In this document: piece by piece, positions 1-64,000 of the stretch
Layout of the letters: the number at the start of each line of letters is the position of its first letter
Numbering within the stretch: the first letter of the stretch is position 1
Virus record (IMG/VR): IMGVR_UViG_3300031485_000046
Direction: 5' to 3' (one strand)
DNA from: a virus
Length of the DNA: 64,000 nt
Translations under genes and position numbers: made by a program
Notes under the pieces: generated by a model
What the model was told of the DNA's origin: nothing
What the model saw: only the letters and a program-made list of their open reading frames with translations
Database searches by the model: none

Positions 1-1001
1 AGTGTTTTGACAGAAGGACTGTACTCTAGCCAAACAGCACCTCGTATTCTATCACAATTCCTACATGGTTTATACTCTGGATAATCTTGTTTTGCTTCCA
101 TCAGCATATCAAAGGTAATCTTCTTTTGTTCCATATCCGGATCAAACAAACGAATACCATATTGTTCTCTTGCTGATAGTTCACAATCATCCGTTTGGTT
201 ATACCAACAATCTACGCAAGGTATTTGTCGTTCTCCGCAATATCGCTCCCTATCACTTCTCTTCGCAAGATATACAGCCATCCTTCTTAACTGTTGTTTT
301 TCCGTCATATCGCCTGCTTGAAAAAAAGCTACGTTATTCCCGTTCATCATCGCCCGCATAGCGAATTCAAGGAGCCAAAATGTTTTTCCCCTCTTTTCCG
401 GGCCTGTAATCGCTATGAAAGCGCCTCTAGTAAGTTGGTCGTTCCAGAACTGTCCTAATGCTTTAGGAAATCGTATCAATGATTCGCTTTGTTCTGTGAA
501 GGCTTGCTTTATCAGCATAGGATCAGCAAATGGATCTATAACATGCGAAGATTCATCATCTCCTGACGGGACAAAAGACAAGGCTTCTTTTTCTGCTGAA
601 ACAATATCTCCTTCCTCCACATAATTCATTATGGATTCAGCGTATTGTTTCAACCGTTGGGTGCTGAAATACTGCTTAGTCTGGTCAATAAGATAATCAG
701 AATTGAAATTACCAGCATCCTCGTATTCTTCGTTCAAAGATTCTAGGATTTCGCTGATATACTCAATATCATCTTTCTGCATACCTTTCTTTATCTTCTC
801 CGTGAATATGCCTTCAATATCACGGAACGGAGCTTTATTATATTTCTTGAAGTAATCCACACACCAACTGGATAATAATTTAGCCGTAGATGCTTCCATG
901 TAATGGATTGACCATATCGGAGCGATAGCACGAATAAAATCATCGGACACGATTAAGCCAATAAGGATTTTTCGTTCTATGAATTTATCTGGCTTTTCCA
1001 T
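1..1001 (-). CDS. DnaB/gp4-family replicative DNA helicase, partial (C-terminus beyond window start)
   Basis: Minus-strand frame open from ATG 1001..999 to the window edge (own translation and stop scan; absent from ORF track because unterminated). Walker A 'AITGPEKRGKT' near 381..413 and DnaB-like 'FFQAGDMT'. SD AGGAGGG upstream; directly downstream of DnaC-like loader. Confidence 0.6.
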   Translation of the reverse strand, partial: MEKPDKFIERKILIGLIVSDDFIRAIAPIWSIHYMEASTAKLLSSWCVDYFKKYNKAPFRDIEGIFTEKIKKGMQKDDIEYISEILESLNEEYEDAGNFNSDYLIDQTKQYFSTQRLKQYAESIMNYVEEGDIVSAEKEALSFVPSGDDESSHVIDPFADPMLIKQAFTEQSESLIRFPKALGQFWNDQLTRGAFIAITGPEKRGKTFWLLEFAMRAMMNGNNVAFFQAGDMTEKQQLRRMAVYLAKRSDRERYCGERQIPCVDCWYNQTDDCELSAREQYGIRLFDPDMEQKKITFDMLMEAKQDYPEYKPCRNCDRIRGAVWLEYSPSVKT

Positions 1002-1011
1002 TTAGGCCCTC

Positions 1012-1662
1012 CTACTCGTTATTGTAATGGTACTTTATGATTTGTGAGCACATCCGTCCAATTCTAGATGGTATCCTAGCATCATCCATCATTTCAGACA
1101 ATCCTTCAATGGACACGTTGCTAGTAAATATGGTTGGGCGCAAATATTCATATCGGGTATTTATCAACTTGTATATTTTCTCATAATTAGCTGGATTGAA
1201 TATTCCCTTTTCCACTCCAAAATCATCTAATACTAATAATGGAATTTGAGATGCAACCTCTATGGGAGTGGCTAAAGCCCAGTCACGGTGATTGTGCTTA
1301 CTTTCTTTGTCCAGCAAATCTGCCATAGAAGTGAAAATAAAATTCCTAGATGTATTCTGGATATATGCTCTTTTCATTATTTCCACATATATGAACATGG
1401 CTAGTACAGTTTTGCCTGACCTGGGTTGATTATGCCATATGTATATCCCGCTACCTTCAGTAGCTGTCATGGCATCCGCAATCTTACTAACCTTTTGCTT
1501 GATAGATTTGGATGAATACGTTTCCAATTCTTTGAGCATTCTAGGAGTAAAATGCCCTCGCAAATGCATTTCAATAGGATGATTGTCCCATACATTTTCC
1601 CTTGCACAAAACTCGCATACTGTAAACTTATATTCTCTTCCGCATTTGTTGCACATACTCAT
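1012..1662 (-). CDS. DnaC/IstB-like AAA+ helicase loader
   Basis: 216 aa; N-terminal CxxC..CxxC zinc ribbon; Walker A 'QPRSGKT', Walker B 'LLVLDDFG', sensor-1 'FTSN', Arg-finger region 'RIPSRIGR'. Confidence 0.7.
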   Translation of the reverse strand: MSMCNKCGREYKFTVCEFCARENVWDNHPIEMHLRGHFTPRMLKELETYSSKSIKQKVSKIADAMTATEGSGIYIWHNQPRSGKTVLAMFIYVEIMKRAYIQNTSRNFIFTSMADLLDKESKHNHRDWALATPIEVASQIPLLVLDDFGVEKGIFNPANYEKIYKLINTRYEYLRPTIFTSNVSIEGLSEMMDDARIPSRIGRMCSQIIKYHYNNE

Positions 1663-1682
1663 AGGTATCCCTCCTTACAGGA

Positions 1683-3098
1683 TTATTCTGACTGAATCAC
1701 ATTACCCAACGCATCATAAAACACTATCTTTTCATCCACATGGAGTTTATTCTTTCCATTATGTCTTCGTATCCTGCTACGGAAATCTTCTATCATCCGA
1801 TATTTTTTTACGAATTCTTCCATATCTCGTACTACGGGCATATAATCCATAGTTTTGTTATGAATATGCCATGACAGCAAAGTAGATAAATTGGCGGGCG
1901 GAACCTCCTCAGACATACTGAATCGGTACAAAGAATTTGCCCATTTCAGTATTGGCGGATTCTTGGTTTTCAATGATTCTGCTAATTCTCTAGCCATTTC
2001 GACGAACGCCGGAGGCGTATTGTCGAGGGCTAATGAATAATAAAACCAGCTGAAAGCTGTTTTAGTACCTTCTTTATCTCTGGATGCAAACTCATTCCAA
2101 AGTAGGTTTGGAAGAGATACTTTTCCGGTTTCTTTAGATTTATTCCTACTTGTAACTGCTGTAAGCAGGAGATTCTTAATCTCTTCCGTTGTCCATTGTT
2201 TTCTCAGGTAAACCTGGTCGATCTTAAAGGTTTGGAAGAACTCTCGTAATTCTTTTCTTGGTTGATTGTTCTTCATGCTGACTATCGGTATTCCCTGCAA
2301 CAATGCTGAAAGCATCTTGCAGGCGGATTGTATCGTTTTACTCTTTGGATCAAGGTTATGCTTTGTCACATTTGGAAGAGTATTCCAATAAGAAATTATT
2401 TCTGAATTAATATCAGATAAAACACTGGCGGACACGCATGTGTCCGATAAAGTTTTTATTCTTGTATCTTCTTTAGAAGATACAGGAAGAATAACTTTAG
2501 TTATTCTTTTGTATTTGTTTATATGTTTATTAGGTTTATATTGTGCCTCGGTGTTAGGCGTAATGTTAGCATTGATGTTAGGAGTAATGCTGTGAGTGTC
2601 ATTTTCGATACTCTGGGCGAAAGCTGTTCGTACAACTGAATCGGTACGTTCATTGACCTTTTCTACGGGTTCTGTAGAAGGTGTAAATAGTTCTATCAGC
2701 TTCAACGGGTTTATTTTGTACCATTCTTTTGCAGGTAAACCTCTGAATTCCGATTGCATTACACCTTTTTGAATAAGGATCTTTTTTGCGTATATCACAA
2801 ATTGTCCAGAAAGGTGCCCTTTTTCATACAGGTCCTTCTTGGTATAGTAAAACCATCCTTTATGATTAGGGTACTTCTGCATGTTATACATACACATTTC
2901 AATATACATGGATACAAGTCCAGCAAACATCCATCCGTACTTTTTGACCAATTCTTTGTTAACGGTATAATAGCTGATTTTACATACCAGGCGATTCATT
3001 ATTTCGCATTCCTGTTCGTAAGTCAATTCTTTACATTTACCATATTTCTTTTGTAAAGATTCAATGGTTATTTTTTTATCTTTTTTTATTTTTTCCAT
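1683..3098 (-). CDS. hypothetical protein; possible replication initiation/organiser protein (start uncertain: 3098, 3122 or 3173)
   Basis: Long ORF (track 1683..3173) upstream of loader/helicase pair; no catalytic motif recognised; role inferred from gene order only. Confidence 0.45.
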   Translation of the reverse strand: MEKIKKDKKITIESLQKKYGKCKELTYEQECEIMNRLVCKISYYTVNKELVKKYGWMFAGLVSMYIEMCMYNMQKYPNHKGWFYYTKKDLYEKGHLSGQFVIYAKKILIQKGVMQSEFRGLPAKEWYKINPLKLIELFTPSTEPVEKVNERTDSVVRTAFAQSIENDTHSITPNINANITPNTEAQYKPNKHINKYKRITKVILPVSSKEDTRIKTLSDTCVSASVLSDINSEIISYWNTLPNVTKHNLDPKSKTIQSACKMLSALLQGIPIVSMKNNQPRKELREFFQTFKIDQVYLRKQWTTEEIKNLLLTAVTSRNKSKETGKVSLPNLLWNEFASRDKEGTKTAFSWFYYSLALDNTPPAFVEMARELAESLKTKNPPILKWANSLYRFSMSEEVPPANLSTLLSWHIHNKTMDYMPVVRDMEEFVKKYRMIEDFRSRIRRHNGKNKLHVDEKIVFYDALGNVIQSE

Positions 3099-3607
3099 GG
3101 CAATACATCTCTCGCTTTCCATGCACAATAATACAACATACTTGTACAAGATGCCGCAGGAATATAATACCATGTAACAGATTTTTTGAATCGTTTTTCC
3201 TTTTCAATCTTGATAAAGTTAATGGATTGTAGAAATTTAATAACCTCCCGTATCTTTTTAAGCGGGAATAGCGTTCTCTCTTGCATTTTTCGTAAAGGGT
3301 ACGTAAACCAGATATTTCCTTGTTTATCTTCATGGTACTTATCTATCTCATCTAATTTTCGTTCTGCTGGATATAAATAGTAATGATCATACCCGGAATT
3401 TCCGTATGTGTCTTCCGCTATTTGTTTGGCTTCTATCATTAGTGAAATGATTACTGCCGTTTCAGTACCCATTATTTTAAGGATATTTGAGTCAATCATA
3501 ATCCTATCCATCCCACATAGATTCCATGCTACTTTTTCACGAATATCGGAAGTTATTTCCTTTCCATATACTTTCATAAATGTTTCCATATTCGGTAAAC
3601 TTTCCAT
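3086..3607 (-). CDS. hypothetical protein
   Basis: 173 aa ORF with strong SD (GGAAGGAGG) before ATG at 3607; first gene of minus-strand replication cluster. Confidence 0.6.
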   Translation of the reverse strand: MESLPNMETFMKVYGKEITSDIREKVAWNLCGMDRIMIDSNILKIMGTETAVIISLMIEAKQIAEDTYGNSGYDHYYLYPAERKLDEIDKYHEDKQGNIWFTYPLRKMQERTLFPLKKIREVIKFLQSINFIKIEKEKRFKKSVTWYYIPAASCTSMLYYCAWKARDVLPWKK

Positions 3608-3647
3608 TTATGTACCTCCTTCCGAAAAACCTTCAGGCCCTCCATTG

Positions 3648-3688
3648 TTAAAAAAGAGCGGAGGTTTTCAAAATTTGGCAACCTCCGC
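3648..3688 (-). terminator. putative rho-independent terminator (minus strand)
   Basis: 9-bp stem GCGGAGGTT/AACCTCCGC (3658..3666 / 3680..3688) with 13-nt loop, followed on minus strand by T-run; loop is long so moderate support. Confidence 0.4.
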
Positions 3689-4081
3689 CCTTCCCACGCC
3701 CCTAATTCGTGTTTTTGTTTTTTGGAACAATGATGGTGAAACTTTTGCTTTATTTACTCGAAACCTTTGTTGCAAGAATGACTGTTTCTGCTTGTCAGGA
3801 AATGAAAATCGTCATCATTTTCACATCCAAACTAGGATGATTACAATTATAAAATAGAATGCTGTTGTGCCGCACCTAGATCGGCCTAAGATTTTTGGTG
3901 AGTACATTCTATTTTATTTTTGTAAAATCCAAGCAGGCGTGTTCACTCTTTTGGAGCAAAACTACAGCCTCCTTTCATGTGTTTCAAGATATGGAGCTAA
4001 TCTCGCTTCGTGCGAGAATGCATATTATCATACAATAGAAATTTGTCCTAGTAAAGTTGTCGAAATATTGATAGCAACGGC

Positions 4082-4150
4082 AGAGAAACGTATAGCGCCT
4101 TGCGTTGCATACGCATGGCGGAGAAACGGTCGGCGGAGAAACGGAGAAAC
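4082..4150. repeat. iteron cluster GGCGGAGAAAC (2 full copies at 4117..4127 and 4132..4142 plus partial GAGAAAC copies)
   Basis: Direct 11-mer repeats spaced 15 nt in the 3608..4319 intergenic region beside replication genes; same 11-mer recurs at 16411..16449. Confidence 0.6.
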
Positions 4151-4319
4151 TCCGCTCCTAAATCTCTGCATGGATCTCCGGAGTGCCTTCTGGATTCCTG
4201 AAAACGGTAATACTGCTTACCTCAGAAGTTATACCTGTTCCAGAATCGTATACCTTTAAGCGGTGCTGGAACAAAGGTATTGCCAAATTGAGAAGCCTTA
4301 CCGCGTCTTCTAATTCCAT

Positions 4320-4574
4320 TTACTGTTCCACCTTTGTCATAATTGTGGTACCGCCCATTTCTACAAACAGGATTGTATATTTACCTTCTGTTTTTTTGGC
4401 ATACTTGTCGAAAAAGGCCATAAACGTAACAAATTCCATACATATTGTCCGTACTACCGTAGGAACGCCTTCTGGAGTAGTTGCCCATTCCACATTAATG
4501 CTGATAATACCGTCTGGTAACTGGATTCTATCTGTTTTAGTTATCAATTTATAAATCTTAATCCTTTCGTCCAT
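4320..4574 (-). CDS. hypothetical protein
   Basis: 84 aa ORF, no recognisable motifs. Confidence 0.45.
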   Translation of the reverse strand: MDERIKIYKLITKTDRIQLPDGIISINVEWATTPEGVPTVVRTICMEFVTFMAFFDKYAKKTEGKYTILFVEMGGTTIMTKVEQ

Positions 4575-4859
4575 TTTTATACCTTCTCCTTTCTATTATG
4601 AAAAATAGACTGATAACCACACCTATTACTTCCACGGATTTCATGTTTCCTTGGTTGGTACGCTATAGCCTTTACTTTCAAGCTATAGTTTCATGTCTTT
4701 TTTGCTACCTAGTGATCCTGAGCGATTCTAGAGCCAAGGTTATACTTCTCGTTTACATCTATCCGATATATAATACACAGGTAATTCTTTTCCTTCAGAT
4801 GATGGAAAGAAAAAAAGTAGAATATATTAATCAGCTATATTTTTCACAAACGAATATGG

Positions 4860-4889
4860 GTAAAAAGAAGGCAAGGTACTGCCTTCTTC
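4860..4889 (-). terminator. rho-independent terminator after primase gene
   Basis: 8-bp stem AGAAGGCA/TGCCTTCT (4866..4873 / 4880..4887), 6-nt loop, T-run on minus strand, immediately 3' of primase stop (4890..4892). Confidence 0.55.
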
Positions 4890-5798
4890 CTAAATCCAAC
4901 CTAGCAATTCTTTCTTCAAGGCATCCGCGTCAGTTTGTGCCATATCACCGGGGTCACCTTGTATTTTTATAGAATAGGCATCCACGCCTCTAAGTATAAG
5001 TTCCGCAGTCAATTTTTCCGATTGTTTTATTGCCTGCGGATCATCATCGAATACCACAAATACTTTCTTGAACCTTTTGCTTATTTCCCTTACCTGATAT
5101 TTAGTGTATTTTATCCCAAAAGTAGCAATAGCACCGTACCCAAATCTCCATGCGTCTGTGACACCCTCCACACAAATGCAAGCATCATAATCCTTAATTG
5201 GTATCGCTTGGTAAAATACGTGCTTGTGTTTTACTATCTCTCGTTGTTCTGGACACGTTATATAGCGGAGGGAATGCTTGGCAGTAATATCCCTCGTCTG
5301 AAAAGACACAATACGATTTTCCCAATAGATGGGAATAACTAATCTGTGGGAGAATGATATTCCATCCATAAGACTGATAGGACCTGTGCCTTGTACATCC
5401 CATATCTTTTCGATTACCTCTGGATTAAACTTTCTTTTGGTAAGGTATCTTTTATGACGATCGTTCATTGGTGCAGTAGAAGGAGGCAGTCTGAATTTTT
5501 TCTGACCGACTCTTACTGTTACAGTAGATTTTACATGACTCTTACCTCCGTATTTCCTTGCTATTTCCTTTGCTTCTTTCTCTGATACGTGTATAAGTAG
5601 TGCTAGAGCTTTATGGGTCGCTTTCCAACCGCATCTCCAACAGACATAAAAATCATCCGCCATATTGTATCCTAAATGCATTCCTGGATTACCAATGCAA
5701 AAAGGGCAGGTCGTATTGACCCACCCTTCCCGACAATGTTTATGCCCTTCCGTAGCAAATGGTACGTTAAAATCCTTGTACAATTGGATTATATTCAC
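4890..5798 (-). CDS. DNA primase (zinc ribbon + TOPRIM)
   Basis: 302 aa; Cys4 zinc ribbon 'CPFC...CWRCG'; TOPRIM motifs 'EGVTDAW' and 'VVFDDDPQ', 'GDPGD'. Confidence 0.75.
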   Translation of the reverse strand: MNIIQLYKDFNVPFATEGHKHCREGWVNTTCPFCIGNPGMHLGYNMADDFYVCWRCGWKATHKALALLIHVSEKEAKEIARKYGGKSHVKSTVTVRVGQKKFRLPPSTAPMNDRHKRYLTKRKFNPEVIEKIWDVQGTGPISLMDGISFSHRLVIPIYWENRIVSFQTRDITAKHSLRYITCPEQREIVKHKHVFYQAIPIKDYDACICVEGVTDAWRFGYGAIATFGIKYTKYQVREISKRFKKVFVVFDDDPQAIKQSEKLTAELILRGVDAYSIKIQGDPGDMAQTDADALKKELLGWI

Positions 5799-6360
5799 GG
5801 CAATCCTCCTGCATTAGGGCTTTCAGTTCGTTTATCGTATCCCAAATTCTTTCGTGTGTCCAACCTTTCTCTCTGAGGATGTGGCGCAATTTCCCACGAA
5901 CTGCTCTACCGCTCATGCTACCATATTCTTCTTGTGCCTCTATAATCATATCATATACGATTTTGGCAGAAGGACTCATACGATCCATCTTTTCTTCCCA
6001 TTCTTCTTTAGCATCTACCGATTCAGGTGATGGTATAGTATATTCCATTTCTTCATCGAAAAAAGTACATGGAACCTTTTTCTGATGATACAGGTAATTG
6101 TTCAGTTTGGATTTTACGCACAAGGCAATCCAATTTATCAATGGTACGTTTTTATCCGCTTTGTATGTATTCAAGGCAACTGTATAGCCAACTGTAGCCT
6201 CAGAAAAAAGTTCCTCAAAATCTACTCCAGAGGTTTTATTGTACGACCAAGCTAATTTCCTTAGAAAGTTCTGGTACTTTTTATAGGTAGCGGTATCAGT
6301 CACAATATATTCCTCCTTTAGGATTTTCTGCTGTACTTGTGATGGTGTGGGCAGTAACAA
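5767..6360 (-). CDS. putative sigma-70-family-like transcription factor
   Basis: 197 aa; segment 'FLRKLAWSY..FEELFSEATVGYTVALNTYKADKNVPLINWIALCVKSKL' resembles sigma region 2; weak, motif-level only. Confidence 0.4.
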   Translation of the reverse strand: MLLPTPSQVQQKILKEEYIVTDTATYKKYQNFLRKLAWSYNKTSGVDFEELFSEATVGYTVALNTYKADKNVPLINWIALCVKSKLNNYLYHQKKVPCTFFDEEMEYTIPSPESVDAKEEWEEKMDRMSPSAKIVYDMIIEAQEEYGSMSGRAVRGKLRHILREKGWTHERIWDTINELKALMQEDCREYNPIVQGF

Positions 6361-6536
6361 CGCCTATCAGAACGTAACACCAACCAATCCGCTTTTTTAG
6401 CACGGAAGACGCATTCTTCAAACGTATCACCAACAAATATCGCCTTGCGTTTATACTTGTGGGAAGAGCAATATCTACAATCACATACCATTTCCATGTA
6501 GACTCTATCTCCCCACGTCACTCCCACAATAATCAT
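6318..6536 (-). CDS. small Cys/His-rich hypothetical protein
   Basis: 72 aa ORF between SNF2 helicase and sigma-like gene; CDC..C and CYCPHHH clusters; may be spurious. Confidence 0.3.
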   Translation of the reverse strand: MIIVGVTWGDRVYMEMVCDCRYCSSHKYKRKAIFVGDTFEECVFRAKKADWLVLRSDRRCYCPHHHKYSRKS

Positions 6537-6541
6537 AATAC

Positions 6542-8569
6542 CTACTCCGCATAGGAATTCAGCATCGCGGTAAGCATAGAGCCTTCAGGAACATCTTCCC
6601 CATCCAGTACCGCAGTAATCACCTTTCTCTTTTCATCTATCATTTCTGCCAACCTTTCTTCAATTGTGCCTCTGGGAAGAAGATACCAAATGTTGACAGC
6701 ATTTTTTTGTCCAATACGATTGCACCTGTCCTCCGCCTGATCTAGGAGCCCAGGTGTCCAAGGCAGTTCAAGGAAAGCTACGTTGTGGGAAGCGGTAAGT
6801 GTGATACCTACTCCAGCCGCCTTAATATTACCTACGAACAATCTTACGGAAGGGTCATTCTGAAATCTATCCACTATCTCTGCTCGTTTTTGGGCAGATA
6901 CAGACCCGTCTATTTTTACCGCAATCCCTGTATTGAATTCATCCATAATGGCTGATATGATTTCCTTGTGGACAGCAAACACTACAAGTTTATGGGAAGT
7001 ATCGTTCAGGAAATCTTTAATCCATTCAATCGCACCCTTTAATGCACCCTTAGCCGCCATAAACCTAAGAGCAGAAATCTGGGCAAGTGCTTCCGCATTA
7101 GAAGCCTTAGCCGCTGCCAACGCACCTTTATTTTCAGTAACCCAACCAATAAAATCTCTTTCTACCTTTCGATATTCCTTCTCATTAGACAAGGCTACAG
7201 GGATGACTGCTCTCTGCTTAGGTGGCAATTCTGTCAGGACTTCTTCTTTCCTTCTACGGATCATAACTCCCTGAAGTTTTTCGTACAATTCTTCGAGATT
7301 AGAAGCACCATTGTAATCCCAACCGAATCCATTGTGCTTGGCATCGCAGTACCGATTGGCAAAGTGCATGAAATTAGGAAAGAGATTAGGTTCTACCATG
7401 CGGATAGCATTGTATATCTCCTTAGGCCGATTGATTACGGGTGTTCCTGACATAGGAATAATATGAGGGATCCTTTTTGCCAATGCTTTCACGGCTTTGG
7501 TTCGGATAGTAGCATTGTTCATTATTGCCTGACATTCATCCAGTACCAGCACCTTAGGACTAAGGCTTGCAAGGTATTCTTGCCATCCTGCCACTATATC
7601 ATAATTAAGGATGATTATGTCAGGGTTATCAAGTTGGTATGCCTTTTTTCCTTCAAGTACAACTGCCTTTCTATCATCAGAAAGGCATCCTTTCACTTCT
7701 TTCAGCCAATTATATTTTACCACTGCTGGTGAAATGACAATAGTAGGCTTCAGTTCAGGATGGGCATGAATGTAGGCAAGGGCTTGAATAGTTTTGCCTA
7801 GTCCCATATCATCTCCAATTATTGCTTTACCATTCCGATGTTCCAAAAAAGCTACTCCCTGTGCTTGGAAAGGGTACAGCTTTTTCTTCAAACCTTCTAT
7901 ATTCGCTTCCTTCATATCATGGACAGATTTCTCTATCCTTGATATGATGTTCACCAGCCCTTCATCAATAGAGAAACCCCATTCTTTTACCTGTTTGATA
8001 GAGGCAGGCGAAGCAGAAGCAACCCAATACTTTTCGGTTTCCTTGCTGACAAATGACCTGTTAGGAAGCGATTTTACCTTCCCAAGCAGATCACCTGTAG
8101 GCTCGAAGGTTAGTTTCATCATATCGCCAGCGACTAATGTGGCGATACTTTTCTGAGGTTCCCGATTACCATCGTAGGATTTGTGAGTAGAAGGCACCTG
8201 AACAGTTCCCGCGTCCTCGTAGGCTATGAGAACAGATTTAGGGAACCAAGAATCAACAACCTTGCTTCTCGTAACACCTTTTGCCATCTCGATCTGTTCT
8301 GGCGTAAGGGATTCAAGAACAAGGTCACGCAAGCCCCAGTCCTTAAGACACTCAGGACCAATGCCAATGAGTTTAGAACCGGGATGGGTAAGTGCTCTTC
8401 CACATTTGGAACAACGAACTTCTGGATCAATCTCACCGTACCCGTATAGGTAAACTGCTCTTGCAGTTTCCCTAAGGATTGCGGCTTTGAAGTATATTGG
8501 TACACCTTTCTCTCTTGCTACTATGGGTCTGGTTCGATAGAACTTTGCAGGCAGCTCCATGAATGTCAT
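6542..8569 (-). CDS. SNF2-family DEAD-like helicase/ATPase with N-terminal zinc ribbon
   Basis: 675 aa; motif I 'DDMGLGKT', motif II 'VLVLDECQ', helicase C motif 'DQAEDRCNRIGQ'; N-terminal 'CSKCG...C' ribbon. Confidence 0.85.
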   Translation of the reverse strand: MTFMELPAKFYRTRPIVAREKGVPIYFKAAILRETARAVYLYGYGEIDPEVRCSKCGRALTHPGSKLIGIGPECLKDWGLRDLVLESLTPEQIEMAKGVTRSKVVDSWFPKSVLIAYEDAGTVQVPSTHKSYDGNREPQKSIATLVAGDMMKLTFEPTGDLLGKVKSLPNRSFVSKETEKYWVASASPASIKQVKEWGFSIDEGLVNIISRIEKSVHDMKEANIEGLKKKLYPFQAQGVAFLEHRNGKAIIGDDMGLGKTIQALAYIHAHPELKPTIVISPAVVKYNWLKEVKGCLSDDRKAVVLEGKKAYQLDNPDIIILNYDIVAGWQEYLASLSPKVLVLDECQAIMNNATIRTKAVKALAKRIPHIIPMSGTPVINRPKEIYNAIRMVEPNLFPNFMHFANRYCDAKHNGFGWDYNGASNLEELYEKLQGVMIRRRKEEVLTELPPKQRAVIPVALSNEKEYRKVERDFIGWVTENKGALAAAKASNAEALAQISALRFMAAKGALKGAIEWIKDFLNDTSHKLVVFAVHKEIISAIMDEFNTGIAVKIDGSVSAQKRAEIVDRFQNDPSVRLFVGNIKAAGVGITLTASHNVAFLELPWTPGLLDQAEDRCNRIGQKNAVNIWYLLPRGTIEERLAEMIDEKRKVITAVLDGEDVPEGSMLTAMLNSYAE

Positions 8570-8592
8570 GGTTTAATGCCCTCCTTTGGATT

Positions 8593-8904
8593 TTAGATGA
8601 GTTTCTGGTTCCTATTTAGCATTCCCTTCAGTTCATACTCCTTTTTTAACTTGTGGTAATACAAGTGCCAATCTGGAAGGGGATTCATGTGCAATTTCCC
8701 ATCCCCCGATTCTGAAATGAACCATACTGCAAATCCTAACTTTCCTGAATACCGAACGAGGAACTGGTCCCCGTTCTCGTTCATCCGCACCGCGTAACTC
8801 CAGCGGATGGTTTCTCCGCGGGCCTTCATATTCCGCATGGAAAAATGCTGATCGCCTTGTGATATAAAGGCCCTACGAAGTTCGTTTACCGTATACTTTT
8901 TCAC
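8593..8904 (-). CDS. hypothetical protein
   Basis: 103 aa ORF in tightly packed minus-strand operon. Confidence 0.5.
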   Translation of the reverse strand: MKKYTVNELRRAFISQGDQHFSMRNMKARGETIRWSYAVRMNENGDQFLVRYSGKLGFAVWFISESGDGKLHMNPLPDWHLYYHKLKKEYELKGMLNRNQKLI

Positions 8905-9246
8905 CTACATACCCTCCTTTATTCCGTATCTTTTTACTACCTCAAGTCTGCCACAAGGTATACCCCCTATTTCAAATTCTACATAATCCTCTTCCTTTAC
9001 CATAAATGTGATATTGGACAATCTTACGGTAGGTTTCAACAGGTATTTCTTTATAACCTTTTTAAGTAGTTTATCCGTAGTCCATGTTTCCTCGTCCATT
9101 GTTAAAGGGGAATCGTGTTTCCATTGATCATTGACTTCATATCCCTCTTTTTTGTTGCCCCATACATCATACAGCCATATCTGAACATCCATATACTTTT
9201 GTTCCATCTTTAGTCCCCCCTTCATATTGATAAGGTACAAGAGCAA
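8905..9246 (-). CDS. hypothetical protein
   Basis: 113 aa ORF; true start may be the internal Met near 9207. Confidence 0.5.
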   Translation of the reverse strand: MLLYLINMKGGLKMEQKYMDVQIWLYDVWGNKKEGYEVNDQWKHDSPLTMDEETWTTDKLLKKVIKKYLLKPTVRLSNITFMVKEEDYVEFEIGGIPCGRLEVVKRYGIKEGM

Positions 9247-9300
9247 GGTATGATACTATTTTATTTCATAGTGTAATAATATCATACCTTTTTTGTTATG

Positions 9301-10068
9301 TCAAACGCCAGTTGTGTCTGGCTTCATTATTTCATCAGCAATATACATACCATTTCTGGAAAACACTTCGCCTAATTTCACAAGCCCTTCAATAATTTCC
9401 TTTTCATCCGTTAGCTCCTCGTAAAAATCCCTAAGTTTTAGAAAGGTATACCTAGAAAGCATTTTTATATAATGAGTTAGCCGTTCCTCTAGCAAGGAAA
9501 TATTTCTCTGAATAGTATCCATTACCTCATCAGATACAGGTACAAGAATCCCCTCACCAATATCCGTTGAAGGAAATAGGGTGTTTTCATGGCAGTATAT
9601 ATTAGTGGAGCCGGAAATATAAATATCTAACTTTCCTAGATATTCAACCTTAGTATATTCCACATTAGGGAAGGGGTGTTCTACATACGAAAGTATCCTA
9701 TAAACCAAATCTGGATATGTTTGTTCAAGATGGTGCCAGAATGATCCAAACCCTCGAAAGGTACGGCAATCTTTCTCTACCGTTTTTTCAAACCATTCTT
9801 CATGCCAGCTACCAACTGCTTGAGGAATATCTGTATCCTTGAGGACACAAGTAATTCTAGCACCATCATTCTTACAAGGATACGTAAAATCAGAATGTTC
9901 AAAGCCAATAAATGTTATCCCTTGCAATTTAAGAAACAACCGTACCTCTGCATAAAAATGCTCGTCCCATTCCTCGGGAAGCTCTACCTTATATTCCGCA
10001 AGTGCCTTTCTCTGGATATTGGCGTCCAATTCATTATATCCGTACACTCGTATTTTCCTGATTTTCAT
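9301..10068 (-). CDS. hypothetical protein
   Basis: 255 aa ORF, no recognised motifs. Confidence 0.55.
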   Translation of the reverse strand: MKIRKIRVYGYNELDANIQRKALAEYKVELPEEWDEHFYAEVRLFLKLQGITFIGFEHSDFTYPCKNDGARITCVLKDTDIPQAVGSWHEEWFEKTVEKDCRTFRGFGSFWHHLEQTYPDLVYRILSYVEHPFPNVEYTKVEYLGKLDIYISGSTNIYCHENTLFPSTDIGEGILVPVSDEVMDTIQRNISLLEERLTHYIKMLSRYTFLKLRDFYEELTDEKEIIEGLVKLGEVFSRNGMYIADEIMKPDTTGV

Positions 10069-10231
10069 ATCCTACACCCTCCTATTCTGATATGGTGTAG
10101 GTTAATATTTTCTTTACCTGCATGTTCTTTTTCCTCCTTTGCTTTCTGGATAGCCTTTATAACCTCGTCAATGTCCTTATACAGGTATACCACATTATTT
10201 ATGGTTATTTTGTGTATCATACCTTTTCCTC

Positions 10232-10534
10232 CTATCCTTTGCAAAAAGAGTAAAATACCTTAGCGCATTCTCCATCCTTACTAAGGTGGATAAGGTTTGC
10301 CGTAAACATCGAAGAACAGGCAACGGCGTGTATTTCCATTCCGCATAGTGCCGATTCTTCCTTGAACCCATTTGGGCTTGTGGTAAATTCATCAAGCCAG
10401 ATTCTCTGATTCCTGTATCTAACATAGGGAGAAGATACATCCATATTACCATGCTCTTTGTTTACCGCATATTTGATTTCCTGCCAATGGTTACTGCCGA
10501 AGATCACCATTTTAGCATTTTCCCAATGTTTCAT
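10232..10534 (-). CDS. hypothetical protein
   Basis: 100 aa ORF whose start overlaps upstream stop (ATGA), typical operon coupling. Confidence 0.5.
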   Translation of the reverse strand: MKHWENAKMVIFGSNHWQEIKYAVNKEHGNMDVSSPYVRYRNQRIWLDEFTTSPNGFKEESALCGMEIHAVACSSMFTANLIHLSKDGECAKVFYSFCKG

Positions 10535-10824
10535 ACCTGCACCATCCTTTCTAGGATAGAAAACTCCTTCTCCAATACCTTTAGGGCCGTGTAAATATGG
10601 TCATCATTGTAATCCTTACTGTAAAACAAACTGGATATAGCAAAATCATTTTTCCTGTTTACAAAACCAAATATATCGAATAGTATTCTTCTCCTAAAAT
10701 CTTTGTAGTCACCCCGTTCCTTTATCCATTTGGCATACCCAATGGCTTCTTCTTCTGGCGTAGTAGCAAGAAATTTAGCCATTTCCTCTTTCAGGTACTG
10801 GTAGTCTTCAGGCGTGATTTTCAT
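10531..10824 (-). CDS. hypothetical protein
   Basis: 97 aa ORF, operon context. Confidence 0.55.
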   Translation of the reverse strand: MKITPEDYQYLKEEMAKFLATTPEEEAIGYAKWIKERGDYKDFRRRILFDIFGFVNRKNDFAISSLFYSKDYNDDHIYTALKVLEKEFSILERMVQV

Positions 10825-11076
10825 TTACCTTTCCTCCTGAGGATTATACGTATGATCGAAAATGGTGCAATGGTCCGCATTGTAAACCCTTATCCTAAGA
10901 GTCCCATCTTCCTGAGGAATGCAAGATATACGAAGTATCTTATTTGGCTCACCATTTTCCTTTACGAAAAGATCCGTGGCCATTTCCCCTGTTTTACTTC
11001 TGGGACCACCTGCAAGCAAAGTTTCCCTACCTTCAATTTCTGACCTGATCCAAAAATTTCTGATAGTCATACCCAA
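10825..11076 (-). CDS. hypothetical protein
   Basis: 83 aa ORF, operon context. Confidence 0.5.
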   Translation of the reverse strand: MGMTIRNFWIRSEIEGRETLLAGGPRSKTGEMATDLFVKENGEPNKILRISCIPQEDGTLRIRVYNADHCTIFDHTYNPQEER

Positions 11077-11471
11077 AGCTCTCCTTCGTCATTATCCACC
11101 TTGAGGTTTCCGTCTTCTTCAAGAATCCATTTCACGGGATGGTATTGAGGATTGATGTCCTTCATCATTACCATCCTTGTATCAGTAATCATGGCAACAT
11201 ATCCGCTTACTAGCTTCTGTCCTTTGGCGTTGCATAGGAAGAGTGTAGTGTTTCCTGCCGATCCTACGCCTAGTCCGAGGTAAATTGCGTCCTCATTTTC
11301 GTTGAATCCAACGAAAATGGGTGTAGGGGAGTGTGTGACTCCCCCCTCCGTGTCTACTTCTGGCTTCTGCAAACGGGTGACCTGAATATCATCACCCTCT
11401 GCCGTAATGCGGTACCGGTTTCCATCTATATTTACTATTTTCTTTGCCATTTTAGTTATCCTCCTCTTCAA
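11067..11471 (-). CDS. hypothetical protein
   Basis: 134 aa ORF, overlapping neighbours by 10-20 nt. Confidence 0.55.
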   Translation of the reverse strand: MKRRITKMAKKIVNIDGNRYRITAEGDDIQVTRLQKPEVDTEGGVTHSPTPIFVGFNENEDAIYLGLGVGSAGNTTLFLCNAKGQKLVSGYVAMITDTRMVMMKDINPQYHPVKWILEEDGNLKVDNDEGELWV

Positions 11472-11844
11472 AGTTTACCAACTCAGGCAGATACTTCCTG
11501 AGTGCGGGCAGACTGTAGAAAAACCTTGACGGTTTTCCTGTACCTGTTCTTGCCCTGAGGCATCCACCGCCTTCAGGGTAGAGGCTCATGGAGATCATGC
11601 GCCCGTTGGTGAAAGTGCCCTTCCAGGTAAGAGTTACCCTTCCAAAAATGTCTTCCTTAACTTCGATGTCAGGGTTGGGTTCCTCCCCTCTGACCTTTTC
11701 AAGTACCTCTACCCCTATTGAAAGGGGCCCGTAGGTGGTGATTTCTTTGCTGGGAGTGCCCCAGCAGTGGAGCATCCACCTGGCAAACTCGTGATATACC
11801 CTTTCTGCCTCCCTCGGGTCTTTTATGGTACGCCTTTCATCCAT
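11452..11844 (-). CDS. hypothetical protein
   Basis: 130 aa ORF, operon context. Confidence 0.55.
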   Translation of the reverse strand: MDERRTIKDPREAERVYHEFARWMLHCWGTPSKEITTYGPLSIGVEVLEKVRGEEPNPDIEVKEDIFGRVTLTWKGTFTNGRMISMSLYPEGGGCLRARTGTGKPSRFFYSLPALRKYLPELVNFEEEDN

Positions 11845-11845
11845 G

Positions 11846-12100
11846 TTAGTTATCCTCCTTTGCGGCTTTTCTGAAAACCGCCTTCAGCAGCTCGTGTCCT
11901 TCTTTTGAGATGCCTTTAATGTACTCTACCTTACCGCCGGGCTTCCTGGTATTTCTAGGGGCATCATGTATAATGAAGAGCCCTGCCCTTCCGTACATTA
12001 GCCTAGTTTCTTTGCGCGGATCATCCTCGCTTCTTTTCGAGGCGAGGATGATTTCAACTACCTGTTCGAGATGGTTTCTTACTGTCCTCATGGTACACAT
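11846..12100 (-). CDS. hypothetical protein (first gene of minus-strand early operon)
   Basis: 84 aa ORF adjacent to divergent promoter region 12101..12347. Confidence 0.5.
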   Translation of the reverse strand: MCTMRTVRNHLEQVVEIILASKRSEDDPRKETRLMYGRAGLFIIHDAPRNTRKPGGKVEYIKGISKEGHELLKAVFRKAAKEDN

Positions 12101-12238
12101 TCCTCCTTTGGTTTTCTGTACTAAGGATTAGGTTGTCAAGGGTCACGGGTTTGTGCTCACTTCGCTGTCTGATGCTATTCTCTCATACCATATTTGATAT
12201 GTCAAATGTCCAGTTTGTCAAACAATAGAGTCTTTTTA

Positions 12239-12267
12239 TTGACAGGATACGGTTAAGGATATATACT
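12239..12267 (+). promoter_or_regulatory. sigma70-like promoter TTGACA-N17-TATACT upstream of terminase genes
   Basis: TTGACA 12239..12244, 17-nt spacer, TATACT 12262..12267; SD GAAAGGAG and ATG 12348 downstream. Confidence 0.6.
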
Positions 12268-12347
12268 ATTTCAATCTACCTGTAATATTTTCATCTCGAA
12301 AAAATGTATATAATAGAAGCCAATTTTGAAAGGAGTGTTTCATACAC

Positions 12348-12914
12348 ATGGCATATCGAAAATCAGGGAGACCTTTAGCAGTAGCAGAACCGTGGAATGA
12401 ATCAATCCCAGAAAGGGCGTATGATCTTTGCCTTCTAGGATTGCGTGATGCCGATTTAGCCACGGCATTCGGAGTTTCTATATATACCATTGATAAATGG
12501 AAACAGACTCATCCAGAGTTTAGAGAAGCACTATCCAGAGGTAAAGAACAAGCTGACGCTAAAGTGGCAGACGCACTTTACCATAAGGCAGTAGGCTATG
12601 CCCATAAAGCTGTGGACATCAGAATAGTTGACGGCGAGGTAGTGAAAATACCATACACTAAAATCTATCCACCAGATACTACTGCCTGCATATTCTGGTT
12701 GAAGAATAGGCAAAGACAGTACTGGACGGATACCAAGCAAAATGTTCATACTGGTACAGTGGGTGTGGAACATACTATGAGACGTCAACTTGACCTTTCT
12801 GATTTCTCCAAAGAAGAACTTGCCCTAGCAGAAAAACTAGCCTCTAGGATGCTTCAGGAGGGTACTCAGGATGCAGAGTTTACAGAAGAGGGGGAGAATG
12901 ACGGGGATGAGTAA
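12348..12914 (+). CDS. terS: terminase small subunit
   Basis: 188 aa directly upstream of and overlapping large terminase; HTH-like N-terminus 'LATAFGVSIYTIDKW' and 'IFWLKNRQRQYW' segment typical of small terminases. Confidence 0.65.
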   Translation: MAYRKSGRPLAVAEPWNESIPERAYDLCLLGLRDADLATAFGVSIYTIDKWKQTHPEFREALSRGKEQADAKVADALYHKAVGYAHKAVDIRIVDGEVVKIPYTKIYPPDTTACIFWLKNRQRQYWTDTKQNVHTGTVGVEHTMRRQLDLSDFSKEELALAEKLASRMLQEGTQDAEFTEEGENDGDE

Positions 12915-14466
12915 ATATGAACGTAAGGACGCCTTAAAACGCCAAAGAGAAAACATCATCCCAAAATCAGATAGGTTCCAAGCATTACTTTTGAACCCAT
13001 TGCAGATAAAAGCAGAAAAATGCCGTAGGTCCCTATTTGAATTTATGAAAGAATTCTGGCCAGAAGTATCCACAAGTGACCCTACATGGAATTGGCATCT
13101 AGAATACCTAGCTAACGAACTGGAAAGGATGATGTATAGAGTAGCAAACAGACAACCAAAAGAATACGACCTCATAATAAACATAAGCCCCGGTACCACA
13201 AAGTCTACCCTATGTTCCATAATGCTGAATGCATGGGTGTGGGCTAAATGGCCTTGGCTCCGATTCATCAACGCATCCTATTCTGGAGCCCTATCTCTGG
13301 AACATTCAGAATTGTGTCGTGACCTTATACGGTCAGAACGATACAAAAGGTTATTCCCGTATTTGGAAATAAAGCAAGACAAGGATACCAAAACTAACTT
13401 TAAAATTTTATATGATGAAGAGCGTCTGGATTCCATAACAGGCGAAGCATCTACACTAAAAAAGAGTGGTGGTAACAGATACTCCACCTCCGTAGGCGGC
13501 ACCTTGACTGGATTCCATGCTGATGTACTGTTAGTAGACGATCCATTGGATCCGCAAAGAGCTGTATCCGACGTGGAAGTCCTTAAAGCCAACACATGGA
13601 TAGATCAGACACTATCTACCAGAAAGGTAGATAAAGCGGTAACACCAACCATAATCATAATGCAAAGGCTCCATCAGAATGACCCTACGGGTTATCTGCT
13701 ATCCAAGAAGAATAAAAAGATAAAGCATATCTGCCTACCAGGTGAAATACGGAATTACAGGAAAAATTTGAAACCTAAAGCCCTAGCCAAGTATTATAAG
13801 GATGATCTGTTCGACCCTATAAGAATGCCATGGAAAGTCCTTGACGACCTAAGAGTAGACCTTGGTGAATTCGGGTATGCTTCCCAGATCGGCCAATCCG
13901 CAGTATCAGACAAGGGCAACTTATTCAAGGTAGAACACTTTCAAATCATCCATAGTATGGTACCAGACCCAGACATAGTAAGATCCATACGATACTGGGA
14001 CAAAGCCGGTACAGCTGGAGCTGGAGCATACACGGTGGGGGTACGAATGCTTGCATTGAATAATGGAAAATTCCTTATCACGGATGTTAAAAGAGGGCGG
14101 TGGTCCACAGAACAACGGGAAGCCATCATCAGACAGACTGCAGAAGCCGACGGTACAGACACAATAATCTGGCATGAACAAGAACCAGGTTCAGGCGGAA
14201 AAGAATCCGCAGAAGGCACTATAAGAAACCTAGCTGGATACACCACGTATGCAGATAGGGTAACTAGAAACAAGGAAATGAGAGCGGATCCATATTCAGT
14301 CCAAGTAAATAATGGTAACGTACTGTTACTATATGCTCCGTGGAACCAAGACTTCATAGAAGAGCACAGATACTTCCCAAATTCAACATATAAGGATCAG
14401 GTAGACGCAGCCTCAGGAGCGTTCTCTAAGGCAGTACGGAAAAAGATAGCCGGTGCGATAGGATAA
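12907..14466 (+). CDS. terL: terminase large subunit
   Basis: ~520 aa; ATPase P-loop-like 'NISPGTTKST', acidic 'LLVDDPLD', C-terminal nuclease-like region; SD AGGGGGAG before ATG 12907 (track ORF starts 12871). Confidence 0.8.
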   Translation: MSKYERKDALKRQRENIIPKSDRFQALLLNPLQIKAEKCRRSLFEFMKEFWPEVSTSDPTWNWHLEYLANELERMMYRVANRQPKEYDLIINISPGTTKSTLCSIMLNAWVWAKWPWLRFINASYSGALSLEHSELCRDLIRSERYKRLFPYLEIKQDKDTKTNFKILYDEERLDSITGEASTLKKSGGNRYSTSVGGTLTGFHADVLLVDDPLDPQRAVSDVEVLKANTWIDQTLSTRKVDKAVTPTIIIMQRLHQNDPTGYLLSKKNKKIKHICLPGEIRNYRKNLKPKALAKYYKDDLFDPIRMPWKVLDDLRVDLGEFGYASQIGQSAVSDKGNLFKVEHFQIIHSMVPDPDIVRSIRYWDKAGTAGAGAYTVGVRMLALNNGKFLITDVKRGRWSTEQREAIIRQTAEADGTDTIIWHEQEPGSGGKESAEGTIRNLAGYTTYADRVTRNKEMRADPYSVQVNNGNVLLLYAPWNQDFIEEHRYFPNSTYKDQVDAASGAFSKAVRKKIAGAIG

Positions 14467-14522
14467 ACATATAAAGGTAACCAAACAGATAACCCGTTTA
14501 GCCGTAGGCTATAGGGATAAAT

Positions 14523-14568
14523 AATGATACAGATAGATATGGATTCACCTATCTGTATCATTTTTTTA
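14523..14568 (+). terminator. rho-independent terminator downstream of terL
   Basis: Perfect 11-14 bp stem GATACAGATAG/CTATCTGTATC (14526..14536 / 14549..14559), 12-nt loop, TTTTTTT run 14561..14567. Confidence 0.75.
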
Positions 14569-15078
14569 TGGTAAAATACTCATACCGTAAGGTAAGCTAT
14601 GATATAGTAAAAATTGGGTAGTTTGGTAGTTATAGAGGTAGTCAGATAGAATAGGAAAAAAACTATCCATAAAAATAACATAGATAGGTAGACTAATATG
14701 GTATAATCTATAGAAACCTATATATCAATACAATCCATACTTTTACTATCCAAATAAGCTAATAATCCAATATAATCCAGATAATCCTAAACAGGTACAT
14801 ATAGTCAATTATAATAAGATACAGAAGAGGCAATCCCAAATCATACTAAGATGGTATACCAATATATCTGATACACCATATAACCTATCTCATGTAACCA
14901 TACGAATATGCATATGGATAAACAGTAAGAACGACATAATACAAATATACACCAATTCAATCAAGCTAATAGGAACATACGCAATAAGCTAATATCCGAT
15001 AAGCCTAAACAGGTACATAGTCAATATCAATATCTAGTCAATAGTAAACTAACATGCGAGCCTCCCTAAGGTAGGTCC

Positions 15079-15104
15079 CATAAATTGGTACCATAAATTG
15101 GTAC
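15079..15104. repeat. tandem 13-bp repeat CATAAATTGGTAC x2 (contains GGTACC palindrome)
   Basis: Two adjacent identical 13-mers read directly. Confidence 0.6.
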
Positions 15105-15439
15105 CATATCCTGGTTTACCAGCATGTGGTAACCTTACCTCCATCCTTACCATCACCTATACCACCATTCATCTGGATCTAATCTGCCTATACCCATATT
15201 TAATCTATGGTATTTAATAAATGGACACCATATTTCATAAATGGATAGCCAAAACCATACAAGCCATATCCTATTCCGTATTCCAATCCAATATATAGAT
15301 ACCTATACCTCCACTTCACCATGTACTGGGAAACCCAGTAATTGGTATAAAAAAATGGGACCTAAGTGTGGTAACCTAGATTTATCTATGTATGATCGTT
15401 TATATAGTGAAACCGAGATTTATACCTATTATTTTGTCC

Positions 15440-15900
15440 TCCACTATACCAATACGGTGGTATGCTGGATTGTAATCAGGAAATTCAAATACGGAGTAGA
15501 CCTCGATGTTTTACTATGTATATATAGAACGTATCTTTATAACAGTACCTACCAACTATCCACTACGGTGGTGTGTTGGATTGTACTTATAAATATGTGG
15601 AAAATAGAAAATGGGAGGTATTTCGATGTTTTACTATGTAGAACCGACGGTCTGTTTTTGTCAGGAATCTTCCAACTATCCACTACGGTGGTATATTGGG
15701 AGATACTTACCGAAACGTGTATGATATGAAATGGGAGGTATTTCGATGTTTTACTATGCATATATAGAGATATTGATTGGTTCCCATTTACCCTATATCT
15801 TACCCAGTATCCACTACGGTGGTATGTTGGGTAGTATTAATCCGTAGTATGGGTAGGTACTGTCTAGATTGTTTATCTATATATAGAGAATGAATAAGGT
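15440..15900. repeat. ~110-130 bp tandem repeat array, 4 units, each with blocks 'CGATGTTTTACTATG' and 'TATCCACTACGGTGGT'
   Basis: Block A at 15504, 15624, 15744; block B at 15451, 15560, 15680, 15811; track ORFs 15241..15729(+) and 15549..15761(-) merely translate the repeats. Confidence 0.75.
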
Positions 15901-16410
15901 GTGTCCATTCCCAAAATACCTCAGGCCCTCCATTATCTAGAATTTTCCCCAATTATAAAAATTTGTCAACCTCTGGCAGCTAAATGGAGTATAAGTATCC
16001 TACGGATACATGTATAAAAATGAAATCTTGGACACGTATCCAACGGATTATTTTATAAAAATGGGATTGGATTATTTTTATTTATACAGGTTCAATTTGA
16101 GAAAATGCACCTGTTTGAGTTTTCGATGGGTAATTGGTATAACAATAGTTGGATTATATAAAAACGGTATGGGATAATACCAGACCCGTTTTGAAGGCAT
16201 AAATTGCATAAATCAGTTCCGTTTATTTTTTTATTTCCTATGGATGGTACCGAATATTTCGAGGAGAAAAGGAATCCATAAAAATCATACGAGGTTTTTC
16301 ATGCTACCTAATCCAAAATACGTGGCGAATTTTCGGCTCCGTAATCGTTTTTCTAGAGGTGAGCGGTGAATTCATACCGGTAGAAAATGAGCGCCTTCTA
16401 GCGCACCGCT

Positions 16411-16449
16411 GGCGGAGAAACTCATTGGCGGAGAAACTGGCGGAGAAAA
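16411..16449. repeat. iteron cluster GGCGGAGAAA(C) x3
   Basis: Copies at 16411..16421, 16427..16437, 16439..16449; same 11-mer as at 4117..4142. Confidence 0.65.
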
Positions 16450-16457
16450 TGGATGGA

Positions 16458-16548
16458 TTTTTCTGTTTTTCTGTTTTTCTGATTGTTGTACATCGTTTCT
16501 ACATTCTACATTCTACATTCTACATTCTACATTCTACATTCTGCATTT
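16458..16548. repeat. microsatellite-like tandem repeats: TTTTTCTG x3 then TACATTC x6-7
   Basis: 8-mer repeats about 16458..16482; heptamer array 16500..16541 with a degenerate seventh unit to 16548. Confidence 0.7.
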
Positions 16549-17060
16549 CAGAAGAATGCATGTGGTACTTTATAAGATGCATGTATGCAATGTCATATGC
16601 ATCCTTAATTGTCTCCTGATTACTATACAATTATACACTATTCCTATTCCTGTTTCAATCGTAACAGATATTTTACTATTATATAATAATCTATAGTATT
16701 GTGTCATATTGTAGAATATTCTTATATTCATGAATATCAGACAAGCATAATGCAGAATGCATATTATACAATGCATTATTCAGCTATATTTTTCACAAGC
16801 ATTTTTTAGTAGTACAATGCATAATGCAGAATGCATCATGCATTATTCAATGAAACATTTCACAAGTGTTCATACAGTGCATACAATACATTCTGCATCA
16901 TGCATCATGCATTATTCAGCTATATTTTTCACAAGCATTTTTTAGTAGTACAATACATTCTGCAATATGCATTGTATAGCATGTATTATTCAATGAAACA
17001 TTTCACAAGTGTTACTGTATCCGAAGAGTATACAATGCATTTTTCAATGAAATATTTCAC
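16540..17060. repeat. ATGCAT-dense region with ~126-140 bp direct repeats (units contain 'TCAGCTATATTTTTCACAAGC' and 'TTCAATGAAACATTTCACAAG')
   Basis: About a dozen ATGCAT hexamers in ~500 bp; 19-mer TCAGCTATATTTTTCACAA at 16780 and 16906 (also 4831); track ORFs here are repeat translations. Confidence 0.65.
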
Positions 17061-17191
17061 AAGCGATACTGTGATCGAATTGTATCTGAATGACTATACA
17101 ATTCACTATTATTTTATAAAACTCTATAGTATTGCAGAATACAGTAGAATTCAGTAGAATTATATTAAGTGTATAGTCTTTTCATGCATAG

Positions 17192-17219
17192 TTGACATTC
17201 TATCGTAGAGTGCTATACT
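17192..17219 (+). promoter_or_regulatory. sigma70-like promoter TTGACA-N16-TATACT
   Basis: TTGACA 17192..17197, TATACT 17214..17219, ~120 nt upstream of small gene start 17337. Confidence 0.55.
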
Positions 17220-17336
17220 GTACTCGTAGCAAGCGAGCGAGCAAGTTCTTTGACAACTGAAGAAGCAAGCTCATAACAGAGTAACACTTCTTCAGAACAT
17301 ACGCGCACAACGTTGCGCAGAAAGAGAGTGTGTAGC

Positions 17337-17675
17337 ATGACAACGAGCAGCAAGAAGAACGTAAACAGTAAGAAAGCTGAAATAGTCGAACAGAAAGCAG
17401 TTGAAGTAAAGAAAGAAGAAGTAAGAGAAGCAAAGAAGATTAGCAATACTCAGAAGTGTGCTGATATGATCATGCAACTTGCGAAAGACGCTAAGTATAC
17501 TCGCAGTGAAATTTGTAATGCTGTTTCAGATGCACTAACAGCATTAAGCATAGTCACAGTAAAGACTATGCTTTCAGACTTGCAGAACAGCAAGTATGCA
17601 AGACGTTATAGCACTCATACTATCGCAGTAAACAAAGAAACAAAGATTGTAACAGTAGCAAGTGAGATAAAATGA
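17337..17675 (+). CDS. hypothetical small protein
   Basis: ATG 17337 with SD AAAGAGAG 8 nt upstream (track ORF starts at TTG 17313); 112 aa, Lys/Glu-rich N-terminus. Confidence 0.5.
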   Translation: MTTSSKKNVNSKKAEIVEQKAVEVKKEEVREAKKISNTQKCADMIMQLAKDAKYTRSEICNAVSDALTALSIVTVKTMLSDLQNSKYARRYSTHTIAVNKETKIVTVASEIK

Positions 17676-17884
17676 AGTATCAGCATGTTGAACGTTCGCA
17701 AGCTCTCGCAGTAAGTGACGTTGAAACTTTGCAGAATATTGCAAAAAGACGTCTGATCGATTTGAAACAGCTTGCAAGAGAAGCAGACTCTTTACTTGTC
17801 TTTTCAGTAATAAGAAATACATGTATTCAAATCGATCGAAGCATCGATGATGCACTTGAAAACGCAAGAAAATTACTGAAGTAG
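17672..17884 (+). CDS. hypothetical small protein
   Basis: 70 aa; ATGA start/stop overlap with preceding gene; followed by strong terminator. Confidence 0.5.
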   Translation: MKYQHVERSQALAVSDVETLQNIAKRRLIDLKQLAREADSLLVFSVIRNTCIQIDRSIDDALENARKLLK

Positions 17885-17889
17885 TACAA

Positions 17890-17940
17890 AAAAAGATAGT
17901 CAAGTATCTACAATTCGATACTTGACTATCTTTTTATCTC
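17890..17940. terminator. strong (bidirectional-capable) rho-independent terminator
   Basis: Perfect 15-bp stem AGATAGTCAAGTATC/GATACTTGACTATCT (17894..17908 / 17917..17931), 8-nt loop, flanking A-run and T-run. Confidence 0.8.
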
Positions 17941-17960
17941 ATTTGAAAGAGAGTGATACT

Positions 17961-18284
17961 ATGTTAGATAATCAGTATGAATTACATCAAAAGATACAAA
18001 AAATAGAACACAAGCATATCAGATTACATGCAAGCAATTGTATGTACAAATTGATGAATATTCAATTGTTACTTGAAGAACAGATTAATCTACTCATTTC
18101 TGATATTGTAGCAAATGATGCTTCTGTTAGTGAAATATTGCTAACAGAACGTCAAAGTACATTTGATAATGAACTTTTTGCGATAACGACAAAAGAAGAT
18201 AGAAAAGCAATAGCAATACTGCATAATACTATAATCGATAGTATGAATGCAGTAAGAAAGACAATCATCTATACAGACGAATAA
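17961..18284 (+). CDS. hypothetical small protein
   Basis: ATG 17961 with SD GAAAGAGAG 7 nt upstream; track start (TTG 17922) lies inside the terminator stem so was moved. Confidence 0.5.
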   Translation: MLDNQYELHQKIQKIEHKHIRLHASNCMYKLMNIQLLLEEQINLLISDIVANDASVSEILLTERQSTFDNELFAITTKEDRKAIAILHNTIIDSMNAVRKTIIYTDE

Positions 18285-18323
18285 AATTACACAATAGAGC
18301 ATAATTGATAGCAATTGAATAGA

Positions 18324-18361
18324 AAAGAGTAGTCAATACTAGACTACTCTTTTCTTTTTTA
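18324..18361 (+). terminator. rho-independent terminator
   Basis: 11-bp stem AAAGAGTAGTC/GACTACTCTTT (18324..18334 / 18342..18352), 7-nt loop, T-run to 18360. Confidence 0.7.
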
Positions 18362-18745
18362 TTCATGCATACAATGCATGATGCATCCTGCACTATGCAT
18401 AGTATAAGCGTTCATAGTAGCATTTGATAACATAACACTACACTATTTATTACAATTAGACAATATACTACAATATGATAGTGTAGTGTGTATTGTCTAT
18501 TCTATACACTACAATATAGACAAGTATACACTACAATATAGACAAGTATAGAATAGAGTATAATAATCTATAGTATGCTACACTATATAGCAATATAATA
18601 TAATAATATATAATTGTATAGTAAAGCAGATACAATTCAATACAATGACTGCGCTAGTATACAATGCATGATGCATGATGCATCGTACACAATGCATAAT
18701 GTAAAATCGATTTTACACGTTGCAGAATGCATGCTGGCTCCTGGC

Positions 18746-18902
18746 CCCCTCTAAAATTGTGACAAATTTTTCTGGATATTAAAATGGGTAATCCATTATT
18801 TTCTAAAGCATATTCATTATTTATTCTACGTATCTTTCACACACCCCTCGTAAAATTGCTACTGATTTTTCCCAATACTAAAGTGGGTAATCCATTATTT
18901 TC
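18746..18902. repeat. two ~58-bp direct repeats sharing 'AAAATTG..TTTTTC..TAAA.TGGGTAATCCATTATTTTC'
   Basis: Copies at 18746..18803 and 18844..18902; inverted partial copy 'TAATGGATTA..ACCCA' near 18961; partial copy near 19110. Confidence 0.6.
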
Positions 18903-19426
18903 GATATATCTATTCTGTATGACTGTATAGATAGTATAAGATGCAGTATCCAATTTTAACTAATGGATTAATATACCCAATTTACTCATACTATACGTAT
19001 CTTCATGGATCCGTTTTCTTTCGTCTTTATTTTTACCATACCCCGTCATTCTGTATGAATTTATCCAAAAATAACCGCATAAATATTTTGTAAAAATTTA
19101 TATGGGAGTTAAAATGGGTTGATTAGATCAGTAGAGAGGTTAGATCACACTAGGGAGTTAGATACGATGCATCCTAGCCCGGATCCTGATAGGCTAGGAT
19201 GCATATAGAAACTATGTTTGTCGTAATATATCTTGAAAACGCATCAGATTCGTTTCATACTGTGCGATTTCCTTGCTTATGGAAGCTGTTCGTTCTGTTT
19301 CAGACGTTGTTTCTATCGTCTAGAGTGAAAAAGATCGAATACCGTGCAAGGATTTAACGTGTCATGCCATCCCATTCGGTTGTTCCCTCCGTCCTTGCGA
19401 CTTTCCTATAAGGGATGGAAACCGGG

Positions 19427-19645
19427 TCATTTCGCCCGCTCCTCCCAGAACCGTCTGCGTCGCTCCTCCCTGTGACGCTTGATATTCTCCCGCACCCTCT
19501 GCGTGCGGGGCGGGAACGTGTTCAGATGGGTCAGCACCGGCTCCACGCTGACAGCTCTGCCGAATTCCCTCTCCCATTCCTGGGCGTAGATTTCCTCGTA
19601 GGATAACATTTCGCGAAATCTGAGCCCCGTGCATCGTCCGCTCAT
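19427..19645 (-). CDS. small basic hypothetical protein inside a GC-rich islet
   Basis: 72 aa ORF starting 1 nt after kdsB stop; local GC visibly about 60% versus ~40% surroundings; no recognised motif. Confidence 0.3.
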   Translation of the reverse strand: MSGRCTGLRFREMLSYEEIYAQEWEREFGRAVSVEPVLTHLNTFPPRTQRVRENIKRHREERRRRFWEERAK

Positions 19646-20436
19646 TCCTTACCCTCCTTTTTTTCTATAATTTCATCATATTCATTTTCTTTACCAGAGT
19701 TTATTATACAACGAACAGCTTCCAAATCAGCAGGAGTATCTACACTAGGTCCAACTTTTTTTGCTCTTGTTATTTCTACTTTAATGGAAAAATCATGTTC
19801 TAATATTCTGAGCTGTTCCAGTGATTCTGCTGATGCCAAAGGTGTTTGTGGCATTTTGGCATAATAATGGATTAAGAAACGTCTAGTAAATCCATAAATT
19901 CCTATATGTCGGTAGATGGGATATACTTCTTCCGGATCTCTAATAAAAGGGATAGGAGACCTACTGAAATATAAAGCATCTCCATTTATTCTGAATGCCA
20001 CTTTTACTACCGATGGATCATTGATAGTAGCGGTATCTGTAATAAGGGCACATATCGTAGCAGATTCCGTAGCCCTATTTTCAGTTTTATAAAATAATGA
20101 TATTACTTCATCAATCATACAAGGATTAAGTAATGGTTCATCCCCTTGTATGTTTATCACTATATTATTATTAGAGAATTTTTTAGCTATTTCCACAACT
20201 CTACTAGTTCCGTTTGTATGATTTGGAGAAGTTAGCATAGCTTCTCCACCGAAATTATTTACAGCCTGCACGATTCTTTCATCGTCAGTAGCTACAATCA
20301 ACCGGTCAAGTAAAGTAGATCGTGAGGCTCGCTCGTACACTCTCTGGATCATTGTTTTTCCGCATATATCAGCTAGAGGTTTACCGGGGAGCCTTGTAGA
20401 ATTGTATCTAGCGGGGATAACTCCTAAAGTTATCAT
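19642..20436 (-). CDS. kdsB: 3-deoxy-manno-octulosonate cytidylyltransferase (CMP-Kdo synthetase)
   Basis: 264 aa; near-collinear with KdsB hallmark segments 'VIPARYNSTRLPGKPL', 'VATDDERI', 'QGDEPL', 'ALYFSRSPIP', 'HIGIYGF', 'EQLRILE', 'VDTPADLE' (compared from memory with E. coli KdsB). Confidence 0.85.
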   Translation of the reverse strand: MITLGVIPARYNSTRLPGKPLADICGKTMIQRVYERASRSTLLDRLIVATDDERIVQAVNNFGGEAMLTSPNHTNGTSRVVEIAKKFSNNNIVINIQGDEPLLNPCMIDEVISLFYKTENRATESATICALITDTATINDPSVVKVAFRINGDALYFSRSPIPFIRDPEEVYPIYRHIGIYGFTRRFLIHYYAKMPQTPLASAESLEQLRILEHDFSIKVEITRAKKVGPSVDTPADLEAVRCIINSGKENEYDEIIEKKEGKE

Positions 20437-20455
20437 TATTTATCACTTCCATTCA

Positions 20456-20602
20456 TTATTTAAGATTATGTGGTACTTTTTTGTCAAGTTCCAGTAATTT
20501 TGCATTAACTTTTTCTAGTTCAGCCATGAGAAATATTACCATATCGCATCTATCAGGTAGTATTTTTTCTTTACCTGTTACTTTCCTCCATAATTCTACC
20601 AT
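20456..20602 (-). CDS. small protein (48 aa), paralog of C-terminal domain of 21367..21669 product
   Basis: Own translation: MVELWRKVTGKEKILPDRCDMVIFLMAELEK... aligns with '...AVRLWRKTTGKDFIMPDRCDLVVYLMEELDK' (about 20/38 identical); below the ORF-track size cutoff. Confidence 0.4.
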   Translation of the reverse strand: MVELWRKVTGKEKILPDRCDMVIFLMAELEKVNAKLLELDKKVPHNLK

Positions 20603-20658
20603 CGGGATTTGTCCAAAGTTTCTTGTTATTGTCGTATTTCTATCCAGTTCTATAATAC

Positions 20659-21195
20659 TTATTCAGAAAGGTTGTCATGTTCACTTGCATTTTCCTCCTT
20701 TGTTGGAAGTGGTACCGGTAACTTTTCTTTTATGCAATTCATAAGGATTGTATATTTCCTTTCTTGCATCATTTCTAATGCTTTTACCATCGTTTTTCCC
20801 CAACCATTACATGAATATTTTCCTAAGTCTTTAATGTAGGCAACGTATCCTTTCATTCCGTTTAGTTCTGTAGTCATTGGCTGAATTGTAATGGAATACG
20901 GAATTTTCATCAATTCATCTATAGTGGGATCCTCGTTTCTGTTTATATTTTGTGAAATTACCGACATATTTATCATGTCAAACCTATTAGACATACGGTC
21001 AGGTACGTTAATCGTAGCACCACATCCGGAGCATCGCAAAATTAAGGAATCTAATTCTGCAATCATTTTATATGGATTTGGATACGCATACTGTATTTGG
21101 TCAAGAGTGTCAATTGGTTTAGCGCAAAGTGGGCAAATTATTTGTCTACCGTCACAAAACAATACATAACGCCCTTGTCCTATAGAAAGACTCAT
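20659..21195 (-). CDS. hypothetical protein with N-terminal zinc ribbon and HicB-like C-terminal region
   Basis: 178 aa; CxxC..CxxC; C-terminal 'YSITIQP..GYVAYIKDLGKYSCNGWGKTMVKALEMM' resembles HicB/UPF0150 pattern (weak). Confidence 0.5.
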   Translation of the reverse strand: MSLSIGQGRYVLFCDGRQIICPLCAKPIDTLDQIQYAYPNPYKMIAELDSLILRCSGCGATINVPDRMSNRFDMINMSVISQNINRNEDPTIDELMKIPYSITIQPMTTELNGMKGYVAYIKDLGKYSCNGWGKTMVKALEMMQERKYTILMNCIKEKLPVPLPTKEENASEHDNLSE

Positions 21196-21389
21196 TCTTC
21201 CATCTCCTTTTTAAGCAAAGCCTTCTGCATTTTCCCCAAAGCCGCAAACAACGTATCTTTACAACCCGTATAGATATACAGACTGCCCACAACTTTACCA
21301 TCAACGAGTACAGTATATGTAGGAGATTTGATTGGCCCATGGTTCTCTTCGAGTATTATCACTATTTCATTCCCCCTTTTCCATTTCAC
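21192..21389 (-). CDS. hypothetical small protein
   Basis: 65 aa ORF overlapping neighbours by 4 and 23 nt. Confidence 0.4.
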   Translation of the reverse strand: MKWKRGNEIVIILEENHGPIKSPTYTVLVDGKVVGSLYIYTGCKDTLFAALGKMQKALLKKEMEE

Positions 21390-21669
21390 GTATTCTACGT
21401 TTAGCTTTATCCAATTCCTCCATCAGATATACTACTAAATCACATCTGTCTGGCATGATAAAATCTTTCCCTGTTGTTTTTCGCCATAGTCTTACCGCTC
21501 TCATATCCGCTTTCCATACAATATCGAACACATTCTGGAGTTGTTTAGCGTCTTCTTTCAAGGAATCCACGAGCATTTTCATATTTTCTAACCGTTTTTT
21601 CAAGGAATCTCTCTCTTTAACCAGCTTTTCTAGTTCTTGCATGAGCAATTTTCGATCACTTTCCATCAA
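21367..21669 (-). CDS. hypothetical coiled-coil protein with C-terminal 'PDRCD' domain
   Basis: 100 aa; first gene of minus-strand operon divergent from portal gene. Confidence 0.5.
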   Translation of the reverse strand: MMESDRKLLMQELEKLVKERDSLKKRLENMKMLVDSLKEDAKQLQNVFDIVWKADMRAVRLWRKTTGKDFIMPDRCDLVVYLMEELDKAKRRIREMEKGE

Positions 21670-21796
21670 TGTCCCTCCTTATAAATTTGCGCTTCACTAT
21701 ATTATACAACACCATTTTTGCTCATTTATACATAGTTTTCCATGAAAATTGTGTTTAATTTGCAATTATAGTATACTGTATAGTTTTCTGTCATAG

Positions 21797-21825
21797 TAGA
21801 CAAAATTGAATTATGGGTATATAAT
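21797..21825 (+). promoter_or_regulatory. sigma70-like promoter TAGACA-N17-TATAAT for the late operon
   Basis: TAGACA 21797..21802, 17-nt spacer, TATAAT 21820..21825; SD AAGGAGG and portal start at 21848. Confidence 0.55.
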
Positions 21826-21847
21826 GTATTTATAATACGGTAAGGAG

Positions 21848-23308
21848 GTGAGTAGGATAGAAAATATCAGTACCAACGAATTGGTTGGGCAATTACAGCG
21901 GATTACAGCTATGGCTGAACTGGCTACAAGAATGAATGTCGGTGCTAGGATGGGAATGCAGTATGACGGCCAACGGGATATTGCAAAAGCTCTTGGCTAC
22001 CCACAAACAATACGGTACAACGACCTCCTTGCCGCATATACCCGTCAGGATATGGCGAAAGCCATTATAGATCGTCCCGTAAAATCTACTTGGCGTGGAG
22101 ATTTCAAGCTAGTAGAAACCCACAGGGACGATGATACGCAACTCGAAACAGCTTGGTCTACATTATATAGGAAATTGCACATAAAACAGAATTTCCTTAG
22201 AGTGGACAAGCTAGCCTGCCTCGGTAATTATGCTCTTCTTTTTCTTGGTTTCAATGATGTGAATAGTCCTGAAGAATTGATACGACCTGTTTCTGCTGGA
22301 GTAGGACGTGAATTGCTGTATTTGAAACCGTTTGGACAGAATGTCATTCAGATCAAAGATTGGGAAGATGATACAAGTTCACCTGAATATGGAATGCCGC
22401 TTATTTATGAAGTAGACATTGGAGAAGCATCATCTAAAAAGAGCCGAACTGTCAGCATCCATCGGTCAAGGATTGTTCATGTAGCTTTCGACCTACTTGA
22501 ATCAGAGTATGAAGGTGCTCCTGTTCTAGAAGTTGTTTTTAACCGTCTGAAAGACCTTGAAAAGCTAGTAGGCGGTTCTGCTGAAATGTTCTGGAGAGGT
22601 GCTAGACCTGGATATGCAGGTAAAATTGATCCAGAATACATGCTGACGAAAGATACGGAAGAGGGATTGAAACGCCAGCTGGATGAGTTTGAAAATAATC
22701 TGCGAAGGATACTCATGCTTGAAGGTGTTACACTCGATAGCCTTGAGCCGCAGGTAGTTGACCCGTCTATGCACGTTGATATCCAGATTCAGATGATTTC
22801 TGCTATTACTGGTATTCCTAAGAGAATTCTTACAGGAAGTGAGCGAGGTGATCTTGCTTCTACGCAAGACAAAGATAACTGGCTCGACCTTATCCAAATG
22901 CGACGGGAAGAATATGCTGAACCTAAGATCATTCGAGCAACCATTGACCGTTGTATTGAATTTGGTGTGCTTCCTAAGCCTGAAAAGGAAACATACAAAA
23001 TAAAATGGCAGGATCTTTATGCACCGTCTGTTAAGGATCAAGCGGACATTGGGCAGATACGTTCGCTTGCCTTGAAACATTATACGTACAATCCTGAAGC
23101 AGAGCAGTTTATCCCGTTTGAAGCGTTCCTTACATTCTTCCTTGGTTTGGAAGATGAGGAAGTGGAGTATATCAAAAAGCTCCAGCAAACAAGTGAAAGG
23201 ATATTGACGCCTGAATTAAAGGAACTTGCGAATGAAAATGCACCAACACGGAGAGAACGCCCTCCGCGGAGAGGAATACCTCGAGAGGATGAAGAACTAG
23301 AAAAGTGA
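21848..23308 (+). CDS. portal protein (DUF1073-like)
   Basis: 486 aa first gene of late operon, followed by head-morphogenesis and capsid genes; acidic C-terminus; family assignment from remembered patterns and gene order. Confidence 0.65.
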   Translation: MSRIENISTNELVGQLQRITAMAELATRMNVGARMGMQYDGQRDIAKALGYPQTIRYNDLLAAYTRQDMAKAIIDRPVKSTWRGDFKLVETHRDDDTQLETAWSTLYRKLHIKQNFLRVDKLACLGNYALLFLGFNDVNSPEELIRPVSAGVGRELLYLKPFGQNVIQIKDWEDDTSSPEYGMPLIYEVDIGEASSKKSRTVSIHRSRIVHVAFDLLESEYEGAPVLEVVFNRLKDLEKLVGGSAEMFWRGARPGYAGKIDPEYMLTKDTEEGLKRQLDEFENNLRRILMLEGVTLDSLEPQVVDPSMHVDIQIQMISAITGIPKRILTGSERGDLASTQDKDNWLDLIQMRREEYAEPKIIRATIDRCIEFGVLPKPEKETYKIKWQDLYAPSVKDQADIGQIRSLALKHYTYNPEAEQFIPFEAFLTFFLGLEDEEVEYIKKLQQTSERILTPELKELANENAPTRRERPPRRGIPREDEELEK

Positions 23309-23448
23309 GCAGGCTATTGGGGCAGACTAGGGAAATAACTACACTTACTTATAATGGGCAGGTTTATTTGCCCTAGTCTGCTTCTCCTGCTCCAGCTATT
23401 CTTCATTCTCCTGATAATATAGATTGCAAAGGAGGTGGTGATTAAACA

Positions 23449-24873
23449 ATGACAACCGCAGTAATCAGTATGTATCAGGTGCAGGCAAATAATTATGAAA
23501 TTCGTATGGAAACGTACATGGGAAGAAAGCATTTGATCGTTCCTGTAGTGATGATGGTAGAAGGTGTGCATTGTGGTAGTGCTGGCCCGTTGTTTCATTC
23601 AATAGAAGAGCTTGGTAAGTACCCTGATTCTTGGAATGGAATCCCTGTTTCTATTCAGCATCCCGAGCAAGATGGGCAGTATATTTCCGCAAACAGTCCT
23701 GAAGTTCTTGAACGGCAGACTGTTGGGCAGGTTTTCAATACGTTTGTTGATGGAAATAAGCTAAAAGCAGAGTGCTGGATTGACATTGAACGTATTACCA
23801 CTATTAGTCCAGAAGCATACGCATATCTCCAGAATAAACGACCTCTGGAAGTGAGTATTGGTGTGTTTTCAGATGATATTCCACAAGAAGGCGATTGGAA
23901 CGGAGAACATTATATAGCTGTTGCCACCAATCATCGTCCTGATCATCTTGCTCTTCTTCCTGGTGGCAGAGGTGCGTGTTCCTGGGCAGATGGAGCAGGT
24001 ATCAGAGCCAATTCTATGAAGAAAGGAGGAGAGCCGGTGGATATTACTGCAACGATAAAGGATCTTGTGTGTAAAGGATATGGAGTTCTATCGTATCAGA
24101 GTAATGAAGGTTTTCGTTCCATTATGTCGCAGATACAGGATGTGCTCAATGGGTACGATACGGGTCTAAAACTGCATTATCTGTCGGAAGTATACGAGGA
24201 TTTTTTCGTATATGAGGTGAATTCTCGTATCAATCCAGAAACCTACATTACATCCGTAAAGTATTACAAACGTCCGTATTCTGTTAATGAAGATGGAAAA
24301 GTTACGCTGGGAGATGTAGCTACGGAAGTGATGCGCAAAATTGTGTATGATGAGGTTAAAACTAATTCCAAGTATCGAAGAAAGGATGATGTGAAAGTGG
24401 ACAAAGCAAAAATGGATATTCTGGTCCAGAGCGGAGTGTTTTCCGAAGCTGACCAGGAGTGGCTTACGGGACTCGATGCCGAGCGCCTTGATAAGCTGGT
24501 TACTGCTTGCACTAAGAAAGTGGAAACTCCGCAGGCGAATGAGGCGAAAGTGGATATTCCCACAGTCATTCAGGCACTGGCTGAACAGTTTAAGACTCCT
24601 GAGCAGTACATCCAGCTGATGCCGGAAGAAATGCGTGATCAGATGGAATCGGGACTGAAACTGCACAGGGAACAGCGTCAGGCAGTCATTGACAAGATCA
24701 AGGCGTTCAATGTATTTTCGGAAGAAGAGCTTCAGAAAAAATCTATGGATGAACTGAACAAGATTTCTAAGCTGATTCCTGCGCCTAGGGATTATTCGCT
24801 TGCCGGAGCCAAATCTGTCAATACGAATACGGAAACTGAGGAAGTTCTGCTTCCTCTCGGGCTGAAAGCCTAA
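23449..24873 (+). CDS. head morphogenesis protein (putative prohead protease/scaffold, DUF2213-like)
   Basis: 474 aa between portal and capsid genes; SD AAAGGAGG; coiled-coil-rich C-terminal half consistent with scaffold function. Confidence 0.55.
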   Translation: MTTAVISMYQVQANNYEIRMETYMGRKHLIVPVVMMVEGVHCGSAGPLFHSIEELGKYPDSWNGIPVSIQHPEQDGQYISANSPEVLERQTVGQVFNTFVDGNKLKAECWIDIERITTISPEAYAYLQNKRPLEVSIGVFSDDIPQEGDWNGEHYIAVATNHRPDHLALLPGGRGACSWADGAGIRANSMKKGGEPVDITATIKDLVCKGYGVLSYQSNEGFRSIMSQIQDVLNGYDTGLKLHYLSEVYEDFFVYEVNSRINPETYITSVKYYKRPYSVNEDGKVTLGDVATEVMRKIVYDEVKTNSKYRRKDDVKVDKAKMDILVQSGVFSEADQEWLTGLDAERLDKLVTACTKKVETPQANEAKVDIPTVIQALAEQFKTPEQYIQLMPEEMRDQMESGLKLHREQRQAVIDKIKAFNVFSEEELQKKSMDELNKISKLIPAPRDYSLAGAKSVNTNTETEEVLLPLGLKA

Positions 24874-24894
24874 TAAAAAGGAGGGTAAAAGAAT

Positions 24895-25386
24895 ATGGCG
24901 TACAATACCATCAAAGTTAAGAAGTATTCGGATGTTATTGAGGAGAAAGTTGCCAGTGCGGCAATCACTCCGGGTATGCTTCTCATCATTGAAAGTGCAG
25001 GTACTGTGAAAGCGCACGATCAGGCGGATAAGGACGCATTTCCTATTTTCGCACTTGAGGACGAACTTCAGGGCAAAGGGATTGATGATGCGTATGCAGC
25101 GAATGACCCTGTCCAGTGCTGGATTCCCTATCGCGGAGATATTGTGAATGCTATTCTCGCTGACGGACAGAAGGTTGTTATTGGGGATCCTCTTACCAGT
25201 GATGGCTACGGTCGCCTGAAGAAGCATGTTACCGACGTTGGTGCGTCTGCGGCTGAACTTGTTTCCGTGTACCCGCTACAGATTGTTGGGTATGCCGCCG
25301 AAGCTCTTGACCTGTCTGGTTCTAGCGGAGCCGAAGTTTCAGGCCCTCTCGGCTATCACAAGCGCCTGCTCGTCAGGATTGCGTAA
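24895..25386 (+). CDS. hypothetical head structural/decoration protein
   Basis: 163 aa immediately upstream of major capsid gene; SD AAGGAGGG. Confidence 0.55.
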   Translation: MAYNTIKVKKYSDVIEEKVASAAITPGMLLIIESAGTVKAHDQADKDAFPIFALEDELQGKGIDDAYAANDPVQCWIPYRGDIVNAILADGQKVVIGDPLTSDGYGRLKKHVTDVGASAAELVSVYPLQIVGYAAEALDLSGSSGAEVSGPLGYHKRLLVRIA

Positions 25387-25413
25387 TCACAAACATAAGG
25401 AGGAGTGCTGAAT

Positions 25414-26535
25414 ATGGAACCCAATGTCTATATGGATTTTCTTGCTAACGGAGCGGCTCAGGGAGAAGTTGCCCAGAACCTTCAGGTGAATGGTCGGCTT
25501 GATCCTGCTATGCTTCGTCCGTATATTGGAAGGGATGGAGCATCCTACATCACCGTCTGCAAACACGGTGCTGATCCCAAGGATCCTAAGAGTTATCAGT
25601 CTATCCGCGTGAATTCTGGTGCAACTCTTCGCAGAGAAGAGTGGCAGTATCTGGACGAGGCTGTTCTCAATGTTTCTCGGTATCGTCTTGGCGGTATTGC
25701 TGACCTTGAGGCAAACGGACTTGTTTACAACCTCAACAATGCTATGGGAACCACCGTTCTTGAGTACCATGATGTATCTGACGCTTTCGAGGCAGAACTT
25801 ACGATGGATGGGGTTACTAGGAGCAAGGGAGACCGTGTGAATTTCGGTGCAAAGTACCTGCCCATTCCTATCATTCATGTGGACTACGAGATTAATGCTC
25901 GTGTTCTTGCCGCTTCTCGTAGCCTTGGTAATGCGCTCGATACGACTCAGGCAGAAGTTGCCGCTCGTAAGGTTATGGAGAAGCTAGAGAAAATGATGTT
26001 CACCAGCGAAACTTACTCGTTTGGTGGGGGAACAATCTATTCTCTTGTCAATCATCCTCATCGTAATCCTGTTACTCTCACGGTGAATTGGGATGATAGT
26101 ACGTCTACTTCTTCTGGTGATCCTGTCATTACAGGTGCAAAGATCATTCAGGATGTTCTTGCTATGAAGCAGGCAAGCATTGATGCTTACCACTATGGTC
26201 CCTGGATGCTATACATTCCGACCGCATACGAAACAGTCCTTGACTCGGATTATGATACCGTTACGCCTGGCACTACGATTCGGGAGAGGATTATGAAGAT
26301 CGAAGGTATCAAAGGTATCAAGGTTATTGATGTACTCGCTTCCAATAACGTGCTCCTTGTGCAGATGACCCCCGATGTGGTTCGCCTTGTGAAGGGCATG
26401 GCTATTCAGAACGTGGAATGGCAGACTGAGGGACGCTTCATCAATAAGTACAAAGTTATGACGATCCAGGTTCCTCAGGTTCGTTCTGACTACAACCAGA
26501 AGAGCGGCATCGTTCATCTCGCTCCTGCACCCTAA
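25414..26535 (+). CDS. major capsid protein (DUF2184-like)
   Basis: ATG 25414 with SD AAGGAGGA 9 nt upstream (track begins GTG 25405); ~373 aa; position after portal/scaffold. Confidence 0.7.
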   Translation: MEPNVYMDFLANGAAQGEVAQNLQVNGRLDPAMLRPYIGRDGASYITVCKHGADPKDPKSYQSIRVNSGATLRREEWQYLDEAVLNVSRYRLGGIADLEANGLVYNLNNAMGTTVLEYHDVSDAFEAELTMDGVTRSKGDRVNFGAKYLPIPIIHVDYEINARVLAASRSLGNALDTTQAEVAARKVMEKLEKMMFTSETYSFGGGTIYSLVNHPHRNPVTLTVNWDDSTSTSSGDPVITGAKIIQDVLAMKQASIDAYHYGPWMLYIPTAYETVLDSDYDTVTPGTTIRERIMKIEGIKGIKVIDVLASNNVLLVQMTPDVVRLVKGMAIQNVEWQTEGRFINKYKVMTIQVPQVRSDYNQKSGIVHLAPAP

Positions 26536-26582
26536 AGGTTAATATCAGGCTAATCACGCCTATATAAAGGAGGCATGTAAAA

Positions 26583-27011
26583 ATGGTTGAAAGTAAGGCA
26601 GTAAAGAAAAAGGTAGTAAAGAAAAAGGTTGTTGAAAAGAAAGAACCTGAAATTACTACTTCCAAAACTGAGGTGATTACTCCTCAGATTGTTGTTACCC
26701 CTCCGGGAATGTGTACATGGAGGAAAAAGGAAGGTGCTACATTCAGGCTTGGTAATGGTAAGAAAGTAAAGCCGAATGAAGTATTCAAGGCGTATCCTCG
26801 TGAAATTCCGCCTGCATTTCGTGACCTGTTTGAATTGCTTGAAGGTGATGAGAATGCTGTGGAACGAGTGATTACCGCTCCTTCTAAGTTTGCTATTGGT
26901 GAACGTGAAGACGGTATGTTTGATGTAGTTGATCCTGATGGTAAGTGTATCAATGATGTTCCGCTCGGTAAAGAGGATGCCGAAAAACTGCTTATAGCAC
27001 TCTCTACTTGA
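26583..27011 (+). CDS. hypothetical protein with Lys-rich N-terminus
   Basis: 142 aa; SD AAAGGAGG; 'KKKVVKKKVVEKK' tract; lies between capsid gene and transferase cassette. Confidence 0.55.
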   Translation: MVESKAVKKKVVKKKVVEKKEPEITTSKTEVITPQIVVTPPGMCTWRKKEGATFRLGNGKKVKPNEVFKAYPREIPPAFRDLFELLEGDENAVERVITAPSKFAIGEREDGMFDVVDPDGKCINDVPLGKEDAEKLLIALST

Positions 27012-27015
27012 TACA

Positions 27016-27729
27016 ATGCGGGCGTGGAATACTCCGAGGATATGGGATAAAGGTGAATGTTGGATAATAGGAGGAGGACCTTCTATTATGCGACAGTTCC
27101 ATATTCCTGAGAATGTGATTGAGGCGGTTAGAGAAAAAAGATTACCGCTTTCTGCATATTCTCCGTACATGGAAAGCATTCATTCTAAGCATATCATCGG
27201 AGTAAACATGGCATTCCAGCTAGGAAATTGGGTTGATTTTTGTTTCTTCGGAGACGATGGTTGGTTTCGGGACCATAGAAAAGAATTAGCCCAATTTACT
27301 GGTGTAAGGGTATCTTGCGCACCTATGTTCAGTAAAAATACGTACCATGCAGATAATGGGGAACGTATTAAGTACCTAGCGCAGGATCCTAAAAAATCAC
27401 ACGGTATTAGTGAAGTACCTTACACCGTATGTTGGAATGCAAATAGCGGAGCGGCGGCAATCAGCCTAGCTTCTCATCTAGGTGCTAAAAAGATTGTTCT
27501 GTTAGGATTCGATATGCAGTTAGATCCTAATGGAAATAGTCATTGGCACAAAGAGTATCAAATGAATCCAGCAAAACGATCCGTGTTTCCTCGACACCTT
27601 AGAGGGTTTCCAATTATCGCCGCGGATGCTAAACGGATGGGCATCGAAATACTAAATGCCTCACCTGAAAGCGTAATAGACGATTTTCCTAAAATGACAG
27701 TGGAGGCGATATTGAATGGTTCTCCATAA
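27016..27729 (+). CDS. CstII/Maf-like (GT42/DUF115-type) ulosonic-acid transferase-like protein
   Basis: 237 aa; 'IIGGGPS' N-terminus and 'NSGAAAISLASHLGAKKIVLLGFD' core resemble CstII 'IIAGNGPS' and 'SGVYMCAVAIALGYKEIYLSGIDF' (recalled, not searched). Confidence 0.55.
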   Translation: MRAWNTPRIWDKGECWIIGGGPSIMRQFHIPENVIEAVREKRLPLSAYSPYMESIHSKHIIGVNMAFQLGNWVDFCFFGDDGWFRDHRKELAQFTGVRVSCAPMFSKNTYHADNGERIKYLAQDPKKSHGISEVPYTVCWNANSGAAAISLASHLGAKKIVLLGFDMQLDPNGNSHWHKEYQMNPAKRSVFPRHLRGFPIIAADAKRMGIEILNASPESVIDDFPKMTVEAILNGSP

Positions 27730-28330
27730 AAACAATATCGCGGTTATAGGACACGGTCCTAGCACTCGTGGAAGGAAACTAGGCAGTTTCATTAACCTTT
27801 GTGATACGGTCATTCGCATGATCGAATGTGATTGGCAGGATGCAGAAGATTACGGTAGTAAATATACGATCGGTGTATATGCTACGGGAGGATCTGACGA
27901 TTTTACAAAGGTGATTGAACGAAAGCCTTCTCTTTGCTGGTGGGTGTACGTTGCGGCTGGAACCCGTCCTTCTACGGCGATGAATGATGATACAGTAGAT
28001 GCTCCAGGTGTTGCGGGTCGTCCGATACGGTGGTTACGAAGAACCGTATGGGATTGGATCGGTGATAATAAAAAGTTCTCTAGAGGTACTGCTGCCGCGA
28101 TTGCGTCTATGGCGATCCTAAAACCCACTACAGTTCATTTAGTTGGGTTTGATGATGTTGCAAGGGGTGGAATGCTGAAAGGAGCATATCATCCTCCTGA
28201 GTTGCAACAGTACCTCAAAGAACAAGGAAAGACACTTGCCAGAAGTGAAACAGACCATGATTGGAATAATGAAGGCACCGTACTCCAACGTGCCGCAGAC
28301 TATTACGGAGTTGAGGTGAATTTTCTATGA
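27716..28330 (+). CDS. CstII/Maf-like transferase-like protein (paralog of 27016..27729)
   Basis: 204 aa; 'IAVIGHGPS' and 'SRGTAAAIASMAILKPTTVHLVGFD' mirror the upstream paralog. Confidence 0.55.
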   Translation: MVLHKNNIAVIGHGPSTRGRKLGSFINLCDTVIRMIECDWQDAEDYGSKYTIGVYATGGSDDFTKVIERKPSLCWWVYVAAGTRPSTAMNDDTVDAPGVAGRPIRWLRRTVWDWIGDNKKFSRGTAAAIASMAILKPTTVHLVGFDDVARGGMLKGAYHPPELQQYLKEQGKTLARSETDHDWNNEGTVLQRAADYYGVEVNFL

Positions 28331-29565
28331 AGACAATATCAGAGGAATATATTCGCCTTAATTCTGAGGTACACAACCAGCGGAGAGGGTACGGTAATTC
28401 AGCCAATCGGTTTGCTAAGGACATTGGGCTTGTTTTGCATCAGTTCCACACAATGTCTTTTCTGGATTATGGATGCGGAAAAGAATCTTTGATCCGTTGT
28501 ATTACGAAGGACTATCCGTATCTTGCCCAGAGAGCAAAGTATGGAGCATACGATCCAGCTATACCGCACCGGTCCGTTAAGCCGGAAGAGCAGTATGATA
28601 TGGTTATTTCTACAGATGTTCTTGAACACATTGAACCTGAATATCTGTCAGCCGTGCTGGAAGAGATCAAAGGATATGCTAAAAAAGGCGTCTATCTGAA
28701 TATCTGTATGCGACCGTCAGGAGATATTCTACCTGATGGTCGAAATGCCCATCTGATCGTTAAAGATGCCCCGTGGTGGCGTGAAACACTATCCAAAGCG
28801 TTTGAAGGATGGGCACTGGAAGAACGGGATGTACTTGACTCTTGGCGCAATTATACAGTAGTATTGACACCACCTAAGATTCAAAAGCCATTAAATATCG
28901 TCTGTTTCTACTGGAAAGGTACGAGTAATCGGTACCCAGGATGGGACGATGTGGATTTGGCAAAGATTTATGTCAACAATCTGTATAATGGCGTCCGTCG
29001 AAATTTGAACAAGGATTACAAGTTCATCTTGTTTTCCAATGATATTGAAGATGGGCTGGATCCACATGTAGAGATACGAAAGTTCCAGCCTATCTCGTGG
29101 ACAGGGTGCAATCCTAAGTTGTATGTGCATAGCCCAGATGCAGGATTAGAGGGAAGGGTGCTTACGTTTGATATGGATACTATCATCGTAGGAGACCTTA
29201 CTAATTTTGCAGAATACGATGGGGCTTTCACTACACGGATGGAACCTGACCGAAGAAGAGTAACAGCAGGAGACCTGCTAGGATTTGAAGCAGGTGAAAC
29301 GTACCAGTTATGGGAGAATTATAAGAATATCTCCAAGTATGCTGAAAAGTATCAAGGAGATGAAAGGGAGATCTACAAACTTCTTTGGAAACATTTGCTG
29401 TACTGGCAAGAAGAAATACCCGGGCAGTTGGTTTCTTATAAAGGTGATGTTCGTCCTAATCAGAACAGACTGCCTAGAAATGCAAGAATTGTAAGTGCGC
29501 ACGGTAAGCCTCGTCCGCATGAGATCAATGCGGAATGGATTAAATCGTGTTGGTGGGGAAAATGA
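28327..29565 (+). CDS. class I SAM-dependent methyltransferase fused to a DxD-containing transferase-like domain
   Basis: 412 aa; MTase motif I 'FLDYGCGKES', motif II 'DMVISTDVLEHIEPE'; C-terminal 'LTFDMDTIIVGD' DxD-like region. Confidence 0.55.
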   Translation: MKTISEEYIRLNSEVHNQRRGYGNSANRFAKDIGLVLHQFHTMSFLDYGCGKESLIRCITKDYPYLAQRAKYGAYDPAIPHRSVKPEEQYDMVISTDVLEHIEPEYLSAVLEEIKGYAKKGVYLNICMRPSGDILPDGRNAHLIVKDAPWWRETLSKAFEGWALEERDVLDSWRNYTVVLTPPKIQKPLNIVCFYWKGTSNRYPGWDDVDLAKIYVNNLYNGVRRNLNKDYKFILFSNDIEDGLDPHVEIRKFQPISWTGCNPKLYVHSPDAGLEGRVLTFDMDTIIVGDLTNFAEYDGAFTTRMEPDRRRVTAGDLLGFEAGETYQLWENYKNISKYAEKYQGDEREIYKLLWKHLLYWQEEIPGQLVSYKGDVRPNQNRLPRNARIVSAHGKPRPHEINAEWIKSCWWGK

Positions 29566-30278
29566 AACCGTATGTAGAATCTCCCATTATCATAACAGGT
29601 TGTCCACGAAGCGGAACTAGCATCATTTCTGGGATGTTAGAAATATGTGGTGCATTTGCAGGAACTATTCCACAGCCTACGAAACACGAAACAAGAGGCA
29701 TGGGAGAGAATCGGGTTATATATGAGGATGTTGTTAAACCGTATATTCAGAGTTTGCAAGCGGATCCATCTGGACAATGGCCATTGATGGATTCTGAAAA
29801 ACTGATGATTCCTATCGACTGGGAATCAATGATTTCAGACGCCTTGCACAAGGATGGCTATATGGGAGGCAAATGGCTATATAAGAGTAATACTGCGGCT
29901 CTTATGTGGAAAGTGTGGTCCTACGCCTATCCTAGCGCCAAATGGGTCCTAGTACGCAGGCGTACAGGTGACATAGTTTCTTCATGTTTGCAGACCTCGT
30001 ATATGAAAGCATTCAAAAATCCTGCATATCGTAAGGAAATTGGAGCGGAAACAGAATCAGAAGCATGGATCCATTGGGTACATAAGTATGAAGAAGCCTT
30101 TGTAGGGATGTTGACTGCGGGAGTTAATTGTAAGGTTGTCTGGCCGGAAAGATTCGTAAGAAACGATTATCAACAGTTGTATGAAGTAATTGAATGGGTA
30201 GGGCTTGAATGGAAATCTTCTGTAGCAGATTATCTAGACCCAAAGCTATGGAAGAATGAACGGAAGGAGGAGTGCTGA
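29562..30278 (+). CDS. sulfotransferase (PAPS-dependent type)
   Basis: ATG 29562 overlapping upstream stop (ATGA); 5'-PSB-like 'IIITGCPRSGTS' and 3'-PB-like 'VRRRTGDIVSS'. Confidence 0.6.
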   Translation: MKPYVESPIIITGCPRSGTSIISGMLEICGAFAGTIPQPTKHETRGMGENRVIYEDVVKPYIQSLQADPSGQWPLMDSEKLMIPIDWESMISDALHKDGYMGGKWLYKSNTAALMWKVWSYAYPSAKWVLVRRRTGDIVSSCLQTSYMKAFKNPAYRKEIGAETESEAWIHWVHKYEEAFVGMLTAGVNCKVVWPERFVRNDYQQLYEVIEWVGLEWKSSVADYLDPKLWKNERKEEC

Positions 30279-30646
30279 TGGCTAGAGTAACTCCAGCGGA
30301 AGTAAAATTGATCCTTCCTGATTCTGAACTGACAGATCCTACGATCACTGCGTTTATCACCAGTGCGAATAATCTGGTAAATGCAGTGCTTACGGATTAC
30401 TTGACGGAGCCGTTGCTTACCGAAGTAGAAAAATGGCTGACCGCGCACATGATTGCTTCTACAGTTGAGAGAATGGCAACTAGGGAAGGTGCCGGCGGTG
30501 CAGAAATTTACTACACGGGTAAGTACGGACAGAATCTAACATCCACACCATACGGCCAGATGGTGCTGTCGTTAGATCCATCAGGAAGAATGGCGGCTCT
30601 CGGTGGCAAGACTGTCACCATGATTGCCATTAAGAATTTTGATTGA
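30278..30646 (+). CDS. putative head-tail connector/adaptor protein
   Basis: ATG 30278 with SD GGAAGGAGG 6 nt upstream; ~122 aa; first of four small genes preceding major tail gene. Confidence 0.5.
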   Translation: MARVTPAEVKLILPDSELTDPTITAFITSANNLVNAVLTDYLTEPLLTEVEKWLTAHMIASTVERMATREGAGGAEIYYTGKYGQNLTSTPYGQMVLSLDPSGRMAALGGKTVTMIAIKNFD

Positions 30647-31029
30647 TGGTTAGCGGGCTTATCAAGTTCATAAAAAAAGTGTGTGTTCAGCCTGCCGTTT
30701 ATTGGGGTGCTCCGAAGCCCGATGGATTTGGCGGAATGACATACGGCACTCCCGTAGAAATAAAATGTAGGTGGACAGATAAAGTGCAGGTAATAAAGTG
30801 GCAAAGTGCATACGTACCGACAAGTAATGAATTTATTTCTTATGCGGAAATACTGTTGTATTATGATGTGGAGCTTCAAGGTGTGTTATGGCTTGGTTCT
30901 CTTACATCCTTGTCTACCACACAAAAAGCCGCTCCACTTACAATACCTGGCGCACGGGAAATAAAGACATTGGAACGGGTTCCTTTGTTCAGATCGTCTA
31001 CGGAATTCGTAAAGAAGGTGTATCTGTAA
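30643..31029 (+). CDS. putative head-tail joining protein
   Basis: 128 aa, overlapping stop/start with neighbours. Confidence 0.5.
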   Translation: MMVSGLIKFIKKVCVQPAVYWGAPKPDGFGGMTYGTPVEIKCRWTDKVQVIKWQSAYVPTSNEFISYAEILLYYDVELQGVLWLGSLTSLSTTQKAAPLTIPGAREIKTLERVPLFRSSTEFVKKVYL

Positions 31030-31523
31030 TGGCATACGCGGTATGGAATGGTTTGCCAAAAGTGATTCAAAATCTAAATGCACAGATAATGAAAATTCAG
31101 GGACGAACACTACTTGGATTGATACGTGGTGCATCAATTATCAAAGATACGATGGATTCTATGCCTCCTGTTATACCTGTTGATACAGGAAATATGCGCC
31201 ATAGTTGGTTTGTTGTCACGAACAATGGTGGTGTTCGAGCTGGAAAGAATCCTAGTTTTCTGCCGGGTCCGCATAATGATCGAGATGTTGCAAAGCTAAA
31301 GAGTGACCACGCTAAGGCGATTTCAGTATCCGCTTCTATGATTAAAGGCAAAGAACCGGCGGTAGCATTAGGTTTTTCTGCCTATTATACGATGTGGGTA
31401 CATGAAAACGTAGGCGCACATTTTACAAAACCGGGTTCTGGTGCTAAGTTTTTTGAAGCAGGAATAAAAAATAGTACCAAACGAGTATTGATGGTGATAC
31501 AATCGGAGGCGAAAATACGATGA
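31029..31523 (+). CDS. putative neck/tail completion protein
   Basis: ATG 31029 overlapping upstream TAA (track ORF 30888..31523 uses an upstream in-frame start); ~164 aa. Confidence 0.5.
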   Translation: MAYAVWNGLPKVIQNLNAQIMKIQGRTLLGLIRGASIIKDTMDSMPPVIPVDTGNMRHSWFVVTNNGGVRAGKNPSFLPGPHNDRDVAKLKSDHAKAISVSASMIKGKEPAVALGFSAYYTMWVHENVGAHFTKPGSGAKFFEAGIKNSTKRVLMVIQSEAKIR

Positions 31524-31957
31524 ATGCTCCTTCTATTGATATAAAGGATATTTTAGCGTATATTCCTCCTTCCGAATCATCTAGTGGATACGATCCTGTT
31601 AATGAGTTTGGATTAACATTCGGATCAAATTTATTTGTAGGACGAGAGCCTGCACAACCAGACGAAACAGTTACAATTTTCGACGTTGTAGGATGGGAGC
31701 CTCAGCTTACCTTTAACAAAGAAGAGATATATGAGTACCCGGCTGTTCAAGTAAGAGTTCGTTCCAGATCGTATGTCACTGGTTGGAATCTTCTTGAACA
31801 GATTGTACGGAGGTTGCACGGAATTGCTCAGGAAACATGGAATGGGACATTGTATAGTGTAGTGCGGTGTTCCAGAGCACCGATGCTCTTGGATTGGGAT
31901 GAAAATGCAAGAGTGCGGTTAATTGCTAGTTTTGAAATTCAAAGGAGGAGTGCTTAA
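31520..31957 (+). CDS. putative tail terminator/completion protein
   Basis: 145 aa, immediately upstream of major tail gene. Confidence 0.5.
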   Translation: MNAPSIDIKDILAYIPPSESSSGYDPVNEFGLTFGSNLFVGREPAQPDETVTIFDVVGWEPQLTFNKEEIYEYPAVQVRVRSRSYVTGWNLLEQIVRRLHGIAQETWNGTLYSVVRCSRAPMLLDWDENARVRLIASFEIQRRSA

Positions 31958-31958
31958 T

Positions 31959-32393
31959 ATGGCAATTGCTGGTGTTGGAACAGTATTCAACCGTTGGGAC
32001 CCTACAGCGGGATCGTCGGGCGGATGGAAAAGAATTGCGGAGATTAACAATATCACTGGCCCGGGTATGTCGAGGGATACGATTGATACATCCACCCTTG
32101 ATACTGAGGGCGGATATCGGACATTCATCACAGGATTCAGAAATGCAGGCACCATGACCCTTGCGATGAATTTTACTCAGGCAACCTATCTTCAGATGAA
32201 GGCAGATTTTGAGAGTAATGATCCTGTTTCTTATCAGGTCATTCTTCCGGATGATGAAGAAACTGTGATCGAATTCGATGGACTTGTTACTGAAATTCCG
32301 TTGACGATTCCTACGGATGACAAGATTACTGCGGATGTTACGATTCAGATCAGCGGCCCTGTTGATGTATTCAAGGGCAGTAGTGGAATGTAA
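31959..32393 (+). CDS. major tail protein
   Basis: ATG 31959 with SD AAAGGAGGAG (track begins 31923); ~144 aa; precedes chaperone/frameshift/tape-measure trio. Confidence 0.6.
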   Translation: MAIAGVGTVFNRWDPTAGSSGGWKRIAEINNITGPGMSRDTIDTSTLDTEGGYRTFITGFRNAGTMTLAMNFTQATYLQMKADFESNDPVSYQVILPDDEETVIEFDGLVTEIPLTIPTDDKITADVTIQISGPVDVFKGSSGM

Positions 32394-32412
32394 TTAAGAG
32401 AGGAGCCTAATC

Positions 32413-32835
32413 ATGGCATTTTTGAACAGGGAAGAACTTCTGAAAAAAGCACCGTTTAGGGTGGAACGAGTAGATTTTCCTAATGGGGATTTTGTGTTCG
32501 TTCGCCAAATGTCTTCTAAGATGAAAGATCAGCTAGAAAATTCGGTTCTTAGGCGTAGTATTGACAAGAACGGACAGGTACAGTTTGAACAGGATCTTTC
32601 AGGATTCAATGCAAAAGTAGCGGCACTTTCTCTTTGTGATGAAGAAGGTAATCTGCTTCTTTCTTTGAAGGATGCAGACCTGCTTGCAGAGAACAAACCC
32701 GCAGAAATGATTGATACCATTTCTCTTAAAGCAGGTGAACTGAACGGCATTTCTGTCAATGCGAAAGAGGAAGCAGTAAAAAACTCCGAGAGCGGCACAC
32801 CCGAAGATTCCTCTTCAGGTTGTGTCGAGAATTAG
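32413..32835 (+). CDS. tail assembly chaperone (gpG-like, zero-frame product)
   Basis: 140 aa, acidic; SD AGAGAGGAG; contains A_AAA_AAC slippery heptamer near 3' end; precedes tape measure. Confidence 0.7.
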   Translation: MAFLNREELLKKAPFRVERVDFPNGDFVFVRQMSSKMKDQLENSVLRRSIDKNGQVQFEQDLSGFNAKVAALSLCDEEGNLLLSLKDADLLAENKPAEMIDTISLKAGELNGISVNAKEEAVKNSESGTPEDSSSGCVEN

Positions 32836-33185
32836 GATACACACACCCTAACGATCTGCTGGAATGCCTCTCACTTGAGGAACTCCAAGAATGGGAGGCA
32901 TTCGATTCCTTAGAGCCTGTGGGAAGATTAGAAGAACGAATGGAATATATGTTTGGGATGGTTTGCGCAGTTATCACAAACAATATTGCCGCCATATTCG
33001 GTAAGAAGGGTTCTAATCAGACTACAGTAACTCCAGCAGATTTCATGCCTAAATGGGGTGTGTTCCCTGAAGAAGTAAAAAAGGAAAAACAGATACAATC
33101 TGTTGAGGAAATGAAACAAATACTGCTTTCTATGGCTAAAGTACAGAATACCAAACATCCTAGAGAAAGGAGGCGAAGAAAATAA
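32413..33185 (+). CDS. tail assembly chaperone frameshift fusion product (gpGT-like)
   Basis: Joins 32413..32781 (frame 1) to 32784..33185 (frame 0) via -1 slip; both frames verified open. Confidence 0.6.
32778..32784 (+). other. -1 programmed ribosomal frameshift slippery heptamer A_AAA_AAC
   Basis: Zero-frame codons GTA AAA AAC (V K N) verified against ORF translation; -1 frame open from 32784 through track ORF 32820..33185, ending 1 nt before the tape-measure ATG. Confidence 0.7.
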
Positions 33186-35819
33186 ATGGCGATAGGTGGT
33201 ACTGCTAGTCTTGGAACACTTGTTACCACACTTGGTGTTAATTCAAAACCACTGTTGACTGCGGAAAAGCAGGTAGCCACATTTGCTAATAGAACGAATA
33301 CGTTGATGGCGTCTGTCCGTAGGACAATGATGACCGTATTCGCTACTGTTGGTGTGGGCCGTCTTGCTAAAGGATTTCTTGATGCCGCCGTATCTGTGGA
33401 AAATTACAAAGTATCTTTGAACGCCGTTATCAAGGACGCACAAAAAACGGAAGCTGTATTCCAAGACCTTTTCAAATGGGCGTCCATCAATCCTATTGAT
33501 ACGGATGATGCTATTAAATCATTTGTTCGTCTGAAAACAGCTGGTGTGGAAAATACAAAAGCCGCTGTTGTCGCCGCGGCAGATGCGGCAACAGTTATGC
33601 AGAAACCTGTTGAATACGTAGCAAATGCGATGGTTTCTACGAATAATAAGATGCTTCGGCAGATAGGTGTACAGCTTGACCGTACAGGTAAAACAGCTAT
33701 TATCCGAAGTGGTAAAGTACGAATTGAAGTTGAAAAAGATATAGACAAGATCCGTCAAGGCATTATCGAGGTTCTTCAAAAGAATTTCGGTGGTGCGATG
33801 GATGCTTTCAAAAATACCTGGAGAGGTTCTCTGAATACCATGAAAGGTCTTTGGTGGACTTTCATGGCGGAAGTTATGGGAACAAACAATTCAGGAGGTC
33901 CTTATGAAACATTGGTCAAAGGGATAAACAGGGTTCGGGATGCTTGGATAGAATGGAGAGAAACTACGGATTATACAGAATTTGTAGCAAATACCCAAGC
34001 AGTATTTTCAGCCATGATTGATGGGATGATAAAGGGTATTGAGATGTTAGTAAAAGGGTTTAAGTGGTTGCTTGATAATCTAGAGATGGTAAAAACAGCG
34101 ATTATTGTACTTGCAAGTGCGAGAGTGATGGGGCTTCTTATCCGTTCCTTTGCTCTCCTTCGTACTGAATTAATTGCAGGAAGTGCAGCCACTTCGTTAT
34201 TTATGAAGGCGATATATGCGCTCAGGCTTGCATTTCTTGAACTACGCACGGCAAATACAATTTTAGGAGGGCTAAAAGGGGCACTTGCCGCTTTGGGGCT
34301 AGGGCCGGGTGGTTTGTTAATCGGAGCAATCGGTGGTTTGGTACTCCTTGCGGAAAATTTGAAACCTCCGTTCCAAGTTGCGTATGATGAGATTCGCAGA
34401 TTCAAGCAGGAATTACGCACCATCCCTGTAGACAAGATTAAGGAGATTGTTGATCTTAGTTATTCCATGGGTGGGTTTGGGATGGGGGGAAATTATAAAG
34501 CCTCCATAGCGCAAGCAGTACAAAATGAAACAGGTAGAACATTGGCTGAAATAAAAACACAAGCTGGTAAAATGAAAGCTATGTGGAATTACATGAAGCA
34601 AAAAGGGTATGGGGATAAGATATATGTAGAGCCAGAAACAACAGATCAACCTAGTATGGGCGGCGGTGAATCTAAGTATAAAAAACTCATCCAGCAAATG
34701 AAGGATGAGGCAAAATATCTTGGTGCAAACGTACAAGCCTTTCTTCCTATACTGGATCAATGGGCATCTAAGATGAAACCTCTTTCTGAGGATTGGAAGC
34801 TGATTAAAGATTATGCTGTGGAAATAAGAACAGGAATGGCTAAAGAAGCTGGGAAAGAAGCCGCTGATACAATGAAACGGCTGGAAGAGCAAATAAAATT
34901 GCAAAAGGAAGCGAGAGAAGCGGCGGAACAAGGAGTAGAAAAGTTCTGGAGCACCGCGGCTAATGGATTTTCGCAAGGACTTATTAAAGGTCAAGAGTAT
35001 TTCCAGATGCTCACAAATGAATTTGAAAAATTGAAAGAAGCGGTAAATGCAGAAGCCGGTGGGTTTTTGAATATGGAAGATATATTCAATTGGACTGAAC
35101 CGATGTGGACTATATTTTCTGAATTGCAGAGTGTGGGAGGACATCTTGCTAATCTTGACCTTACTAGGCTCAACGAGCAGTTGGAAAAAGGGGTTCTTTC
35201 TCAAAAAGAGTGGAATGCGGCCGTACAGGAATTACTCGACAAATACTCCGCGCTTCCTTCTGTCGTGGAACAAGTAAACAACGCTCAGCAAAACACAAAG
35301 AAGACCTCCGACGAGTTCGGAATAAGCGCAAAACTCTGGGCGAACGACCTCTCACAAGGACTTGCACAAGCCATTGTCAACGCCGAAGACCTGGGTGACG
35401 CGCTGCGGAATATTGCCAAGTCCATAGCAGGGAGTTTTTTACAAAAGCTCATCGGTGGATGGATCGGCGGTTTATTCGCCGACGGCGCGGCCTTTCAAGG
35501 CGGGAGCGTCATCCCGTTCGCAAAAGGTGGTATCGTGGGCCGCCCGACAATCTTCCCTATGGCTCGCGGCATGGGCTTGATGGGGGAAGCTGGCCCGGAG
35601 GCGGTCATGCCGTTGACACGGACAGCAGGGGGCGAGCTTGGCGTTAAGGCAGAGGGTAACGGCAGCGGCGAGATGAATATCACCATGAATATCAACGCCG
35701 TTGATAGCCGCTCCTTCGTGGAGATGATGCGGTCGAACAGGGCGAGCGTTGAAAGCATCGTTGTGGAAAATATTATGAAAAACGGGGCTGTTAGGAGTGC
35801 TATGAGGGGGATGGCGTAA
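33186..35819 (+). CDS. tail tape measure protein
   Basis: 877 aa, alpha-helical/Gly-rich; lambda gpH-like C-terminus 'GGSVIPFAKGGIVGRPTIFPMARGMGLMGEAGPEAVMPLTR'; composition shifts AT-rich to GC-rich near 35200. Confidence 0.85.
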   Translation: MAIGGTASLGTLVTTLGVNSKPLLTAEKQVATFANRTNTLMASVRRTMMTVFATVGVGRLAKGFLDAAVSVENYKVSLNAVIKDAQKTEAVFQDLFKWASINPIDTDDAIKSFVRLKTAGVENTKAAVVAAADAATVMQKPVEYVANAMVSTNNKMLRQIGVQLDRTGKTAIIRSGKVRIEVEKDIDKIRQGIIEVLQKNFGGAMDAFKNTWRGSLNTMKGLWWTFMAEVMGTNNSGGPYETLVKGINRVRDAWIEWRETTDYTEFVANTQAVFSAMIDGMIKGIEMLVKGFKWLLDNLEMVKTAIIVLASARVMGLLIRSFALLRTELIAGSAATSLFMKAIYALRLAFLELRTANTILGGLKGALAALGLGPGGLLIGAIGGLVLLAENLKPPFQVAYDEIRRFKQELRTIPVDKIKEIVDLSYSMGGFGMGGNYKASIAQAVQNETGRTLAEIKTQAGKMKAMWNYMKQKGYGDKIYVEPETTDQPSMGGGESKYKKLIQQMKDEAKYLGANVQAFLPILDQWASKMKPLSEDWKLIKDYAVEIRTGMAKEAGKEAADTMKRLEEQIKLQKEAREAAEQGVEKFWSTAANGFSQGLIKGQEYFQMLTNEFEKLKEAVNAEAGGFLNMEDIFNWTEPMWTIFSELQSVGGHLANLDLTRLNEQLEKGVLSQKEWNAAVQELLDKYSALPSVVEQVNNAQQNTKKTSDEFGISAKLWANDLSQGLAQAIVNAEDLGDALRNIAKSIAGSFLQKLIGGWIGGLFADGAAFQGGSVIPFAKGGIVGRPTIFPMARGMGLMGEAGPEAVMPLTRTAGGELGVKAEGNGSGEMNITMNINAVDSRSFVEMMRSNRASVESIVVENIMKNGAVRSAMRGMA

Positions 35820-36151
35820 TGGCAGAGACATTTTCCTATTCGCCTCTCTATGCGTATCAAAGAGGATTAAATCATAATGTCCTGATAACGGAGTTTGAAT
35901 CAGGAAAAGAGCAACGTAAGTATTTAGGAGTTCGTGCTAGGACGTGGACACTCGGATTCCGAGCCGACGTTGCTACCATCCAGGGAATCGAGGATTTCTA
36001 CAATGCCCGTGGTGGTAATTACGAGGCGTTCAACTGGACACCTCCGGGAGGAAGCGCCATTTCCGTCCGGTTTGAGGAAGGGAGCCTGTCGGTCAGTTAT
36101 TACGGCTCTCAGTACGGCGAATGTGAAGTCACATTGAGGGAGATATTATGA
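35819..36151 (+). CDS. minor tail protein, lambda gpM-like
   Basis: 110 aa; 'FYNARGGNYEAFNWTPP' matches lambda M 'FLEEHGGWKSFLWTPP' pattern (from memory). Confidence 0.65.
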   Translation: MAETFSYSPLYAYQRGLNHNVLITEFESGKEQRKYLGVRARTWTLGFRADVATIQGIEDFYNARGGNYEAFNWTPPGGSAISVRFEEGSLSVSYYGSQYGECEVTLREIL

Positions 36152-36690
36152 GCAGGGCAGGAGCGGCATATATAGCAGAATCGGCGAATGACGAACTGAA
36201 GCCTATCCTGCTGGTGCGTGCGCTGGATATTCCACAGGTGCTCAATCCTTCGGTCAAGGTCAGTCTGTATTTGACCAATGCGCAAACGGACATATCCTTT
36301 TTTGACGAGAATGATAACACCCAATTGTACACTGCATGCGCCCTGTCCTATGACCAGGTGCAGGCGTCCACGGATAATGAGATCGGCACGGTAAACGTGC
36401 GGCTGGACAACGTATCAGGGACGTTTACCAGCCTTGCGAAGGACTACCTTTTACGCGGCGTGAGAATGCATCTGCTGGAGGCGTTCCAGGATACGTTATT
36501 GTCTCCTGCCGGGGCGCGGTGGATATTCCAGGGACATCTCGAAAAAGCGATTATAGGGATGTCAGCCATCGAGGTGATGGTCAAGGCGGATTTTTCTCTT
36601 TCGACGCGGGTTCCTCGCAGGCTCTACTGGGTGAAGGACTTCCCGCATCTCCCGTCTGCGAAAGACCCGCGGACGCTGGCGCTGAAATGA
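36148..36690 (+). CDS. minor tail protein, lambda gpL-like
   Basis: 180 aa between M-like and K-like genes; assignment mainly by synteny. Confidence 0.5.
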   Translation: MSRAGAAYIAESANDELKPILLVRALDIPQVLNPSVKVSLYLTNAQTDISFFDENDNTQLYTACALSYDQVQASTDNEIGTVNVRLDNVSGTFTSLAKDYLLRGVRMHLLEAFQDTLLSPAGARWIFQGHLEKAIIGMSAIEVMVKADFSLSTRVPRRLYWVKDFPHLPSAKDPRTLALK

Positions 36691-37073
36691 TCGGTATTCC
36701 GTGGAAGACGAAAGGGCGGGACCGGGACGGGATTGACTGCGTCGGTCTAGCCCTTCTCGCGCAAAAGGAGCTGTACGGGCGGGAGTATGACTTCCCATTT
36801 GACTACGACCCGGAGACGGGGGATGAGCGCGTTTTGCTCGACTGGCTGGAAGACATAGCTGATGAAGTGGACATACCGCAGAATGGAGACCTGGTGATTT
36901 ATCGGATGCCGGGAATTGACGGGATTGTAAAACATCACATCGGTACGGTCGTTGGCGAGGCATTGTTGCACATTTATCCGGGGAAGAGTTCTCGGAAGGT
37001 GAAAATCAGGATGAAACGGATCTACAAAATCTACCGGGCGAAGGAGGTGGAGACATGCCGGGAGCGGCAATAG
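36687..37073 (+). CDS. tail assembly protein with NlpC/P60 peptidase domain (lambda gpK-like)
   Basis: Start at ATG 36687 (ATGA overlap; track ORF begins upstream at 36519); Cys-His-His triad context 'DCVGL', 'KHHIGTV', 'LLHIYPG'. Confidence 0.65.
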   Translation: MIGIPWKTKGRDRDGIDCVGLALLAQKELYGREYDFPFDYDPETGDERVLLDWLEDIADEVDIPQNGDLVIYRMPGIDGIVKHHIGTVVGEALLHIYPGKSSRKVKIRMKRIYKIYRAKEVETCRERQ

Positions 37074-40000
37074 GGGCGCTGTTAGGATTTGCCTTGTCAG
37101 GAACTGGGCTTGGGATAGGACTTGCAGGATTCCTTGGCGTTTCAGCCGGTACCCTCTGGATGGTTGGGGCCTCCCTCGGTTCGTTGTTCGACGGACCGGA
37201 TATCGACCTTGGAGGTTCGACGCCTAATTACACATTCGGACAGCTGTCGAATACGAAGAGCCAAATGCTCCCCATCCCCATCGTATACGGGCGGTGCAGG
37301 GTCGGCGGGAATGTGTTCATGCAGACGTTTTACGACGATACCTTGCAGAAAATGGATATGCTGGTCGGTGTTTCCGAAGGGCCAATCCAGTCCATAAAAT
37401 CCATTTACGCCAGCGACACGGAACTGACGGATGTAAACGGTGATATTACCCACGAATTGGAAGAGGTGACGCTGAACGTCCACCTCGGTGAACCAGGCCA
37501 GGTTGCTGACAGCCGAGACCCCAGCGGGAGCACATATGCGAATGTGGCTTATGTGGGGCTGACGCTGAAGGCGCAGGACGGGCTATCAGGCAACCCTACC
37601 ATATCGTCCATAGTGGAAGGGCGGAAGATATGGACGCCTGCTGGTACGATGTTTTCAAGGAACCCAGCGTGGATCGTCTATGACTTCCTGACCAATACCC
37701 GCTACGGCGTCGGCATTCCAACAGACCTGATCGACCTCGACTCATTCATGGCGTCCGCCGACTATTGTGACGCTCTGGTTGAGGGTGAACCTCGTTTCAC
37801 ACTGGATTATATCATCGACACTCAGCGACCGGCGGTGGACCATCTGCAATCCATGCTGGCTTGTTTTAGAGGGTATTTCCTCGCCCGGGACAAGATCGAA
37901 TTGCACGTGGAGCAGGCCGGGAGTGTGTACAAGGCCCTTGGGCCGGATAATTTCGTGAAGGACAGCTTCACCTGGTGGCAGAAGAGCGGCGACGATTCAC
38001 CGAACAGAATCACCCTGGAGTGGATCGACCCGGACAACCATTACGAGCAGTCCTCGGCTGTGTTTGAGTATCAGGAGGATATGCAGGCTCGTGGTGTTTT
38101 TGAAAAATCATTCTCCGTGCTCGGAGTAACCCGCTCGTCCCAGGTAGGTCGGTTGGGTAATTACCTGATGGAAACAGCAAAGCGGGTACAGAATTTCTGC
38201 TCGTTCCAGGTGGGACTCCAAGATGCCGACATCGAGGCAGGGGAAATCATATCCCTGACATATCCCGATTTTACGGGGTGGGATTCGAAACCCTTCCGGG
38301 TTGTGGCGGTGCAGGACCACGGTGATTCGGGTTTAGTTACAATCACCTGTGCGGAATATGATGCGACGGTATACGGTGATGATGCGCTGCCTGTGCAGAC
38401 ACCCATAGTAGACCCGACGCCCGTTACCTATGACGATGTGTACTCCCTCGCTCTTGAGGATATGGGGCATATCGCCGATGACGGGACATGGTTCCCGGTA
38501 ATTCGTGCTACGTGGCAGAACCCGTCCGACTACACGCCCGCTGCACTTAACATCCGCTGGCGATATAGCGGCGATACGGTATGGAACCTGCATCTGAACA
38601 CGTCCCGGCTGACCACGCAGACCAACATTACCGGGCTGACTACCGGAGAGGATCTGGAAGTTTGGGTTAATTGCGTTAAGCCAAATAATGGCAGGGAGAC
38701 AACCGGGGCGACGGCAACGCTGTCCGTAGGACGGGATGTTACCCCTCCGGCGGCCCCAACTTCCCTTACTGCAACGGGATGGTTTGGAAGCATTAATCTG
38801 GAATGGGTGAATCCTGCTGACAGGGACCTTAGTCATATCGAGGTATGGGAAAATGCCATTGATAACAGGGCAACCGCAGTAAAAATTGCCGAGACAAAAG
38901 GGACATCATACCAGCGGTATGTAGGGTCGTTCATTACTCGTTACTACTGGGTGCGGGCGGTTGATTTCTCAGGCAACGTGGGCGCATGGAACGCTACGGC
39001 AGGCACGGCTGGCAACTCTGACCAGAAGAACCATCAGGATTTTGTAGATTTGGTGCTACAGGAAAATCCGTATCTCGCAGAAGTACAGACAGACCTCAAC
39101 TCAGCGATAGTTTTAGGCGACACAAACATTAAGACAATTGACCTGCCTGGCTATGAGCAGAGGATAGCCAACCGCATTGATGAGGTCAACGATGACATAA
39201 TGACGCAGGTCAACACGTATGCTGACGGAACTATCGATGCGATGCTTGACGCTTCCGAAGCAATAAGTGCAGTAAGAGATGCGGGGATTATTACCGATCC
39301 TGTTACGGGATTGACAAGCATTTTCGCCCTTGATGCATACAAGACAGCAAATGACGCAAGAGTATCAAACGTTGAGATTGACCTTGATGCAGTCGAATCC
39401 ACTCTTACATCTAAGGTCACTCTGGCACAGGTGGACGAGCGGATCGCAGGGGCTGTCTTCGGCGATGCAGGGGAATTGCTCCTGTCCGGCGTGGATGCAC
39501 GGGTGTCGCTGGTAGAGGAGACCCTTGACGGTGTTGAGGCCGAACTTCTCGAAAAGGCAACATACGTGGAGGTGAACGAACTCGGCGGGCGAATCGGCAC
39601 AGCAGAGTCAAGGTTAGACGGTCATGATGCGGAGATTGCCATGCTTGCCACGTCACAGGAACTTGACGAGGTAGAGAGCCGTGTGACAACGGCAGAGCTT
39701 AATATCGATGCCCTTGAAGGATCAATTGTCAATAAGGTTGCCAGCACGGTAACGATTACACAAGACCAAGAGGAGCTAATAGCACAGGGCCTGGTTGATG
39801 CGATGCTAAACGACCGTGAGGCACAGACCGATGCTAAGGCAAAAACGCAGAGTGCATTAGCAATAGCGGAGTCTGAACTGTACGCCCATGTCAATGATGA
39901 GATGGAAGCAGAGGCGGGGCAGAGATTGTTGTTGGCGGCGAAAGTTGACAATAATCAAGCGACTATCCAGAGTGAGTCTGTCGCACGAGCAAATGCTGAT

Positions 40001-40525
40001 TCCGCCATAGCCTCTAATGTATCAACATTGTCAACCACCGTAGGGAACAACACATCAGCGATACAGACAATTGACAGTTCAGTAGACGGGATTCAATCAA
40101 AACACGCCGTTAAAATCGATACAAACGGATATGTCACAGGCTATGAACTTATCGGCACAGGCGCATCAAGCTCCATGGTGTTCCACGTTGATAATTTCCT
40201 AGTCGGCAAGCCGGGTACAACCAACAAATATCCGTTTGTAATCGGCACGGTAGACGGTGTATCGCGGGTTTCTATGGACTCGGCGTTTATACAGGATGCG
40301 GCAATCGAGAATGTGAAGATTGCAAATGCAACAATAACAAGGTTAAAAATTGAAGGACACACTCTGACTGAGGTCGCATCGTATTACGTTGCAGCAGCGA
40401 AGGATATGTTAGAGGACGCAACGTGGACTTACTACACGGATATCGACCAAATAACAATTACAACAGAAGCGGGTTATCCAGCACCGATAACGTGGACGGC
40501 AGTGCTCAATACAGGAGCAGGGTGA
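37055..40525 (+). CDS. host specificity/central tail fibre protein, lambda gpJ-like
   Basis: 1156 aa; 'NPAWIVYDFLTNTRYGVGIP' matches lambda J 'NMAWCLWDMLTHPRYGMG' region; coiled C-terminal region; SD AGGAGGTGGAG. Confidence 0.8.
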   Translation: MPGAAIGALLGFALSGTGLGIGLAGFLGVSAGTLWMVGASLGSLFDGPDIDLGGSTPNYTFGQLSNTKSQMLPIPIVYGRCRVGGNVFMQTFYDDTLQKMDMLVGVSEGPIQSIKSIYASDTELTDVNGDITHELEEVTLNVHLGEPGQVADSRDPSGSTYANVAYVGLTLKAQDGLSGNPTISSIVEGRKIWTPAGTMFSRNPAWIVYDFLTNTRYGVGIPTDLIDLDSFMASADYCDALVEGEPRFTLDYIIDTQRPAVDHLQSMLACFRGYFLARDKIELHVEQAGSVYKALGPDNFVKDSFTWWQKSGDDSPNRITLEWIDPDNHYEQSSAVFEYQEDMQARGVFEKSFSVLGVTRSSQVGRLGNYLMETAKRVQNFCSFQVGLQDADIEAGEIISLTYPDFTGWDSKPFRVVAVQDHGDSGLVTITCAEYDATVYGDDALPVQTPIVDPTPVTYDDVYSLALEDMGHIADDGTWFPVIRATWQNPSDYTPAALNIRWRYSGDTVWNLHLNTSRLTTQTNITGLTTGEDLEVWVNCVKPNNGRETTGATATLSVGRDVTPPAAPTSLTATGWFGSINLEWVNPADRDLSHIEVWENAIDNRATAVKIAETKGTSYQRYVGSFITRYYWVRAVDFSGNVGAWNATAGTAGNSDQKNHQDFVDLVLQENPYLAEVQTDLNSAIVLGDTNIKTIDLPGYEQRIANRIDEVNDDIMTQVNTYADGTIDAMLDASEAISAVRDAGIITDPVTGLTSIFALDAYKTANDARVSNVEIDLDAVESTLTSKVTLAQVDERIAGAVFGDAGELLLSGVDARVSLVEETLDGVEAELLEKATYVEVNELGGRIGTAESRLDGHDAEIAMLATSQELDEVESRVTTAELNIDALEGSIVNKVASTVTITQDQEELIAQGLVDAMLNDREAQTDAKAKTQSALAIAESELYAHVNDEMEAEAGQRLLLAAKVDNNQATIQSESVARANADSAIASNVSTLSTTVGNNTSAIQTIDSSVDGIQSKHAVKIDTNGYVTGYELIGTGASSSMVFHVDNFLVGKPGTTNKYPFVIGTVDGVSRVSMDSAFIQDAAIENVKIANATITRLKIEGHTLTEVASYYVAAAKDMLEDATWTYYTDIDQITITTEAGYPAPITWTAVLNTGAG

Positions 40526-40742
40526 AACGTTACTTTCGGGGCAAGGTTGCTCCGTAACGGTGTAGTAATCAACACAAGGGACGCTTTTTATTACTCTTTA
40601 TATCAAGGGATGTCTCCGGTTGTTTTTAGTTTTGTTGATACAGGGGCATCGACAGGATCAACTACTTATAAGATACAGGTTAAGCGGGTTCGGTCTCTGG
40701 ACTGTCATGTTTCGGCATCGGAGAGGACGATGGTGGTTCATT

Positions 40743-41102
40743 ATGCCTACAGATAGGGGAACATGGTTTACGTATTATTCTCAAAACGGGGAGATTTACG
40801 GGAGCTATTCAAATACACGCGAGAACATGCTGATTGACCTAGCTGACAAGTCATACATCGAAGCACCCGACAATGACATTGACATCAGCAATAAATATGT
40901 AGACAACGGAGAAGTTAAAATCAGACCTAACATGAACCTTGCCATTATTGGAGGGGTAATCACGGGCATACCGCAGGGCGCAACGGTCACACTGGGCGAG
41001 CAGTCTTTTACTGTCGATGATGGGGAAGCTGACATCGAGGGATATACAGGGATAGTTAAAATAACATGCTGGCCCTATCTTGATGCGGAGGTGACGCTAT
41101 GA
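40743..41102 (+). CDS. hypothetical tail-associated protein (start uncertain)
   Basis: Track ORF 40620..41102; internal ATG at 40743 preferred because upstream part is low-complexity; weak RBS. Confidence 0.35.
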   Translation: MPTDRGTWFTYYSQNGEIYGSYSNTRENMLIDLADKSYIEAPDNDIDISNKYVDNGEVKIRPNMNLAIIGGVITGIPQGATVTLGEQSFTVDDGEADIEGYTGIVKITCWPYLDAEVTL

Positions 41103-41293
41103 AAATAAACTACAAGCCGACCTCTGCGGAGGTGCGGAAAAAACGCAAAGAGGACTATCTGCAACGCTTCCCGGTTGAACGGCAGTTGGAAGCCCTCACG
41201 GAAGCGGCATCGGGCAGACCGGAAAAACTGAATGAACTCATGCAGGGCCTCGCTGAAATACGCAGGGCCTTGCCATTTGCGAAGGAGGAATGA
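41099..41293 (+). CDS. hypothetical small protein
   Basis: 64 aa, overlapping start/stop with neighbours in tail-fibre region. Confidence 0.45.
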   Translation: MKINYKPTSAEVRKKRKEDYLQRFPVERQLEALTEAASGRPEKLNELMQGLAEIRRALPFAKEE

Positions 41294-42699
41294 ATTTGAG
41301 CTGGTATAGAACAGGTACCGTAGCCGTAACAAACGGAAGTAAGACAGTCACAGGAGTAGGTACGTTGTGGACAACGGCAGTCAATGCTGGTGACGCTTTC
41401 GCCCTTGTTGACGCAAATCTAAACCCGACTGATGCATGGTATGAGGTGGAGTCCGTCACGAACAATACGACTCTGGTGCTGAAGCAGAGTTACGCCGGGA
41501 CAACCGGGAGCAATAATCAATATTGTGTATTTAACATGGTCGGCAACATGACCACGCCGTCATTTGCTCAGAGGTTGGCTACGTTCTTCGCATCCTTCCA
41601 GAGTTTGATCGACAAGCCGACGACCACACCTACGGCATCCAGCATCCCGGTTGCGGACTCCGGCGGGAAAATCGCCGACGGATGGGTTCCTGACACTATA
41701 GCACGTCTCGCCTCACCAGCACTCACTGGCTCCCCCACAGCCCCCACGCAGTCAGCGAGCGATGATAGCACGAAGATTGCCACGACTGCGTTTGTGAAGG
41801 ATCAGGTGGCATCGGAGACTGTTGCCGGAATGGTTGAACTCGCCACGTCAGCAGAGGTTTTAGCAGGGGAGGATACAGAAAGGGCGGTAACACCTGCGGG
41901 CTTAAAAGCGGGATTAGAAGCATCTTACGCTATCTTTGACTCTGACCGCATTTATGATGGCGTGAACCTCGAAACCAAGTTTGCCGCTGAGATAGCGGGA
42001 TATACAGATGTTTGGGCATGGATAAAGGCACGTATTGCAGCAGGAGATTACAGTGGTCTGCATGTCGGTGATTACGTCCAGTTTACGGTAGGGTCTGATA
42101 CGGTTCAAGCTCAGATTGCAGGAATGGATACGTATTATAGGACTGGAGACTCCCCACTCGGTCACCACATTGATTTTATCTCTAGGGATTGCCTGACGGC
42201 AACATATCAATGGAATACAACAGGCAACAACAACGGCAACTCATCTAATCCATCTCCGTGGATGGTGTCTGCACTCAAAGCAAGCCTTGACGGACTTGTA
42301 ACAAGCCTCCCAGCGGGGTTGCAGTCTGTTGTGGTTACAAAACGAGCATTTATTGAAACACGATATACAAGTGGGTCAACGTTGATTGACTCGACATCGT
42401 GGGCTTGGAACAACATGGGCAAGTTGTGGGTTCCGTCTGAGTTCGAGGTTTTTGGCACTATAGTTTGGGGGACACGTGGATACAGTAATAACGGCGGGGT
42501 GCAGTATCCTATTTTTGGGAACTCATGGAAAAACAGGATGAAAGGCGCAGGGCATAACGGGGAGCGCACCGTCTGGTGGTTGTCTTCCGTCTATAGTGGC
42601 AATTCTGAGTCATGTTGCAATGTCGGCAACGGCGGGATTATCGGCCGCAGTAACGCATCCGACGCTTATAGGGTGCCGCTCTGCTTCCGAATATCGTAG
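41290..42699 (+). CDS. tail fibre protein (side fibre/receptor-binding)
   Basis: 469 aa; contains phage tail-fibre repeat-like segment 'SPALTGSPTAPTQSASDDSTKIATTAFV'; Gly/Asn/Ser-rich C-terminus. Confidence 0.7.
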   Translation: MNLSWYRTGTVAVTNGSKTVTGVGTLWTTAVNAGDAFALVDANLNPTDAWYEVESVTNNTTLVLKQSYAGTTGSNNQYCVFNMVGNMTTPSFAQRLATFFASFQSLIDKPTTTPTASSIPVADSGGKIADGWVPDTIARLASPALTGSPTAPTQSASDDSTKIATTAFVKDQVASETVAGMVELATSAEVLAGEDTERAVTPAGLKAGLEASYAIFDSDRIYDGVNLETKFAAEIAGYTDVWAWIKARIAAGDYSGLHVGDYVQFTVGSDTVQAQIAGMDTYYRTGDSPLGHHIDFISRDCLTATYQWNTTGNNNGNSSNPSPWMVSALKASLDGLVTSLPAGLQSVVVTKRAFIETRYTSGSTLIDSTSWAWNNMGKLWVPSEFEVFGTIVWGTRGYSNNGGVQYPIFGNSWKNRMKGAGHNGERTVWWLSSVYSGNSESCCNVGNGGIIGRSNASDAYRVPLCFRIS

Positions 42700-42702
42700 G
42701 AG

Positions 42703-43230
42703 GTGATGGATATGAACGACATGGAGTACAACAATGCTGTACAGATACTGCGACAAACGGATTATGTCGCGCTGAAGCTCGCAGAGGGCGCAGACCCTCT
42801 CGAATATGCCGAGGTCTTAAAACTCCGTCAATCGTGCCGAGATAAAATTAACGATTGGAACGGAGAAGATTTCATCGCACCGACATTTGAGGATTTGAGA
42901 AACAGAAAATATCGGGAAATCTCACAGGCCCACAAGGAGCATGTGGCAGGAAGCATCATGACATCCCTCGGCTTCCCCATGCAGTTCGACATGAAGGACA
43001 ATCTCATGGTGGAAGGAACCATAAAACTGGCACAGGCAAGCGGAGCAACTACAATTTACCTGACTGACGCAGAGGATGTCACTCATTACGACATCCCTCT
43101 TGCAGACGCACAGGCCGTGTTGCTTGAGATGAGTACTGCATTTGCACAGGCTCATGCTAAAAAACAGACGCTTCGGGAGCGGACAGCAGAAGCACAGACC
43201 CAGAGCGATCTGGACAAGATAAGCTGGTAG
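42703..43230 (+). CDS. putative tail fibre assembly protein
   Basis: 175 aa immediately downstream of tail fibre gene; assignment by position. Confidence 0.45.
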   Translation: MMDMNDMEYNNAVQILRQTDYVALKLAEGADPLEYAEVLKLRQSCRDKINDWNGEDFIAPTFEDLRNRKYREISQAHKEHVAGSIMTSLGFPMQFDMKDNLMVEGTIKLAQASGATTIYLTDAEDVTHYDIPLADAQAVLLEMSTAFAQAHAKKQTLRERTAEAQTQSDLDKISW

Positions 43231-43333
43231 GAGGGGGATCGTGTGGTAGTGATTCAGTGTCAGGATTTCTGGCCGATTGTTCTTGGCGGTGCGATCATCT
43301 TTATATTGGTGATGATGCTAAGGAGGTGAAAAA

Positions 43334-43720
43334 ATGGGAAATCTTTCCAAAAACTTTTCTAGTTCAGAATTTGAATGTCCACATTGTCATCAATCTCCAA
43401 TGGATCCGTTGCTGATTTCTATATTGCAGATAATTAGAAACTATGTGAAATTGCCTATTGTTGTAAATTCAGGGTATCGTTGCCCTGAACATAACAAAAG
43501 GGTGGGAGGTGTTGCCAACTCCCAACATATCTTTGGTAAAGCGGCGGATATTTATGTTGAAGGCTGGTCAAATAAACAGTTGTTAGATGTAATCCGCGCC
43601 CTGACTGTAGCGAAAAAGATTTATGTAGGGTATGCGTACATTATAAAAAACTCGAATCGTGCCGTACATATTGATGTTCGTATACCCGAATCCAATACAG
43701 TCAGGGGGTGGATGAAATAG
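43334..43720 (+). CDS. endolysin, peptidase M15 family (zinc D-Ala-D-Ala carboxypeptidase-like)
   Basis: 128 aa; 'SGYRCPEHNKRVGG', 'SQHIFGKAAD', 'VHIDV' zinc-ligand pattern; SD AAGGAGGTG. Confidence 0.75.
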   Translation: MGNLSKNFSSSEFECPHCHQSPMDPLLISILQIIRNYVKLPIVVNSGYRCPEHNKRVGGVANSQHIFGKAADIYVEGWSNKQLLDVIRALTVAKKIYVGYAYIIKNSNRAVHIDVRIPESNTVRGWMK

Positions 43721-44097
43721 AGTCCCAGAACATAGAACTTCGTGAACTTCGGGACGATATAAAAGAGATCAAGGATACGATGAAAGAACTGGCAAAGGTA
43801 GCAAGTACCCAAGCCCTTCAAAATCAACGCCTTGACATGGTAGAAAGGGATATGTCCAATATTAAAGATGATTTGCTTTCAATCCATCGAGAACTTGTTA
43901 TTATTGATAAACGATGCCTTGAACGATCACCTGTTATAGAGTTTGGGAAAAAACGAATGGATAGTCCGGATAAGTATATGTCTAATGATACGTGGTGGAC
44001 AATGTTTATCGGTAGTGCAGTTCGGAATGGGGTATGGATCGTTTTAACGGGTTTGATTGTTCCGTTGATTCTTTATTTAACGGGGGTGAAAAAATGA
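43708..44097 (+). CDS. lysis-associated membrane protein (holin/spanin candidate)
   Basis: 129 aa, coiled N-terminal region and single C-terminal hydrophobic segment 'VWIVLTGLIVPLILYL'. Confidence 0.45.
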   Translation: MDEIESQNIELRELRDDIKEIKDTMKELAKVASTQALQNQRLDMVERDMSNIKDDLLSIHRELVIIDKRCLERSPVIEFGKKRMDSPDKYMSNDTWWTMFIGSAVRNGVWIVLTGLIVPLILYLTGVKK

Positions 44098-44633
44098 ATC
44101 TCCTGGAAGTGGTACCTGCACTTGATTCAATTATTGGTAAGATCATTCAAGATCCAAATCAAGCAGGGAATCTAAAACTGGAACTAGAAAAATTGGATGT
44201 TCAAAAAGATATTGAACGGTATAAAGTACAGCAGAGTTGGTTGAGCAATAAATCCGTATACGTTGCGGGAGCAATCCCTACAATCCTATGGCTTCTGTCA
44301 GTAGTGGTAGCATTCAACCACATCATCGCTCCACTACTTATAGGAATGGGCATGAATATTCCTGTTCTGGAACTACCTTCGTATTATACTGATCTTGCTG
44401 GTACGATTGTTCTTGGTTTGTTTGCGAAGAAGGCGTGGGATGGTAGCACTATTGAGAAGTTAGGTAAAAAACCTAAAGAAGAAAAGGCTGTAGAAGTAAA
44501 GGTAGTAGAAAAAGTAAAAGTTCCTGTTGTGGACGAATCTGGAGAAGAGCCTGTTTCTGAAATACCGAAAGATGATCCAGACTATTACAATAAGCGGTAT
44601 GAGGAACTTATCAAGAAATTTAACAAGACATAA
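44094..44633 (+). CDS. holin-like membrane protein
   Basis: ATG 44094 overlapping upstream stop; two hydrophobic segments then charged Lys/Glu-rich tail; track ORF 44034..44633. Confidence 0.45.
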   Translation: MNLLEVVPALDSIIGKIIQDPNQAGNLKLELEKLDVQKDIERYKVQQSWLSNKSVYVAGAIPTILWLLSVVVAFNHIIAPLLIGMGMNIPVLELPSYYTDLAGTIVLGLFAKKAWDGSTIEKLGKKPKEEKAVEVKVVEKVKVPVVDESGEEPVSEIPKDDPDYYNKRYEELIKKFNKT

Positions 44634-44640
44634 AGTTAAA

Positions 44641-44681
44641 ACAAAAAGGGAGGGTCAAACTTCGACCACTCCCTTTTTTTG
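44641..44681. terminator. bidirectional rho-independent terminator between convergent late and DNA-metabolism operons
   Basis: Stem GGGAGGGTC/GACCACTCCC (44648..44656 / 44664..44673, one bulge), 7-nt loop, A-run 44642..44647 and T-run 44674..44680. Confidence 0.7.
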
Positions 44682-44682
44682 T

Positions 44683-45363
44683 TTATTCTGCTACAAGAAT
44701 TTCTGCAAGAGATTCATCTAGTTTATATACCGCGTCCCATAACGCATTACAAAAATCATTGAATTCCTTCATAGCGGGAGGGTTCCCTCTAAGTTTGTAA
44801 ATATGTCGCCATTCTCGCATATTACCTGTAACAAGCATTTTTGTTGGAGTACATTCAGGCAATAGGTATTTAGCTGTATCATTCCCGTGCTTTTCTTGAA
44901 TCTTTTTTACAAGCTGGGTTCCTTTATACAACCAATCCAATACTTCTGCATCTTGTTCAATAGCTTCAGGAAGTATGAACCCAATAGGATTCTTAATGAT
45001 GGATTTAAGTGACCATCGTGTGCTTTGTACGGAAAAGGAAAGCAACCTATGCCGTGCAAATTGCTGAAGAAGAGCCCTAGAGATGTTAGAAACTTCCACG
45101 ACGAGGACAATGTGTTCTATCACACTTTCATGACCGTCTTTGATTCGTTTAAGGACATACTGTTTTGCTGTTTCCGTATCATACCCATCTTCTTTCCAGA
45201 ATACAATTAGGTCTTCATACTCATCAGTTATTGCAGGAAAAGCCTCTTGATTCACACAAATCTTAGATCCATGTAAAGCGTTTTGCAAAACAGTGGCATC
45301 TAACACTTTTACAGTCACAGGAAACTCTCTCATAAAATCATCACTCCTCTTACGTAAATACAT
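44683..45363 (-). CDS. thyX: FAD-dependent thymidylate synthase
   Basis: 226 aa; ThyX signature 'RHRLLSFSVQSTRW' (RHRxxSxxxxSxR). Confidence 0.85.
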   Translation of the reverse strand: MYLRKRSDDFMREFPVTVKVLDATVLQNALHGSKICVNQEAFPAITDEYEDLIVFWKEDGYDTETAKQYVLKRIKDGHESVIEHIVLVVEVSNISRALLQQFARHRLLSFSVQSTRWSLKSIIKNPIGFILPEAIEQDAEVLDWLYKGTQLVKKIQEKHGNDTAKYLLPECTPTKMLVTGNMREWRHIYKLRGNPPAMKEFNDFCNALWDAVYKLDESLAEILVAE

Positions 45364-45501
45364 ACGTATCCTTGGCGAATCCTTGCGTCAGGATCGCATT
45401 CTTTTAGAAAAGAGATATAGAATCATGTCTAAACTGTTTTTTATTGCAGGAAAGCGTATTATCCGTCAGAATGACGTGTGCCCATCCTGCGATGTTAAAT
45501 C

Positions 45502-46017
45502 CTAATAAGCACCCGACGTAAAACAGGAAGAAGCTATGCATATCAAATCTCCTATTGTTCCAGAGTTTTCTATAATATGGTCAAAACAGAATCCATCTAA
45601 TTCCGTTTCTGACGGATGATTCTTCTGTTCTTCTGTAAGACCATTATCATAGTTAGGACGTTCGATACGAACCGTAATCACTTTGTATCCATTCTTTTTT
45701 CCCCATTGTCGCATAATCTGGATCTCATTCAAATACCGGCAGTCTGTTATTGCTATTTGATTTGGATAACTGTTAGTCTCCAGCATGCGACAGACAAGAT
45801 TCACCCAAGTATCTCGATTATATTCCCTTACGGTAGAAGCAAGATCCTGTAGAAATTTACGACCTCGTTCATCTTTGTGCCCATTCCAACCCAACTTGAT
45901 AGCAAAATCCTTAAGCCGACCAGCAAAGGAATATTTATTGTACCCATCTAATCCTAACGCAAATGTATCTTTACCGGCTCTAGCTTTACCAGATATAAGA
46001 ATGATCGTTTTATTCAT
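45502..46017 (-). CDS. deoxynucleoside monophosphate kinase-like P-loop kinase
   Basis: 171 aa; P-loop 'ISGKARAGKDT'; size and context with thyX/dut. Confidence 0.55.
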   Translation of the reverse strand: MNKTIILISGKARAGKDTFALGLDGYNKYSFAGRLKDFAIKLGWNGHKDERGRKFLQDLASTVREYNRDTWVNLVCRMLETNSYPNQIAITDCRYLNEIQIMRQWGKKNGYKVITVRIERPNYDNGLTEEQKNHPSETELDGFCFDHIIENSGTIGDLICIASSCFTSGAY

Positions 46018-46252
46018 CCGAAGTATTACCTTTTTCTACAGAAGGTAAGGGTTCATTTGTTTGTGCTGGACTAAAACATTTAGCCAATGTGGGTAGTCCA
46101 TCTTCTTCTGCTACTTGCCGCATAATTTCCCGCAATTTCTGAGGCATGATTCTTGCCATGCTGATTACCTCACTTTCGTCAATAACATAGGAATATATAC
46201 TTTTACTTTTCTTCTTCCCCACCGTAGTGCCTCTTGCCGAGTATGGAAACAA
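46010..46252 (-). CDS. hypothetical small protein (likely starts at internal Met near 46159)
   Basis: Track ORF overlaps 3D-domain gene by 88 nt; internal start avoids the overlap. Confidence 0.3.
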   Translation of the reverse strand: MFPYSARGTTVGKKKSKSIYSYVIDESEVISMARIMPQKLREIMRQVAEEDGLPTLAKCFSPAQTNEPLPSVEKGNTSDE

Positions 46253-46581
46253 ATATCTATCTTGTTTCCAGTTATTCTTTTTCCTCTATCATCTACCCTG
46301 CGCCATCCAATGCCTTGCAAATGTACCCATGTACCAAATGGAATATATTTTGGTGCGGCAATTGTAACATCAGGTGTCGTTCGATTCCCGCTTGCTGTTA
46401 CTGTAGGATCTCCAGAATAACACATACCTTTAATTGCTTTAGGATCTAATGGAGCGTATCCTGTGGCAACCATTTCAATTGTCTTAGATAAAGGATACGA
46501 AAAAACGGGATGTACTGAAAGTAACATCCCGAAACCAAACATCATACTACCGAGAAGGAGGATCTTCTTTATCGACATCAT
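46165..46581 (-). CDS. secreted 3D-domain protein (MltA/RlpA-like fold)
   Basis: 138 aa; N-terminal signal-peptide-like hydrophobic segment; conserved Asp-containing 'ATGYAP', 'DPTVTASG', 'RVDDRG' pattern typical of 3D domains. Confidence 0.55.
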   Translation of the reverse strand: MMSIKKILLLGSMMFGFGMLLSVHPVFSYPLSKTIEMVATGYAPLDPKAIKGMCYSGDPTVTASGNRTTPDVTIAAPKYIPFGTWVHLQGIGWRRVDDRGKRITGNKIDICFHTRQEALRWGRRKVKVYIPMLLTKVR

Positions 46582-46708
46582 TCCAAAACTGGGTCATTTT
46601 CTTACCTACCCAAATGTACATTACGATAAGAGCAATAATGTACAATCCGATAAGTGTGCCGATAACCGTCAACAACCAAAATATCCACATAGGTAGATAT
46701 ATTGTCAT
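46547..46708 (-). CDS. small membrane protein
   Basis: Internal ATG at 46708 just after dut stop gives 53 aa with one transmembrane segment; track ORF 46547..46741. Confidence 0.35.
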   Translation of the reverse strand: MTIYLPMWIFWLLTVIGTLIGLYIIALIVMYIWVGKKMTQFWNDVDKEDPPSR

Positions 46709-46709
46709 A

Positions 46710-47180
46710 TCAGACACCTGTACTTCCAAAACCACCCGCACCTCTATCAGTATCCGTGAGGGAATTTACATACTCATTAAGCGCATGAACTACTGGAACC
46801 ACAACAGCTTGGGCGATTCTGTCACCATGCTCAATAATAATGTCTGGATCAGTTATCCACCCCGCATGTTCAATCAATACCTTTATTTCACCGCGGTAAT
46901 CAGAATCAATAGTGCCTGGGGCGTTTGGAATCCTTAGTTTTGTAGTAAATGACAGTCCTGATCTTGGGCGTATTTGCATTTCACAGCCTTCAGGTATTTC
47001 TACTGCAAGTCCTGTGGGAATAGCTTTAATCTGCCCAGGTTTTACCGTTATATTCCCGTCAGGGTACAGGAAAGGATCTGCTAGACATGCTTTTAGATCC
47101 ATCCCGCTTGCTCCTACAGACATATACTTAGGTGAAGTAGCTGCAGGGTCAAGCAGTTTCCACTTCAGGATAACAGTCAT
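46710..47180 (-). CDS. dut: dUTP diphosphatase
   Basis: 156 aa; dUTPase motifs 'GASGMDL', 'GTIDSDYRGEI', 'RIAQ'. Confidence 0.9.
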   Translation of the reverse strand: MTVILKWKLLDPAATSPKYMSVGASGMDLKACLADPFLYPDGNITVKPGQIKAIPTGLAVEIPEGCEMQIRPRSGLSFTTKLRIPNAPGTIDSDYRGEIKVLIEHAGWITDPDIIIEHGDRIAQAVVVPVVHALNEYVNSLTDTDRGAGGFGSTGV

Positions 47181-47191
47181 TATACTCCTCC

Positions 47192-47842
47192 TTATCTAAT
47201 CTGGAATGTTTTTGTAAATCCGTTTCTACTTTTGCACCATCCTACTAGCCAATAACAAAATGGTGTATCACTCAATGCGATCAATATTTTAACAACCCAC
47301 TGGCTCATTATCATGGAAAATAAAACAGGCATGGGCATAATTCCATAAAATGCAATAACGATAAAGATTACCGTATCGAAAAACTGGCTAGATATGGTAC
47401 CTACGTTATTTCTAAGCCACAAATGTTTTCCATGTGTTAAATCCTTTAGCTTATGAAATACCCATACATCATTCAGCTGGCTGACAAGATAAGCAGTCAA
47501 TGAAGCTCCAGTAATCCTACCAACTCTTCCAAAGAGTTCTGTAAAGAATTCCTGCCTCTCATAGAAAGGAGCGGCGGGAAGCATAACAGCGATAAACCCT
47601 AGTGACATAGCAAGCAGACTACAAAAGAATCCTGCCCATACAACCCTTGTAACTACTTTCTTACCCCATACCTCTCCAATCACATCAGTCATAAGAAAAG
47701 TAATTGGGTATGCGATAACACCTGCTGGTAGAATGAAATCCCCAAACATAAACAGTTTTGTTGCCAATACGTTTGCAGTTACCAACGATGTCACAAATAC
47801 TGCAACCAGTGTGATGAATGTTCTTGGAATCTTGAGTTCCAT
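47192..47842 (-). CDS. yhhQ: queuosine-precursor transporter, YhhQ/DUF165 family
   Basis: 216 aa polytopic membrane protein; segments 'MTDVIGEVWG', 'ASLTAYLVSQLNDVWVFHKLKD', 'SQFFDTVIFIVIAF' align with E. coli YhhQ (from memory). Confidence 0.7.
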   Translation of the reverse strand: MELKIPRTFITLVAVFVTSLVTANVLATKLFMFGDFILPAGVIAYPITFLMTDVIGEVWGKKVVTRVVWAGFFCSLLAMSLGFIAVMLPAAPFYERQEFFTELFGRVGRITGASLTAYLVSQLNDVWVFHKLKDLTHGKHLWLRNNVGTISSQFFDTVIFIVIAFYGIMPMPVLFSMIMSQWVVKILIALSDTPFCYWLVGWCKSRNGFTKTFQIR

Positions 47843-47857
47843 GCTGATACTCCTCCC

Positions 47858-48466
47858 TTAGATTACGGTACTTCGTCTTTTTCTGTTCTGTATCTGAAAT
47901 ACTTTATCCGCCGATTCAATCAAAGCATCAGAATGGGTAATCATGATAATTTGTAATCCGAGTTTGTCTGATACCTGTTTTAGCATCTCACTTGCTTTAG
48001 GTAGCAATCCTTCAGAAAGATTCTTGAATGGTTCATCCAGTAACAGCACATTCCGAGTTTTTGGCCGTTGCATAGACCATGATGCAACCCTAAGCGCAAA
48101 ACTAGCTACATCTACTGCACCACCTCCAGACGCTGATAAAGGATCTATCACCTGCTTTCCTCGTTGAAACATCAGATCACATTCAGTCTTACCTCTCCTT
48201 TGCACAAATTCTACCAACATACTGTATGGATCATCAAATACAGAATCAAGTGCCATCGAAACCGTATCTGCTATATGGTACTGCAACGATTGTTGTGTTT
48301 TCAATCCTACTTCCTTTACTACCGCTATCGCTTGTTCGTGCTTTCTTATTTCTCGGTGTGTTTCTGCTAATCCTTGTTTGGCAGTTTCTAATGACTGTTC
48401 AAGCTGTTCTTTCTGCCCTTTCAATCGTTCAAGCTGGATTCGCAATTGCCTTATCTCATTTTTCAT
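47858..48466 (-). CDS. Rad50/SbcC-like ATPase, C-terminal half (signature, Walker B, H-loop)
   Basis: 202 aa; coiled-coil N-terminus; 'LSASGGG' signature-like, Walker B 'VLLLDEP', H-loop 'ITHSD'. Confidence 0.7.
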   Translation of the reverse strand: MKNEIRQLRIQLERLKGQKEQLEQSLETAKQGLAETHREIRKHEQAIAVVKEVGLKTQQSLQYHIADTVSMALDSVFDDPYSMLVEFVQRRGKTECDLMFQRGKQVIDPLSASGGGAVDVASFALRVASWSMQRPKTRNVLLLDEPFKNLSEGLLPKASEMLKQVSDKLGLQIIMITHSDALIESADKVFQIQNRKRRSTVI

Positions 48467-48734
48467 TGTCTGAATATGATTGCGCTATTTCTTCAAGAAG
48501 CGAATCCAGTTTAGAGGAAACAGTATCCAAATTACTCTGGATTTTTGCAAGAGTTTTTTCCGCTTCTTCTAAATCCTTACAACCCCATTTTTCCGCTAGT
48601 TCTTTCAACATATAGTCTTTCTTGCCTTTTAATTCAGCTATTTTTGCTTTACCGTCTTCAATCTTCTTCTTTAGTACAAATAGTTCCTTTTCTGTCAGTT
48701 TAGAGGAGCGAATTGCCATCTTTATCACATCCAT
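48456..48734 (-). CDS. coiled-coil protein, probable part of split Rad50 C-terminal half
   Basis: 92 aa heptad-rich ORF overlapping the downstream ATPase ORF by 11 nt in a different frame. Confidence 0.45.
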   Translation of the reverse strand: MDVIKMAIRSSKLTEKELFVLKKKIEDGKAKIAELKGKKDYMLKELAEKWGCKDLEEAEKTLAKIQSNLDTVSSKLDSLLEEIAQSYSDNEK

Positions 48735-49023
48735 TCATATAGTTTTGGTACCGCCTACAATGGTCCTTTTTAACACAAGTATGGAAGCATATTTGAGCCG
48801 CAACCATACATTCTCTTGCAGTACACCACAAGAATTCTGTTTCATGCAAAGCAGCCAATTCCTCGAATCGTTTCATTCTGTTTCTGCTCAATACTTTAGG
48901 TTTTTCCCCGAATACCCACTGTCGAATCATAGGAGGATTAATTGTGCCGTTTACGGGAACTTCAACAATTCCTTTAGGTTTTTTTAGGAATTTACGAGTT
49001 TTCTTCTTAGCATACTTTTTCAT
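48700..49023 (-). CDS. hypothetical basic Cys-rich protein
   Basis: 107 aa; Lys-rich N-terminus and scattered Cys/His. Confidence 0.45.
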   Translation of the reverse strand: MKKYAKKKTRKFLKKPKGIVEVPVNGTINPPMIRQWVFGEKPKVLSRNRMKRFEELAALHETEFLWCTARECMVAAQICFHTCVKKDHCRRYQNYMNGCDKDGNSLL

Positions 49024-49922
49024 AGCACTTCACCATCCATCGCTTTATGGATAAGTGATATAACTGATTTTCTTAGTTTATTGGTTGAAAGAAATTCCCT
49101 TAGATTGTCTTCGAATGACAATGACACATTCCAGTCCTCCTTCAGGCGTGATATAAATGCTTCCATCCGCATATCTCTTTCTGCCTTTACCTCAAGATGT
49201 TCCTTTGTAATCACATCTGTCTTTATTGGTAGATATTCTGCGGTTACACTATTTGTTTCAGCAAACCATAAATATACCCTAGGTTTGTGTTCCGCCTGAT
49301 CCGCAGTTTGTCTTGTGATAGATCCAGGATTTACTAGCAATCTATCTTTATATTTTACCACAAAAGGTGTATGGTTGTCACCTGTCAATATTAATTTATA
49401 CTTAGAAAATTTTCTAAGTATTTGCTCCGCAGTAGGATCTGTACATCCTAGCCATGGTTTATTGCCTGTATATGTAAACTTGTGCCATACAGCAACATTT
49501 TCAAATGCACTACCTGCTAGTAGTTCTGAAATAGCCTCATTGGGTTTTTCTTCCCCCCAATGCCCATTTCTTAAAACTGTAATGTTATGTGCTGTACTTA
49601 AAGTATACATCCCAGACCGTTGTGCAAGTTCCATATTATGTTGTGGCAAATCGTGATTCCCGTATACCGTTAAAAAAGCAGGACCATTTTTGAATTCAGA
49701 AAACTGGTTGAAAAATGATATTGATGCAGAGAGTAAATAGGGTGATGTTTTCCATGTATGGAATAAATCTCCAGCATGGATAACAGGGCAACCATACTTT
49801 CTTTGCAATTCCATAATATAGTTCGCTTTTATCCATTGGGATTCCCAAAAATTATCAGTACGGCAGATTGGTTGTGTGTCTCTCAAATGCCAATCTGCCG
49901 TAAGAATTGCCGTAGGTTTCAT
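49020..49922 (-). CDS. sbcD: Mre11/SbcD-like nuclease (calcineurin-like phosphoesterase)
   Basis: 300 aa; metallophosphatase motifs 'DWHL', 'GDLFH', 'GNHD', 'GDNH'. Confidence 0.8.
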   Translation of the reverse strand: MKPTAILTADWHLRDTQPICRTDNFWESQWIKANYIMELQRKYGCPVIHAGDLFHTWKTSPYLLSASISFFNQFSEFKNGPAFLTVYGNHDLPQHNMELAQRSGMYTLSTAHNITVLRNGHWGEEKPNEAISELLAGSAFENVAVWHKFTYTGNKPWLGCTDPTAEQILRKFSKYKLILTGDNHTPFVVKYKDRLLVNPGSITRQTADQAEHKPRVYLWFAETNSVTAEYLPIKTDVITKEHLEVKAERDMRMEAFISRLKEDWNVSLSFEDNLREFLSTNKLRKSVISLIHKAMDGEVL

Positions 49923-50971
49923 TTCTTACCTCCTTTTTTACTGCCGCATAAAGGACAAGTATCTGGAAATAGCGCATCAAACTTTTCCTGAAGTTTATTA
50001 GTTTCTTGCACTATATTATACATATCCTCGTCATTTTCCTTTATGTTTGTGAAAAGAAGGTATACATCTTTTTTATTATCGTAAAGTGTTCTTAGGTTTT
50101 GAAACAATTCAATAGCATTGTCTACTTGCGTTTCCTTAATAGGAAATGCTTCAAGTTTTTTTAATGCTTGTGATACTGCTTTTATTTCTGAAACAATGTC
50201 TGAAGCTCGAAGGAAAGTGTGTTCCAGTTGCGTTTTTTCTTCACGCAAAGTAAAATACTCCGTTACTTTTTTATCTATAGCAAAAAGAGGTTCAAATTCT
50301 TCCATTTGTAAATCAACCTCTTCTATGACATCAATAATCCTACTCAATTCCATCAGGTCTTTGTCAAGTTTCTCTATCCTATTTTGAAGTTTCTCCGCAC
50401 GGATAATTTTCTTTTCCATTTCAGAAATATGATTAAACTTAATAAGGGAATTTTCATATTCCTCTATTTTGCTTTCGTATACCCGTACATCCTGATTTAA
50501 TTGCCTTTGCCACGATGCAAGTGTTTTCATTGTAGCATCAATAATGTCTAGGTGTGCGATCCTATTAAAATGAGCCGCTACCTCACCTGCACTAGAATCA
50601 AGTAAAAAGGGTCGGTCAAACTGCTGTTGCAGATTTACCTCGTCAATATTAAGGATTCGCACAACATCATCGGGAACATCTGTTTTGATAGCAGTCAGCT
50701 TGCTACCGTTTATTGTGTACCCATGTCCGCTATCATGTTTCCAACGGGTAATCTCGTTATCAGGTACTTGAATAGTAACAGAAGTATCTCCGCCCCAGTC
50801 AGAACGAAAAGCATCTCCTAAGGGTCTATTCCAAATAACCCATCGTAATGCTCTTAGGATAGCAGTCTTGCCAGAGTCTGAGGGGCCAATGATAGCATTG
50901 ACCCCTGCTTCAAACTCGAATTGGCTTTTCGTATGTGACTGGAAATTTCTTAGCTCCACTCGCTCAATCAT
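49919..50971 (-). CDS. Rad50/SbcC-like ATPase, N-terminal half (Walker A, coiled coil, CxxC zinc hook)
   Basis: 350 aa; Walker A 'GPSDSGKT'; long coiled coil; ends with 'CPLCGSKK' hook-like CxxC. Confidence 0.75.
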   Translation of the reverse strand: MIERVELRNFQSHTKSQFEFEAGVNAIIGPSDSGKTAILRALRWVIWNRPLGDAFRSDWGGDTSVTIQVPDNEITRWKHDSGHGYTINGSKLTAIKTDVPDDVVRILNIDEVNLQQQFDRPFLLDSSAGEVAAHFNRIAHLDIIDATMKTLASWQRQLNQDVRVYESKIEEYENSLIKFNHISEMEKKIIRAEKLQNRIEKLDKDLMELSRIIDVIEEVDLQMEEFEPLFAIDKKVTEYFTLREEKTQLEHTFLRASDIVSEIKAVSQALKKLEAFPIKETQVDNAIELFQNLRTLYDNKKDVYLLFTNIKENDEDMYNIVQETNKLQEKFDALFPDTCPLCGSKKGGKK

Positions 50972-50973
50972 AA

Positions 50974-51342
50974 TTATTTACCTTTGTTTTTCTGCAAAAG
51001 CTGAAAGAATACTTTTGCATCCATAATTACGATAGGATCTTTTCGACTTTTTTTCGCAAACAGCAACCATTCTGTTCCTGGAATGGTATTGGTTTGCGCT
51101 TGCTCTATCCAAGATGGGATAGACCAATTTTCCTGTGCTTTACACTCAACAGAGTATGGAAATTCTTTCAGCACTTTTGCTTCCATGCGAACATCTACGC
51201 CATTCTGCCCCATACCTCTAGATTCGATAGGGCAATCGTGGCCCCATTCATACCCAGTTAGATTCGATATTTGTTCACAAACCCATTTCTGTAGCCTGCG
51301 ACCTTTATCCTTAGCAGATGCAACAGATATCCGTTTTTTCAT
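50974..51342 (-). CDS. putative PD-(D/E)xK nuclease (possible Holliday junction resolvase)
   Basis: 122 aa; 'GVDVRM...VECKAQE' resembles D...ExK; located beside RecA-like gene. Confidence 0.4.
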   Translation of the reverse strand: MKKRISVASAKDKGRRLQKWVCEQISNLTGYEWGHDCPIESRGMGQNGVDVRMEAKVLKEFPYSVECKAQENWSIPSWIEQAQTNTIPGTEWLLFAKKSRKDPIVIMDAKVFFQLLQKNKGK

Positions 51343-52403
51343 ACCAATACCCTGCGTTTCCTATTGGAATCGAATTGTGATTCAACTTCTTCCCATAAAT
51401 CAATTACAGCATCTTCCAATTTCTTTTCAAGCCCGTCTTCTTCAATCATCCGAATAGATTCTTCTAATGATTTGCCTAGTTTCGTATCTCCAAGCGCATA
51501 AACAGTATTACCGCTCATCTTCTTCAGGTATTGCAGATTCTCTCGAATATTATCAATACCATAATCAAAGATTATAGTTAAAGGAGCAGAACGATACGGC
51601 TTCCATACAGAATTCTTGTATACTTCCACTTCTGTAGTTACGCCAATTACTCGTTCCACTTCCTTTTTGTTGATAGTTTTTACAACCTTTATCTTTTTAG
51701 GACTACTGAATTTCAGTCGAGTGGATGCATAAAATCCAATTGCAAATCCACCTGCGGCAGAAGTTTTTTCAGCATAAGGAGAAGAATCTCCTGAACTCCT
51801 TACCTGATTAGAACAGACCACAAGAAACTTCTTTTCCGTAATGACACGGCAGGTTTTTCGTAGCTGTTCCGAAAACTCCTTTGCCCTTCTCATTCCCATT
51901 TTGTCGCCTTCTTTTCCCTCTAATTCAAGGTTGGTAGAAAGAGCGGCTAGAGAATCCACAAATACTCCGTGCAAATTTCCTTCAGGTTCTGGTGCCCATT
52001 TACGAATAGGTTCAAACACTTCAGGTACAGTATCAGGGTGGTCTATCTCCATTTCCTCTACATCAAGATCGAACATCGTAGCAAATTGCCTATTCAACCT
52101 TGCTTCGGGATCACGAAAGAAAATAGAACCACCCTGCCTTTGTATTGCACCTGCTATCTGACATAACACAACTGTCTTACCACTGCCTGATGGGCCAAAT
52201 GCTTCTACGAGCACTCCACCCGGCAACCCACCACCTCTTACCCTTCCACCTGATATAGCAAGGTCAAGCAACGTAGAACCCGTAGATACTTTGTGCGTAA
52301 AATCACCATCATACTCCTTTTTCTTTGCAGGTGGTTCACTCATTCTTTGCTTTATCTGGGTAGTTAATTTACTTGGCGTCAGCTTTTTCTTTCTTACCAC
52401 CAT
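51339..52403 (-). CDS. RecA/UvsX-family recombinase
   Basis: 354 aa; 'VSTGSTLLDLAISGG..GGLPGGVLVEAFGPSGSGKT' matches RecA N-terminal/Walker A region. Confidence 0.75.
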   Translation of the reverse strand: MVVRKKKLTPSKLTTQIKQRMSEPPAKKKEYDGDFTHKVSTGSTLLDLAISGGRVRGGGLPGGVLVEAFGPSGSGKTVVLCQIAGAIQRQGGSIFFRDPEARLNRQFATMFDLDVEEMEIDHPDTVPEVFEPIRKWAPEPEGNLHGVFVDSLAALSTNLELEGKEGDKMGMRRAKEFSEQLRKTCRVITEKKFLVVCSNQVRSSGDSSPYAEKTSAAGGFAIGFYASTRLKFSSPKKIKVVKTINKKEVERVIGVTTEVEVYKNSVWKPYRSAPLTIIFDYGIDNIRENLQYLKKMSGNTVYALGDTKLGKSLEESIRMIEEDGLEKKLEDAVIDLWEEVESQFDSNRKRRVLV

Positions 52404-52779
52404 TCTCTATCTCCTCCATGCGTTTGATGATAGCTTCAATCTGGTCTACTGTAAGTTTCTTTTTATTCAGTAGACCACTGGCAGTAATCTTATACCGATC
52501 CATTGGTATATTATCAGCCTTAAGGAGTAAGAGCCGTTTTGCAATATCATTCACCATTGTAGGCGTTGAAGGAGCTTCCTTGCTTAGTTCCTTCTCCACT
52601 AAATCACATATAACATGTGATCTGGACAGACCTTTGTACACCGTATATAGGCTAAACTTGTCGGCAAGGGCAGGGGGAAGATACCCCCCTGCCATCTTGT
52701 TCCGATCAAGAAGAGCCTTAGGCTTTTTTTCTACAGGAGCAATCACTTCAGCCTTTTTCTTCTTAATCGTCTTCGCCAT
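52369..52779 (-). CDS. hypothetical Lys-rich protein
   Basis: 136 aa, basic termini. Confidence 0.5.
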   Translation of the reverse strand: MAKTIKKKKAEVIAPVEKKPKALLDRNKMAGGYLPPALADKFSLYTVYKGLSRSHVICDLVEKELSKEAPSTPTMVNDIAKRLLLLKADNIPMDRYKITASGLLNKKKLTVDQIEAIIKRMEEIENGGKKEKADAK

Positions 52780-52781
52780 AA

Positions 52782-54056
52782 TTAATCCTCCTTAGCATCC
52801 ATACAATCGTCCCATTTCGCACAATCATCACATTCATCATATTCTTCACAATCTTTTCCGAATACATGACCGTGCGGACACTTGTTCTTTCCAGCTTTCT
52901 TATTTACCTTTTCTTCTTTCTTTCCCTTTTTAGCAGGTTCTTCTTTCAGTTTCTTTCTACCAGTACCATCACAGGGATTGCATACGCCCCCTCTAGAATT
53001 CTTACCAGTACCCTTGCAAGCCACACATTTTTCCTTTTCCGGAATATCTTCCTCTTCTTCCTCTTCTTCTACTTCATCATCATCTTCATCATCGTCCGTA
53101 TCCTCTTCATCCTCCTCTTCTTCATCTTCGTCATCCGTATCTTCATCCTCATCTTCGTCAGAGATGTCGTCCTCGTCCTCGTCATCCTCGTCAGAAGAAT
53201 CATCAGCATCGTCTTCATCCTCTTCGTCAGGATCAGCCTCTTTCTTTTTCTTGGATTTCATCATACTACGGACAGAAGTTCCATCTTCTTCTTCGTCATC
53301 CTCAGTTTCATACTCAAAGAATTTAGCTTCCAGCTCATTATACGTAAGCACCTGAAGAATCTCATCCAGATTAGGAACATCTTTCAGATCCTTTTCCTTA
53401 TATGGCTTTTCACGTTCTTCAAAATCAATTCTGGAGGTAGCGGCGTACTTATTCTTACCAAACTGTTCCTCGCTGAAACGAATCTTGAGAGTAAGCCCTT
53501 CATCAGGATCAGGGAATACAGCATTCGTATCATCTTCTTCAAGTTCCTCATTCAGCTTATCCTGAAAAAGATACTGCGAAATATCCCAAATATGAGGTTT
53601 CTTTTCGTGATCCTTTGAATTCAGAGGCACCACTACGTACAAGTTCCGAAGAGAAGGCTTGAGTGCCTTCAGTTCATCGTCTTCCGCATCTCCATCTTTC
53701 ACTCGCTTAGCTCGATGTTCGCAGATAGGACATTTCTTACCGAAAGTTGTGAGGCAGACAAAGGTTTCCTTATTTGCCCCTATTCCGCGATGTACTTTAT
53801 ACGGCTTCTTATACCACTGCTCTCCAACAGTAGCAATACCAAGATCCACATTCTTATCCATATGCTTTGGGTCTGTAACAGTATATGGAAGAATGTCGAG
53901 TGATACTCTAGAACCCGGCTCTTCTTTGAATACTCGAATATTTTTAGGCAGATTCAGATATCCGTATTTAGAACCTTGTGCTTTCTGCTGTTTCACATTA
54001 CCAGCAACTGCCGCCCTGAATTTGCTGTTACTGCCCTTTTTTCCAAGTTTAGCCAT
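52782..54056 (-). CDS. putative gp32-like ssDNA-binding protein with long poly-acidic tract and C-terminal DnaJ-type CxxCxGxG zinc finger
   Basis: 424 aa; His/Cys spacing 'VHRG..FVCLTTFGKKCPICE' resembles T4 gp32 zinc site; ~100-residue D/E tract; 'CVACKGTG','CNPCDGTG'. Confidence 0.45.
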   Translation of the reverse strand: MAKLGKKGSNSKFRAAVAGNVKQQKAQGSKYGYLNLPKNIRVFKEEPGSRVSLDILPYTVTDPKHMDKNVDLGIATVGEQWYKKPYKVHRGIGANKETFVCLTTFGKKCPICEHRAKRVKDGDAEDDELKALKPSLRNLYVVVPLNSKDHEKKPHIWDISQYLFQDKLNEELEEDDTNAVFPDPDEGLTLKIRFSEEQFGKNKYAATSRIDFEEREKPYKEKDLKDVPNLDEILQVLTYNELEAKFFEYETEDDEEEDGTSVRSMMKSKKKKEADPDEEDEDDADDSSDEDDEDEDDISDEDEDEDTDDEDEEEEDEEDTDDDEDDDEVEEEEEEEDIPEKEKCVACKGTGKNSRGGVCNPCDGTGRKKLKEEPAKKGKKEEKVNKKAGKNKCPHGHVFGKDCEEYDECDDCAKWDDCMDAKED

Positions 54057-54058
54057 AT

Positions 54059-54211
54059 TTACTTTTCCTCCTTATGATTTATAATGTGAATTGGCCCTTC
54101 ACAATCAGGATCCACACATTCTTTACAACCGATAGTTCGTCTTGCCTGCGTAATATGCTCACAATGCACACAACCCTCTTCAGGGTAGTTTCTGCACTGG
54201 AACCAAGGCAT
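54059..54211 (-). CDS. small zinc-ribbon protein (50 aa)
   Basis: Own translation MPWFQCRNYPEEGCVHCEHITQARRTIGCKECVDPDCEGPIHIINHKEEK; strong SD GAGGAGG 7 nt upstream; below track cutoff. Confidence 0.4.
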   Translation of the reverse strand: MPWFQCRNYPEEGCVHCEHITQARRTIGCKECVDPDCEGPIHIINHKEEK

Positions 54212-54375
54212 GTTTTATTCCTCCTCTTCTTCTTCGTTCTCTCCTGCTTTCTTTTTAAGAAAATCATCAAATGCATTTAGCCATGCAGTCATTTGAAGCC
54301 TGCTGAAAAGATATACAAAGAATGGTATGATAAATGCACAAAGGACGCTGATAATAAGGATTTGGGTAAATGACA

Positions 54376-54870
54376 CTATGATTTCCTCGCTTTCTTTTTC
54401 TTCACCATAGAAGCGGCAACGGTTTCATTCACTTTCTCATTTTTCCGCGTCCTCTCTTCTGAAAGATTTCTAGGAATAGACGGCCCTGCAAAATACTGCA
54501 TACCATGTAGCTTGATTAACCCATCAAGTGTATCTTTTCTGGAAGCGATCGCATCGAATGCTGATTTAGCCATACCGTACCTATACTGTGCTTCGATTAC
54601 TTCCTCCGCGGCTTTCTTGTAAGAATCTTGAAGGATGATTGTATCTGCTACAAGATTCTCGGTTATCTTGCCCAAACCAAATGCATCAGGATCTGCTCGT
54701 ATCTCTTTACTCAACTCAGCCTTAACAGCGTCAAACTGTTCCTTCATATAGTCAAGTTCCTTCCTAGCTTCACTTACTACATCTCCGTATTTCTTCATCA
54801 GGATCGGCTGTTCAAGCAATTCTACATCAAGGGCAGTTTCGTCAATGTTTACATCAAGATTGTACTCCAT
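54376..54870 (-). CDS. hypothetical protein
   Basis: 164 aa, coiled/acidic. Confidence 0.55.
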   Translation of the reverse strand: MEYNLDVNIDETALDVELLEQPILMKKYGDVVSEARKELDYMKEQFDAVKAELSKEIRADPDAFGLGKITENLVADTIILQDSYKKAAEEVIEAQYRYGMAKSAFDAIASRKDTLDGLIKLHGMQYFAGPSIPRNLSEERTRKNEKVNETVAASMVKKKKARKS

Positions 54871-54941
54871 TATAATTCTCCTTTCTTAATTTATTTTCGT
54901 TGCTACACTATATAATACAACCTGCTTTTATCCTATTTAGA

Positions 54942-55856
54942 TCAATTTTCTCCGCAAACAATAGAAAAACATGCAAACGTAAGTCCTGGAAATCCCGTAT
55001 TGTAGAACGGTTCTATGAACTGTTCCATAACTAGCCCTGCTTGCATGTTCTCTCCCTTAAGGAGAATCGTGTTGCAGTAGCTAAGAACCAGCCTGCGAAT
55101 TGACTCAGGATCTTGGTCTTTCAACTTAGTAAGAATTCCTGCCACTTTCTTCCAAGGTGCTTTTTGCATAAGAACACGGCATAATTCAATAGCATCTGAT
55201 TGTACCTCAGCCGCTCTCTTTGCAACTTCTATCCGCATTTCAGCGGGCACACCAAGCACCTGATCCAATATCTGCAACGCATTTCTTGGATGACCCTGAC
55301 TATCCATAATAATCTGTTCATACACTTCTTTAGTCAATTTATGTCCTTCTGTTTTTACAACAGAACGAAGCAAGGTCATCATTTCTGAATCTGTTAACTG
55401 TTTCACCTGATACTGTGAACATCTTCCTTTTATCGTAGCAATCAATTTCTGTGGATCTGTCGTAGCCAATATATAGTAAACATGTGGTGGTGTATCTTCC
55501 AACGCTTTTAGTAGTGCGGACTGGGCATCATTGGTTAGTCGATGAACTTCATCCAGTAACCACACTCTACATTTACCTGATAAAGGTTTATACTGCGATT
55601 GCCTGCGTATTTCCCTTACAGTTTCAATGCCTCGAAAATCAGCACTATCCACTTCCTTAAAATCATCTTCTGAACAACCAAGTTCCGTAGCGATGATTCT
55701 ACCAAGGGTAGTCTTACCACAACCGGTAGGGCCGTGCAGAAGATATGCATGAGGATGATCTTCTTTAGCCAGATCCGATTTGAGTGCCGCTACCACTTCT
55801 ACGTTGCCAACAACCTCGTCAAAAGTAGCTGGACGATATTTATGATAAAGGGACAT
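54942..55856 (-). CDS. clamp loader ATPase (DNA polymerase III gamma/tau / RFC-like)
   Basis: 304 aa; 'YRP..F.EVVGN', Walker A 'GPTGCGKTT', Walker B 'VWLLDEVH', sensor 'TT', 'GRC' box. Confidence 0.8.
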   Translation of the reverse strand: MSLYHKYRPATFDEVVGNVEVVAALKSDLAKEDHPHAYLLHGPTGCGKTTLGRIIATELGCSEDDFKEVDSADFRGIETVREIRRQSQYKPLSGKCRVWLLDEVHRLTNDAQSALLKALEDTPPHVYYILATTDPQKLIATIKGRCSQYQVKQLTDSEMMTLLRSVVKTEGHKLTKEVYEQIIMDSQGHPRNALQILDQVLGVPAEMRIEVAKRAAEVQSDAIELCRVLMQKAPWKKVAGILTKLKDQDPESIRRLVLSYCNTILLKGENMQAGLVMEQFIEPFYNTGFPGLTFACFSIVCGEN

Positions 55857-55861
55857 AGTAA

Positions 55862-56068
55862 TTACTCCCTAAACGGAATACACATTTGTCCTTTTGCAGG
55901 TGCACCAGATAGAGATACATTCGTACACATTCCGAGTACCTGTTTCATATCATCCACAGCACATTCCTCGATCATTCCCACAATTTCTCCATCACGAATT
56001 CTAACCAGAAGATAATTGAACCCAATCTCGCTGAACTTACTAGGATACGCCACTATTGTGAATTTCAT
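55862..56068 (-). CDS. hypothetical small protein
   Basis: 68 aa between polymerase and clamp loader. Confidence 0.45.
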   Translation of the reverse strand: MKFTIVAYPSKFSEIGFNYLLVRIRDGEIVGMIEECAVDDMKQVLGMCTNVSLSGAPAKGQMCIPFRE

Positions 56069-56250
56069 AATTTACCCTCCTTCTCAATGCATTCAGTACA
56101 CCTGACAGGTTTTCTGTTATGGCAGAACAACCTGATCCCATACATCAGACAACCGTAGCATGTGTCCATATAATCATACGTAGTTGTGTCAAGGTACTCA
56201 CATGATTCACAATACTTGTTCTTAGGCTTTGCTACTTTTATAATTGCCAA
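56065..56250 (-). CDS. small Cys-rich zinc-finger protein
   Basis: 61 aa; 'CESCEY...CYGC...C..C' Cys pattern. Confidence 0.45.
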   Translation of the reverse strand: MAIIKVAKPKNKYCESCEYLDTTTYDYMDTCYGCLMYGIRLFCHNRKPVRCTECIEKEGKL

Positions 56251-56262
56251 TCCTACCCCTCC

Positions 56263-58080
56263 TTATTTGAAATGGTAATCTCCCTTCTCATTCCAAGAAC
56301 AATCAACAGGACACACTTCTGCTTCTACTTCCAAGGGTACATTTATCCAGCTCCAGTGCTTAGGTAAATCTTCACAAGTAATCCTATGAACAGTAGACGC
56401 AACCATATCTAATTCGTCAGGATGCACATCCAACACCATTGCGTCATGTATCTGTCCGATCAATCTGGATTTCCAGTTCTGTTCTCTGGATATCTTGTCA
56501 ACCTGAATGAACGACCATAACAGACAATGAAATGCACTTCCCTGAATAGGAATATTTATGCATTCATTCCTACGCATGATACCAGAACATCTGAATCCTG
56601 TGTACATGCTCACATACCCGTTTTTTTGATACCCTTCCCACCACTTGTCTTTCCAACGATTATACACTTTGAATCGCCTATTCCAAAAATCATCTTCAAT
56701 TTTCTTGATATGGTCCGTAAACTTATCGAAGGAATCTAGCTTGTTTGCAATCAAGTGGTCGGAAATATGACCTCCGTCATGCTCAATGCCTTCACCTTTC
56801 TTCCATTTGCCTTTAGATAATCCGCACCATTTACAAGCAATATTTTCGGCGCAGTTTACATAATAGTCACCATAGAACTGCGGAAATACAAATCCGTTCT
56901 TTGCCGCTTGCCTCATCATTTTATGCGATGGTATACTCTTGTCTAACTTATCAAGTACAAATATCTGACAAGCCATATCACCGTGCATATCCGATGAAGG
57001 ATCTTCAATGTACTTTCTCATAACAGGGTCATGATGGTAACACTCGCTGATTCTTACTTCCACTCCTGAATAGTCTATTTCAAGTAGCTGGTGACCTGGC
57101 TTAGGAAATATCGCTTTGCGAGTAATCTCCATAGCCTCTTTATCTCGCTTGGGAATATTTTGGAAGTTTATCCGCTCCGATGAATTATGTACGCATATTT
57201 GGTTCACGATAAAATTATGATATTTTTCCACTTCAATATCGTACACATCTACCGGCTCATCAAGGTACTCTATTGTGTGGTCTGTATGATTAGACAATAC
57301 CTTATTAGAAAGACGTGTATCTGATAACGCCCTCGCTTGCACGTATGTTCCATCTATTAGACGGATTTTGTGCTCAGGTGTCACATCTAAGTATCCTTTC
57401 CCACCTCCACCGTTTATAGAGTAATGGATTCGCACAACTTTCTTATGTCCTGTTTTGCCAGCCCATATAACTTTTTGAATAGAAGGGCGGAGTTTATCGT
57501 CAAAACAATACACATAATCACCCTTCTTTACATTTTCAATAGGGGTCCCTTCTGGTTGTGCTTCAAAATCTTTCATTACCAATACTTTAGATCCTTTAGC
57601 TACACAAGAGCGAAATGTCTTTACTGTATGCAAATTAAAGAAAGGATGCAAGTATCCGCCTACTTGTTCTCTTATGAAAGCATCCAGATACGTATCTCGC
57701 ACCTTTTTCAATTTGCGCATTTCCAAAATCCACTTTATCTCAGGAATATCAATCTGGGAAAGTGCTTCATCGTCTGTTGCACCCTTGCCAGATGGTGTCA
57801 ACTTTGCAGGGGTGATTTTCCTAACATTGTACAAAAGGTGTGCTAACTGCCAATTAGAATCAGGGTTAGCCTTAGCACCATACACCTTCGTCCAATGCAT
57901 ATAGAATTTAGTATCCCTGAGTTTTCTATCCAATCGTGCTATTTTTTTGTCAAGGTACTCTTTTTTCTTTAAGCAGTAATCAACATCAATCCGCATTCCT
58001 TCTTGTTCTGCCCTCGCAAAAGCAAGGATGCCATCTTGCAATAGCTGATATGCTTCAGGAAGATTAGGTGTCAGTTGCAT
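56263..58080 (-). CDS. polA: family A DNA polymerase, polymerase-domain subunit (intein-containing)
   Basis: Motif A 'LLEIDYSGVEVR', motif B 'RQAAKNGFVFPQFYG', motif C 'QIHDAMVLD'; SD AAGGAGGG 8 nt before ATG 58080 (track start 58107). Confidence 0.85.
   Translation of the reverse strand: MQLTPNLPEAYQLLQDGILAFARAEQEGMRIDVDYCLKKKEYLDKKIARLDRKLRDTKFYMHWTKVYGAKANPDSNWQLAHLLYNVRKITPAKLTPSGKGATDDEALSQIDIPEIKWILEMRKLKKVRDTYLDAFIREQVGGYLHPFFNLHTVKTFRSCVAKGSKVLVMKDFEAQPEGTPIENVKKGDYVYCFDDKLRPSIQKVIWAGKTGHKKVVRIHYSINGGGGKGYLDVTPEHKIRLIDGTYVQARALSDTRLSNKVLSNHTDHTIEYLDEPVDVYDIEVEKYHNFIVNQICVHNSSERINFQNIPKRDKEAMEITRKAIFPKPGHQLLEIDYSGVEVRISECYHHDPVMRKYIEDPSSDMHGDMACQIFVLDKLDKSIPSHKMMRQAAKNGFVFPQFYGDYYVNCAENIACKWCGLSKGKWKKGEGIEHDGGHISDHLIANKLDSFDKFTDHIKKIEDDFWNRRFKVYNRWKDKWWEGYQKNGYVSMYTGFRCSGIMRRNECINIPIQGSAFHCLLWSFIQVDKISREQNWKSRLIGQIHDAMVLDVHPDELDMVASTVHRITCEDLPKHWSWINVPLEVEAEVCPVDCSWNEKGDYHFK
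57184..57606 (-). other. mini-intein (141 aa, Hint domain only) in the 'TxRxSS' motif of the polymerase
   Basis: Residues C168..N308 of track ORF: block A 'CVAKGSKVLV', block B 'TPEH', block F 'VYDIEVEKYHNFIVN', block G 'CVHN' followed by Ser; flanks join to 'TFRS|SSERINFQNIP' like Pol I 'TGRLSSTDPNLQNIP'. Confidence 0.8.
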
Positions 58081-59342
58081 CCTATGTACCCTCCTTGCTG
58101 AATCCATCGCATTTGTTTAGATGCTAACCGGTAAGTGAACAAACTATCCATACCACAGTATATCAATAGTTTATTCCAAATATCAGATCCTACAGGAACA
58201 TCAAGCAATTTGTTCATGGAATTGCTATCTTTATCATCCGCCCCTTTAAGATATGGAGCGACCTCATCATCATACCCTGCTACACCAAAATTGATATAGG
58301 TTTGTATCTTCAATCCTGTGATGTCTGGTCTGTTATCAAGAATGTGTGTAGCCAACATAGTATCCCATATCCAGTTTTTTACTTCATACCCCAGAATATT
58401 TTGTGTCCATGTGTGTTCAAACTTCAGATTTTGGGCAATCTTTCCTATCTTGTCTGATTGCAAAATTTCCTTAAGCAGTCTATTTCCTTTCTTACTTTTA
58501 GGCATCCCAAAAACTATTGCATCTTCAGGATTACTACACATGGACATGCAGATGATTTTGTGCTTGCTTGTATCATGCGGTTTAAGGCCCGTCGTTTCAT
58601 AATCAATAGCAATAGAAAACGGAAACTTTCTAGAAAGAAACTCTTCAAAAATTCCTACTAGCTCACTTTCTGATTTTACTATCTTGATAGCCGTCATTTC
58701 ATCTGGATATGTTTGCATAGACATGTCCACTGTATTTAATGCCCTGTCAAGGTCCTGTTTCCATACTGTTCGATATTCCTGTGCATCTTGTTTTTCTACA
58801 AACTCTGGATGAAATATCGGGCAGATCCACGTATTGTATTTCCTATCTGGAATAGTAAATCCTCTCCATTTATTCATTCCACCTAAATTCTTTGTCCAGA
58901 TAGAACCTATCACGGAGTTTAATGCTAGTTCACCTACAAGAATTATCACTTTAGGTTTATACTGCTCAATAGTAGATAGCACTCTTCGTCGGCAACATTG
59001 AACTTCTTTTGTCCACGGATTGGTGGTTTCCTTGGACCCTGAAGCATAGCAAGACAAAGCAAAGAGATTCAGACAGTCTTTGAACAAATCAACGCCTCTA
59101 CGTTCAAATTCTCGCCTAAGCGTTGTTCCAAATCTGTCTTGCCACGGTTTGCCTACTCGATCATCTCTACTGCTTGGCATATCACCAATGACCATTATTT
59201 TCTTTTCAAATTCCCCGAATGGTGCCATTCTAGGAGACGAAATATCTTTATACAACCCACAAGAAGCGCAAGAGAAAGCCTTATTACCACTAGGCCTAGT
59301 TTTAGATTTAGTTTCTTCTACTGAAAAGAATCCACTAGCCAT
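58071..59342 (-). CDS. DNA polymerase N-terminal subunit: UDG-like (family 4-type) domain + 3'-5' exonuclease domain
   Basis: 423 aa; 'CASCGL' and 'FHPEF' UDG-family-4-like elements with degenerate motif A ('GDMPS'); Exo I 'IAIDYETTGL', Exo II 'NLKFEH', Exo III 'YCGMDSLFTY'. Confidence 0.75.
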   Translation of the reverse strand: MASGFFSVEETKSKTRPSGNKAFSCASCGLYKDISSPRMAPFGEFEKKIMVIGDMPSSRDDRVGKPWQDRFGTTLRREFERRGVDLFKDCLNLFALSCYASGSKETTNPWTKEVQCCRRRVLSTIEQYKPKVIILVGELALNSVIGSIWTKNLGGMNKWRGFTIPDRKYNTWICPIFHPEFVEKQDAQEYRTVWKQDLDRALNTVDMSMQTYPDEMTAIKIVKSESELVGIFEEFLSRKFPFSIAIDYETTGLKPHDTSKHKIICMSMCSNPEDAIVFGMPKSKKGNRLLKEILQSDKIGKIAQNLKFEHTWTQNILGYEVKNWIWDTMLATHILDNRPDITGLKIQTYINFGVAGYDDEVAPYLKGADDKDSNSMNKLLDVPVGSDIWNKLLIYCGMDSLFTYRLASKQMRWIQQGGYIGCN

Positions 59343-59346
59343 CTTA

Positions 59347-60354
59347 CTAACCTTTCATTTCTAGAACGCCAACATACTCCCAATTATCTCCTATGAACTT
59401 GATAGCGTTTTCACCAAGAATGCATTTTTTAAGCATTTTACTTACATCCTTAAGAAGTTCAGGACGAATAGTAAATTTCTTTTCCTCACCTTTATATTTC
59501 AGATTCATCTCTTCTTCAAACCAGCCAACTTCAGACTGACCACGAATAATCATGCGTTTGGGCTTGATAGTTATTGTTACAGCATTACTTTCTGCTTCAC
59601 TGGAAAAGATAGACGCACGGTCTAACACCTCTTCAATAGCTCTAGGCAATTCAAAATCCGCACCCTGCACATCCATATATTTCGACACATCTGGAAATGT
59701 ATCTCCGAAGAAAGTTCGGCAAGAATACTCCGTACCTTTCTCAGTCTTGAAATGAATCCACCCGTGCCCTTCTGCAATATGTGTGGGTACACATCCATTC
59801 AATCTCTTTATAGTGCTTGCTGGCAAAAGAAACGTAGACACAGGCATCTTTTCAGTTAACTTGTACACCATTATTCTATAACTGTCAGACGCTTCAACGG
59901 AACCTTTTTCTGTCACATTTACACAAGTAATGATCGGACGGCTCATATCATTGGAACAAGCAAAGGAAACAAATTTAAGCGCCTTCATAAGACCTTCAGG
60001 TACTTTCTTCCATTTGCTTTTCTCACCAATCGCTTCTAGAGGCATCCGTATCTTTTCTTGAAGAGTAAGTCCTGCTTTAGCTTTACCTGCTTTCATGCGA
60101 ACCTCAGAACCATTTGCCTCTATTTCTACATCATTGGTTTTCATTTTGCACAGCACCTGATAAAACTCGTCAGCCTTGATAGCACCCTCAAGCCCATCTA
60201 ATCCTTCCACAGGATGGGACACACTTATTTCGTCATTGAATGTCATTACTTTCCCATCCTTAAAAGCAAAGCAGGTAGACTGTTCAATGTGCTCCTTAGA
60301 CGCAAGACCGGGCTTCACTATTTCAAGAGCTTCCAGAATATCTTCCCTATTCAT
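59347..60354 (-). CDS. DNA sliding clamp (DnaN/beta-like)
   Basis: 335 aa; 'SRPIITCVNVTEKGSVEASDSYRIMVYKL' resembles DnaN domain-2 'RYYLNGM..VATDGHRLAV'; adjacent to polymerase. Confidence 0.6.
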   Translation of the reverse strand: MNREDILEALEIVKPGLASKEHIEQSTCFAFKDGKVMTFNDEISVSHPVEGLDGLEGAIKADEFYQVLCKMKTNDVEIEANGSEVRMKAGKAKAGLTLQEKIRMPLEAIGEKSKWKKVPEGLMKALKFVSFACSNDMSRPIITCVNVTEKGSVEASDSYRIMVYKLTEKMPVSTFLLPASTIKRLNGCVPTHIAEGHGWIHFKTEKGTEYSCRTFFGDTFPDVSKYMDVQGADFELPRAIEEVLDRASIFSSEAESNAVTITIKPKRMIIRGQSEVGWFEEEMNLKYKGEEKKFTIRPELLKDVSKMLKKCILGENAIKFIGDNWEYVGVLEMKG

Positions 60355-60941
60355 ATTATATCCACCCCTTTTGCCCTATTTCGTTTTACCTGCCGATGTA
60401 TAAGAAATGCAAACTGTTTATACATGTTAATAAAATTATACCCAACATGCTTTAGTTTGCCTTTCTGTATTTCCCACGGAGTGCATATCCTATCTGCTTT
60501 CTCCCATCGCATGTCAAGTACATATTTATCAAAAGGAATAAAATCGTATCGTTCCGCCCAATAAGAAGACATAAGCCCATTATTCAGAACAAGTACACAA
60601 AAATGGATGTCGTATTTACTGCATTTATTATACAATTCCTCACAACTATGCATTGTCTTGGGCAGATGCAGTCTAGGGTAATTACGAAGCTGGGAGTAAG
60701 ACTGCCTTATCCAGAATTTTACTGGAATTGTTGTCTGTTCATTTTTTAGTCCTACATCCACAATTAAACCAATCCCTGAGAACATGTTTTGCGTCTTACC
60801 GGGTAATTCACACCGCAACGGACTCATAGGCATATTAACTAATTTTTCAACATACCTGAGAACCATGCCGTTGTACTTATTTATATCTTCCTGCGGATTT
60901 CTTCCCTTAGTGTCTGATTCTACCTTGAACATCGGTTCCAT
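60351..60941 (-). CDS. hypothetical protein (between clamp and DpdA-like gene)
   Basis: 196 aa; no QueD/QueE/FolE signature recognised. Confidence 0.55.
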   Translation of the reverse strand: MEPMFKVESDTKGRNPQEDINKYNGMVLRYVEKLVNMPMSPLRCELPGKTQNMFSGIGLIVDVGLKNEQTTIPVKFWIRQSYSQLRNYPRLHLPKTMHSCEELYNKCSKYDIHFCVLVLNNGLMSSYWAERYDFIPFDKYVLDMRWEKADRICTPWEIQKGKLKHVGYNFINMYKQFAFLIHRQVKRNRAKGVDII

Positions 60942-60956
60942 ATTATGTTTCCCTCC

Positions 60957-61928
60957 TTATATAGTGAATAATCCTTTGCTTACTTGGAATTGAACTCCTT
61001 TGCGATATTCATTCACCCATTGCTCTAATCCTAGAATGTATCGGATGTTAATTTCACAACGAACATCAAAGGATTGAATCTCATCATACGTGTACCCATC
61101 ATCTTCAATCTGTTTTAATTTCCGAGGTGTAAGTACACCCATTCCTTTACTAGACCGTTGCTTCGATACACAAAACACCATCGGTTGCTTTGAATAATCA
61201 GGATTCTTGAATCCACCGATAGGGTACATGATAGAACCCCACGCGGCAACTATTCTCCAAGTAGCGGCATCAGCACTAGTAAAAGGTAGCGTTTTCAGCA
61301 CGGGCAACATCCATACTGCAAATCCGTGTGTTTTAACACGGATTCTATTTATATGGATGTAAGAAAATACTGACCGCATCCAAGATAGCCTAGATTGGAC
61401 ACTCATATCGTTTGCAGGTGACACTCCGATATAGTCAGTAAGTTCTACCATTTTGTGCAACCATTCCCAATCTTCTCCTTGATGGAAGACATGAATAGGA
61501 GTGATCCCTGCATCTTTCATCCTAAGAAGATTTTCGTATCCTTTCGCGGCCGCTGTATTGATAATTTTCTTATTCTCCGCAGTCTTCACTCGATTGAGAT
61601 GTGTAGAAGTACCAGGAGAACCGGGGATCACATCGAGGTTGACTACCCTCAACTTTTTATTATCATCCGCCGCTATTTGGATTGCCTCTTTAGCATAACT
61701 AATGTAGGCGTCAATGGGAATAGAATGACCTTTAGCCCATGCTGAAAACGCACCTGAATCAAGAATGATGTTTCCATTTAATGTAGGAACTTGTCTGCAC
61801 CATTCTTTAAGCTGTTTTGGATAGAGATAAGAAACCAGTCTGTTCGTAATCCGCCTGTTGAGTTCCTTACCGCGTTCTTCCTTAGGATTAAAAACAGGAC
61901 CGGCAAAATACAAACGGACTGGCTTCAT
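60957..61928 (-). CDS. dpdA: DpdA-like tRNA-guanine-transglycosylase-family DNA 7-deazaguanine transglycosylase
   Basis: 323 aa; 'ILDSGAFSAW' resembles TGT 'DSGGFQ' catalytic motif; adjacent to queF and queC. Confidence 0.65.
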   Translation of the reverse strand: MKPVRLYFAGPVFNPKEERGKELNRRITNRLVSYLYPKQLKEWCRQVPTLNGNIILDSGAFSAWAKGHSIPIDAYISYAKEAIQIAADDNKKLRVVNLDVIPGSPGTSTHLNRVKTAENKKIINTAAAKGYENLLRMKDAGITPIHVFHQGEDWEWLHKMVELTDYIGVSPANDMSVQSRLSWMRSVFSYIHINRIRVKTHGFAVWMLPVLKTLPFTSADAATWRIVAAWGSIMYPIGGFKNPDYSKQPMVFCVSKQRSSKGMGVLTPRKLKQIEDDGYTYDEIQSFDVRCEINIRYILGLEQWVNEYRKGVQFQVSKGLFTI

Positions 61929-61930
61929 TT

Positions 61931-62374
61931 TCAGTTACCTGTTCCGTCGTACTCGGCAATCACCGAAATATCAGTACCACCTCTGCGATTGAAATTAGCC
62001 TCTATTCGCATGTGGTACGGTTTGCAAGCGTTCGACAGATCGTCCAGTATTTTGTTTGTAACAGACTCCATAAACGCTCCGTGCTGACGATATGCTCCCA
62101 TGTATATCTTGAGTGCTTTCGTTTCCAAACAAAAATCCTTTGGAAAGTATCGAATCGTGATAGTGCCAAAATCAGGATTTCCTGTACGCGGACACAGACT
62201 GGAAAATTCCGTGAATACGAACTCCGTGGCGTATTGCCTGTCTTTGCACGGATTATCAAATACTTCAAGAAGAGCTGGATCTGGATTATTGTACCTGTCG
62301 TACGGTACGACTGTTCCGAGGTTTTTCAGATGGTCTACATTCACTTTTCTATCCATTGTTTGCACCCTCCTCAT
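61931..62374 (-). CDS. queF: NADPH-dependent 7-cyano-7-deazaguanine reductase (unimodular QueF)
   Basis: ~145 aa; catalytic-Cys region 'FSSLCPRTGNPDFGTITIRY' and QueF motif-like 'ETKALKIY'. Confidence 0.8.
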   Translation of the reverse strand: MRRVQTMDRKVNVDHLKNLGTVVPYDRYNNPDPALLEVFDNPCKDRQYATEFVFTEFSSLCPRTGNPDFGTITIRYFPKDFCLETKALKIYMGAYRQHGAFMESVTNKILDDLSNACKPYHMRIEANFNRRGGTDISVIAEYDGTGN

Positions 62375-63044
62375 AGAATACTGGGTCGATCAGATTGTTT
62401 TCTGCAAAGGCCTCAAGGCGTTCATAACAACTTCCACATTTTCCGCAAGGATTCGGTTGGTTCTTGTAACAAGTTCTTGTAAGGTGATATGGTGCGTTAT
62501 TTGCAATACCATACTGCACTATCTGACTTTTAGACATGTGAAGGAACGGTGCAAGTATATTCACATTTCTATCCGTACCAAGATAAATCGCTGTATCCAT
62601 TGCTTTATGAAATTCTGGGCGACAATCAGGGTAAATAGCATGATCGCCTCTATGAATTCCTATAGCAATATTCTCTATACCTTTTGACCACGCCATACCG
62701 GCTAGGATCGACAGGAACACTAGATTACGAGCAGGTACCACCGTCTGACTCATATTCGATGATTCATAGTGTCCTTCCGGTATTTCTCCACCGCTTAGAA
62801 GCAGACTAGATTCCATTCCAGTAAATGCTCCGGACAGGTCTACAACTTCGTAGGTCAATTCGCAAGGAACGGCAGACACATAATATTTCAATACTGCGTC
62901 TGCCGCTCTTCGTTCGTACACATTGTGTTTGCTACCGTACTGGAAATTTACACAATGGATTTTCTTGAATTCCTTGCGAATAAGCCAAGCAAGAACTGTT
63001 GCAGAATCCAGTCCTCCTGAGAAAGAAAGGACTGCGGAACGCAT
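62349..63044 (-). CDS. queC: 7-cyano-7-deazaguanine synthase
   Basis: Start at ATG 63044 (track ORF 62349..63188 carries an implausible Arg/Lys-rich extension); PP-loop 'SFSGGLDS'; zinc site 'CYKNQPNPCGKCGSC'. Confidence 0.85.
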   Translation of the reverse strand: MRSAVLSFSGGLDSATVLAWLIRKEFKKIHCVNFQYGSKHNVYERRAADAVLKYYVSAVPCELTYEVVDLSGAFTGMESSLLLSGGEIPEGHYESSNMSQTVVPARNLVFLSILAGMAWSKGIENIAIGIHRGDHAIYPDCRPEFHKAMDTAIYLGTDRNVNILAPFLHMSKSQIVQYGIANNAPYHLTRTCYKNQPNPCGKCGSCYERLEAFAENNLIDPVFYEEGANNG

Positions 63045-63045
63045 C

Positions 63046-63963
63046 TTACTTCTTCTTTCCAGCCTTCTTGCCAGCTTTCGCTTCCTTAGCCGGAGCGGTC
63101 TTTGCAGGCGCTTCCTTCTTTGCAGAAGCTTTCTTTTCCGCCATTTCTGCCTTCGCCTCCTTCTTTTTAGAAGATTTACTACCACCATCGTGCTTCACGA
63201 TTTCCTTAGTGATCTTACTGCCTTTCTCACACTTGATATCCGTGAACTTCACGATGTTGCCATCTTCCTTGTCAATGTAGATAAGCACAGGGAAGCGGCA
63301 ATATTTAGGATTAGTCCCATCAGAAAGAATTGTAGAAAGAGCGGCGATGGTTGCGTCGGGGAACTGCTTTGCCGCAAGTTCGATCAGATCCTTTTTGCTG
63401 TACCGACCCTCATTGATAAGGTCGATAAAAAATTCGATCCTTTTGGCAGTCTTATTGCCACCAAATATCTCATCCTTCGTTTTCGTGGGCTTATCAGATT
63501 TTGCAGGCTTTTCTGCCTTCGGAGCCTTAGCAGGCTTTTCTTCCTTGGCTTTACTCTTGCCCTTCTTAGGAATAGGAAGTACCTCTATTTCGTCTTCCTC
63601 TTCTTCCTCTACATCGTCACCGTCTTCGACATCTTCGTCCTCATCGCTTTCGTCCCCATCTTCCCCTTCCTCGTTGACCCCTTCATCGTCTTCGTCTTCA
63701 TCGTCAGCTTCTTCGTCCCCTTCGACTTCTTCCTCATCCGCATCCTCCTCGTCGGCATCCTCTTCCTCTTCATCAGCATACTTAGCCTGAATCTGTGCAA
63801 GAATATCCATCGTTTCCTCGGAAAGTCCATCCTCTTCGCTTACAGCTTCAGAAGCCTCAAGCAGTTCAGCTTCCAGTTCGTCAGTACCGAGCTTTACATC
63901 AATGGGAGGCTCGATAATAGTATTAATCTCCTTAGCCGCCTTAACCAGTTCACTTTTCTTCAT
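63046..63963 (-). CDS. hypothetical protein with ~70-residue poly-acidic tract and Lys/Ala-rich histone-H1-like C-terminus
   Basis: 305 aa; D/E run about 63560..63780; C-terminal 'KKEAKAEMAEKKASAKKEAPAKTAPAKEAKAGKKAGKKK'. Confidence 0.6.
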   Translation of the reverse strand: MKKSELVKAAKEINTIIEPPIDVKLGTDELEAELLEASEAVSEEDGLSEETMDILAQIQAKYADEEEEDADEEDADEEEVEGDEEADDEDEDDEGVNEEGEDGDESDEDEDVEDGDDVEEEEEDEIEVLPIPKKGKSKAKEEKPAKAPKAEKPAKSDKPTKTKDEIFGGNKTAKRIEFFIDLINEGRYSKKDLIELAAKQFPDATIAALSTILSDGTNPKYCRFPVLIYIDKEDGNIVKFTDIKCEKGSKITKEIVKHDGGSKSSKKKEAKAEMAEKKASAKKEAPAKTAPAKEAKAGKKAGKKK

Positions 63964-64000
63964 AATCTTTGTTCCCTCCTAAATAGATTTTTGTGGATCG

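Follow-up and report, generated by a model that had tools for sequence, protein, structure and literature searches.

[quoted passage not shown] We analysed a 64,000-nucleotide stretch of DNA (the window; IMG/VR record IMGVR_UViG_3300031485_000046) that resembles a phage genome, with genes for a terminase, a portal, a capsid-like protein, DNA polymerase A, ThyX and an SNF2 helicase, a GC content of 42% and no tRNA genes along its length. The original prediction had placed a −1 programmed frameshift site near the end of the chaperone gene and had read the region as the gpG/gpGT arrangement of siphoviruses. Our analysis leads to the same reading: with a probability of about 0.9, this is a chaperone gene of the lambda gpG type, in which a −1 ribosomal slip on A_AAA_AAC would yield G and a minor, longer product, GT.

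The chaperone gene pair and its heptamer

The tail genes of the window run in the order terminator, tube, G/T, tape measure, gpM-like (PF05939) and gpJ-like (PF13550 and PF09327), with the G/T pair between the tube and tape measure genes. The gpU-like tail terminator (31520..31957, + strand) matches PF12691 Phage_tail_terminator_6 at 8.4e-15. The major tail (tube) protein, which is lambda gpV-like and has a predicted start (31923..32393, + strand), matches PF16460 and PF16461 (2.5e-12 and 1.6e-11) as well as phrog_158 (1e-20), and its gene lies directly 5' of the chaperone gene. G, the zero-frame chaperone of 140 residues (32413..32835, + strand), begins at an ATG preceded by GAGGAG and matches PHROG 344 'tail assembly chaperone' at 3.3e-15; a Pfam search of G returned no match.

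The T segment occupies the −1 frame from CTC at 32784 to the stop codon TAA at 33183-33185 (32784..33185, + strand). It matches phrog_337 and PF06223 Phage_tail_T ('Minor tail protein T'), the latter at 1.4e-12 and 48.3 bits, against a gathering cutoff of 25.9. The GT fusion, join(32413..32784, 32784..33185), is 257 residues long, and a PDB sequence search with it gave no match. Behind T lies the gene for an 877-residue tape measure protein (33186..35819, + strand), with matches to phrog_1716, 32885 and 2335 and a weak one to PF20155 TMP_3. Its ATG at 33186 directly abuts the TAA of T, which bears out the claim that the −1 frame is open from the slip site to 33185 and is followed by the tape measure gene.

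Bases 32778-32784 read AAAAAAC. In the ORF 32413..32835 the codons GTA, AAA and AAC begin at 32776, 32779 and 32782, respectively, which phases the heptamer as A_AAA_AAC, and the zero-frame stop codon TAG (32833-32835) is the 17th codon past AAC; sequence and ORF thus agree with the predicted phase and distance to the stop. This is the sole in-phase XXXYYYZ heptamer in the entire G ORF. The −1 frame is open from 32739, 13 codons 5' of the heptamer, and overlaps G by 97 nt, with the heptamer inside the overlap; the +1 frame has many stops. Between 32739 and 32819 the −1 frame contains no ATG, GTG or TTG. The first such codon is TTG 32820, and the sequence ahead of it contains no Shine–Dalgarno (SD) motif, leaving the T-like domain in an overlapping ORF without a start or ribosome binding site of its own.

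The presence of such a heptamer in one sequence is only mildly unlikely by chance. Counted over the 68 non-overlapping long ORFs of the window, 70 in-phase heptamers occur in 17,679 codons (0.4% of codons), and since about 0.13 would be expected in the 32-codon overlap, the observation is weak evidence when made in a single window. Among the 70, only the heptamer at 32778 has a long −1 ORF beyond the zero-frame stop (135 codons). In related contigs, gene callers routinely split T off as a gene of its own; this, like the chance expectation, would suit a coincidental heptamer, with T made from an internal start (e.g., TTG 32820) or not expressed at all. Such a reading has to contend with the lack of −1 start codons between 32739 and 32820 and of an SD motif for TTG 32820, and lambda T is not known to be made other than as part of GT. 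The decisive statistical weight is carried by the comparison of homologues rather than by the single window.

Conservation among homologues

The G/GT region had no match among 50,697 phage records, either by blastn in distant mode or by tblastn, and the G alignment, scanned against 185,579 species genomes, likewise retrieved no relative. Relatives are numerous among metagenomic and IMG/VR contigs. We kept 80 loci of 161 IMG/VR matches, with at least 54 different G sequences among them. Because these homologues share ancestry, naive p-values calculated from them overstate their independence.

In all 54 distinct homologues, which span 38–98% amino acid identity, A_AAA_AAC is found in phase at the homologous Lys-Asn codons. 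The Lys codon is AAA in 54/54 (57% background in the same genes), and the Asn codon is AAC in every sequence and never AAT (34% background in the same genes). The codon ahead of AAA is GTA in 35 sequences, ATA in 12, ACA in 4 and CTA in 3; it thus always ends in A, against a background of 26–33%. We regard this as decisive evidence that the heptamer is conserved through synonymous constraint, beyond the needs of the protein. The agreement of 54 independent assemblies excludes a sequencing error. At the homologous position, two more distant relatives (29–32% best-segment tblastn identity) still have a slippery sequence, which is A_AAA_AAT (overlapping A_AAT_TTG) in one and A_AAT_TTA in the other.

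The same codons bear on how the frame would be changed. A slip of tRNA-Lys on A_AAA in the P site, with the A site empty, would have the same biology and a junction of the form ...VKK/LRER.... The A_AAA tetramer permits P-site slippage, and the pure −1 reading KKLR is the conserved one, N and K at the junction being indistinguishable in sequence data. However, the phasing of the full heptamer and its seventh base are invariant, and the use of AAC in 54/54 sequences against 34% suggests that the A-site codon matters, which makes a P-site-only slip very unlikely. A tandem slip of both tRNAs is the mechanism that we prefer.

A homopolymeric run of A could also act at the level of the transcript. 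If RNA polymerase added one A to the six, the mRNA itself would encode GT, with the junction ...AVKK/LRER..., and no ribosomal shift would be needed; a one-base insertion gives the identical −1 frame product, and transcriptional slippage is known in some phage and bacterial genes (reviewed in PMC5009743). Nevertheless, we consider it highly improbable here, because the A run is exactly six in 54/54 sequences and longer in none, neither the X_XXY_YYZ phasing nor the seventh base, C, varies and the A_AAT_TTA of one of the more distant relatives is not a homopolymer. Efficient transcriptional slippage in bacteria uses runs of about eight to nine or more. A ribosomal shift remains our preferred reading of the locus.

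Amino acid conservation changes frame at the heptamer. Over the 14 codons 5' of it, the mean pairwise identity of 52% in frame 0 exceeds the 25% of frame −1, and −1 stops occur within this stretch in 51 of the 54 sequences. Over the 14 codons 3' of it, the relation is reversed (41% for frame 0, 73% for frame −1), and −1 stops are absent. From the heptamer onward, the −1 frame encodes the conserved peptide KKLRxRPxRxFxFRLCRELG. This is the second decisive line of evidence, and it shows that conservation leaves frame 0 for frame −1 precisely at the heptamer. Since the −1 frame has no start codon between 32739 and TTG 32820, the conserved −1 peptide can be made only by entry at the heptamer. In two homologues (L037 and L082), the zero frame stops straight after AAC, and the zero-frame tail of G is therefore dispensable.

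These comparisons leave a coincidental heptamer with next to no chance of being correct, because the 14 −1 codons from the heptamer to TTG 32820 are more conserved than frame 0 and the heptamer itself is invariant under synonymous constraint. The predicted siphovirus gpG/gpGT arrangement is upheld by the PF06223 domain in the −1 frame, the gene order, the invariant slip site and the switch in the frame under selection. In the distant relative L010 (2556..3091), the −1 T ORF has only 69 codons and ends well before a tape-measure-like start, which may mean that T is truncated, that the assembly is wrong or that the genes are arranged differently.

Candidate stimulatory elements

The original prediction allowed for a stimulatory hairpin downstream of the heptamer, and RNA folding does predict one, a 14-bp stem-loop with a UUCC loop at 32793..32827 (+ strand), 8 nt past the heptamer. 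Its folding energy is −17.8 kcal/mol, with z-scores of −3.0 to −3.2 relative to dinucleotide shuffles. Most relatives in the clade of the window keep the hairpin (−17 to −26 kcal/mol), and no significant hairpin was found in the folded sequences of L013 and the more distant L010. In an alignment of 14 sequences, 86% of cells are paired, compared to 37–50% in controls with slid partners; the value of 86% is obtained with the bulge moved, and the register of the window itself pairs 81% of cells. Four pairs show changes on both sides (e.g., AU in 6, GC in 3 and GU in 1), but the hairpin lies inside dual-coding sequence and its covariation is modest. We identify the hairpin 32793-32827 as a probable stimulatory structure, a candidate with moderate support from folding and alignment.

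The more distant clade (38–48% identity) has a different hairpin, with a 6-bp stem and a 3-nt loop, located 6 nt past the heptamer. Two of its pairs covary clearly (CG 16, GC 7, UA 4 and AU 1; GC 9, AU 8, UA 6 and CG 4). None of 500 shuffles reaches the observed score, and 79% of cells are paired, compared to 12–59% in slid controls. Since hairpins are found in both clades, downstream structure seems to be under selection across the family, with its form replaced between clades. The position of the covarying hairpins, 6–8 nt downstream of the heptamer, is typical of stimulators of ribosomal −1 shifts and is a further point against slippage during transcription.

A second predicted hairpin (32863..32903, + strand; 12 bp, approximately −23 kcal/mol) is situated in the T coding region, 80 nt past the slip site. 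As a distal stimulator it was rejected; it is found only in close relatives and is lost at ≤75% protein identity, and it is probably not functional.

Upstream of the heptamer, an SD-like GAGGA is located at 32767..32771 (+ strand), 6 nt 5' of the slip site. An SD-like 4-mer occurs within 24 nt 5' of the heptamer in 46 of 54 homologues, mostly as (A)AGGAG(G) at −13 to −8. At these elements, Glu is encoded by GAG in 41/46 sequences against a background of 29%, and Lys by AAG in 33/46 against 41%, although the sequences are related and p-values for these biases are naive. A conserved K-E-E peptide at the element could partly account for the motif. The GAGGA is thus a possible upstream stimulator, which we put forward as a lead from the sequence and the codon bias of the homologues. 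An Rfam search of the whole window gave nothing at the gathering score, and a permissive scan of 32700-32950 gave chance-level matches only.

Taken across the family, these elements may form a unit. We tentatively propose, at somewhat less than even odds, that a large family of uncultivated phages has fixed a full three-part −1 cassette, consisting of an SD-like AAGGAG(G) approximately 7 nt upstream, the A_AAA_AAC heptamer and a stem-loop that was replaced in evolution (6 bp with a 3-nt loop in most members, 14 bp in the clade of the window). If this is true, the family would be a natural comparative system for the evolution of stimulators of a weak Asn-codon slip site, and the tRNA set of the host might account for the complete absence of AAG in place of AAC.

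Known systems and other genes of the window

In lambda, gpG and gpGT are made by −1 programmed ribosomal frameshifting at G_GGA_AAG (Levin 1993; Xu 2004, 2013, 2014; summarised in PMC5009743). Numerous G and a few GT molecules attach to the tape measure protein, tube protein is brought in by the T domain, and a critical factor is the G:GT ratio, approximately 30:1 (PMC5009743). Long-tailed phages in general conserve the G/GT frameshift, which is textbook material (Xu et al. 2004, via PMC5009743 and PMC10885494).

The locus of the window resembles that of lambda in several ways. Both pairs lie between the tube gene (V in lambda) and the tape measure gene (H in lambda), and both consist of a G of approximately 140 residues followed by a −1 T ORF without its own start, with a T domain that belongs to PF06223 and a T stop at the tape-measure start. 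In a pairwise BLASTP of the GT fusions, the aligned segments are residues 133-166 of the fusion predicted here (FLFRLCRELGYTHPNDLLECLSLEELQEWEAFDS) and residues 143-176 of lambda GT (FALKLAREMGRPDWRAMLAGMSSTEYADWHRFYS). The alignment falls right after lambda's own slip site, at an equal distance from the slip in both fusions, and the T motif FxxxLxRExG begins 8–9 residues past the slip in both. The two systems differ in the heptamer (G_GGA_AAG in lambda, A_AAA_AAC here) and in the position of the slip, which is 6 codons before the G stop in lambda and 17 here. Only the T part was aligned in this comparison, and G has no detectable similarity to lambda G. A further difference from lambda is the apparent selection here for a hairpin downstream of the heptamer and an SD-like element upstream of it. 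A fold comparison found the HK97 tail assembly chaperone (PDB 2OB9), with only 20% sequence identity and from a model of moderate confidence (pLDDT 73).

By analogy with lambda, we propose that most ribosomes would terminate at TAG 32833 and release the 140-residue G, while a minority would slip back by one base on A_AAA_AAC (32778-32784). In a tandem slip, tRNA-Lys would re-pair from AAA to AAA and tRNA-Asn from AAC to AAA, and translation would continue in the −1 frame to TAA 33185, giving GT of 257 residues. The predicted junction is ...EEAVKN followed by LRERHTRRFLFRLCRELG... (LRERHT after the junction), and the C-terminal part would be the lambda gpT-family domain. Many G and few GT would then coat the tape measure protein, the T domain would recruit the tube protein and both G and GT would be absent from the virion, as they are in lambda. 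The slip probably gains in efficiency from the hairpin at 32793-32827, 8 nt downstream, and the GAGGA 6 nt upstream possibly adds to it; the three parts together would form a signal of the dnaX kind. In E. coli, ribosomes shift far less readily on A_AAA_AAC than on A_AAA_AAG (PMC5009743), although this may differ in the host here. The low shiftiness fits a low-level shift aided by stimulators.

The signal of E. coli dnaX appears to share the upstream SD-like purine motif, the A-rich heptamer and a stem-loop, which here lies 6–8 nt downstream, a few nucleotides 3' of the heptamer. The last codon of the heptamer is AAG in dnaX but AAC in 54/54 sequences here, and the locus thus does not belong to the A_AAA_AAG type read by a single tRNA-Lys(UUU). 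The SD-like element, 6–8 nt upstream here, is also more closely spaced than in dnaX, for which approximately 10 nt upstream is optimal. Furthermore, the dnaX shift serves early termination, whereas the shift here would provide a C-terminal extension. No Rfam family matches the signal of the window.

Earlier proposals have put the slip of the chaperone gene on AAAAAAC in phiCbK-like Caulobacter phages (PMC3556154), Acinetobacter phage Loki (PMC5313236), Paenibacillus phage Dragolir (PMC6003738) and the haloarchaeal virus HCTV-2 (PMC5009743). All of these share the heptamer and the gene pair with the window but have no detectable sequence relationship to its G/GT. In our reading, the frameshift is real but ordinary, both the G/GT slip and the AAAAAAC site being already known in phages. 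It belongs to a lineage of uncultivated, siphovirus-like phage without a sequenced isolate and leaves the known view of tail assembly unchanged. Annotations of the locus should fuse T with G, as join(32413..32784,32784..33185), instead of listing the T ORF as a separate 121-residue gene starting at TTG, and the same correction applies to related metagenomic contigs in which gene callers split the pair. For the study of recoding, the homologues provide a comparative set with an invariant A_AAA_AAC, a codon-mapped frame switch, a clade-specific covarying hairpin and a possible SD-like stimulator.

Further genes of the structural module were noted upstream of the tail genes. A 474-residue protein (23449..24873, + strand; DUF2213) is a candidate scaffold or protease and precedes the gene of the capsid-like protein (25405..26535, + strand), which matches DUF6260 and, weakly, Linocin_M18 (encapsulin/HK97 fold) and is a candidate major capsid protein. 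A weak MptE-like match is located at 27016..27729 (+ strand). Inside the module, after the capsid-like gene and before the genes for the head-tail connector and the tail, lie a 412-residue Methyltransf_23 protein (28327..29565, + strand) and a Sulfotransfer_3 protein (approximately 29562..30278, + strand). The pair is found at the same place, upstream of the tail genes, in four relatives (L015, L017, L018 and L019). It is unusual in a virion module, and the two enzymes may modify the virion or glycans. A G_GGA_AAA at 29556..29565 (+ strand), 3 codons before the methyltransferase stop and with 240 open −1 codons, was considered as a second frameshift site and rejected, as the two genes share an ordinary ATGA overlap (ATG 29562, TGA 29563).

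A CTP_transf_3 cytidylyltransferase of the CMP-sugar synthetase type is encoded at 19642..20436 (− strand; 1.5e-56). Seen with the methyl- and sulfotransferases, it is a hint that the phage may encode a pathway for modifying sugars. The family A DNA polymerase (56263..58107, − strand) has an intein-like interruption, with Intein_splicing and PT-HINT matches over residues 189-308 and the polymerase domain in three stretches. Directly upstream of the polymerase gene, the single ORF 58071..59342 (− strand) carries two domains, one of the uracil-DNA glycosylase superfamily and one a DNA_pol_A_exo1 3'-5' exonuclease.

Follow-up and report, generated by a model that had tools for sequence, protein, structure and literature searches.

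Within the 64,000-nucleotide stretch of the IMG/VR virus record IMGVR_UViG_3300031485_000046 (hereafter the window), a block of tail genes begins inside the tape-measure gene, ends just before the endolysin gene and differs in base composition from the DNA on either side. This raises the question of whether the block was gained from other phages, from which ones and how often. We consider it highly probable that 35157-43313 is a horizontally exchanged tail-tip/host-recognition cassette in an AT-rich siphovirus, with joints and mechanism as proposed below.

Composition and joints of the block

GC content was 0.516 across 35157-43313, 0.406 across 1-35156 and 0.402 across 43314-64000, and non-overlapping windows elsewhere had a mean of 0.404 (SD 0.022, maximum 0.447). 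The first-pass annotation had described a GC-rich segment of around 55% against about 40% elsewhere and had named uniform GC as the outcome that would speak against it. The contrast was borne out (51.6% versus 40.4 ± 2.2%), and the computed GC was not uniform, the highest of all 8157-nt (8.2-kb) windows beginning at 35133; the value of about 55%, however, is confined to 35300-38900 and does not hold for the whole block, in which 39900-41000 has 44-47%. GC3 was 0.49-0.74 across 35157-43313 and 0.29-0.47 elsewhere, and per gene it was 0.49-0.65 in seven module genes versus 0.29-0.47 in 26 backbone genes (Mann-Whitney p = 3e-5), indicating a shift at synonymous positions and not an amino-acid effect. 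Protein composition alone, considered as a source of the GC excess, is contradicted by GC3. Within the tape-measure ORF (33186-35819), GC3 was 0.28-0.44 to residue 700 and 0.60-0.74 thereafter, and GC and GC3 both step at the left and right joints, which we mapped by comparing the window with some 90 related metagenomic loci (L numbers):

35157..35172, + strand: left crossover zone at residues ~658-662 of the tape-measure ORF, from base-level alignment
43313..43315, + strand: right crossover point, about 20 nt 5' of the endolysin ATG, from L072 and L073 alignments
43243..43329, + strand: conserved hydrophobic mini-ORF of 28 codons, whose 3' end contains the right junction

In base-level alignment, the window has the same sequence as its backbone relatives through about 35156, departs from L002/L003/L004 at about 35162 and tracks the GC-rich L013 from about 35170. 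Over 35140-35170, sliding identity to L002/L003/L004 drops from 90-100% to about 50%, while that to L013 climbs from about 45% to about 80%; L001 makes its switch 25-30 nt further 3'. On the right, L072 (97.2%) matches the window only rightwards of 43313 and L073 (96.4%) only rightwards of 43315, and AAGGAGGTGAAAAAATG, common to all loci, comes next after the crossover. The mini-ORF (VVVIQCQDFWPIVLGGAIIFILVMMLRR) starts with GTG, is preceded by an AGGAGG-like site and shows 55-73% amino acid conservation in L025, L027, L074, L078, L081 and L083. The two joint zones have no repeat ≥9 nt in common, and no site-specific signature was seen there. The boundary inside the tape-measure ORF and the stop before the AT-rich endolysin gene, both claimed from the letters alone, thus reappeared as a recombination joint at 35157-35172 and a right joint at 43313-43315; the limits first proposed (35200, residue ~670 and 43260) lie ~50 nt or less from these.

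An assembler that joined two phages of differing GC at short shared sequences could produce such a pattern: the joints fall on short conserved sequences, and related contigs start or stop exactly at them (L005 ends at 35156, and L074 starts at 43260), places that are prone to assembly breaks and mis-joins. Against this, L001, from another IMG sample, has the same left joint and is 95.6% identical through 35689, a Logan assembly of SRR34859213 matches the whole module at 100% identity, and the right GC boundary lies within both L083 and L074. L002, L004 and L028, from yet other samples, have the same architecture of AT-rich backbone and GC-rich tip, and their tape-measure frame is intact at about 877-889 residues. 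Because independent assemblies span both joints, the misassembly for which a check had been proposed was not borne out, and a chimera is extremely improbable.

Genes of the cassette and its flanks

The block and its neighbours comprise the following genes:

33186..35156, + strand: tape-measure gene, backbone-type AT-rich part, residues 1 to ~657 (GC3 0.28-0.44)
35157..35819, + strand: tape-measure gene, GC-rich C-terminal part, ~220 residues (GC3 0.60-0.74)
35819..36151, + strand: gpM-like distal tail protein, 110 aa (PF05939, 40.5 bits vs cut-off 39)
36148..36690, + strand: putative hub protein in the gpL position, 180 aa (phrog_396 'minor tail protein', 2.3e-5)
36687..37073, + strand: putative NlpC/P60-type peptidase in the gpK position, 128 aa, without JAB domain (TIGR02219 match)
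37055..40525, + strand: central fibre/tip attachment protein J, 1156 aa (PF13550, PF09327, phrog_31 2.6e-95)
40743..41102, + strand: 119-aa ORF between J and fibre (gene call in the Logan contig; phrog_18216 5e-8)
41099..41293, + strand: 64-aa ORF, a called gene
41290..42699, + strand: tail fibre, 469 residues (tail-fibre PHROGs on the N-terminal part; DUF6273 at residues 374-467)
42703..43230, + strand: g42703, 175-aa ORF 3' of the fibre, possible fibre chaperone (GC3 0.55)
43334..43720, + strand: M15 endolysin (PF08291 1.5e-19, phrog_894 7e-35, GC3 0.36)

The AT-rich part of the tape-measure gene is 94-95% identical in nucleotide sequence to L001/L002/L003 and 76% to L004/L028, has no nucleotide match to any GC-rich phage and weakly matches PF20155 TMP_3 at residues 63-150. 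Its C-terminal part matches L013 at 77% over 643 nt and L091 at 83% from 35475; it hits the RcGTA tape-measure model (3e-31), tape_meas_lam_C (7.5e-6) and the F2-pyocin TMP chain 25vf_5 (1.7e-4). In lambda gpH, residues 818-842 lie in the tip lumen, resting on the gpI tripod (PMC10721106), and by analogy this C-terminal part may be the one that docks in the tip.

The gpM-like protein shows 33% identity to lambda M (E 1e-4), with the F.WTPP motif in common, and 91-94% amino acid identity to L009/L027/L088/L091/L092. For the gpL-position protein (94-97% amino acid identity to GC-rich relatives), no match was found in Pfam, NCBIfam or PDB, and comparison with lambda L by hhalign was not significant. 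The gpK-position protein (84-94% to GC-rich relatives) matches TIGR02219 phage_NlpC_fam at 6.9e-6, under the model's cut-off, and PF00877 at E 0.11, with Cys18 and His83-84 invariant among 6 homologues. J carries a gpI-like plug fused to its N-terminus, with a phrog_32 match at residues 54-96, a match of residues 8-93 to a pyocin tail assembly protein in PDB and 39% identity between residues 58-90 and lambda I residues 173-205; its own PDB matches are the F2-pyocin fibre (2.3e-26) and lambda J (5.7e-13). J residues 1-600 are 93-96% identical to L091/L092/L088, and residues 601-1156 are 73-90% identical over part of their length only.

Further downstream, the 119-aa ORF is 55-57% identical to L009/L027/L091, and the 64-aa ORF 68-80% identical in GC-rich loci and L004. 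The fibre combines a conserved N-terminal anchor (residues 1-170; 86-92% amino acid identity to L009/L019/L091/L092) with a unique distal part (residues 171-469; at most 39-44% identity, to the 58%-GC viral contigs L040 and L041). The sole profile match of g42703 is the uncharacterized family phrog_3811 (3.8e-5), and its sole relative L083, at 76% amino acid identity from residue 51; neither for it nor for the C-terminal part of the fibre were close relatives found. The endolysin gene is the first AT-rich backbone gene on the right, a flank outside the cassette. The gene identities proposed earlier held for the tape measure, the M-like protein (above the PF05939 gathering score) and J (PF13550, PF09327); the L-like label has one weak PHROG match and the K-like label an NlpC/P60 model match under cut-off, and profile searches gave no functional evidence for an 'assembly protein' at 42703-43230.

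The lambda tail tip consists of the gpH C-terminus, gpM, gpL, gpK, gpI and gpJ (PMC10721106), and an F-type pyocin tip has also been described (PMC13455828). The cassette shares with them the gene order TMP-M-L-K-(I)-J, an M protein above the PF05939 cut-off, a tape-measure C-terminus aligning to Tape_meas_lam_C, a J with a Phage-tail_3 hub domain and a tail-tip fibre domain, and a gpI-type plug sequence. It differs from lambda in several respects: identity is just 25-33% where detectable, the I-like plug is joined to J and has no counterpart of gpI's N-terminal half, the 128-aa K-position protein has no JAB/MPN domain, and the L-position protein shows no significant similarity to gpL and has one cysteine, so that a lambda-type Fe-S site cannot form. 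The tip has a generic M-L-K-(I)-J architecture and not a specifically 'lambdoid' one; RcGTA-type models fit its tape-measure end and peptidase better than lambda models do.

Relatives, source and direction of exchange

The tip genes recur, at 84-97% amino acid and up to 88.7% nucleotide identity, in phages of 56-59% GC that otherwise have unrelated heads and tail shafts. In L091, L092, L088 and L009, identity to the window is 91-94% for M, 94-97% for L, 84-94% for K and 93-96% for the N-terminal part of J. By tblastn, 14 window head and tail-shaft genes had no match in GC-rich loci with 8-10 kb 5' of the tape measure. Pfam assigned the GC-rich phages an HK97-type Phage_capsid, Phage_tube_2 and a PhageMin_Tail TMP, and the window a DUF6260 capsid, a lambda-type TTP and TMP_3. 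L088/L091 carry temperate-style features (an Xis-like HTH_17, a cI-like HTH_3, an ImmA-type peptidase and a YqaJ/RecT pair). Module composition and closest relatives show that the cassette originated in a pool of siphoviruses that have 56-59% GC, HK97-type heads and temperate-style features. The earlier reading of a horizontally gained module whose composition fits higher-GC phages thus stands, but its lambdoid, enterobacterial source does not: there was no DNA match among 50,697 deposited phages, and J is 25-28% identical to lambda/HK97-type J.

On the outer sides of the two joints, the backbone relatives are 85-96% identical to the window in nucleotide sequence; between the joints, each sampled relative carries its own different allele, which indicates that the cassette has been exchanged repeatedly rather than once. 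A module native to this lineage, or acquired once long ago, that evolved faster than the genome would explain why all sampled backbone relatives share the left joint position with GC-rich sequence to its right, and fast evolution of host-recognition genes is known. Rapid divergence cannot, however, raise similarity to outsiders, and M, L, K and the N-terminal part of J are far closer to unrelated GC-rich phages (88% nucleotide, 93-97% amino acid identity) than to L004/L028 (70-73% and 64-79%), whose backbone is 85.6% identical to the window and whose J N-terminal part is only 64% identical. The tape-measure C-terminus is only 33-36% identical to L003/L004. Moreover, the best match changes inside the cassette, from L013 (35170-35475) to L092/L091/L009 (35475-39100), with the switch from L013 to L092 at about 35475-35600; by these matches the cassette is a patchwork. 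Evolution without repeated exchange is consequently very unlikely, and the 'complete module' of one acquisition envisaged earlier gives way to a patchwork block with differing alleles between the same joints. For the backbone lineage, the sequence comparisons establish the cassette as a polymorphic host-range island.

The direction of exchange bears on a further reading, in which the module family moves among several backbones and the nearest GC-rich phages received it from AT-rich ones. The modules of L009, L088, L091 and L092 have 53-56% GC, 3-6 points below their own upstream genes (58-63%), and their lineage-specific changes are S>W biased, so traffic may run both ways. On the other hand, in the distant family members L010, L013, L016, L021 and L023 the module has 57-59% GC, equal to their backbones, none of the collections searched contained an AT-rich counterpart of the proximal tip genes, and the strongest S>W bias is that of the window lineage. 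Window-specific substitutions number 43 S>W versus 4 W>S, compared with 38:14 in L009 and 59:18 in L027 (Fisher p = 0.02 and 0.05 vs window), an only modestly significant amelioration signal. We regard reverse or two-way flow as unlikely. The transfer from the GC-rich pool was not very recent, contrary to the first-pass annotation, given that the nearest module found, in searches of IMG/VR, GTDB genomes and a collection of 5.8 billion proteins, is only 88.7% identical in nucleotide sequence (J N-terminal part, 96% amino acid).

Proposed mechanism and phage mosaicism

The recipient, a large AT-rich siphovirus (>80 kb), comes from a community of the anaerobic fermenter or digester type and is apparently of virulent style, judging from the gene content within 64 kb of the >80-kb genome; it encodes RecA_N, SbcCD-like and PDDEXK genes. 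MAG bin labels name Synergistaceae/Synergistales for the donor type, at least one pool member being located on a Synergistaceae MAG contig of 66.5 kb, and Mariniphaga for one backbone relative; these labels are weak evidence of hosts, so that co-infection of one host is an inference. Exchange would proceed by homologous or homeologous recombination between both phages in one cell, and phage recombinases are known to recombine diverged sequences efficiently (PMC3945230). The left crossover would fall in a short tape-measure patch conserved between lineages (...QLEKGxLSQKEW...), and the right one at the conserved mini-ORF and ribosome-binding site 5' of the endolysin. Such joints would keep the tape-measure end with the tip proteins into which it must dock and leave the tape-measure body with its own tube and chaperones; recombinants may survive because both pairings are preserved.

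Modular mosaicism is established in lambdoid phages (De Paepe et al. 2014, PMC3945230), as is co-transfer of interdependent phage genes (PMC9836094). The present case resembles it in that a block of interacting genes moved as a unit between otherwise unrelated phages, with joints on short conserved sequences and phage-encoded recombinases in both partners. It differs in that the partners are about 17 GC points apart without detectable backbone homology, and in that a virulent-style, replisome-encoding recipient drew on a donor pool with temperate-style features. For coliphages, De Paepe et al. (PMC3945230) detected recent virulent-temperate mosaics in side-tail-fibre genes only; the identity found here, up to 88.7%, is below the 90% criterion for recent mosaics used there.

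In dairy streptococcal '987-group' phages, the morphogenesis module came from lactococcal P335 phages, the hosts being known and both low-GC Firmicutes; there too a whole tail morphogenesis block was taken from phages of another host group, but the compositional contrast is much larger in the present cassette. Metaviromic islands, reportedly described by Mizuno, Ghai and Rodriguez-Valera in 2014, are hypervariable host-recognition regions in environmental phage populations. Like them, the present locus has a conserved backbone (about 95% nucleotide identity across samples) and a sharply bounded tail/host-recognition region that varies among co-occurring genotypes and at whose edges contigs break; unlike them, its alleles are traceable to a compositionally distinct phage pool, and its left edge cuts an essential gene instead of falling between genes. 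Phage mosaicism being already known, the swapped cassette is a clear and well-documented case of the ordinary exchange of phage modules.

GC content and joints of the tail cassette

The tail-tip and host-recognition genes at window 35157-43313 form a GC-rich block with a GC of 0.516, compared with 0.406 leftward and 0.402 rightward (window mean about 40%). This bears out the non-uniform GC noticed in the first-pass annotation, whose coordinates for the block, 35200-43260, proved right to within about 50 nt of the joints mapped here. The top-GC 8157-nt window of the whole sequence begins at 35133, and non-overlapping windows of this length have a mean GC of 0.404 (SD 0.022, maximum 0.447). GC at third codon positions (GC3) is 0.49-0.65 in seven module genes versus 0.29-0.47 in 26 backbone genes (Mann-Whitney p = 3e-5), indicating that the composition shift resides in synonymous positions. 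Within the tape-measure ORF, the codons up to residue 700 have a GC3 of 0.28-0.44, and those beyond it a GC3 of 0.60-0.74. The block thus displays the sharp-edged, synonymous-site compositional break of a mosaic module. Inside it GC is uneven, at 53-58% across 35300-38900 and down to 44-47% near 39900-41000. Such a cassette would mislead GC-based host prediction or binning of these phages.

To place the joints, we used about 90 related loci (labelled with L numbers) drawn from IMG/VR, JGI metagenomes, GTDB genomes and a large protein collection. The AT-rich backbone relatives (L001, L002, L003, L004/L028, L005 and L006-L008) share 84-96% nucleotide identity with the window across the head, tail-shaft and tape-measure genes, and this similarity ends or collapses at 35156-35213. 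Sliding identity and base-level alignment located the left switch, inside the tape-measure gene, at 35157-35172, where identity to L002, L003 and L004 falls from 90-100% to about 50% and the match to GC-rich L013 improves from about 45% to about 80%. In L001, which is the nearest relative, the changeover comes 25-30 nt downstream of that site, and its tape measure is 85% identical in the GC-rich part versus 94.5% in the AT-rich part. At the right joint, L072 (97.2%) and L073 (96.4%) align solely rightward, from 43313 and 43315, respectively; nearby, L083 (90%) aligns from 42916 and L074 (94%) from 43260, and the more distant L081 and L025 keep 76% identity just across a mini-ORF. Both joints were thereby mapped to within about 15 nt. 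They recur in independent assemblies (L001, L026, L083 and L074), and all hybrid tape measures keep the reading frame and a length of 877-889 residues.

Contig edges were also observed at or near the cassette joints, with L005 ending at window 35156 and L074 starting at window 43260, a pattern that would follow from assembly breaking at points where co-occurring genotypes part. In L072 (1-3700), the lysis cassette is 97% identical to the window's and is joined at 43313 to opposite-strand GC-rich genes, including a GH108-like lysozyme, rather than to tail fibres; unless L072 is itself a mis-join, the right joint serves other genome layouts too. L073, a backbone relative, carries AT-rich genes (52-1183, 40-43% GC) 5' of its endolysin, one of them a 139-aa fibre-like ORF. 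No homologue of these ORFs was found in the window or any other locus, which gives no ground for naming them the 'native' fibre; they may represent an AT-rich alternative distal module.

Three AT-rich genes follow the cassette ORFs:

43243-43329 (+): mini-ORF VVVIQCQDFWPIVLGGAIIFILVMMLRR, 28 codons, hydrophobic, directly 5' of the endolysin, with its stop inside the endolysin RBS
43334-43720: M15 endolysin
44034-44633: holin-like gene, also matching a GTA holin family (PF11351)

The mini-ORF protein is 55-73% conserved among AT-rich and GC-rich relatives alike and could belong to the lysis cassette as a small membrane protein. Scanning IMG/VR with the holin query returned two loci, neither extending upstream of the lysis genes, and the endolysin query returned distant relatives only (at most 46% identical).

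Tail-tip proteins compared with lambda

The tape measure and the cassette genes are as follows:

33186-35819: tape measure, 877 residues
35819-36151: gpM-like protein, PF05939 at 40.5 bits (gathering score 39)
36148-36690: gpL-position protein of 180 aa, matching phrog_396 alone (2.3e-5)
36687-37073 (+): gpK-position protein of 128 aa, with a match under the cut-off (6.9e-6) to TIGR02219, a phage NlpC/P60 family
37055-40525: J-type protein, 1156 aa, matching PF13550, PF09327, phrog_31 (2.6e-95) and the lambda J and F2-pyocin fibre structures
40743-41102 and 41099-41293: two small ORFs
41290-42699: tail fibre, 469 aa, matching tail-fibre PHROGs and DUF6273
42703-43230: 175-aa ORF g42703, sole match phrog_3811

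The gpM-like protein belongs to the gpM family of distal tail proteins, with 33% identity to lambda M by BLASTP (E 1e-4). The L-position protein has no match in Pfam, NCBIfam or PDB and contains one Cys in 180 residues. For the K-position protein, PF00877 was recovered at E 0.11, and Cys18 and His83-84 are invariant across homologues; no JAB match was found, and the two-domain gpK architecture (JAB/MPN plus NlpC/P60) is absent. That this protein corresponds to the NlpC/P60 peptidase half of gpK is plausible. Profile comparison by hhalign against lambda L (probability 0.4%) and lambda K was not significant, the alignments being too shallow, and AlphaFold (AF2) single-sequence models of the L- and K-position proteins were unusable (pLDDT 37 and 42, respectively).

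The J-type protein is a tip attachment protein with hub and central-fibre domains, as indicated by PF13550 (51 bits, cut-off 23) and PF09327 (29.7 bits, cut-off 22), with structure matches to lambda J chain 8iyk_J (5.7e-13) and the F2-pyocin fibre (2.3e-26). It is no equivalog of lambda J (NF049904, 51.8 bits versus a cut-off of 1950). The module holds no separate gpI tail assembly gene. J residues 8-93 resemble the gpI C-terminal plug, matching phrog_32, 25vf_9 (1.4e-4) and lambda I residues 173-205 (39% identity), indicating that the plug is fused to the J N-terminus (window 37055-37400 (+)). In lambda, gpK contributes a JAB domain and gpI a ubiquitin-like N-terminal half, which probably work as a pair; both are missing from the module. 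The tape-measure C-terminus matches the lambda-type TIGR01541 at 7.5e-6 (25 bits versus a cut-off of 105), with a better score from an RcGTA-type tape model (3e-31, 109 bits versus 220) and a match to PDB chain 25vf_5 (1.7e-4); the putative module peptidase likewise scores higher with RcGTA-type than with lambda models. The RcGTA-type gene-transfer-agent match spans tape-measure residues 720-845 (window 35330-35720 (+)). An exact-protein look-up of g42703 found none on record.

The module therefore differs from the lambda tip in having the plug fused to J, a K-position protein without JAB and an L-position protein without a cysteine cluster. It represents the M-L-K-(I)-J type of tip, which is widespread, and falls outside the lambdoid coliphage group.

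Relationships, source and age of the module

The window's backbone genes specify a portal, a capsid of the DUF6260 type, a tail tube protein of the lambda type and a terminase; a full replisome with an intein-bearing family-A polymerase, UDG-exonuclease, primase, SNF2 helicase, clamp and clamp loader; and RecA-like, SbcCD-like, PDDEXK, ThyX, dUTPase and QueC proteins. No integrase was seen in this gene content, and we infer a virulent lifestyle for the recipient phage. A Logan contig, 100% identical over the compared stretch (tape-measure residues 51-877), reaches by its coordinates about 16 kb past the window, so the genome exceeds 80 kb; a wrap-around or terminal repeat was sought in the window and was absent.

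Additional backbone features were observed. In the polymerase gene (56263-58107 (-)), the intein interrupts the polymerase domain and is matched, at residues ~189-308, by PT-HINT and PF14890 Intein_splicing. Genes for QueC and Vut_1, a YhhQ-like queuosine-precursor transporter, lie at 62349-63188 (-) and 47192-47842 (-), and their presence suggests 7-deazaguanine modification of the phage DNA. Between the capsid and tail genes (27016-30278 (+)) lie an MptE-like protein, a 412-aa methyltransferase-domain protein and a sulfotransferase, with a CMP-sugar-type cytidylyltransferase (19642-20436 (-)) upstream; all four are 87-99% conserved at the amino acid level in backbone relatives, and a possible role of the set is modification of a glycan or of the virion.

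None of 14 head and tail-shaft genes of the window has a detectable homologue in six GC-rich loci whose sequence reaches 8-10 kb beyond the tape measure on its upstream side (L010, L013, L016, L021, L023 and L091). The Pfam families of the GC-rich loci (HK97-type capsid, Phage_tube_2 and PhageMin_Tail tape measure) also differ from the window's. The tip proteins follow another pattern.

Amino acid identity of tip proteins to those of the window
Locus: M; L; K; J residues 1-600
L092/L093: 93%; 95%; 94%; 96% (88.7% nucleotide identity over 35475-39128)
L091: 93%; 97%; 85%; 93%
L088/L027: 94%; 94%; 84%; 94%
L004/L028 (backbone relative): 70%; 75%; 79%; 64%

The tape-measure C-terminus of L003, another backbone relative, is 33% identical to the window's. 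These identity matrices place the module nearer to unrelated genomes than to backbone kin. Simple fast divergence of the tip genes, an alternative source of dissimilarity among backbone relatives, is thus excluded, since the tip is closer to unrelated GC-rich phages than to its own kin, and repeated exchange is required. The best matches along the cassette form a patchwork:

35170 to about 35475: closest to an L013-type tape measure
35475-39100: closest to L092, L091 and L009
J residues 601-1156: relatives 73-90% identical across part of the length
Fibre N-terminal 170 residues: relatives 86-92% identical
Fibre distal 300 residues: no close relative, 39-44% amino acid identity to two 58%-GC contigs
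g42703: no close relative, part common to L083 only

This indicates that the receptor-binding end has a history separate from that of the tip hub. Outside the cassette, 97 nt at the 5' end of an 84-codon ORF (11846-12100 (-)) are 91% identical to L080 (1924-2020), a locus otherwise divergent and GC-rich, constituting another small patch common to both phage pools; this stretch has no Rfam match, nor did Rfam match anywhere in the whole window or around 11800-12400.

The first-pass annotation had proposed a recent acquisition from a lambdoid phage, with enterobacterial lambdoid phages as the group to compare; neither the recency nor the lambdoid source was supported. Among 50,697 deposited phage records, megablast and blastn searches with the module and the upstream structural region yielded one 59-nt match and nothing useful, and J is 25-28% identical at the amino acid level to HK97, mEp and lambda-type J. 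No module closer than 88.7% nucleotide identity was found in any collection scanned, indicating that the transfer is not very recent.

The GC of the module is in keeping with the GC-rich pool (56-59%). In a polarised substitution count over 35620-39075 with L010, L021 and L023 as outgroups, G/C>A/T versus A/T>G/C changes numbered 43:4 in the window, 38:14 in L009 and 59:18 in L027 (Fisher p = 0.02 and 0.05), a sequence bias consistent with amelioration in an AT-rich genome. Relative to the genes upstream of them, the nearest modules are lower by 3-6 GC points, so module traffic may have run in both directions. As for the source, L091 has HTH genes of Xis-like and cI-like type together with a YqaJ/RecT pair. 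L088, with an ImmA-type peptidase/HTH gene, comes from a Synergistaceae MAG, in which it lies on a contig of 66.5 kb; an independent binning of this phage from the same run (SRR1562000, 'fermentation metagenome') assigned it to Synergistales. A contig end of L016 adjoins a dprA-like gene (L016 21109-22074; PF02481, 1.9e-53) in a 67%-GC stretch, which may mark a prophage-host boundary. Matches in the genome-collection scan were MAG contigs only. Collectively, these findings point to temperate phages of GC-rich anaerobes, the putative hosts, as the donor pool. One of the backbone relatives, L028, falls in a Mariniphaga MAG bin, a weak indication of host, and IMG sample 3300009588 contains both types, backbone-type L007 and GC-rich-type L015.

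Proposed exchange mechanism and significance

A site-specific cassette, whether integron-like or exchanged by a fibre invertase, was considered and rejected, because no direct or inverted repeat of at least 9 nt is common to both joint zones and the module ORFs showed neither an invertase nor an integrase. Short conserved sequence is present at both joints, in the form of an inter-lineage tape-measure patch at the left one and of the mini-ORF/RBS AAGGAGGTGAAAAAATG at the right one, and recombination genes occur on both sides (the backbone phage and the GC-rich L091). Homologous or homeologous recombination in a co-infected or lysogenic cell would be the likely route; phage recombinases tolerate diverged substrates in experiments (PMC3945230). 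The lambda gpH C-terminal helix is seated in the tip lumen on the gpI tripod that binds gpJ (PMC10721106). By analogy, moving the tape-measure end with M, L, K and I/J as one unit would keep all cognate contacts, while the tape-measure body would remain with its own tube and chaperones, and the position of the left joint would be functionally sensible. None of the tail or breakpoint terms looked for appears in PMC9836094, which so offers no direct precedent.

The cassette is a case of phage mosaicism in its classical form and constitutes a host-range island, rather than a new kind of biological system. Less routine are the 17-point GC contrast, the lineage-recurrent joint in an essential gene and the virulent-style/temperate-style pairing. 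Apart from side-fibre genes, virulent-temperate pairing was absent from the coliphages studied by De Paepe et al., who described such exchange as rare (PMC3945230).

We consider it improbable that the AT-rich virulent-style lineage owns no tip and keeps importing tips from resident GC-rich temperate phages, possibly Synergistaceae prophages. If true, lineages about 17 GC points apart would routinely share cells, or tip modules would cross between phages of different-phylum hosts. The fixed tape-measure joint would then be a general 'plug-and-play' interface between the body and the tip-docking end, which could guide siphovirus host-range engineering.

In summary, the cassette provides a very clean natural case of tail-tip module exchange. 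The last ~220 tape-measure residues move with the tip proteins and the body remains with its tail shaft, a natural hybrid consistent with the lambda tip structure, and this design is useful as a template for host-range engineering of siphoviruses. In this uncultivated anaerobic community, one conserved backbone is combined with many tip alleles from a compositionally distinct phage pool.

Follow-up and report, generated by a model that had tools for sequence, protein, structure and literature searches.

[quoted passage not shown] The tail ends in an undescribed Cys4 mini-domain, which is widespread (>1000 clusters at 50% identity) and has no counterpart in Pfam, PHROGs or the PDB. We consider it fairly probable that the protein as a whole works as an SSB in which an acidic tether is autoinhibitory and carries docking heads stabilised by metal.

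Identification of a gp32-type SSB

The open reading frame (ORF) starts with ATG and specifies 424 residues followed by a stop codon, and a 60.6-kb Logan contig carries a called gene for the identical protein. Its coordinates had been given exactly in the original prediction, which left the strand unstated and overlooked, besides the minus-strand orientation, the commonness of the architecture in metagenomes (606 homologues were found) and the conserved and novel character of the terminal Cys4 mini-domain. Two plus-strand ORFs that overlap the gene (52866..53618 and 52882..53355, poly-Ser/Phe) were rejected as low-complexity artefacts.

The claim that the protein is a gp32-like SSB held up. In the AF2 model, residues ~31-250 (53307..53966, minus strand) adopt the gp32 OB-fold, with a pLDDT mostly >90. 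Comparison of this model with the PDB by Foldseek placed RB69 and T4 gp32 in the top four positions (E=9e-7 to 2e-4, probability 1.00, target TM up to 0.65), with E=9.2e-7 for the RB69 gp32 core (2A1K) and E=9.3e-6 for T4 gp32 (8GME). The N-terminal 250 residues matched PF08804 with E=1.7e-5 and 25.3 bits, just under the gathering cut-off of 26.8 bits, and the same family was matched by 12 of 45 relatives at E<=0.01. No PF08804 match was obtained when the full-length protein was scanned, because of composition bias; a Nop14 match in that scan was spurious and arose from the acidic tract. Alignment with T4 gp32 by hhalign gave E=2.7e-4 and a probability of 41%, PHROG 1192 (SSB) was matched with E=3.4e-9, and the BFVD matches to the core are named ssDNA-binding protein. 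Sequence searches of PDB chains with the protein or with the family profile did not find gp32; their only matches were noise from the acidic tract and bovine antibody knobs, the latter hit by chance. The link to the solved gp32 structures comes from the fold comparison and hhalign only.

The core contains a conserved His/Cys3 site, which had been likened to the zinc site of T4 gp32, and the comparison was confirmed. The predicted ligands of this structural zinc site (residues 89-112, 53721..53792, minus strand) are spaced H89-x11-C101-x7-C109-x2-C112, as compared with H64-x12-C77-x9-C87-x2-C90 in T4 gp32. H89, C101 and C109 do not vary among 45 aligned relatives, at least 90% of which also have C112. 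C101, C109 and C112 were placed by hhalign on the zinc cysteines C77, C87 and C90 of T4 gp32, and H89 was paired with H64 by spacing (x11 versus x12) and invariance only. Ahead of the core, residues 1-30 (53967..54056, minus strand; MAKLGKKGSNSKFR...) form a basic segment with the conserved consensus MAKxxxxSKFxxKV in the family alignment and a helix at residues 12-26, modelled by AF2 with low-to-moderate confidence. By analogy, this segment is a candidate counterpart of the N-terminal cooperativity ('B') domain of gp32.

A T4-like replication and recombination neighbourhood further supported the identification. The phage is a siphovirus, and its gene module comprises clamp, split Pol A, clamp loader, UvsY-like, SSB, UvsX and SbcCD genes. 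The UvsX/RecA-like recombinase is encoded two genes downstream of the SSB (51339..52403, minus strand; phrog_97, E=8.9e-47; PF00154). A 164-residue, weakly UvsY-like protein is encoded at 54376..54870 (minus strand; phrog_1069, of unknown function, E=1.6e-15; phrog_231, UvsY-like, E=5e-4), a position that is kept in relatives, and the clamp loader, an AAA+ protein resembling DNA polymerase III gamma/tau, at 54942..55856 (minus strand; phrog_5846, E=1.1e-69). Pol A occupies 56263..59342 and the clamp 59347..60354, a 136-residue protein is encoded at 52369..52779, and the window also has a helicase gene at 6542..8569. No SSB family was matched in 30 further window ORFs scanned. Relatives keep this set of replication and recombination genes, and so does the cultured Edwardsiella phage ZHS. 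Searching GenBank phages by megablast with 15 kb around the gene gave no match, and tblastn found a single distant cultured relative, Edwardsiella phage ZHS_54, with R/D-rich tails devoid of Cys modules.

The polyacidic linker and the CxxCxGxG hairpin

Composition and pLDDT mark residues 243-339 (53040..53330, minus strand) as a polyacidic disordered linker. With 97 residues, 67% D/E and a net charge of -58, it stands at the extreme of its family (median charge -16), and 71 consecutive residues within it are at least 80% D/E. The acidic tract noticed originally is real, but 'almost uninterrupted' was slightly generous, since a basic island (GTSVRSMMKSKKKKEA, residues 259-274) breaks it. The length and the charge of the linker differ widely across the family, most relatives being much less acidic, and indels of 1-4 residues were observed between relatives that are 97-100% identical; the underlying DNA contains imperfect 3/9/12-nt repeats. 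This variation, the strain indels and a pLDDT of <50 over residues 256-332 support the view that the linker acts as a disordered tether.

Beyond the linker, the repeats CVACKGTG (residues 344-351) and CNPCDGTG (residues 359-366), 7 residues apart, are predicted to form one Cys4 hairpin (residues 344-366, 52959..53027, minus strand; pLDDT 90-93). They are the only intragenic CxxCxGxG matches in the whole window, and they do not occur by chance, because all their Cys and Gly residues are kept in each of 26 motif-bearing relatives. Their designation as DnaJ-type repeats was correct in this respect but has to be tempered: there are just two repeats where DnaJ has four, which amounts to half a domain with one metal centre, no J domain was detected by the Pfam scan, and the match to PF00684 was well under threshold (E=0.014, profile positions 1-29 of 65, 16.1 bits versus a cut-off of 32.7 bits). 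Sub-threshold PF00684 matches were also found in 17 of the 26 hairpin-bearing relatives. Other matches were to anti-TRAP (PF15777, Pfam E=0.14) and phrog_3931 (E=1.2e-4), while the Foldseek neighbours, anti-TRAP 3LD0/2BX9 (E about 1.5, TM 0.44, 32 columns) and the DnaJ cysteine-rich domain 1EXK, were not significant. Anti-TRAP is a protein of ~53 residues with one DnaJ-type Cys4 zinc centre, which oligomerises to bind TRAP. The hairpin would thus appear to be half of a DnaJ cysteine-rich domain with one putative metal centre, anti-TRAP-like in module type only. It was present in 34 of 121 relatives (~28%), and the ~72% without it have the same replisome gene set.

The hairpin is followed by a Lys-rich spacer (residues 367-392, 52881..52958, minus strand), disordered according to its composition and pLDDT (39% K/R over residues 373-395; pLDDT 44-50) and ranging from ~12 to ~60 residues across relatives. 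The net charge is +5 for the hairpin and +6 for the spacer.

The terminal Cys4 mini-domain

The last 32 residues (393-424, 52785..52880, minus strand) make up the mini-domain C393-x15-C409-x2-C412-x5-C418, which has two short helices in the AF2 model (pLDDT 83-89). Its consensus is KCPxGHxFGxDCExxDECDxCxxWxxCxDAKE, in which C, P, F, G, C, C and C do not vary. The 'further Cys/His clusters' of the original prediction correspond to residues 393-418, in which the four cysteines C393, C409, C412 and C418 proved to be invariant, whereas H395, H397 and C403 differ among relatives. What is conserved and novel in the tail is this mini-domain rather than the DnaJ-like hairpin. It was found in 109 of 121 relatives (~90%), a search of 1.84 billion representatives gave 1022 clusters at E<=1e-3, and the 15/2/5 cysteine spacing was kept in 255 of 263 copies.

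No significant match to the mini-domain was obtained in Pfam, PHROGs, the PDB (sequence profile) or GenBank phages (tblastn). Pfam DUF7895 was rejected as sub-threshold (best E=0.0065 in relatives). A model of the isolated C-terminal region reached modest confidence (mean pLDDT 68); it yielded only non-significant structural matches, and none whatever for the mini-domain. We found no further copies of the hairpin or mini-domain motifs elsewhere in the window (for instance on the polymerase, helicase or O-like initiator), the window's own O-like initiator (1683..3173) being devoid of the mini-domain. Both C-terminal modules are putative metal binders, as judged from cysteine conservation only. 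The net charge of the mini-domain, -9 over 29 residues, argues against DNA binding by this module.

Distribution of the modules

Relatives occur with no module, with the terminal module only or with both, and in the model the two modules stand out as high-pLDDT regions between disordered spacers. This distribution suggests that the hairpin and the mini-domain are autonomous, independently folding modules. Among the 150 best of the 1022 mini-domain matches, 91 of the 147 newly returned representatives have a gp32 core. The other carriers in these 150 included replication initiators or DnaD-like loaders (such as P0250, phrog_19658, E=6e-29, and P0123, phrog_270/186) and tandem arrays; some 'stand-alone' mini-domain proteins were SSB-tail fragments from short contigs. 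In one phage (L005), the SSB and the initiator both end in the mini-domain, and the two copies are mutual nearest neighbours with 82% identity, which ranks within the top 0.23% of pairs. The argument for a shared tag is drawn from this one genome and from the architecture survey of the 150 best of 1022 matches.

In three relatives, the bacterial SSB tip (DIPF, DDIPF or DDISF) directly follows the mini-domain. The window protein has no DDDIPF tip and ends in ...CMDAKED; the sequence EEEEDIPE is internal, at the end of the linker just ahead of the hairpin. In another relative (L003), both modules lie in a separate frame immediately after an early-stopping SSB, while no module was hidden in another frame behind the Cys-free tails of L009 and L010. 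The window gene shows no sign of isoforms, because its only slippery homopolymer run is an A6 at codon 5.

Alternative explanations

The mini-domain could ligate a [4Fe-4S] cluster rather than zinc, in which case docking or stability would respond to redox, oxygen or iron, the rest of the favoured reading being unchanged. We give this reading a fairly low probability. CXnCX2CX5C is a cluster-ligand signature in Wbl proteins (PMC7363131), in the N-terminal CX13CX2CX5C of NUBP1/Nbp35 (PMC8007109) and in Dna2/AddB (PMC3439918), and the mini-domain shares with these proteins, and with the Zn-containing N-domain of DnaI, one upstream cysteine and an identical spacing of the final three. The rigidity of the 15/2/5 spacing, a model that is helical around the last three cysteines and has no beta-hairpin zinc ribbon, the single CxxC knuckle and the provenance of named relatives from MAGs of Synergistales, Hydrothermia and Clostridia are all consistent with a cluster. 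However, the identical CX2CX5C core binds Zn2+ in the N-domain of B. subtilis DnaI (PMC1636449), no sequence homology to these proteins or to any Fe-S family was detected (Pfam scan; profile versus PDB sequences), the G[V/I]WGG motif of Wbl is absent and no Wbl family appeared in Pfam scans, and a small solvent-exposed cluster would be labile. It is somewhat more doubtful that the mini-domain is an undescribed [4Fe-4S] family serving as a redox-sensitive docking tag shared by the SSBs and the replication initiators that phages and other mobile elements encode, which would make replisome assembly conditional on host redox or iron; in some relatives, a -1 shift at an A9 run would put the tag on only a fraction of the SSBs, much as for dnaX tau/gamma.

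The remaining explanations attribute other functions to the tail or to the protein. Small Cys4 knuckles frequently bind nucleic acids, the hairpin and the spacer are basic, and the zinc modules of UvrA and lambda Q were among the weak structural matches, so that the Cys modules and the Lys-rich spacer might form a second site for dsDNA, primer-template junctions or RNA. We find this unlikely, considering that the mini-domain is strongly acidic, that the -58 linker in front of it would repel DNA, that DnaJ and anti-TRAP modules bind protein and that the tip appended to the mini-domain in three relatives is a protein-binding one. Slightly less likely again is that the hairpin is a DnaJ mimic engaging host Hsp70 (DnaK), or a holdase, through which the SSB would bring chaperone activity to replication complexes. 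Replication of lambda needs DnaJ and DnaK. A link to this DnaJ-dependent replication was suggested by the authors who reported the partial DnaJ domain of HMO-2011-type polymerases (PMC9038755), and the DnaJ cysteine-rich domain is the only one to which residues 344-366 show similarity at the family level. Yet the protein lacks a J domain, the element that stimulates DnaK, the two repeats out of four score under the Pfam threshold, and the relatives without the hairpin keep their replisome genes. Finally, the extreme acidity of the 71-residue stretch and a gp32 score just under the Pfam threshold might point to an acidic DNA-mimic decoy, anti-restriction or anti-nucleoid, built on a degenerate gp32-like scaffold rather than to an SSB. 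This is highly improbable, as the zinc ligands and core residues are invariant in 45 relatives, the gene occupies the SSB position of a conserved replication and recombination module in a window where the other ORFs scanned matched no SSB family, and the linkers of most relatives are far less acidic.

Discussion

The protein shares with T4 and RB69 gp32 (PF08804; 1GPC, 2A1K, 8GME) an OB-fold core, a His/Cys3 zinc site, a basic N-terminus and an acidic C-terminal region, as well as the company of genes for a UvsX-like recombinase, a weakly UvsY-like protein, a clamp and a clamp loader. It differs from them by its low identity (~15% in structural alignment, with a Pfam score just under threshold), by an acidic region that is ~2 times as long as the A domain of gp32, far more acidic and followed by two Cys4 modules, and by its phage, a siphovirus with a family A polymerase rather than a T4-like myovirus. 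The CxxCxGxG motif is common to DnaJ (PF00684; 1EXK) and anti-TRAP (PF15777; 2BX9, 3LD0), and two adjacent repeats are predicted to give one Cys4 centre, as in anti-TRAP; in contrast with DnaJ, there are two repeats instead of four and neither a J domain nor client-binding domains. HMO-2011-type and RCA phage polymerases contain a partial DnaJ domain with, as here, exactly two CXXCXGXG motifs on a phage replication protein (PMC9038755, PMC6918029), but there the motifs lie between the exonuclease and polymerase domains of a family A polymerase, whereas here they belong to an SSB tail and are absent from the polymerase of the window. E. coli SSB (linker and DDDIPF) and the T7 gp2.5 tail show the same succession of core, disordered linker and terminal partner-docking element (putative here), with competition between an acidic tail and DNA. 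The core of the window protein, however, is of the gp32 type, an unrelated fold family, and its docking element is a predicted folded, Cys-ligated mini-domain, not a short linear peptide.

Acidic tails that compete with DNA or recruit partners are established for gp32, T7 gp2.5 and E. coli SSB, in agreement with the original suggestion that the acidic tract could mimic DNA or recruit partners. By analogy with these proteins, in the tethered, metal-headed SSB that we favour, the basic N-terminus would promote cooperative filament formation, and the 97-residue linker would fold back electrostatically onto the basic DNA-binding cleft as a DNA mimic and autoinhibitor, to be displaced by DNA and partner proteins. 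The linker would double as a long flexible tether bearing two small, independently folded Cys4 metal modules, which their distribution suggests to be protein-docking heads and not DNA binders. One head, the single DnaJ/anti-TRAP-type CxxCxGxG hairpin, would be an optional accessory, and the other, the strongly acidic mini-domain, the conserved element. These heads may recruit replisome or recombination partners, or pass ssDNA to them, replacing the acidic tip of other SSBs. The Zn module of B. subtilis DnaI (CX2CX5CX7HX16C) is an example of such a module mediating helicase binding in a replication loader (PMC1636449). Since the mini-domain is also carried by replication initiators, the tail probably docks replication partners, and the reuse of the same terminal module suggests a shared partner. 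A helicase or helicase-loading component would be the most likely one, because the mini-domain also ends replication-initiator and DnaD-like loader proteins.

Annotation pipelines currently call all members of this family hypothetical. The tails of SSBs serve as hubs around which the proteins of replication, recombination and repair are organised on ssDNA and, to our knowledge, the hub element in the SSB systems studied so far is a short acidic peptide. In a large uncultured phage lineage, this peptide would be replaced or supplemented by predicted folded, Cys-ligated modules on a very long polyacidic tether, which may offer a tractable new system for the study of DNA hand-over and partner recruitment by SSBs. 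If the mini-domain does bind an Fe-S cluster, SSB function in these phages would be tied to redox state.

Identification of a gp32-type core

A single ORF (52782..54056, minus strand, ATG start, 424 aa) is delimited by the coordinates at which the original prediction had placed a gp32-like SSB. The long plus-strand ORFs overlapping this gene were rejected as artefacts, their poly-Ser/Phe arising from the low-complexity region. A scan of the full-length protein against Pfam gave no gp32 match because of composition bias, while residues 1-250 matched PF08804 (gp32) with E=1.7e-5 and 25.3 bits (cut-off, 26.8 bits); PF08804 was also matched by 12 of 45 relatives. PHROG 1192 (SSB) matched the protein with E=3.4e-9. 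The search with residues 1-250 returned 606 homologues, all metagenomic and none of them carrying a functional name.

Further evidence for a gp32-like SSB was obtained from structure and profile comparisons. The AlphaFold2 model, built with a 45-sequence alignment, was confident, and its best matches among solved structures were the RB69 gp32 core (2A1K, E=9.2e-7) and T4 gp32 (8GME, E=9.3e-6). In a viral model library it had 27 matches with E<=1e-3, several of them called ssDNA-binding protein. Alignment of the family with T4 gp32 by hhalign (E=2.7e-4; the T4 sequence used was 100% identical to T4 records) placed C101, C109, and C112 opposite T4 C77, C87, and C90. The proposed His/Cys3 site was borne out, H89, C101, and C109 being invariant and C112 nearly so. 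The protein is thus a gp32-type SSB, of a known kind, with an unusual, largely undescribed tail architecture that is common among uncultured phages.

Genomic context

Terminase, portal, tape measure, and a J-like tail fibre identify the window phage as a siphovirus. Its SSB block runs clamp, split family A polymerase, clamp loader, a 164-aa weakly UvsY-like protein, two tiny ORFs, and SSB, followed by a 136-aa protein, UvsX/RecA, a RusA-like resolvase, SbcC, and SbcD. This order is kept in four relatives that differ in tail type and in the cultured Edwardsiella phage vB_EpM_ZHS. No second SSB was found by SSB-family match among the 30 other window ORFs scanned. The core, with its gp32 fold and zinc site, lies within a replication/recombination module.

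In vB_EpM_ZHS, the position between clamp loader and RecA is held by ZHS_54 (3761..5131), 'hypothetical' in the public annotation, which could be improved, as the protein is a distant member of the gp32-like SSB family. In place of Cys modules, ZHS_54 has R/D-rich low-complexity tails at both ends, and these tails contain no cysteines.

Several neighboring genes deserve mention. On the minus strand, the window polymerase comes as two separate genes (56263..58107 and 58071..59342), an exonuclease-bearing one and one for the polymerase proper; the polymerase part contains an intein (PF14890 between two PF00476 segments, in the precomputed Pfam annotation of a 60.6-kb Logan contig that encodes an identical SSB). 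A 7-deazaguanine (queuosine/archaeosine-type) cluster at 60957..63188 (minus strand), with a queuine tRNA-ribosyltransferase/DpdA-like gene, GTP cyclohydrolase, and a QueC-like gene, suggests that the phage modifies guanine in its own DNA. Directly upstream of the SSB gene, a 50-aa Cys-rich ORF (54059..54211, minus strand; beginning MPWFQCRNYPEEGCVHCEHITQARRTIGCKECVDPDCEGPIH) has six Cys, two CxxC pairs among them, and hence a zinc-ribbon look; it is a gene call on the identical contig, and no family matched it. In relatives this position is taken by a gene of 50-60 aa; the one examined, that of L003, encodes a transmembrane peptide instead. The 136-aa protein between SSB and UvsX (52369..52779, minus strand; 35-nt overlap with UvsX) had no match in Pfam or PHROG; it may act as a regulator or as a partner of SSB/UvsX. 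Its position is occupied by a 112-124-aa gene in L002, L005, and L010 and a 174-aa gene in L003; L004 has none.

Layout of the tail

Composition and AlphaFold2 confidence divided the protein into five parts: the core (residues 1-242, net charge +2, pLDDT mostly >90 from residue 31), an acidic linker (243-339, 67% D/E, net -58, pLDDT <50), a hairpin part with CVACKGTG and CNPCDGTG (340-372, pLDDT 90-93), a Lys-rich spacer (373-392, pLDDT 44-50), and a terminal part with two short helices (393-424, net -9, pLDDT 83-89). All elements named in the original prediction were found; the observation was thus confirmed, and its reading as a gp32-like SSB is supported. The acidic tract is present, though 'almost uninterrupted' describes it a little generously, since a basic island at residues 259-274 breaks it; the two repeats are there, with no other intragenic CxxCxGxG in the 64-kb window, and the further Cys/His clusters correspond to the five Cys and two His of residues 393-424. 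These data show a polyacidic linker that is disordered and, set apart by disordered spacers, two Cys4 modules that are conserved and autonomous.

We compared the tails of the window protein and of the 120 relatives listed, 121 proteins in all. The terminal Cys motif was present in 109, and the CxxCxGxG pair in 34, of which 33 also had the terminal motif. Neither was found in 11; some of these are fragments, while L009 and L010 truly lack both. Across the family, linker net charge had a median of -16, and the extreme values (-57 to -62) were those of the window protein and its nearest relatives. Glu runs differed by 1-4-residue indels between relatives with cores 97-100% identical, and the linker DNA is an imperfect 3/9/12-nt repeat, consistent with a spacer that is unstructured and evolves rapidly. 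The acidic tract ends ahead of the first Cys in (D/E)n-I-P-E/F/A (53028..53054, residues 335-343; EEEEDIPEKEKC), as in about ten relatives (e.g. EDEEIPFKERC in P0037), and this end is reminiscent of the bacterial SSB tip DDDIPF, here in an internal position.

In L003, the SSB (P0078; region 6990..7346) stops at 7071 after ...PKPRKKKQKR, and this short form occurs on at least 24 contigs. The hairpin and mini-domain lie in the -1 frame from 7053, beginning within an A9 run (7051-7059) where the frames overlap. No start codon precedes the first Cys in that frame, and the modules can therefore join the SSB only via a -1 shift or transcriptional slippage. This suggests short and long SSB isoforms, which may be produced as in dnaX, or else homopolymer-length heterogeneity. 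A comparable homopolymer run is absent from the window gene.

The CxxCxGxG hairpin

The hairpin (residues 344-366) has the consensus CxACxGTGxNSKGxxCxPCxGTG, with every Cys and Gly invariant. It matched positions 1-29 of the 65 of the DnaJ cysteine-rich domain (E=0.014, well below threshold) and anti-TRAP (E=0.14), and 17 of 26 relatives had sub-threshold DnaJ_CXXCXGXG matches. The structures nearest to the isolated C-terminal model were anti-TRAP (3LD0, 2BX9) and the DnaJ CR domain (1EXK), none significantly. The pair therefore amounts to a single hairpin of Cys4 type, equivalent to one half of the DnaJ CR domain; unlike DnaJ, the protein has no J domain. The hairpin is shared with small stand-alone phage proteins (phrog_3931, E=1.2e-4; a 59-aa Shigella phage Sf18 protein). 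A precedent on a phage replication protein is provided by HMO-2011-type and RCA phage polymerases, onto which exactly two CXXCXGXG motifs are grafted, with unknown function there (PMC9038755, PMC6918029).

The terminal mini-domain

What is novel in this SSB is its terminal mini-domain. It had no match in PDB sequences, PHROGs, or 50,697 GenBank phage records, and none in Pfam, where DUF7895 was sub-threshold only. Its consensus is KCPxGHxFGxDCExxDECDxCxxWxxCxDAKE, with C393, P394, F399, G400, C409, C412, and C418 invariant; H395, H397, and C403 vary in relatives and are therefore not required ligands. The C-x15-C-x2-C-x5-C spacing was kept in 255 of 263 copies, the domain usually ending about 8 residues from the C-terminus. 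In three relatives DIPF, DDIPF, or DDISF, of the bacterial SSB tip type, directly follows.

With a profile of 38 positions, 1022 proteins were retrieved from 1.84 billion representatives at E<=1e-3 (89 at E<=1e-10). Among 147 newly returned representatives from the best 150 of these 1022 matches, 91 had a gp32 core; the other 56 were SSB-tail fragments, tandem-copy proteins, and initiator/DnaD-like loader carriers. Small proteins with 2-4 tandem copies were P0121, P0123, P0124, P0125, P0130, P0133, and P0200. The initiator/DnaD-like loader group includes P0250 (phrog_19658, E=6e-29) and P0123 (wHTH plus phrog_270/186). The small elements that carry P0123 and P0127 encode serine recombinases or integrases, and no gp32-like SSB was found on them. 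L005, a phage of the window's type, houses P0250: its SSB (643..1653) and its 537-aa replication initiator/DnaD-like protein (8001..9614) both terminate in the mini-domain. These copies share 82% identity, a level that only 0.23% of inter-protein pairs attain, and are mutual nearest neighbors among 259 copies.

Discussion

The metal of the mini-domain is probably Zn. Ligation of a [4Fe-4S] cluster, which we consider rather unlikely, would agree with the CXnCX2CX5C ligand pattern of Wbl proteins (PMC7363131), of the NUBP1/Nbp35 N-terminus (CX13CX2CX5C; PMC8007109), and of Dna2/AddB (PMC3439918); however, the same CX2CX5C core holds Zn in DnaI (PMC1636449). In sequence, the mini-domain is not detectably homologous to any of the four groups, and a small remaining probability goes to other possibilities.

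In gp32, T7 gp2.5, and E. coli SSB, DNA must contend for the basic cleft with an acidic region, which in addition carries elements that bind partners. By analogy, the acidic region of the window SSB would vie with DNA for its basic cleft and display such elements. The Cys4 modules would act as docking heads, because initiators reuse them, a near-identical pair occurs in one genome (L005), a DDIPF tip is added in some relatives, and the terminal head is acidic. Our leading guess for the docking partner is a helicase or helicase-loading component, because the N-domain of B. subtilis DnaI, a Zn module (CX2CX5CX7HX16C), mediates replicative helicase binding (PMC1636449).
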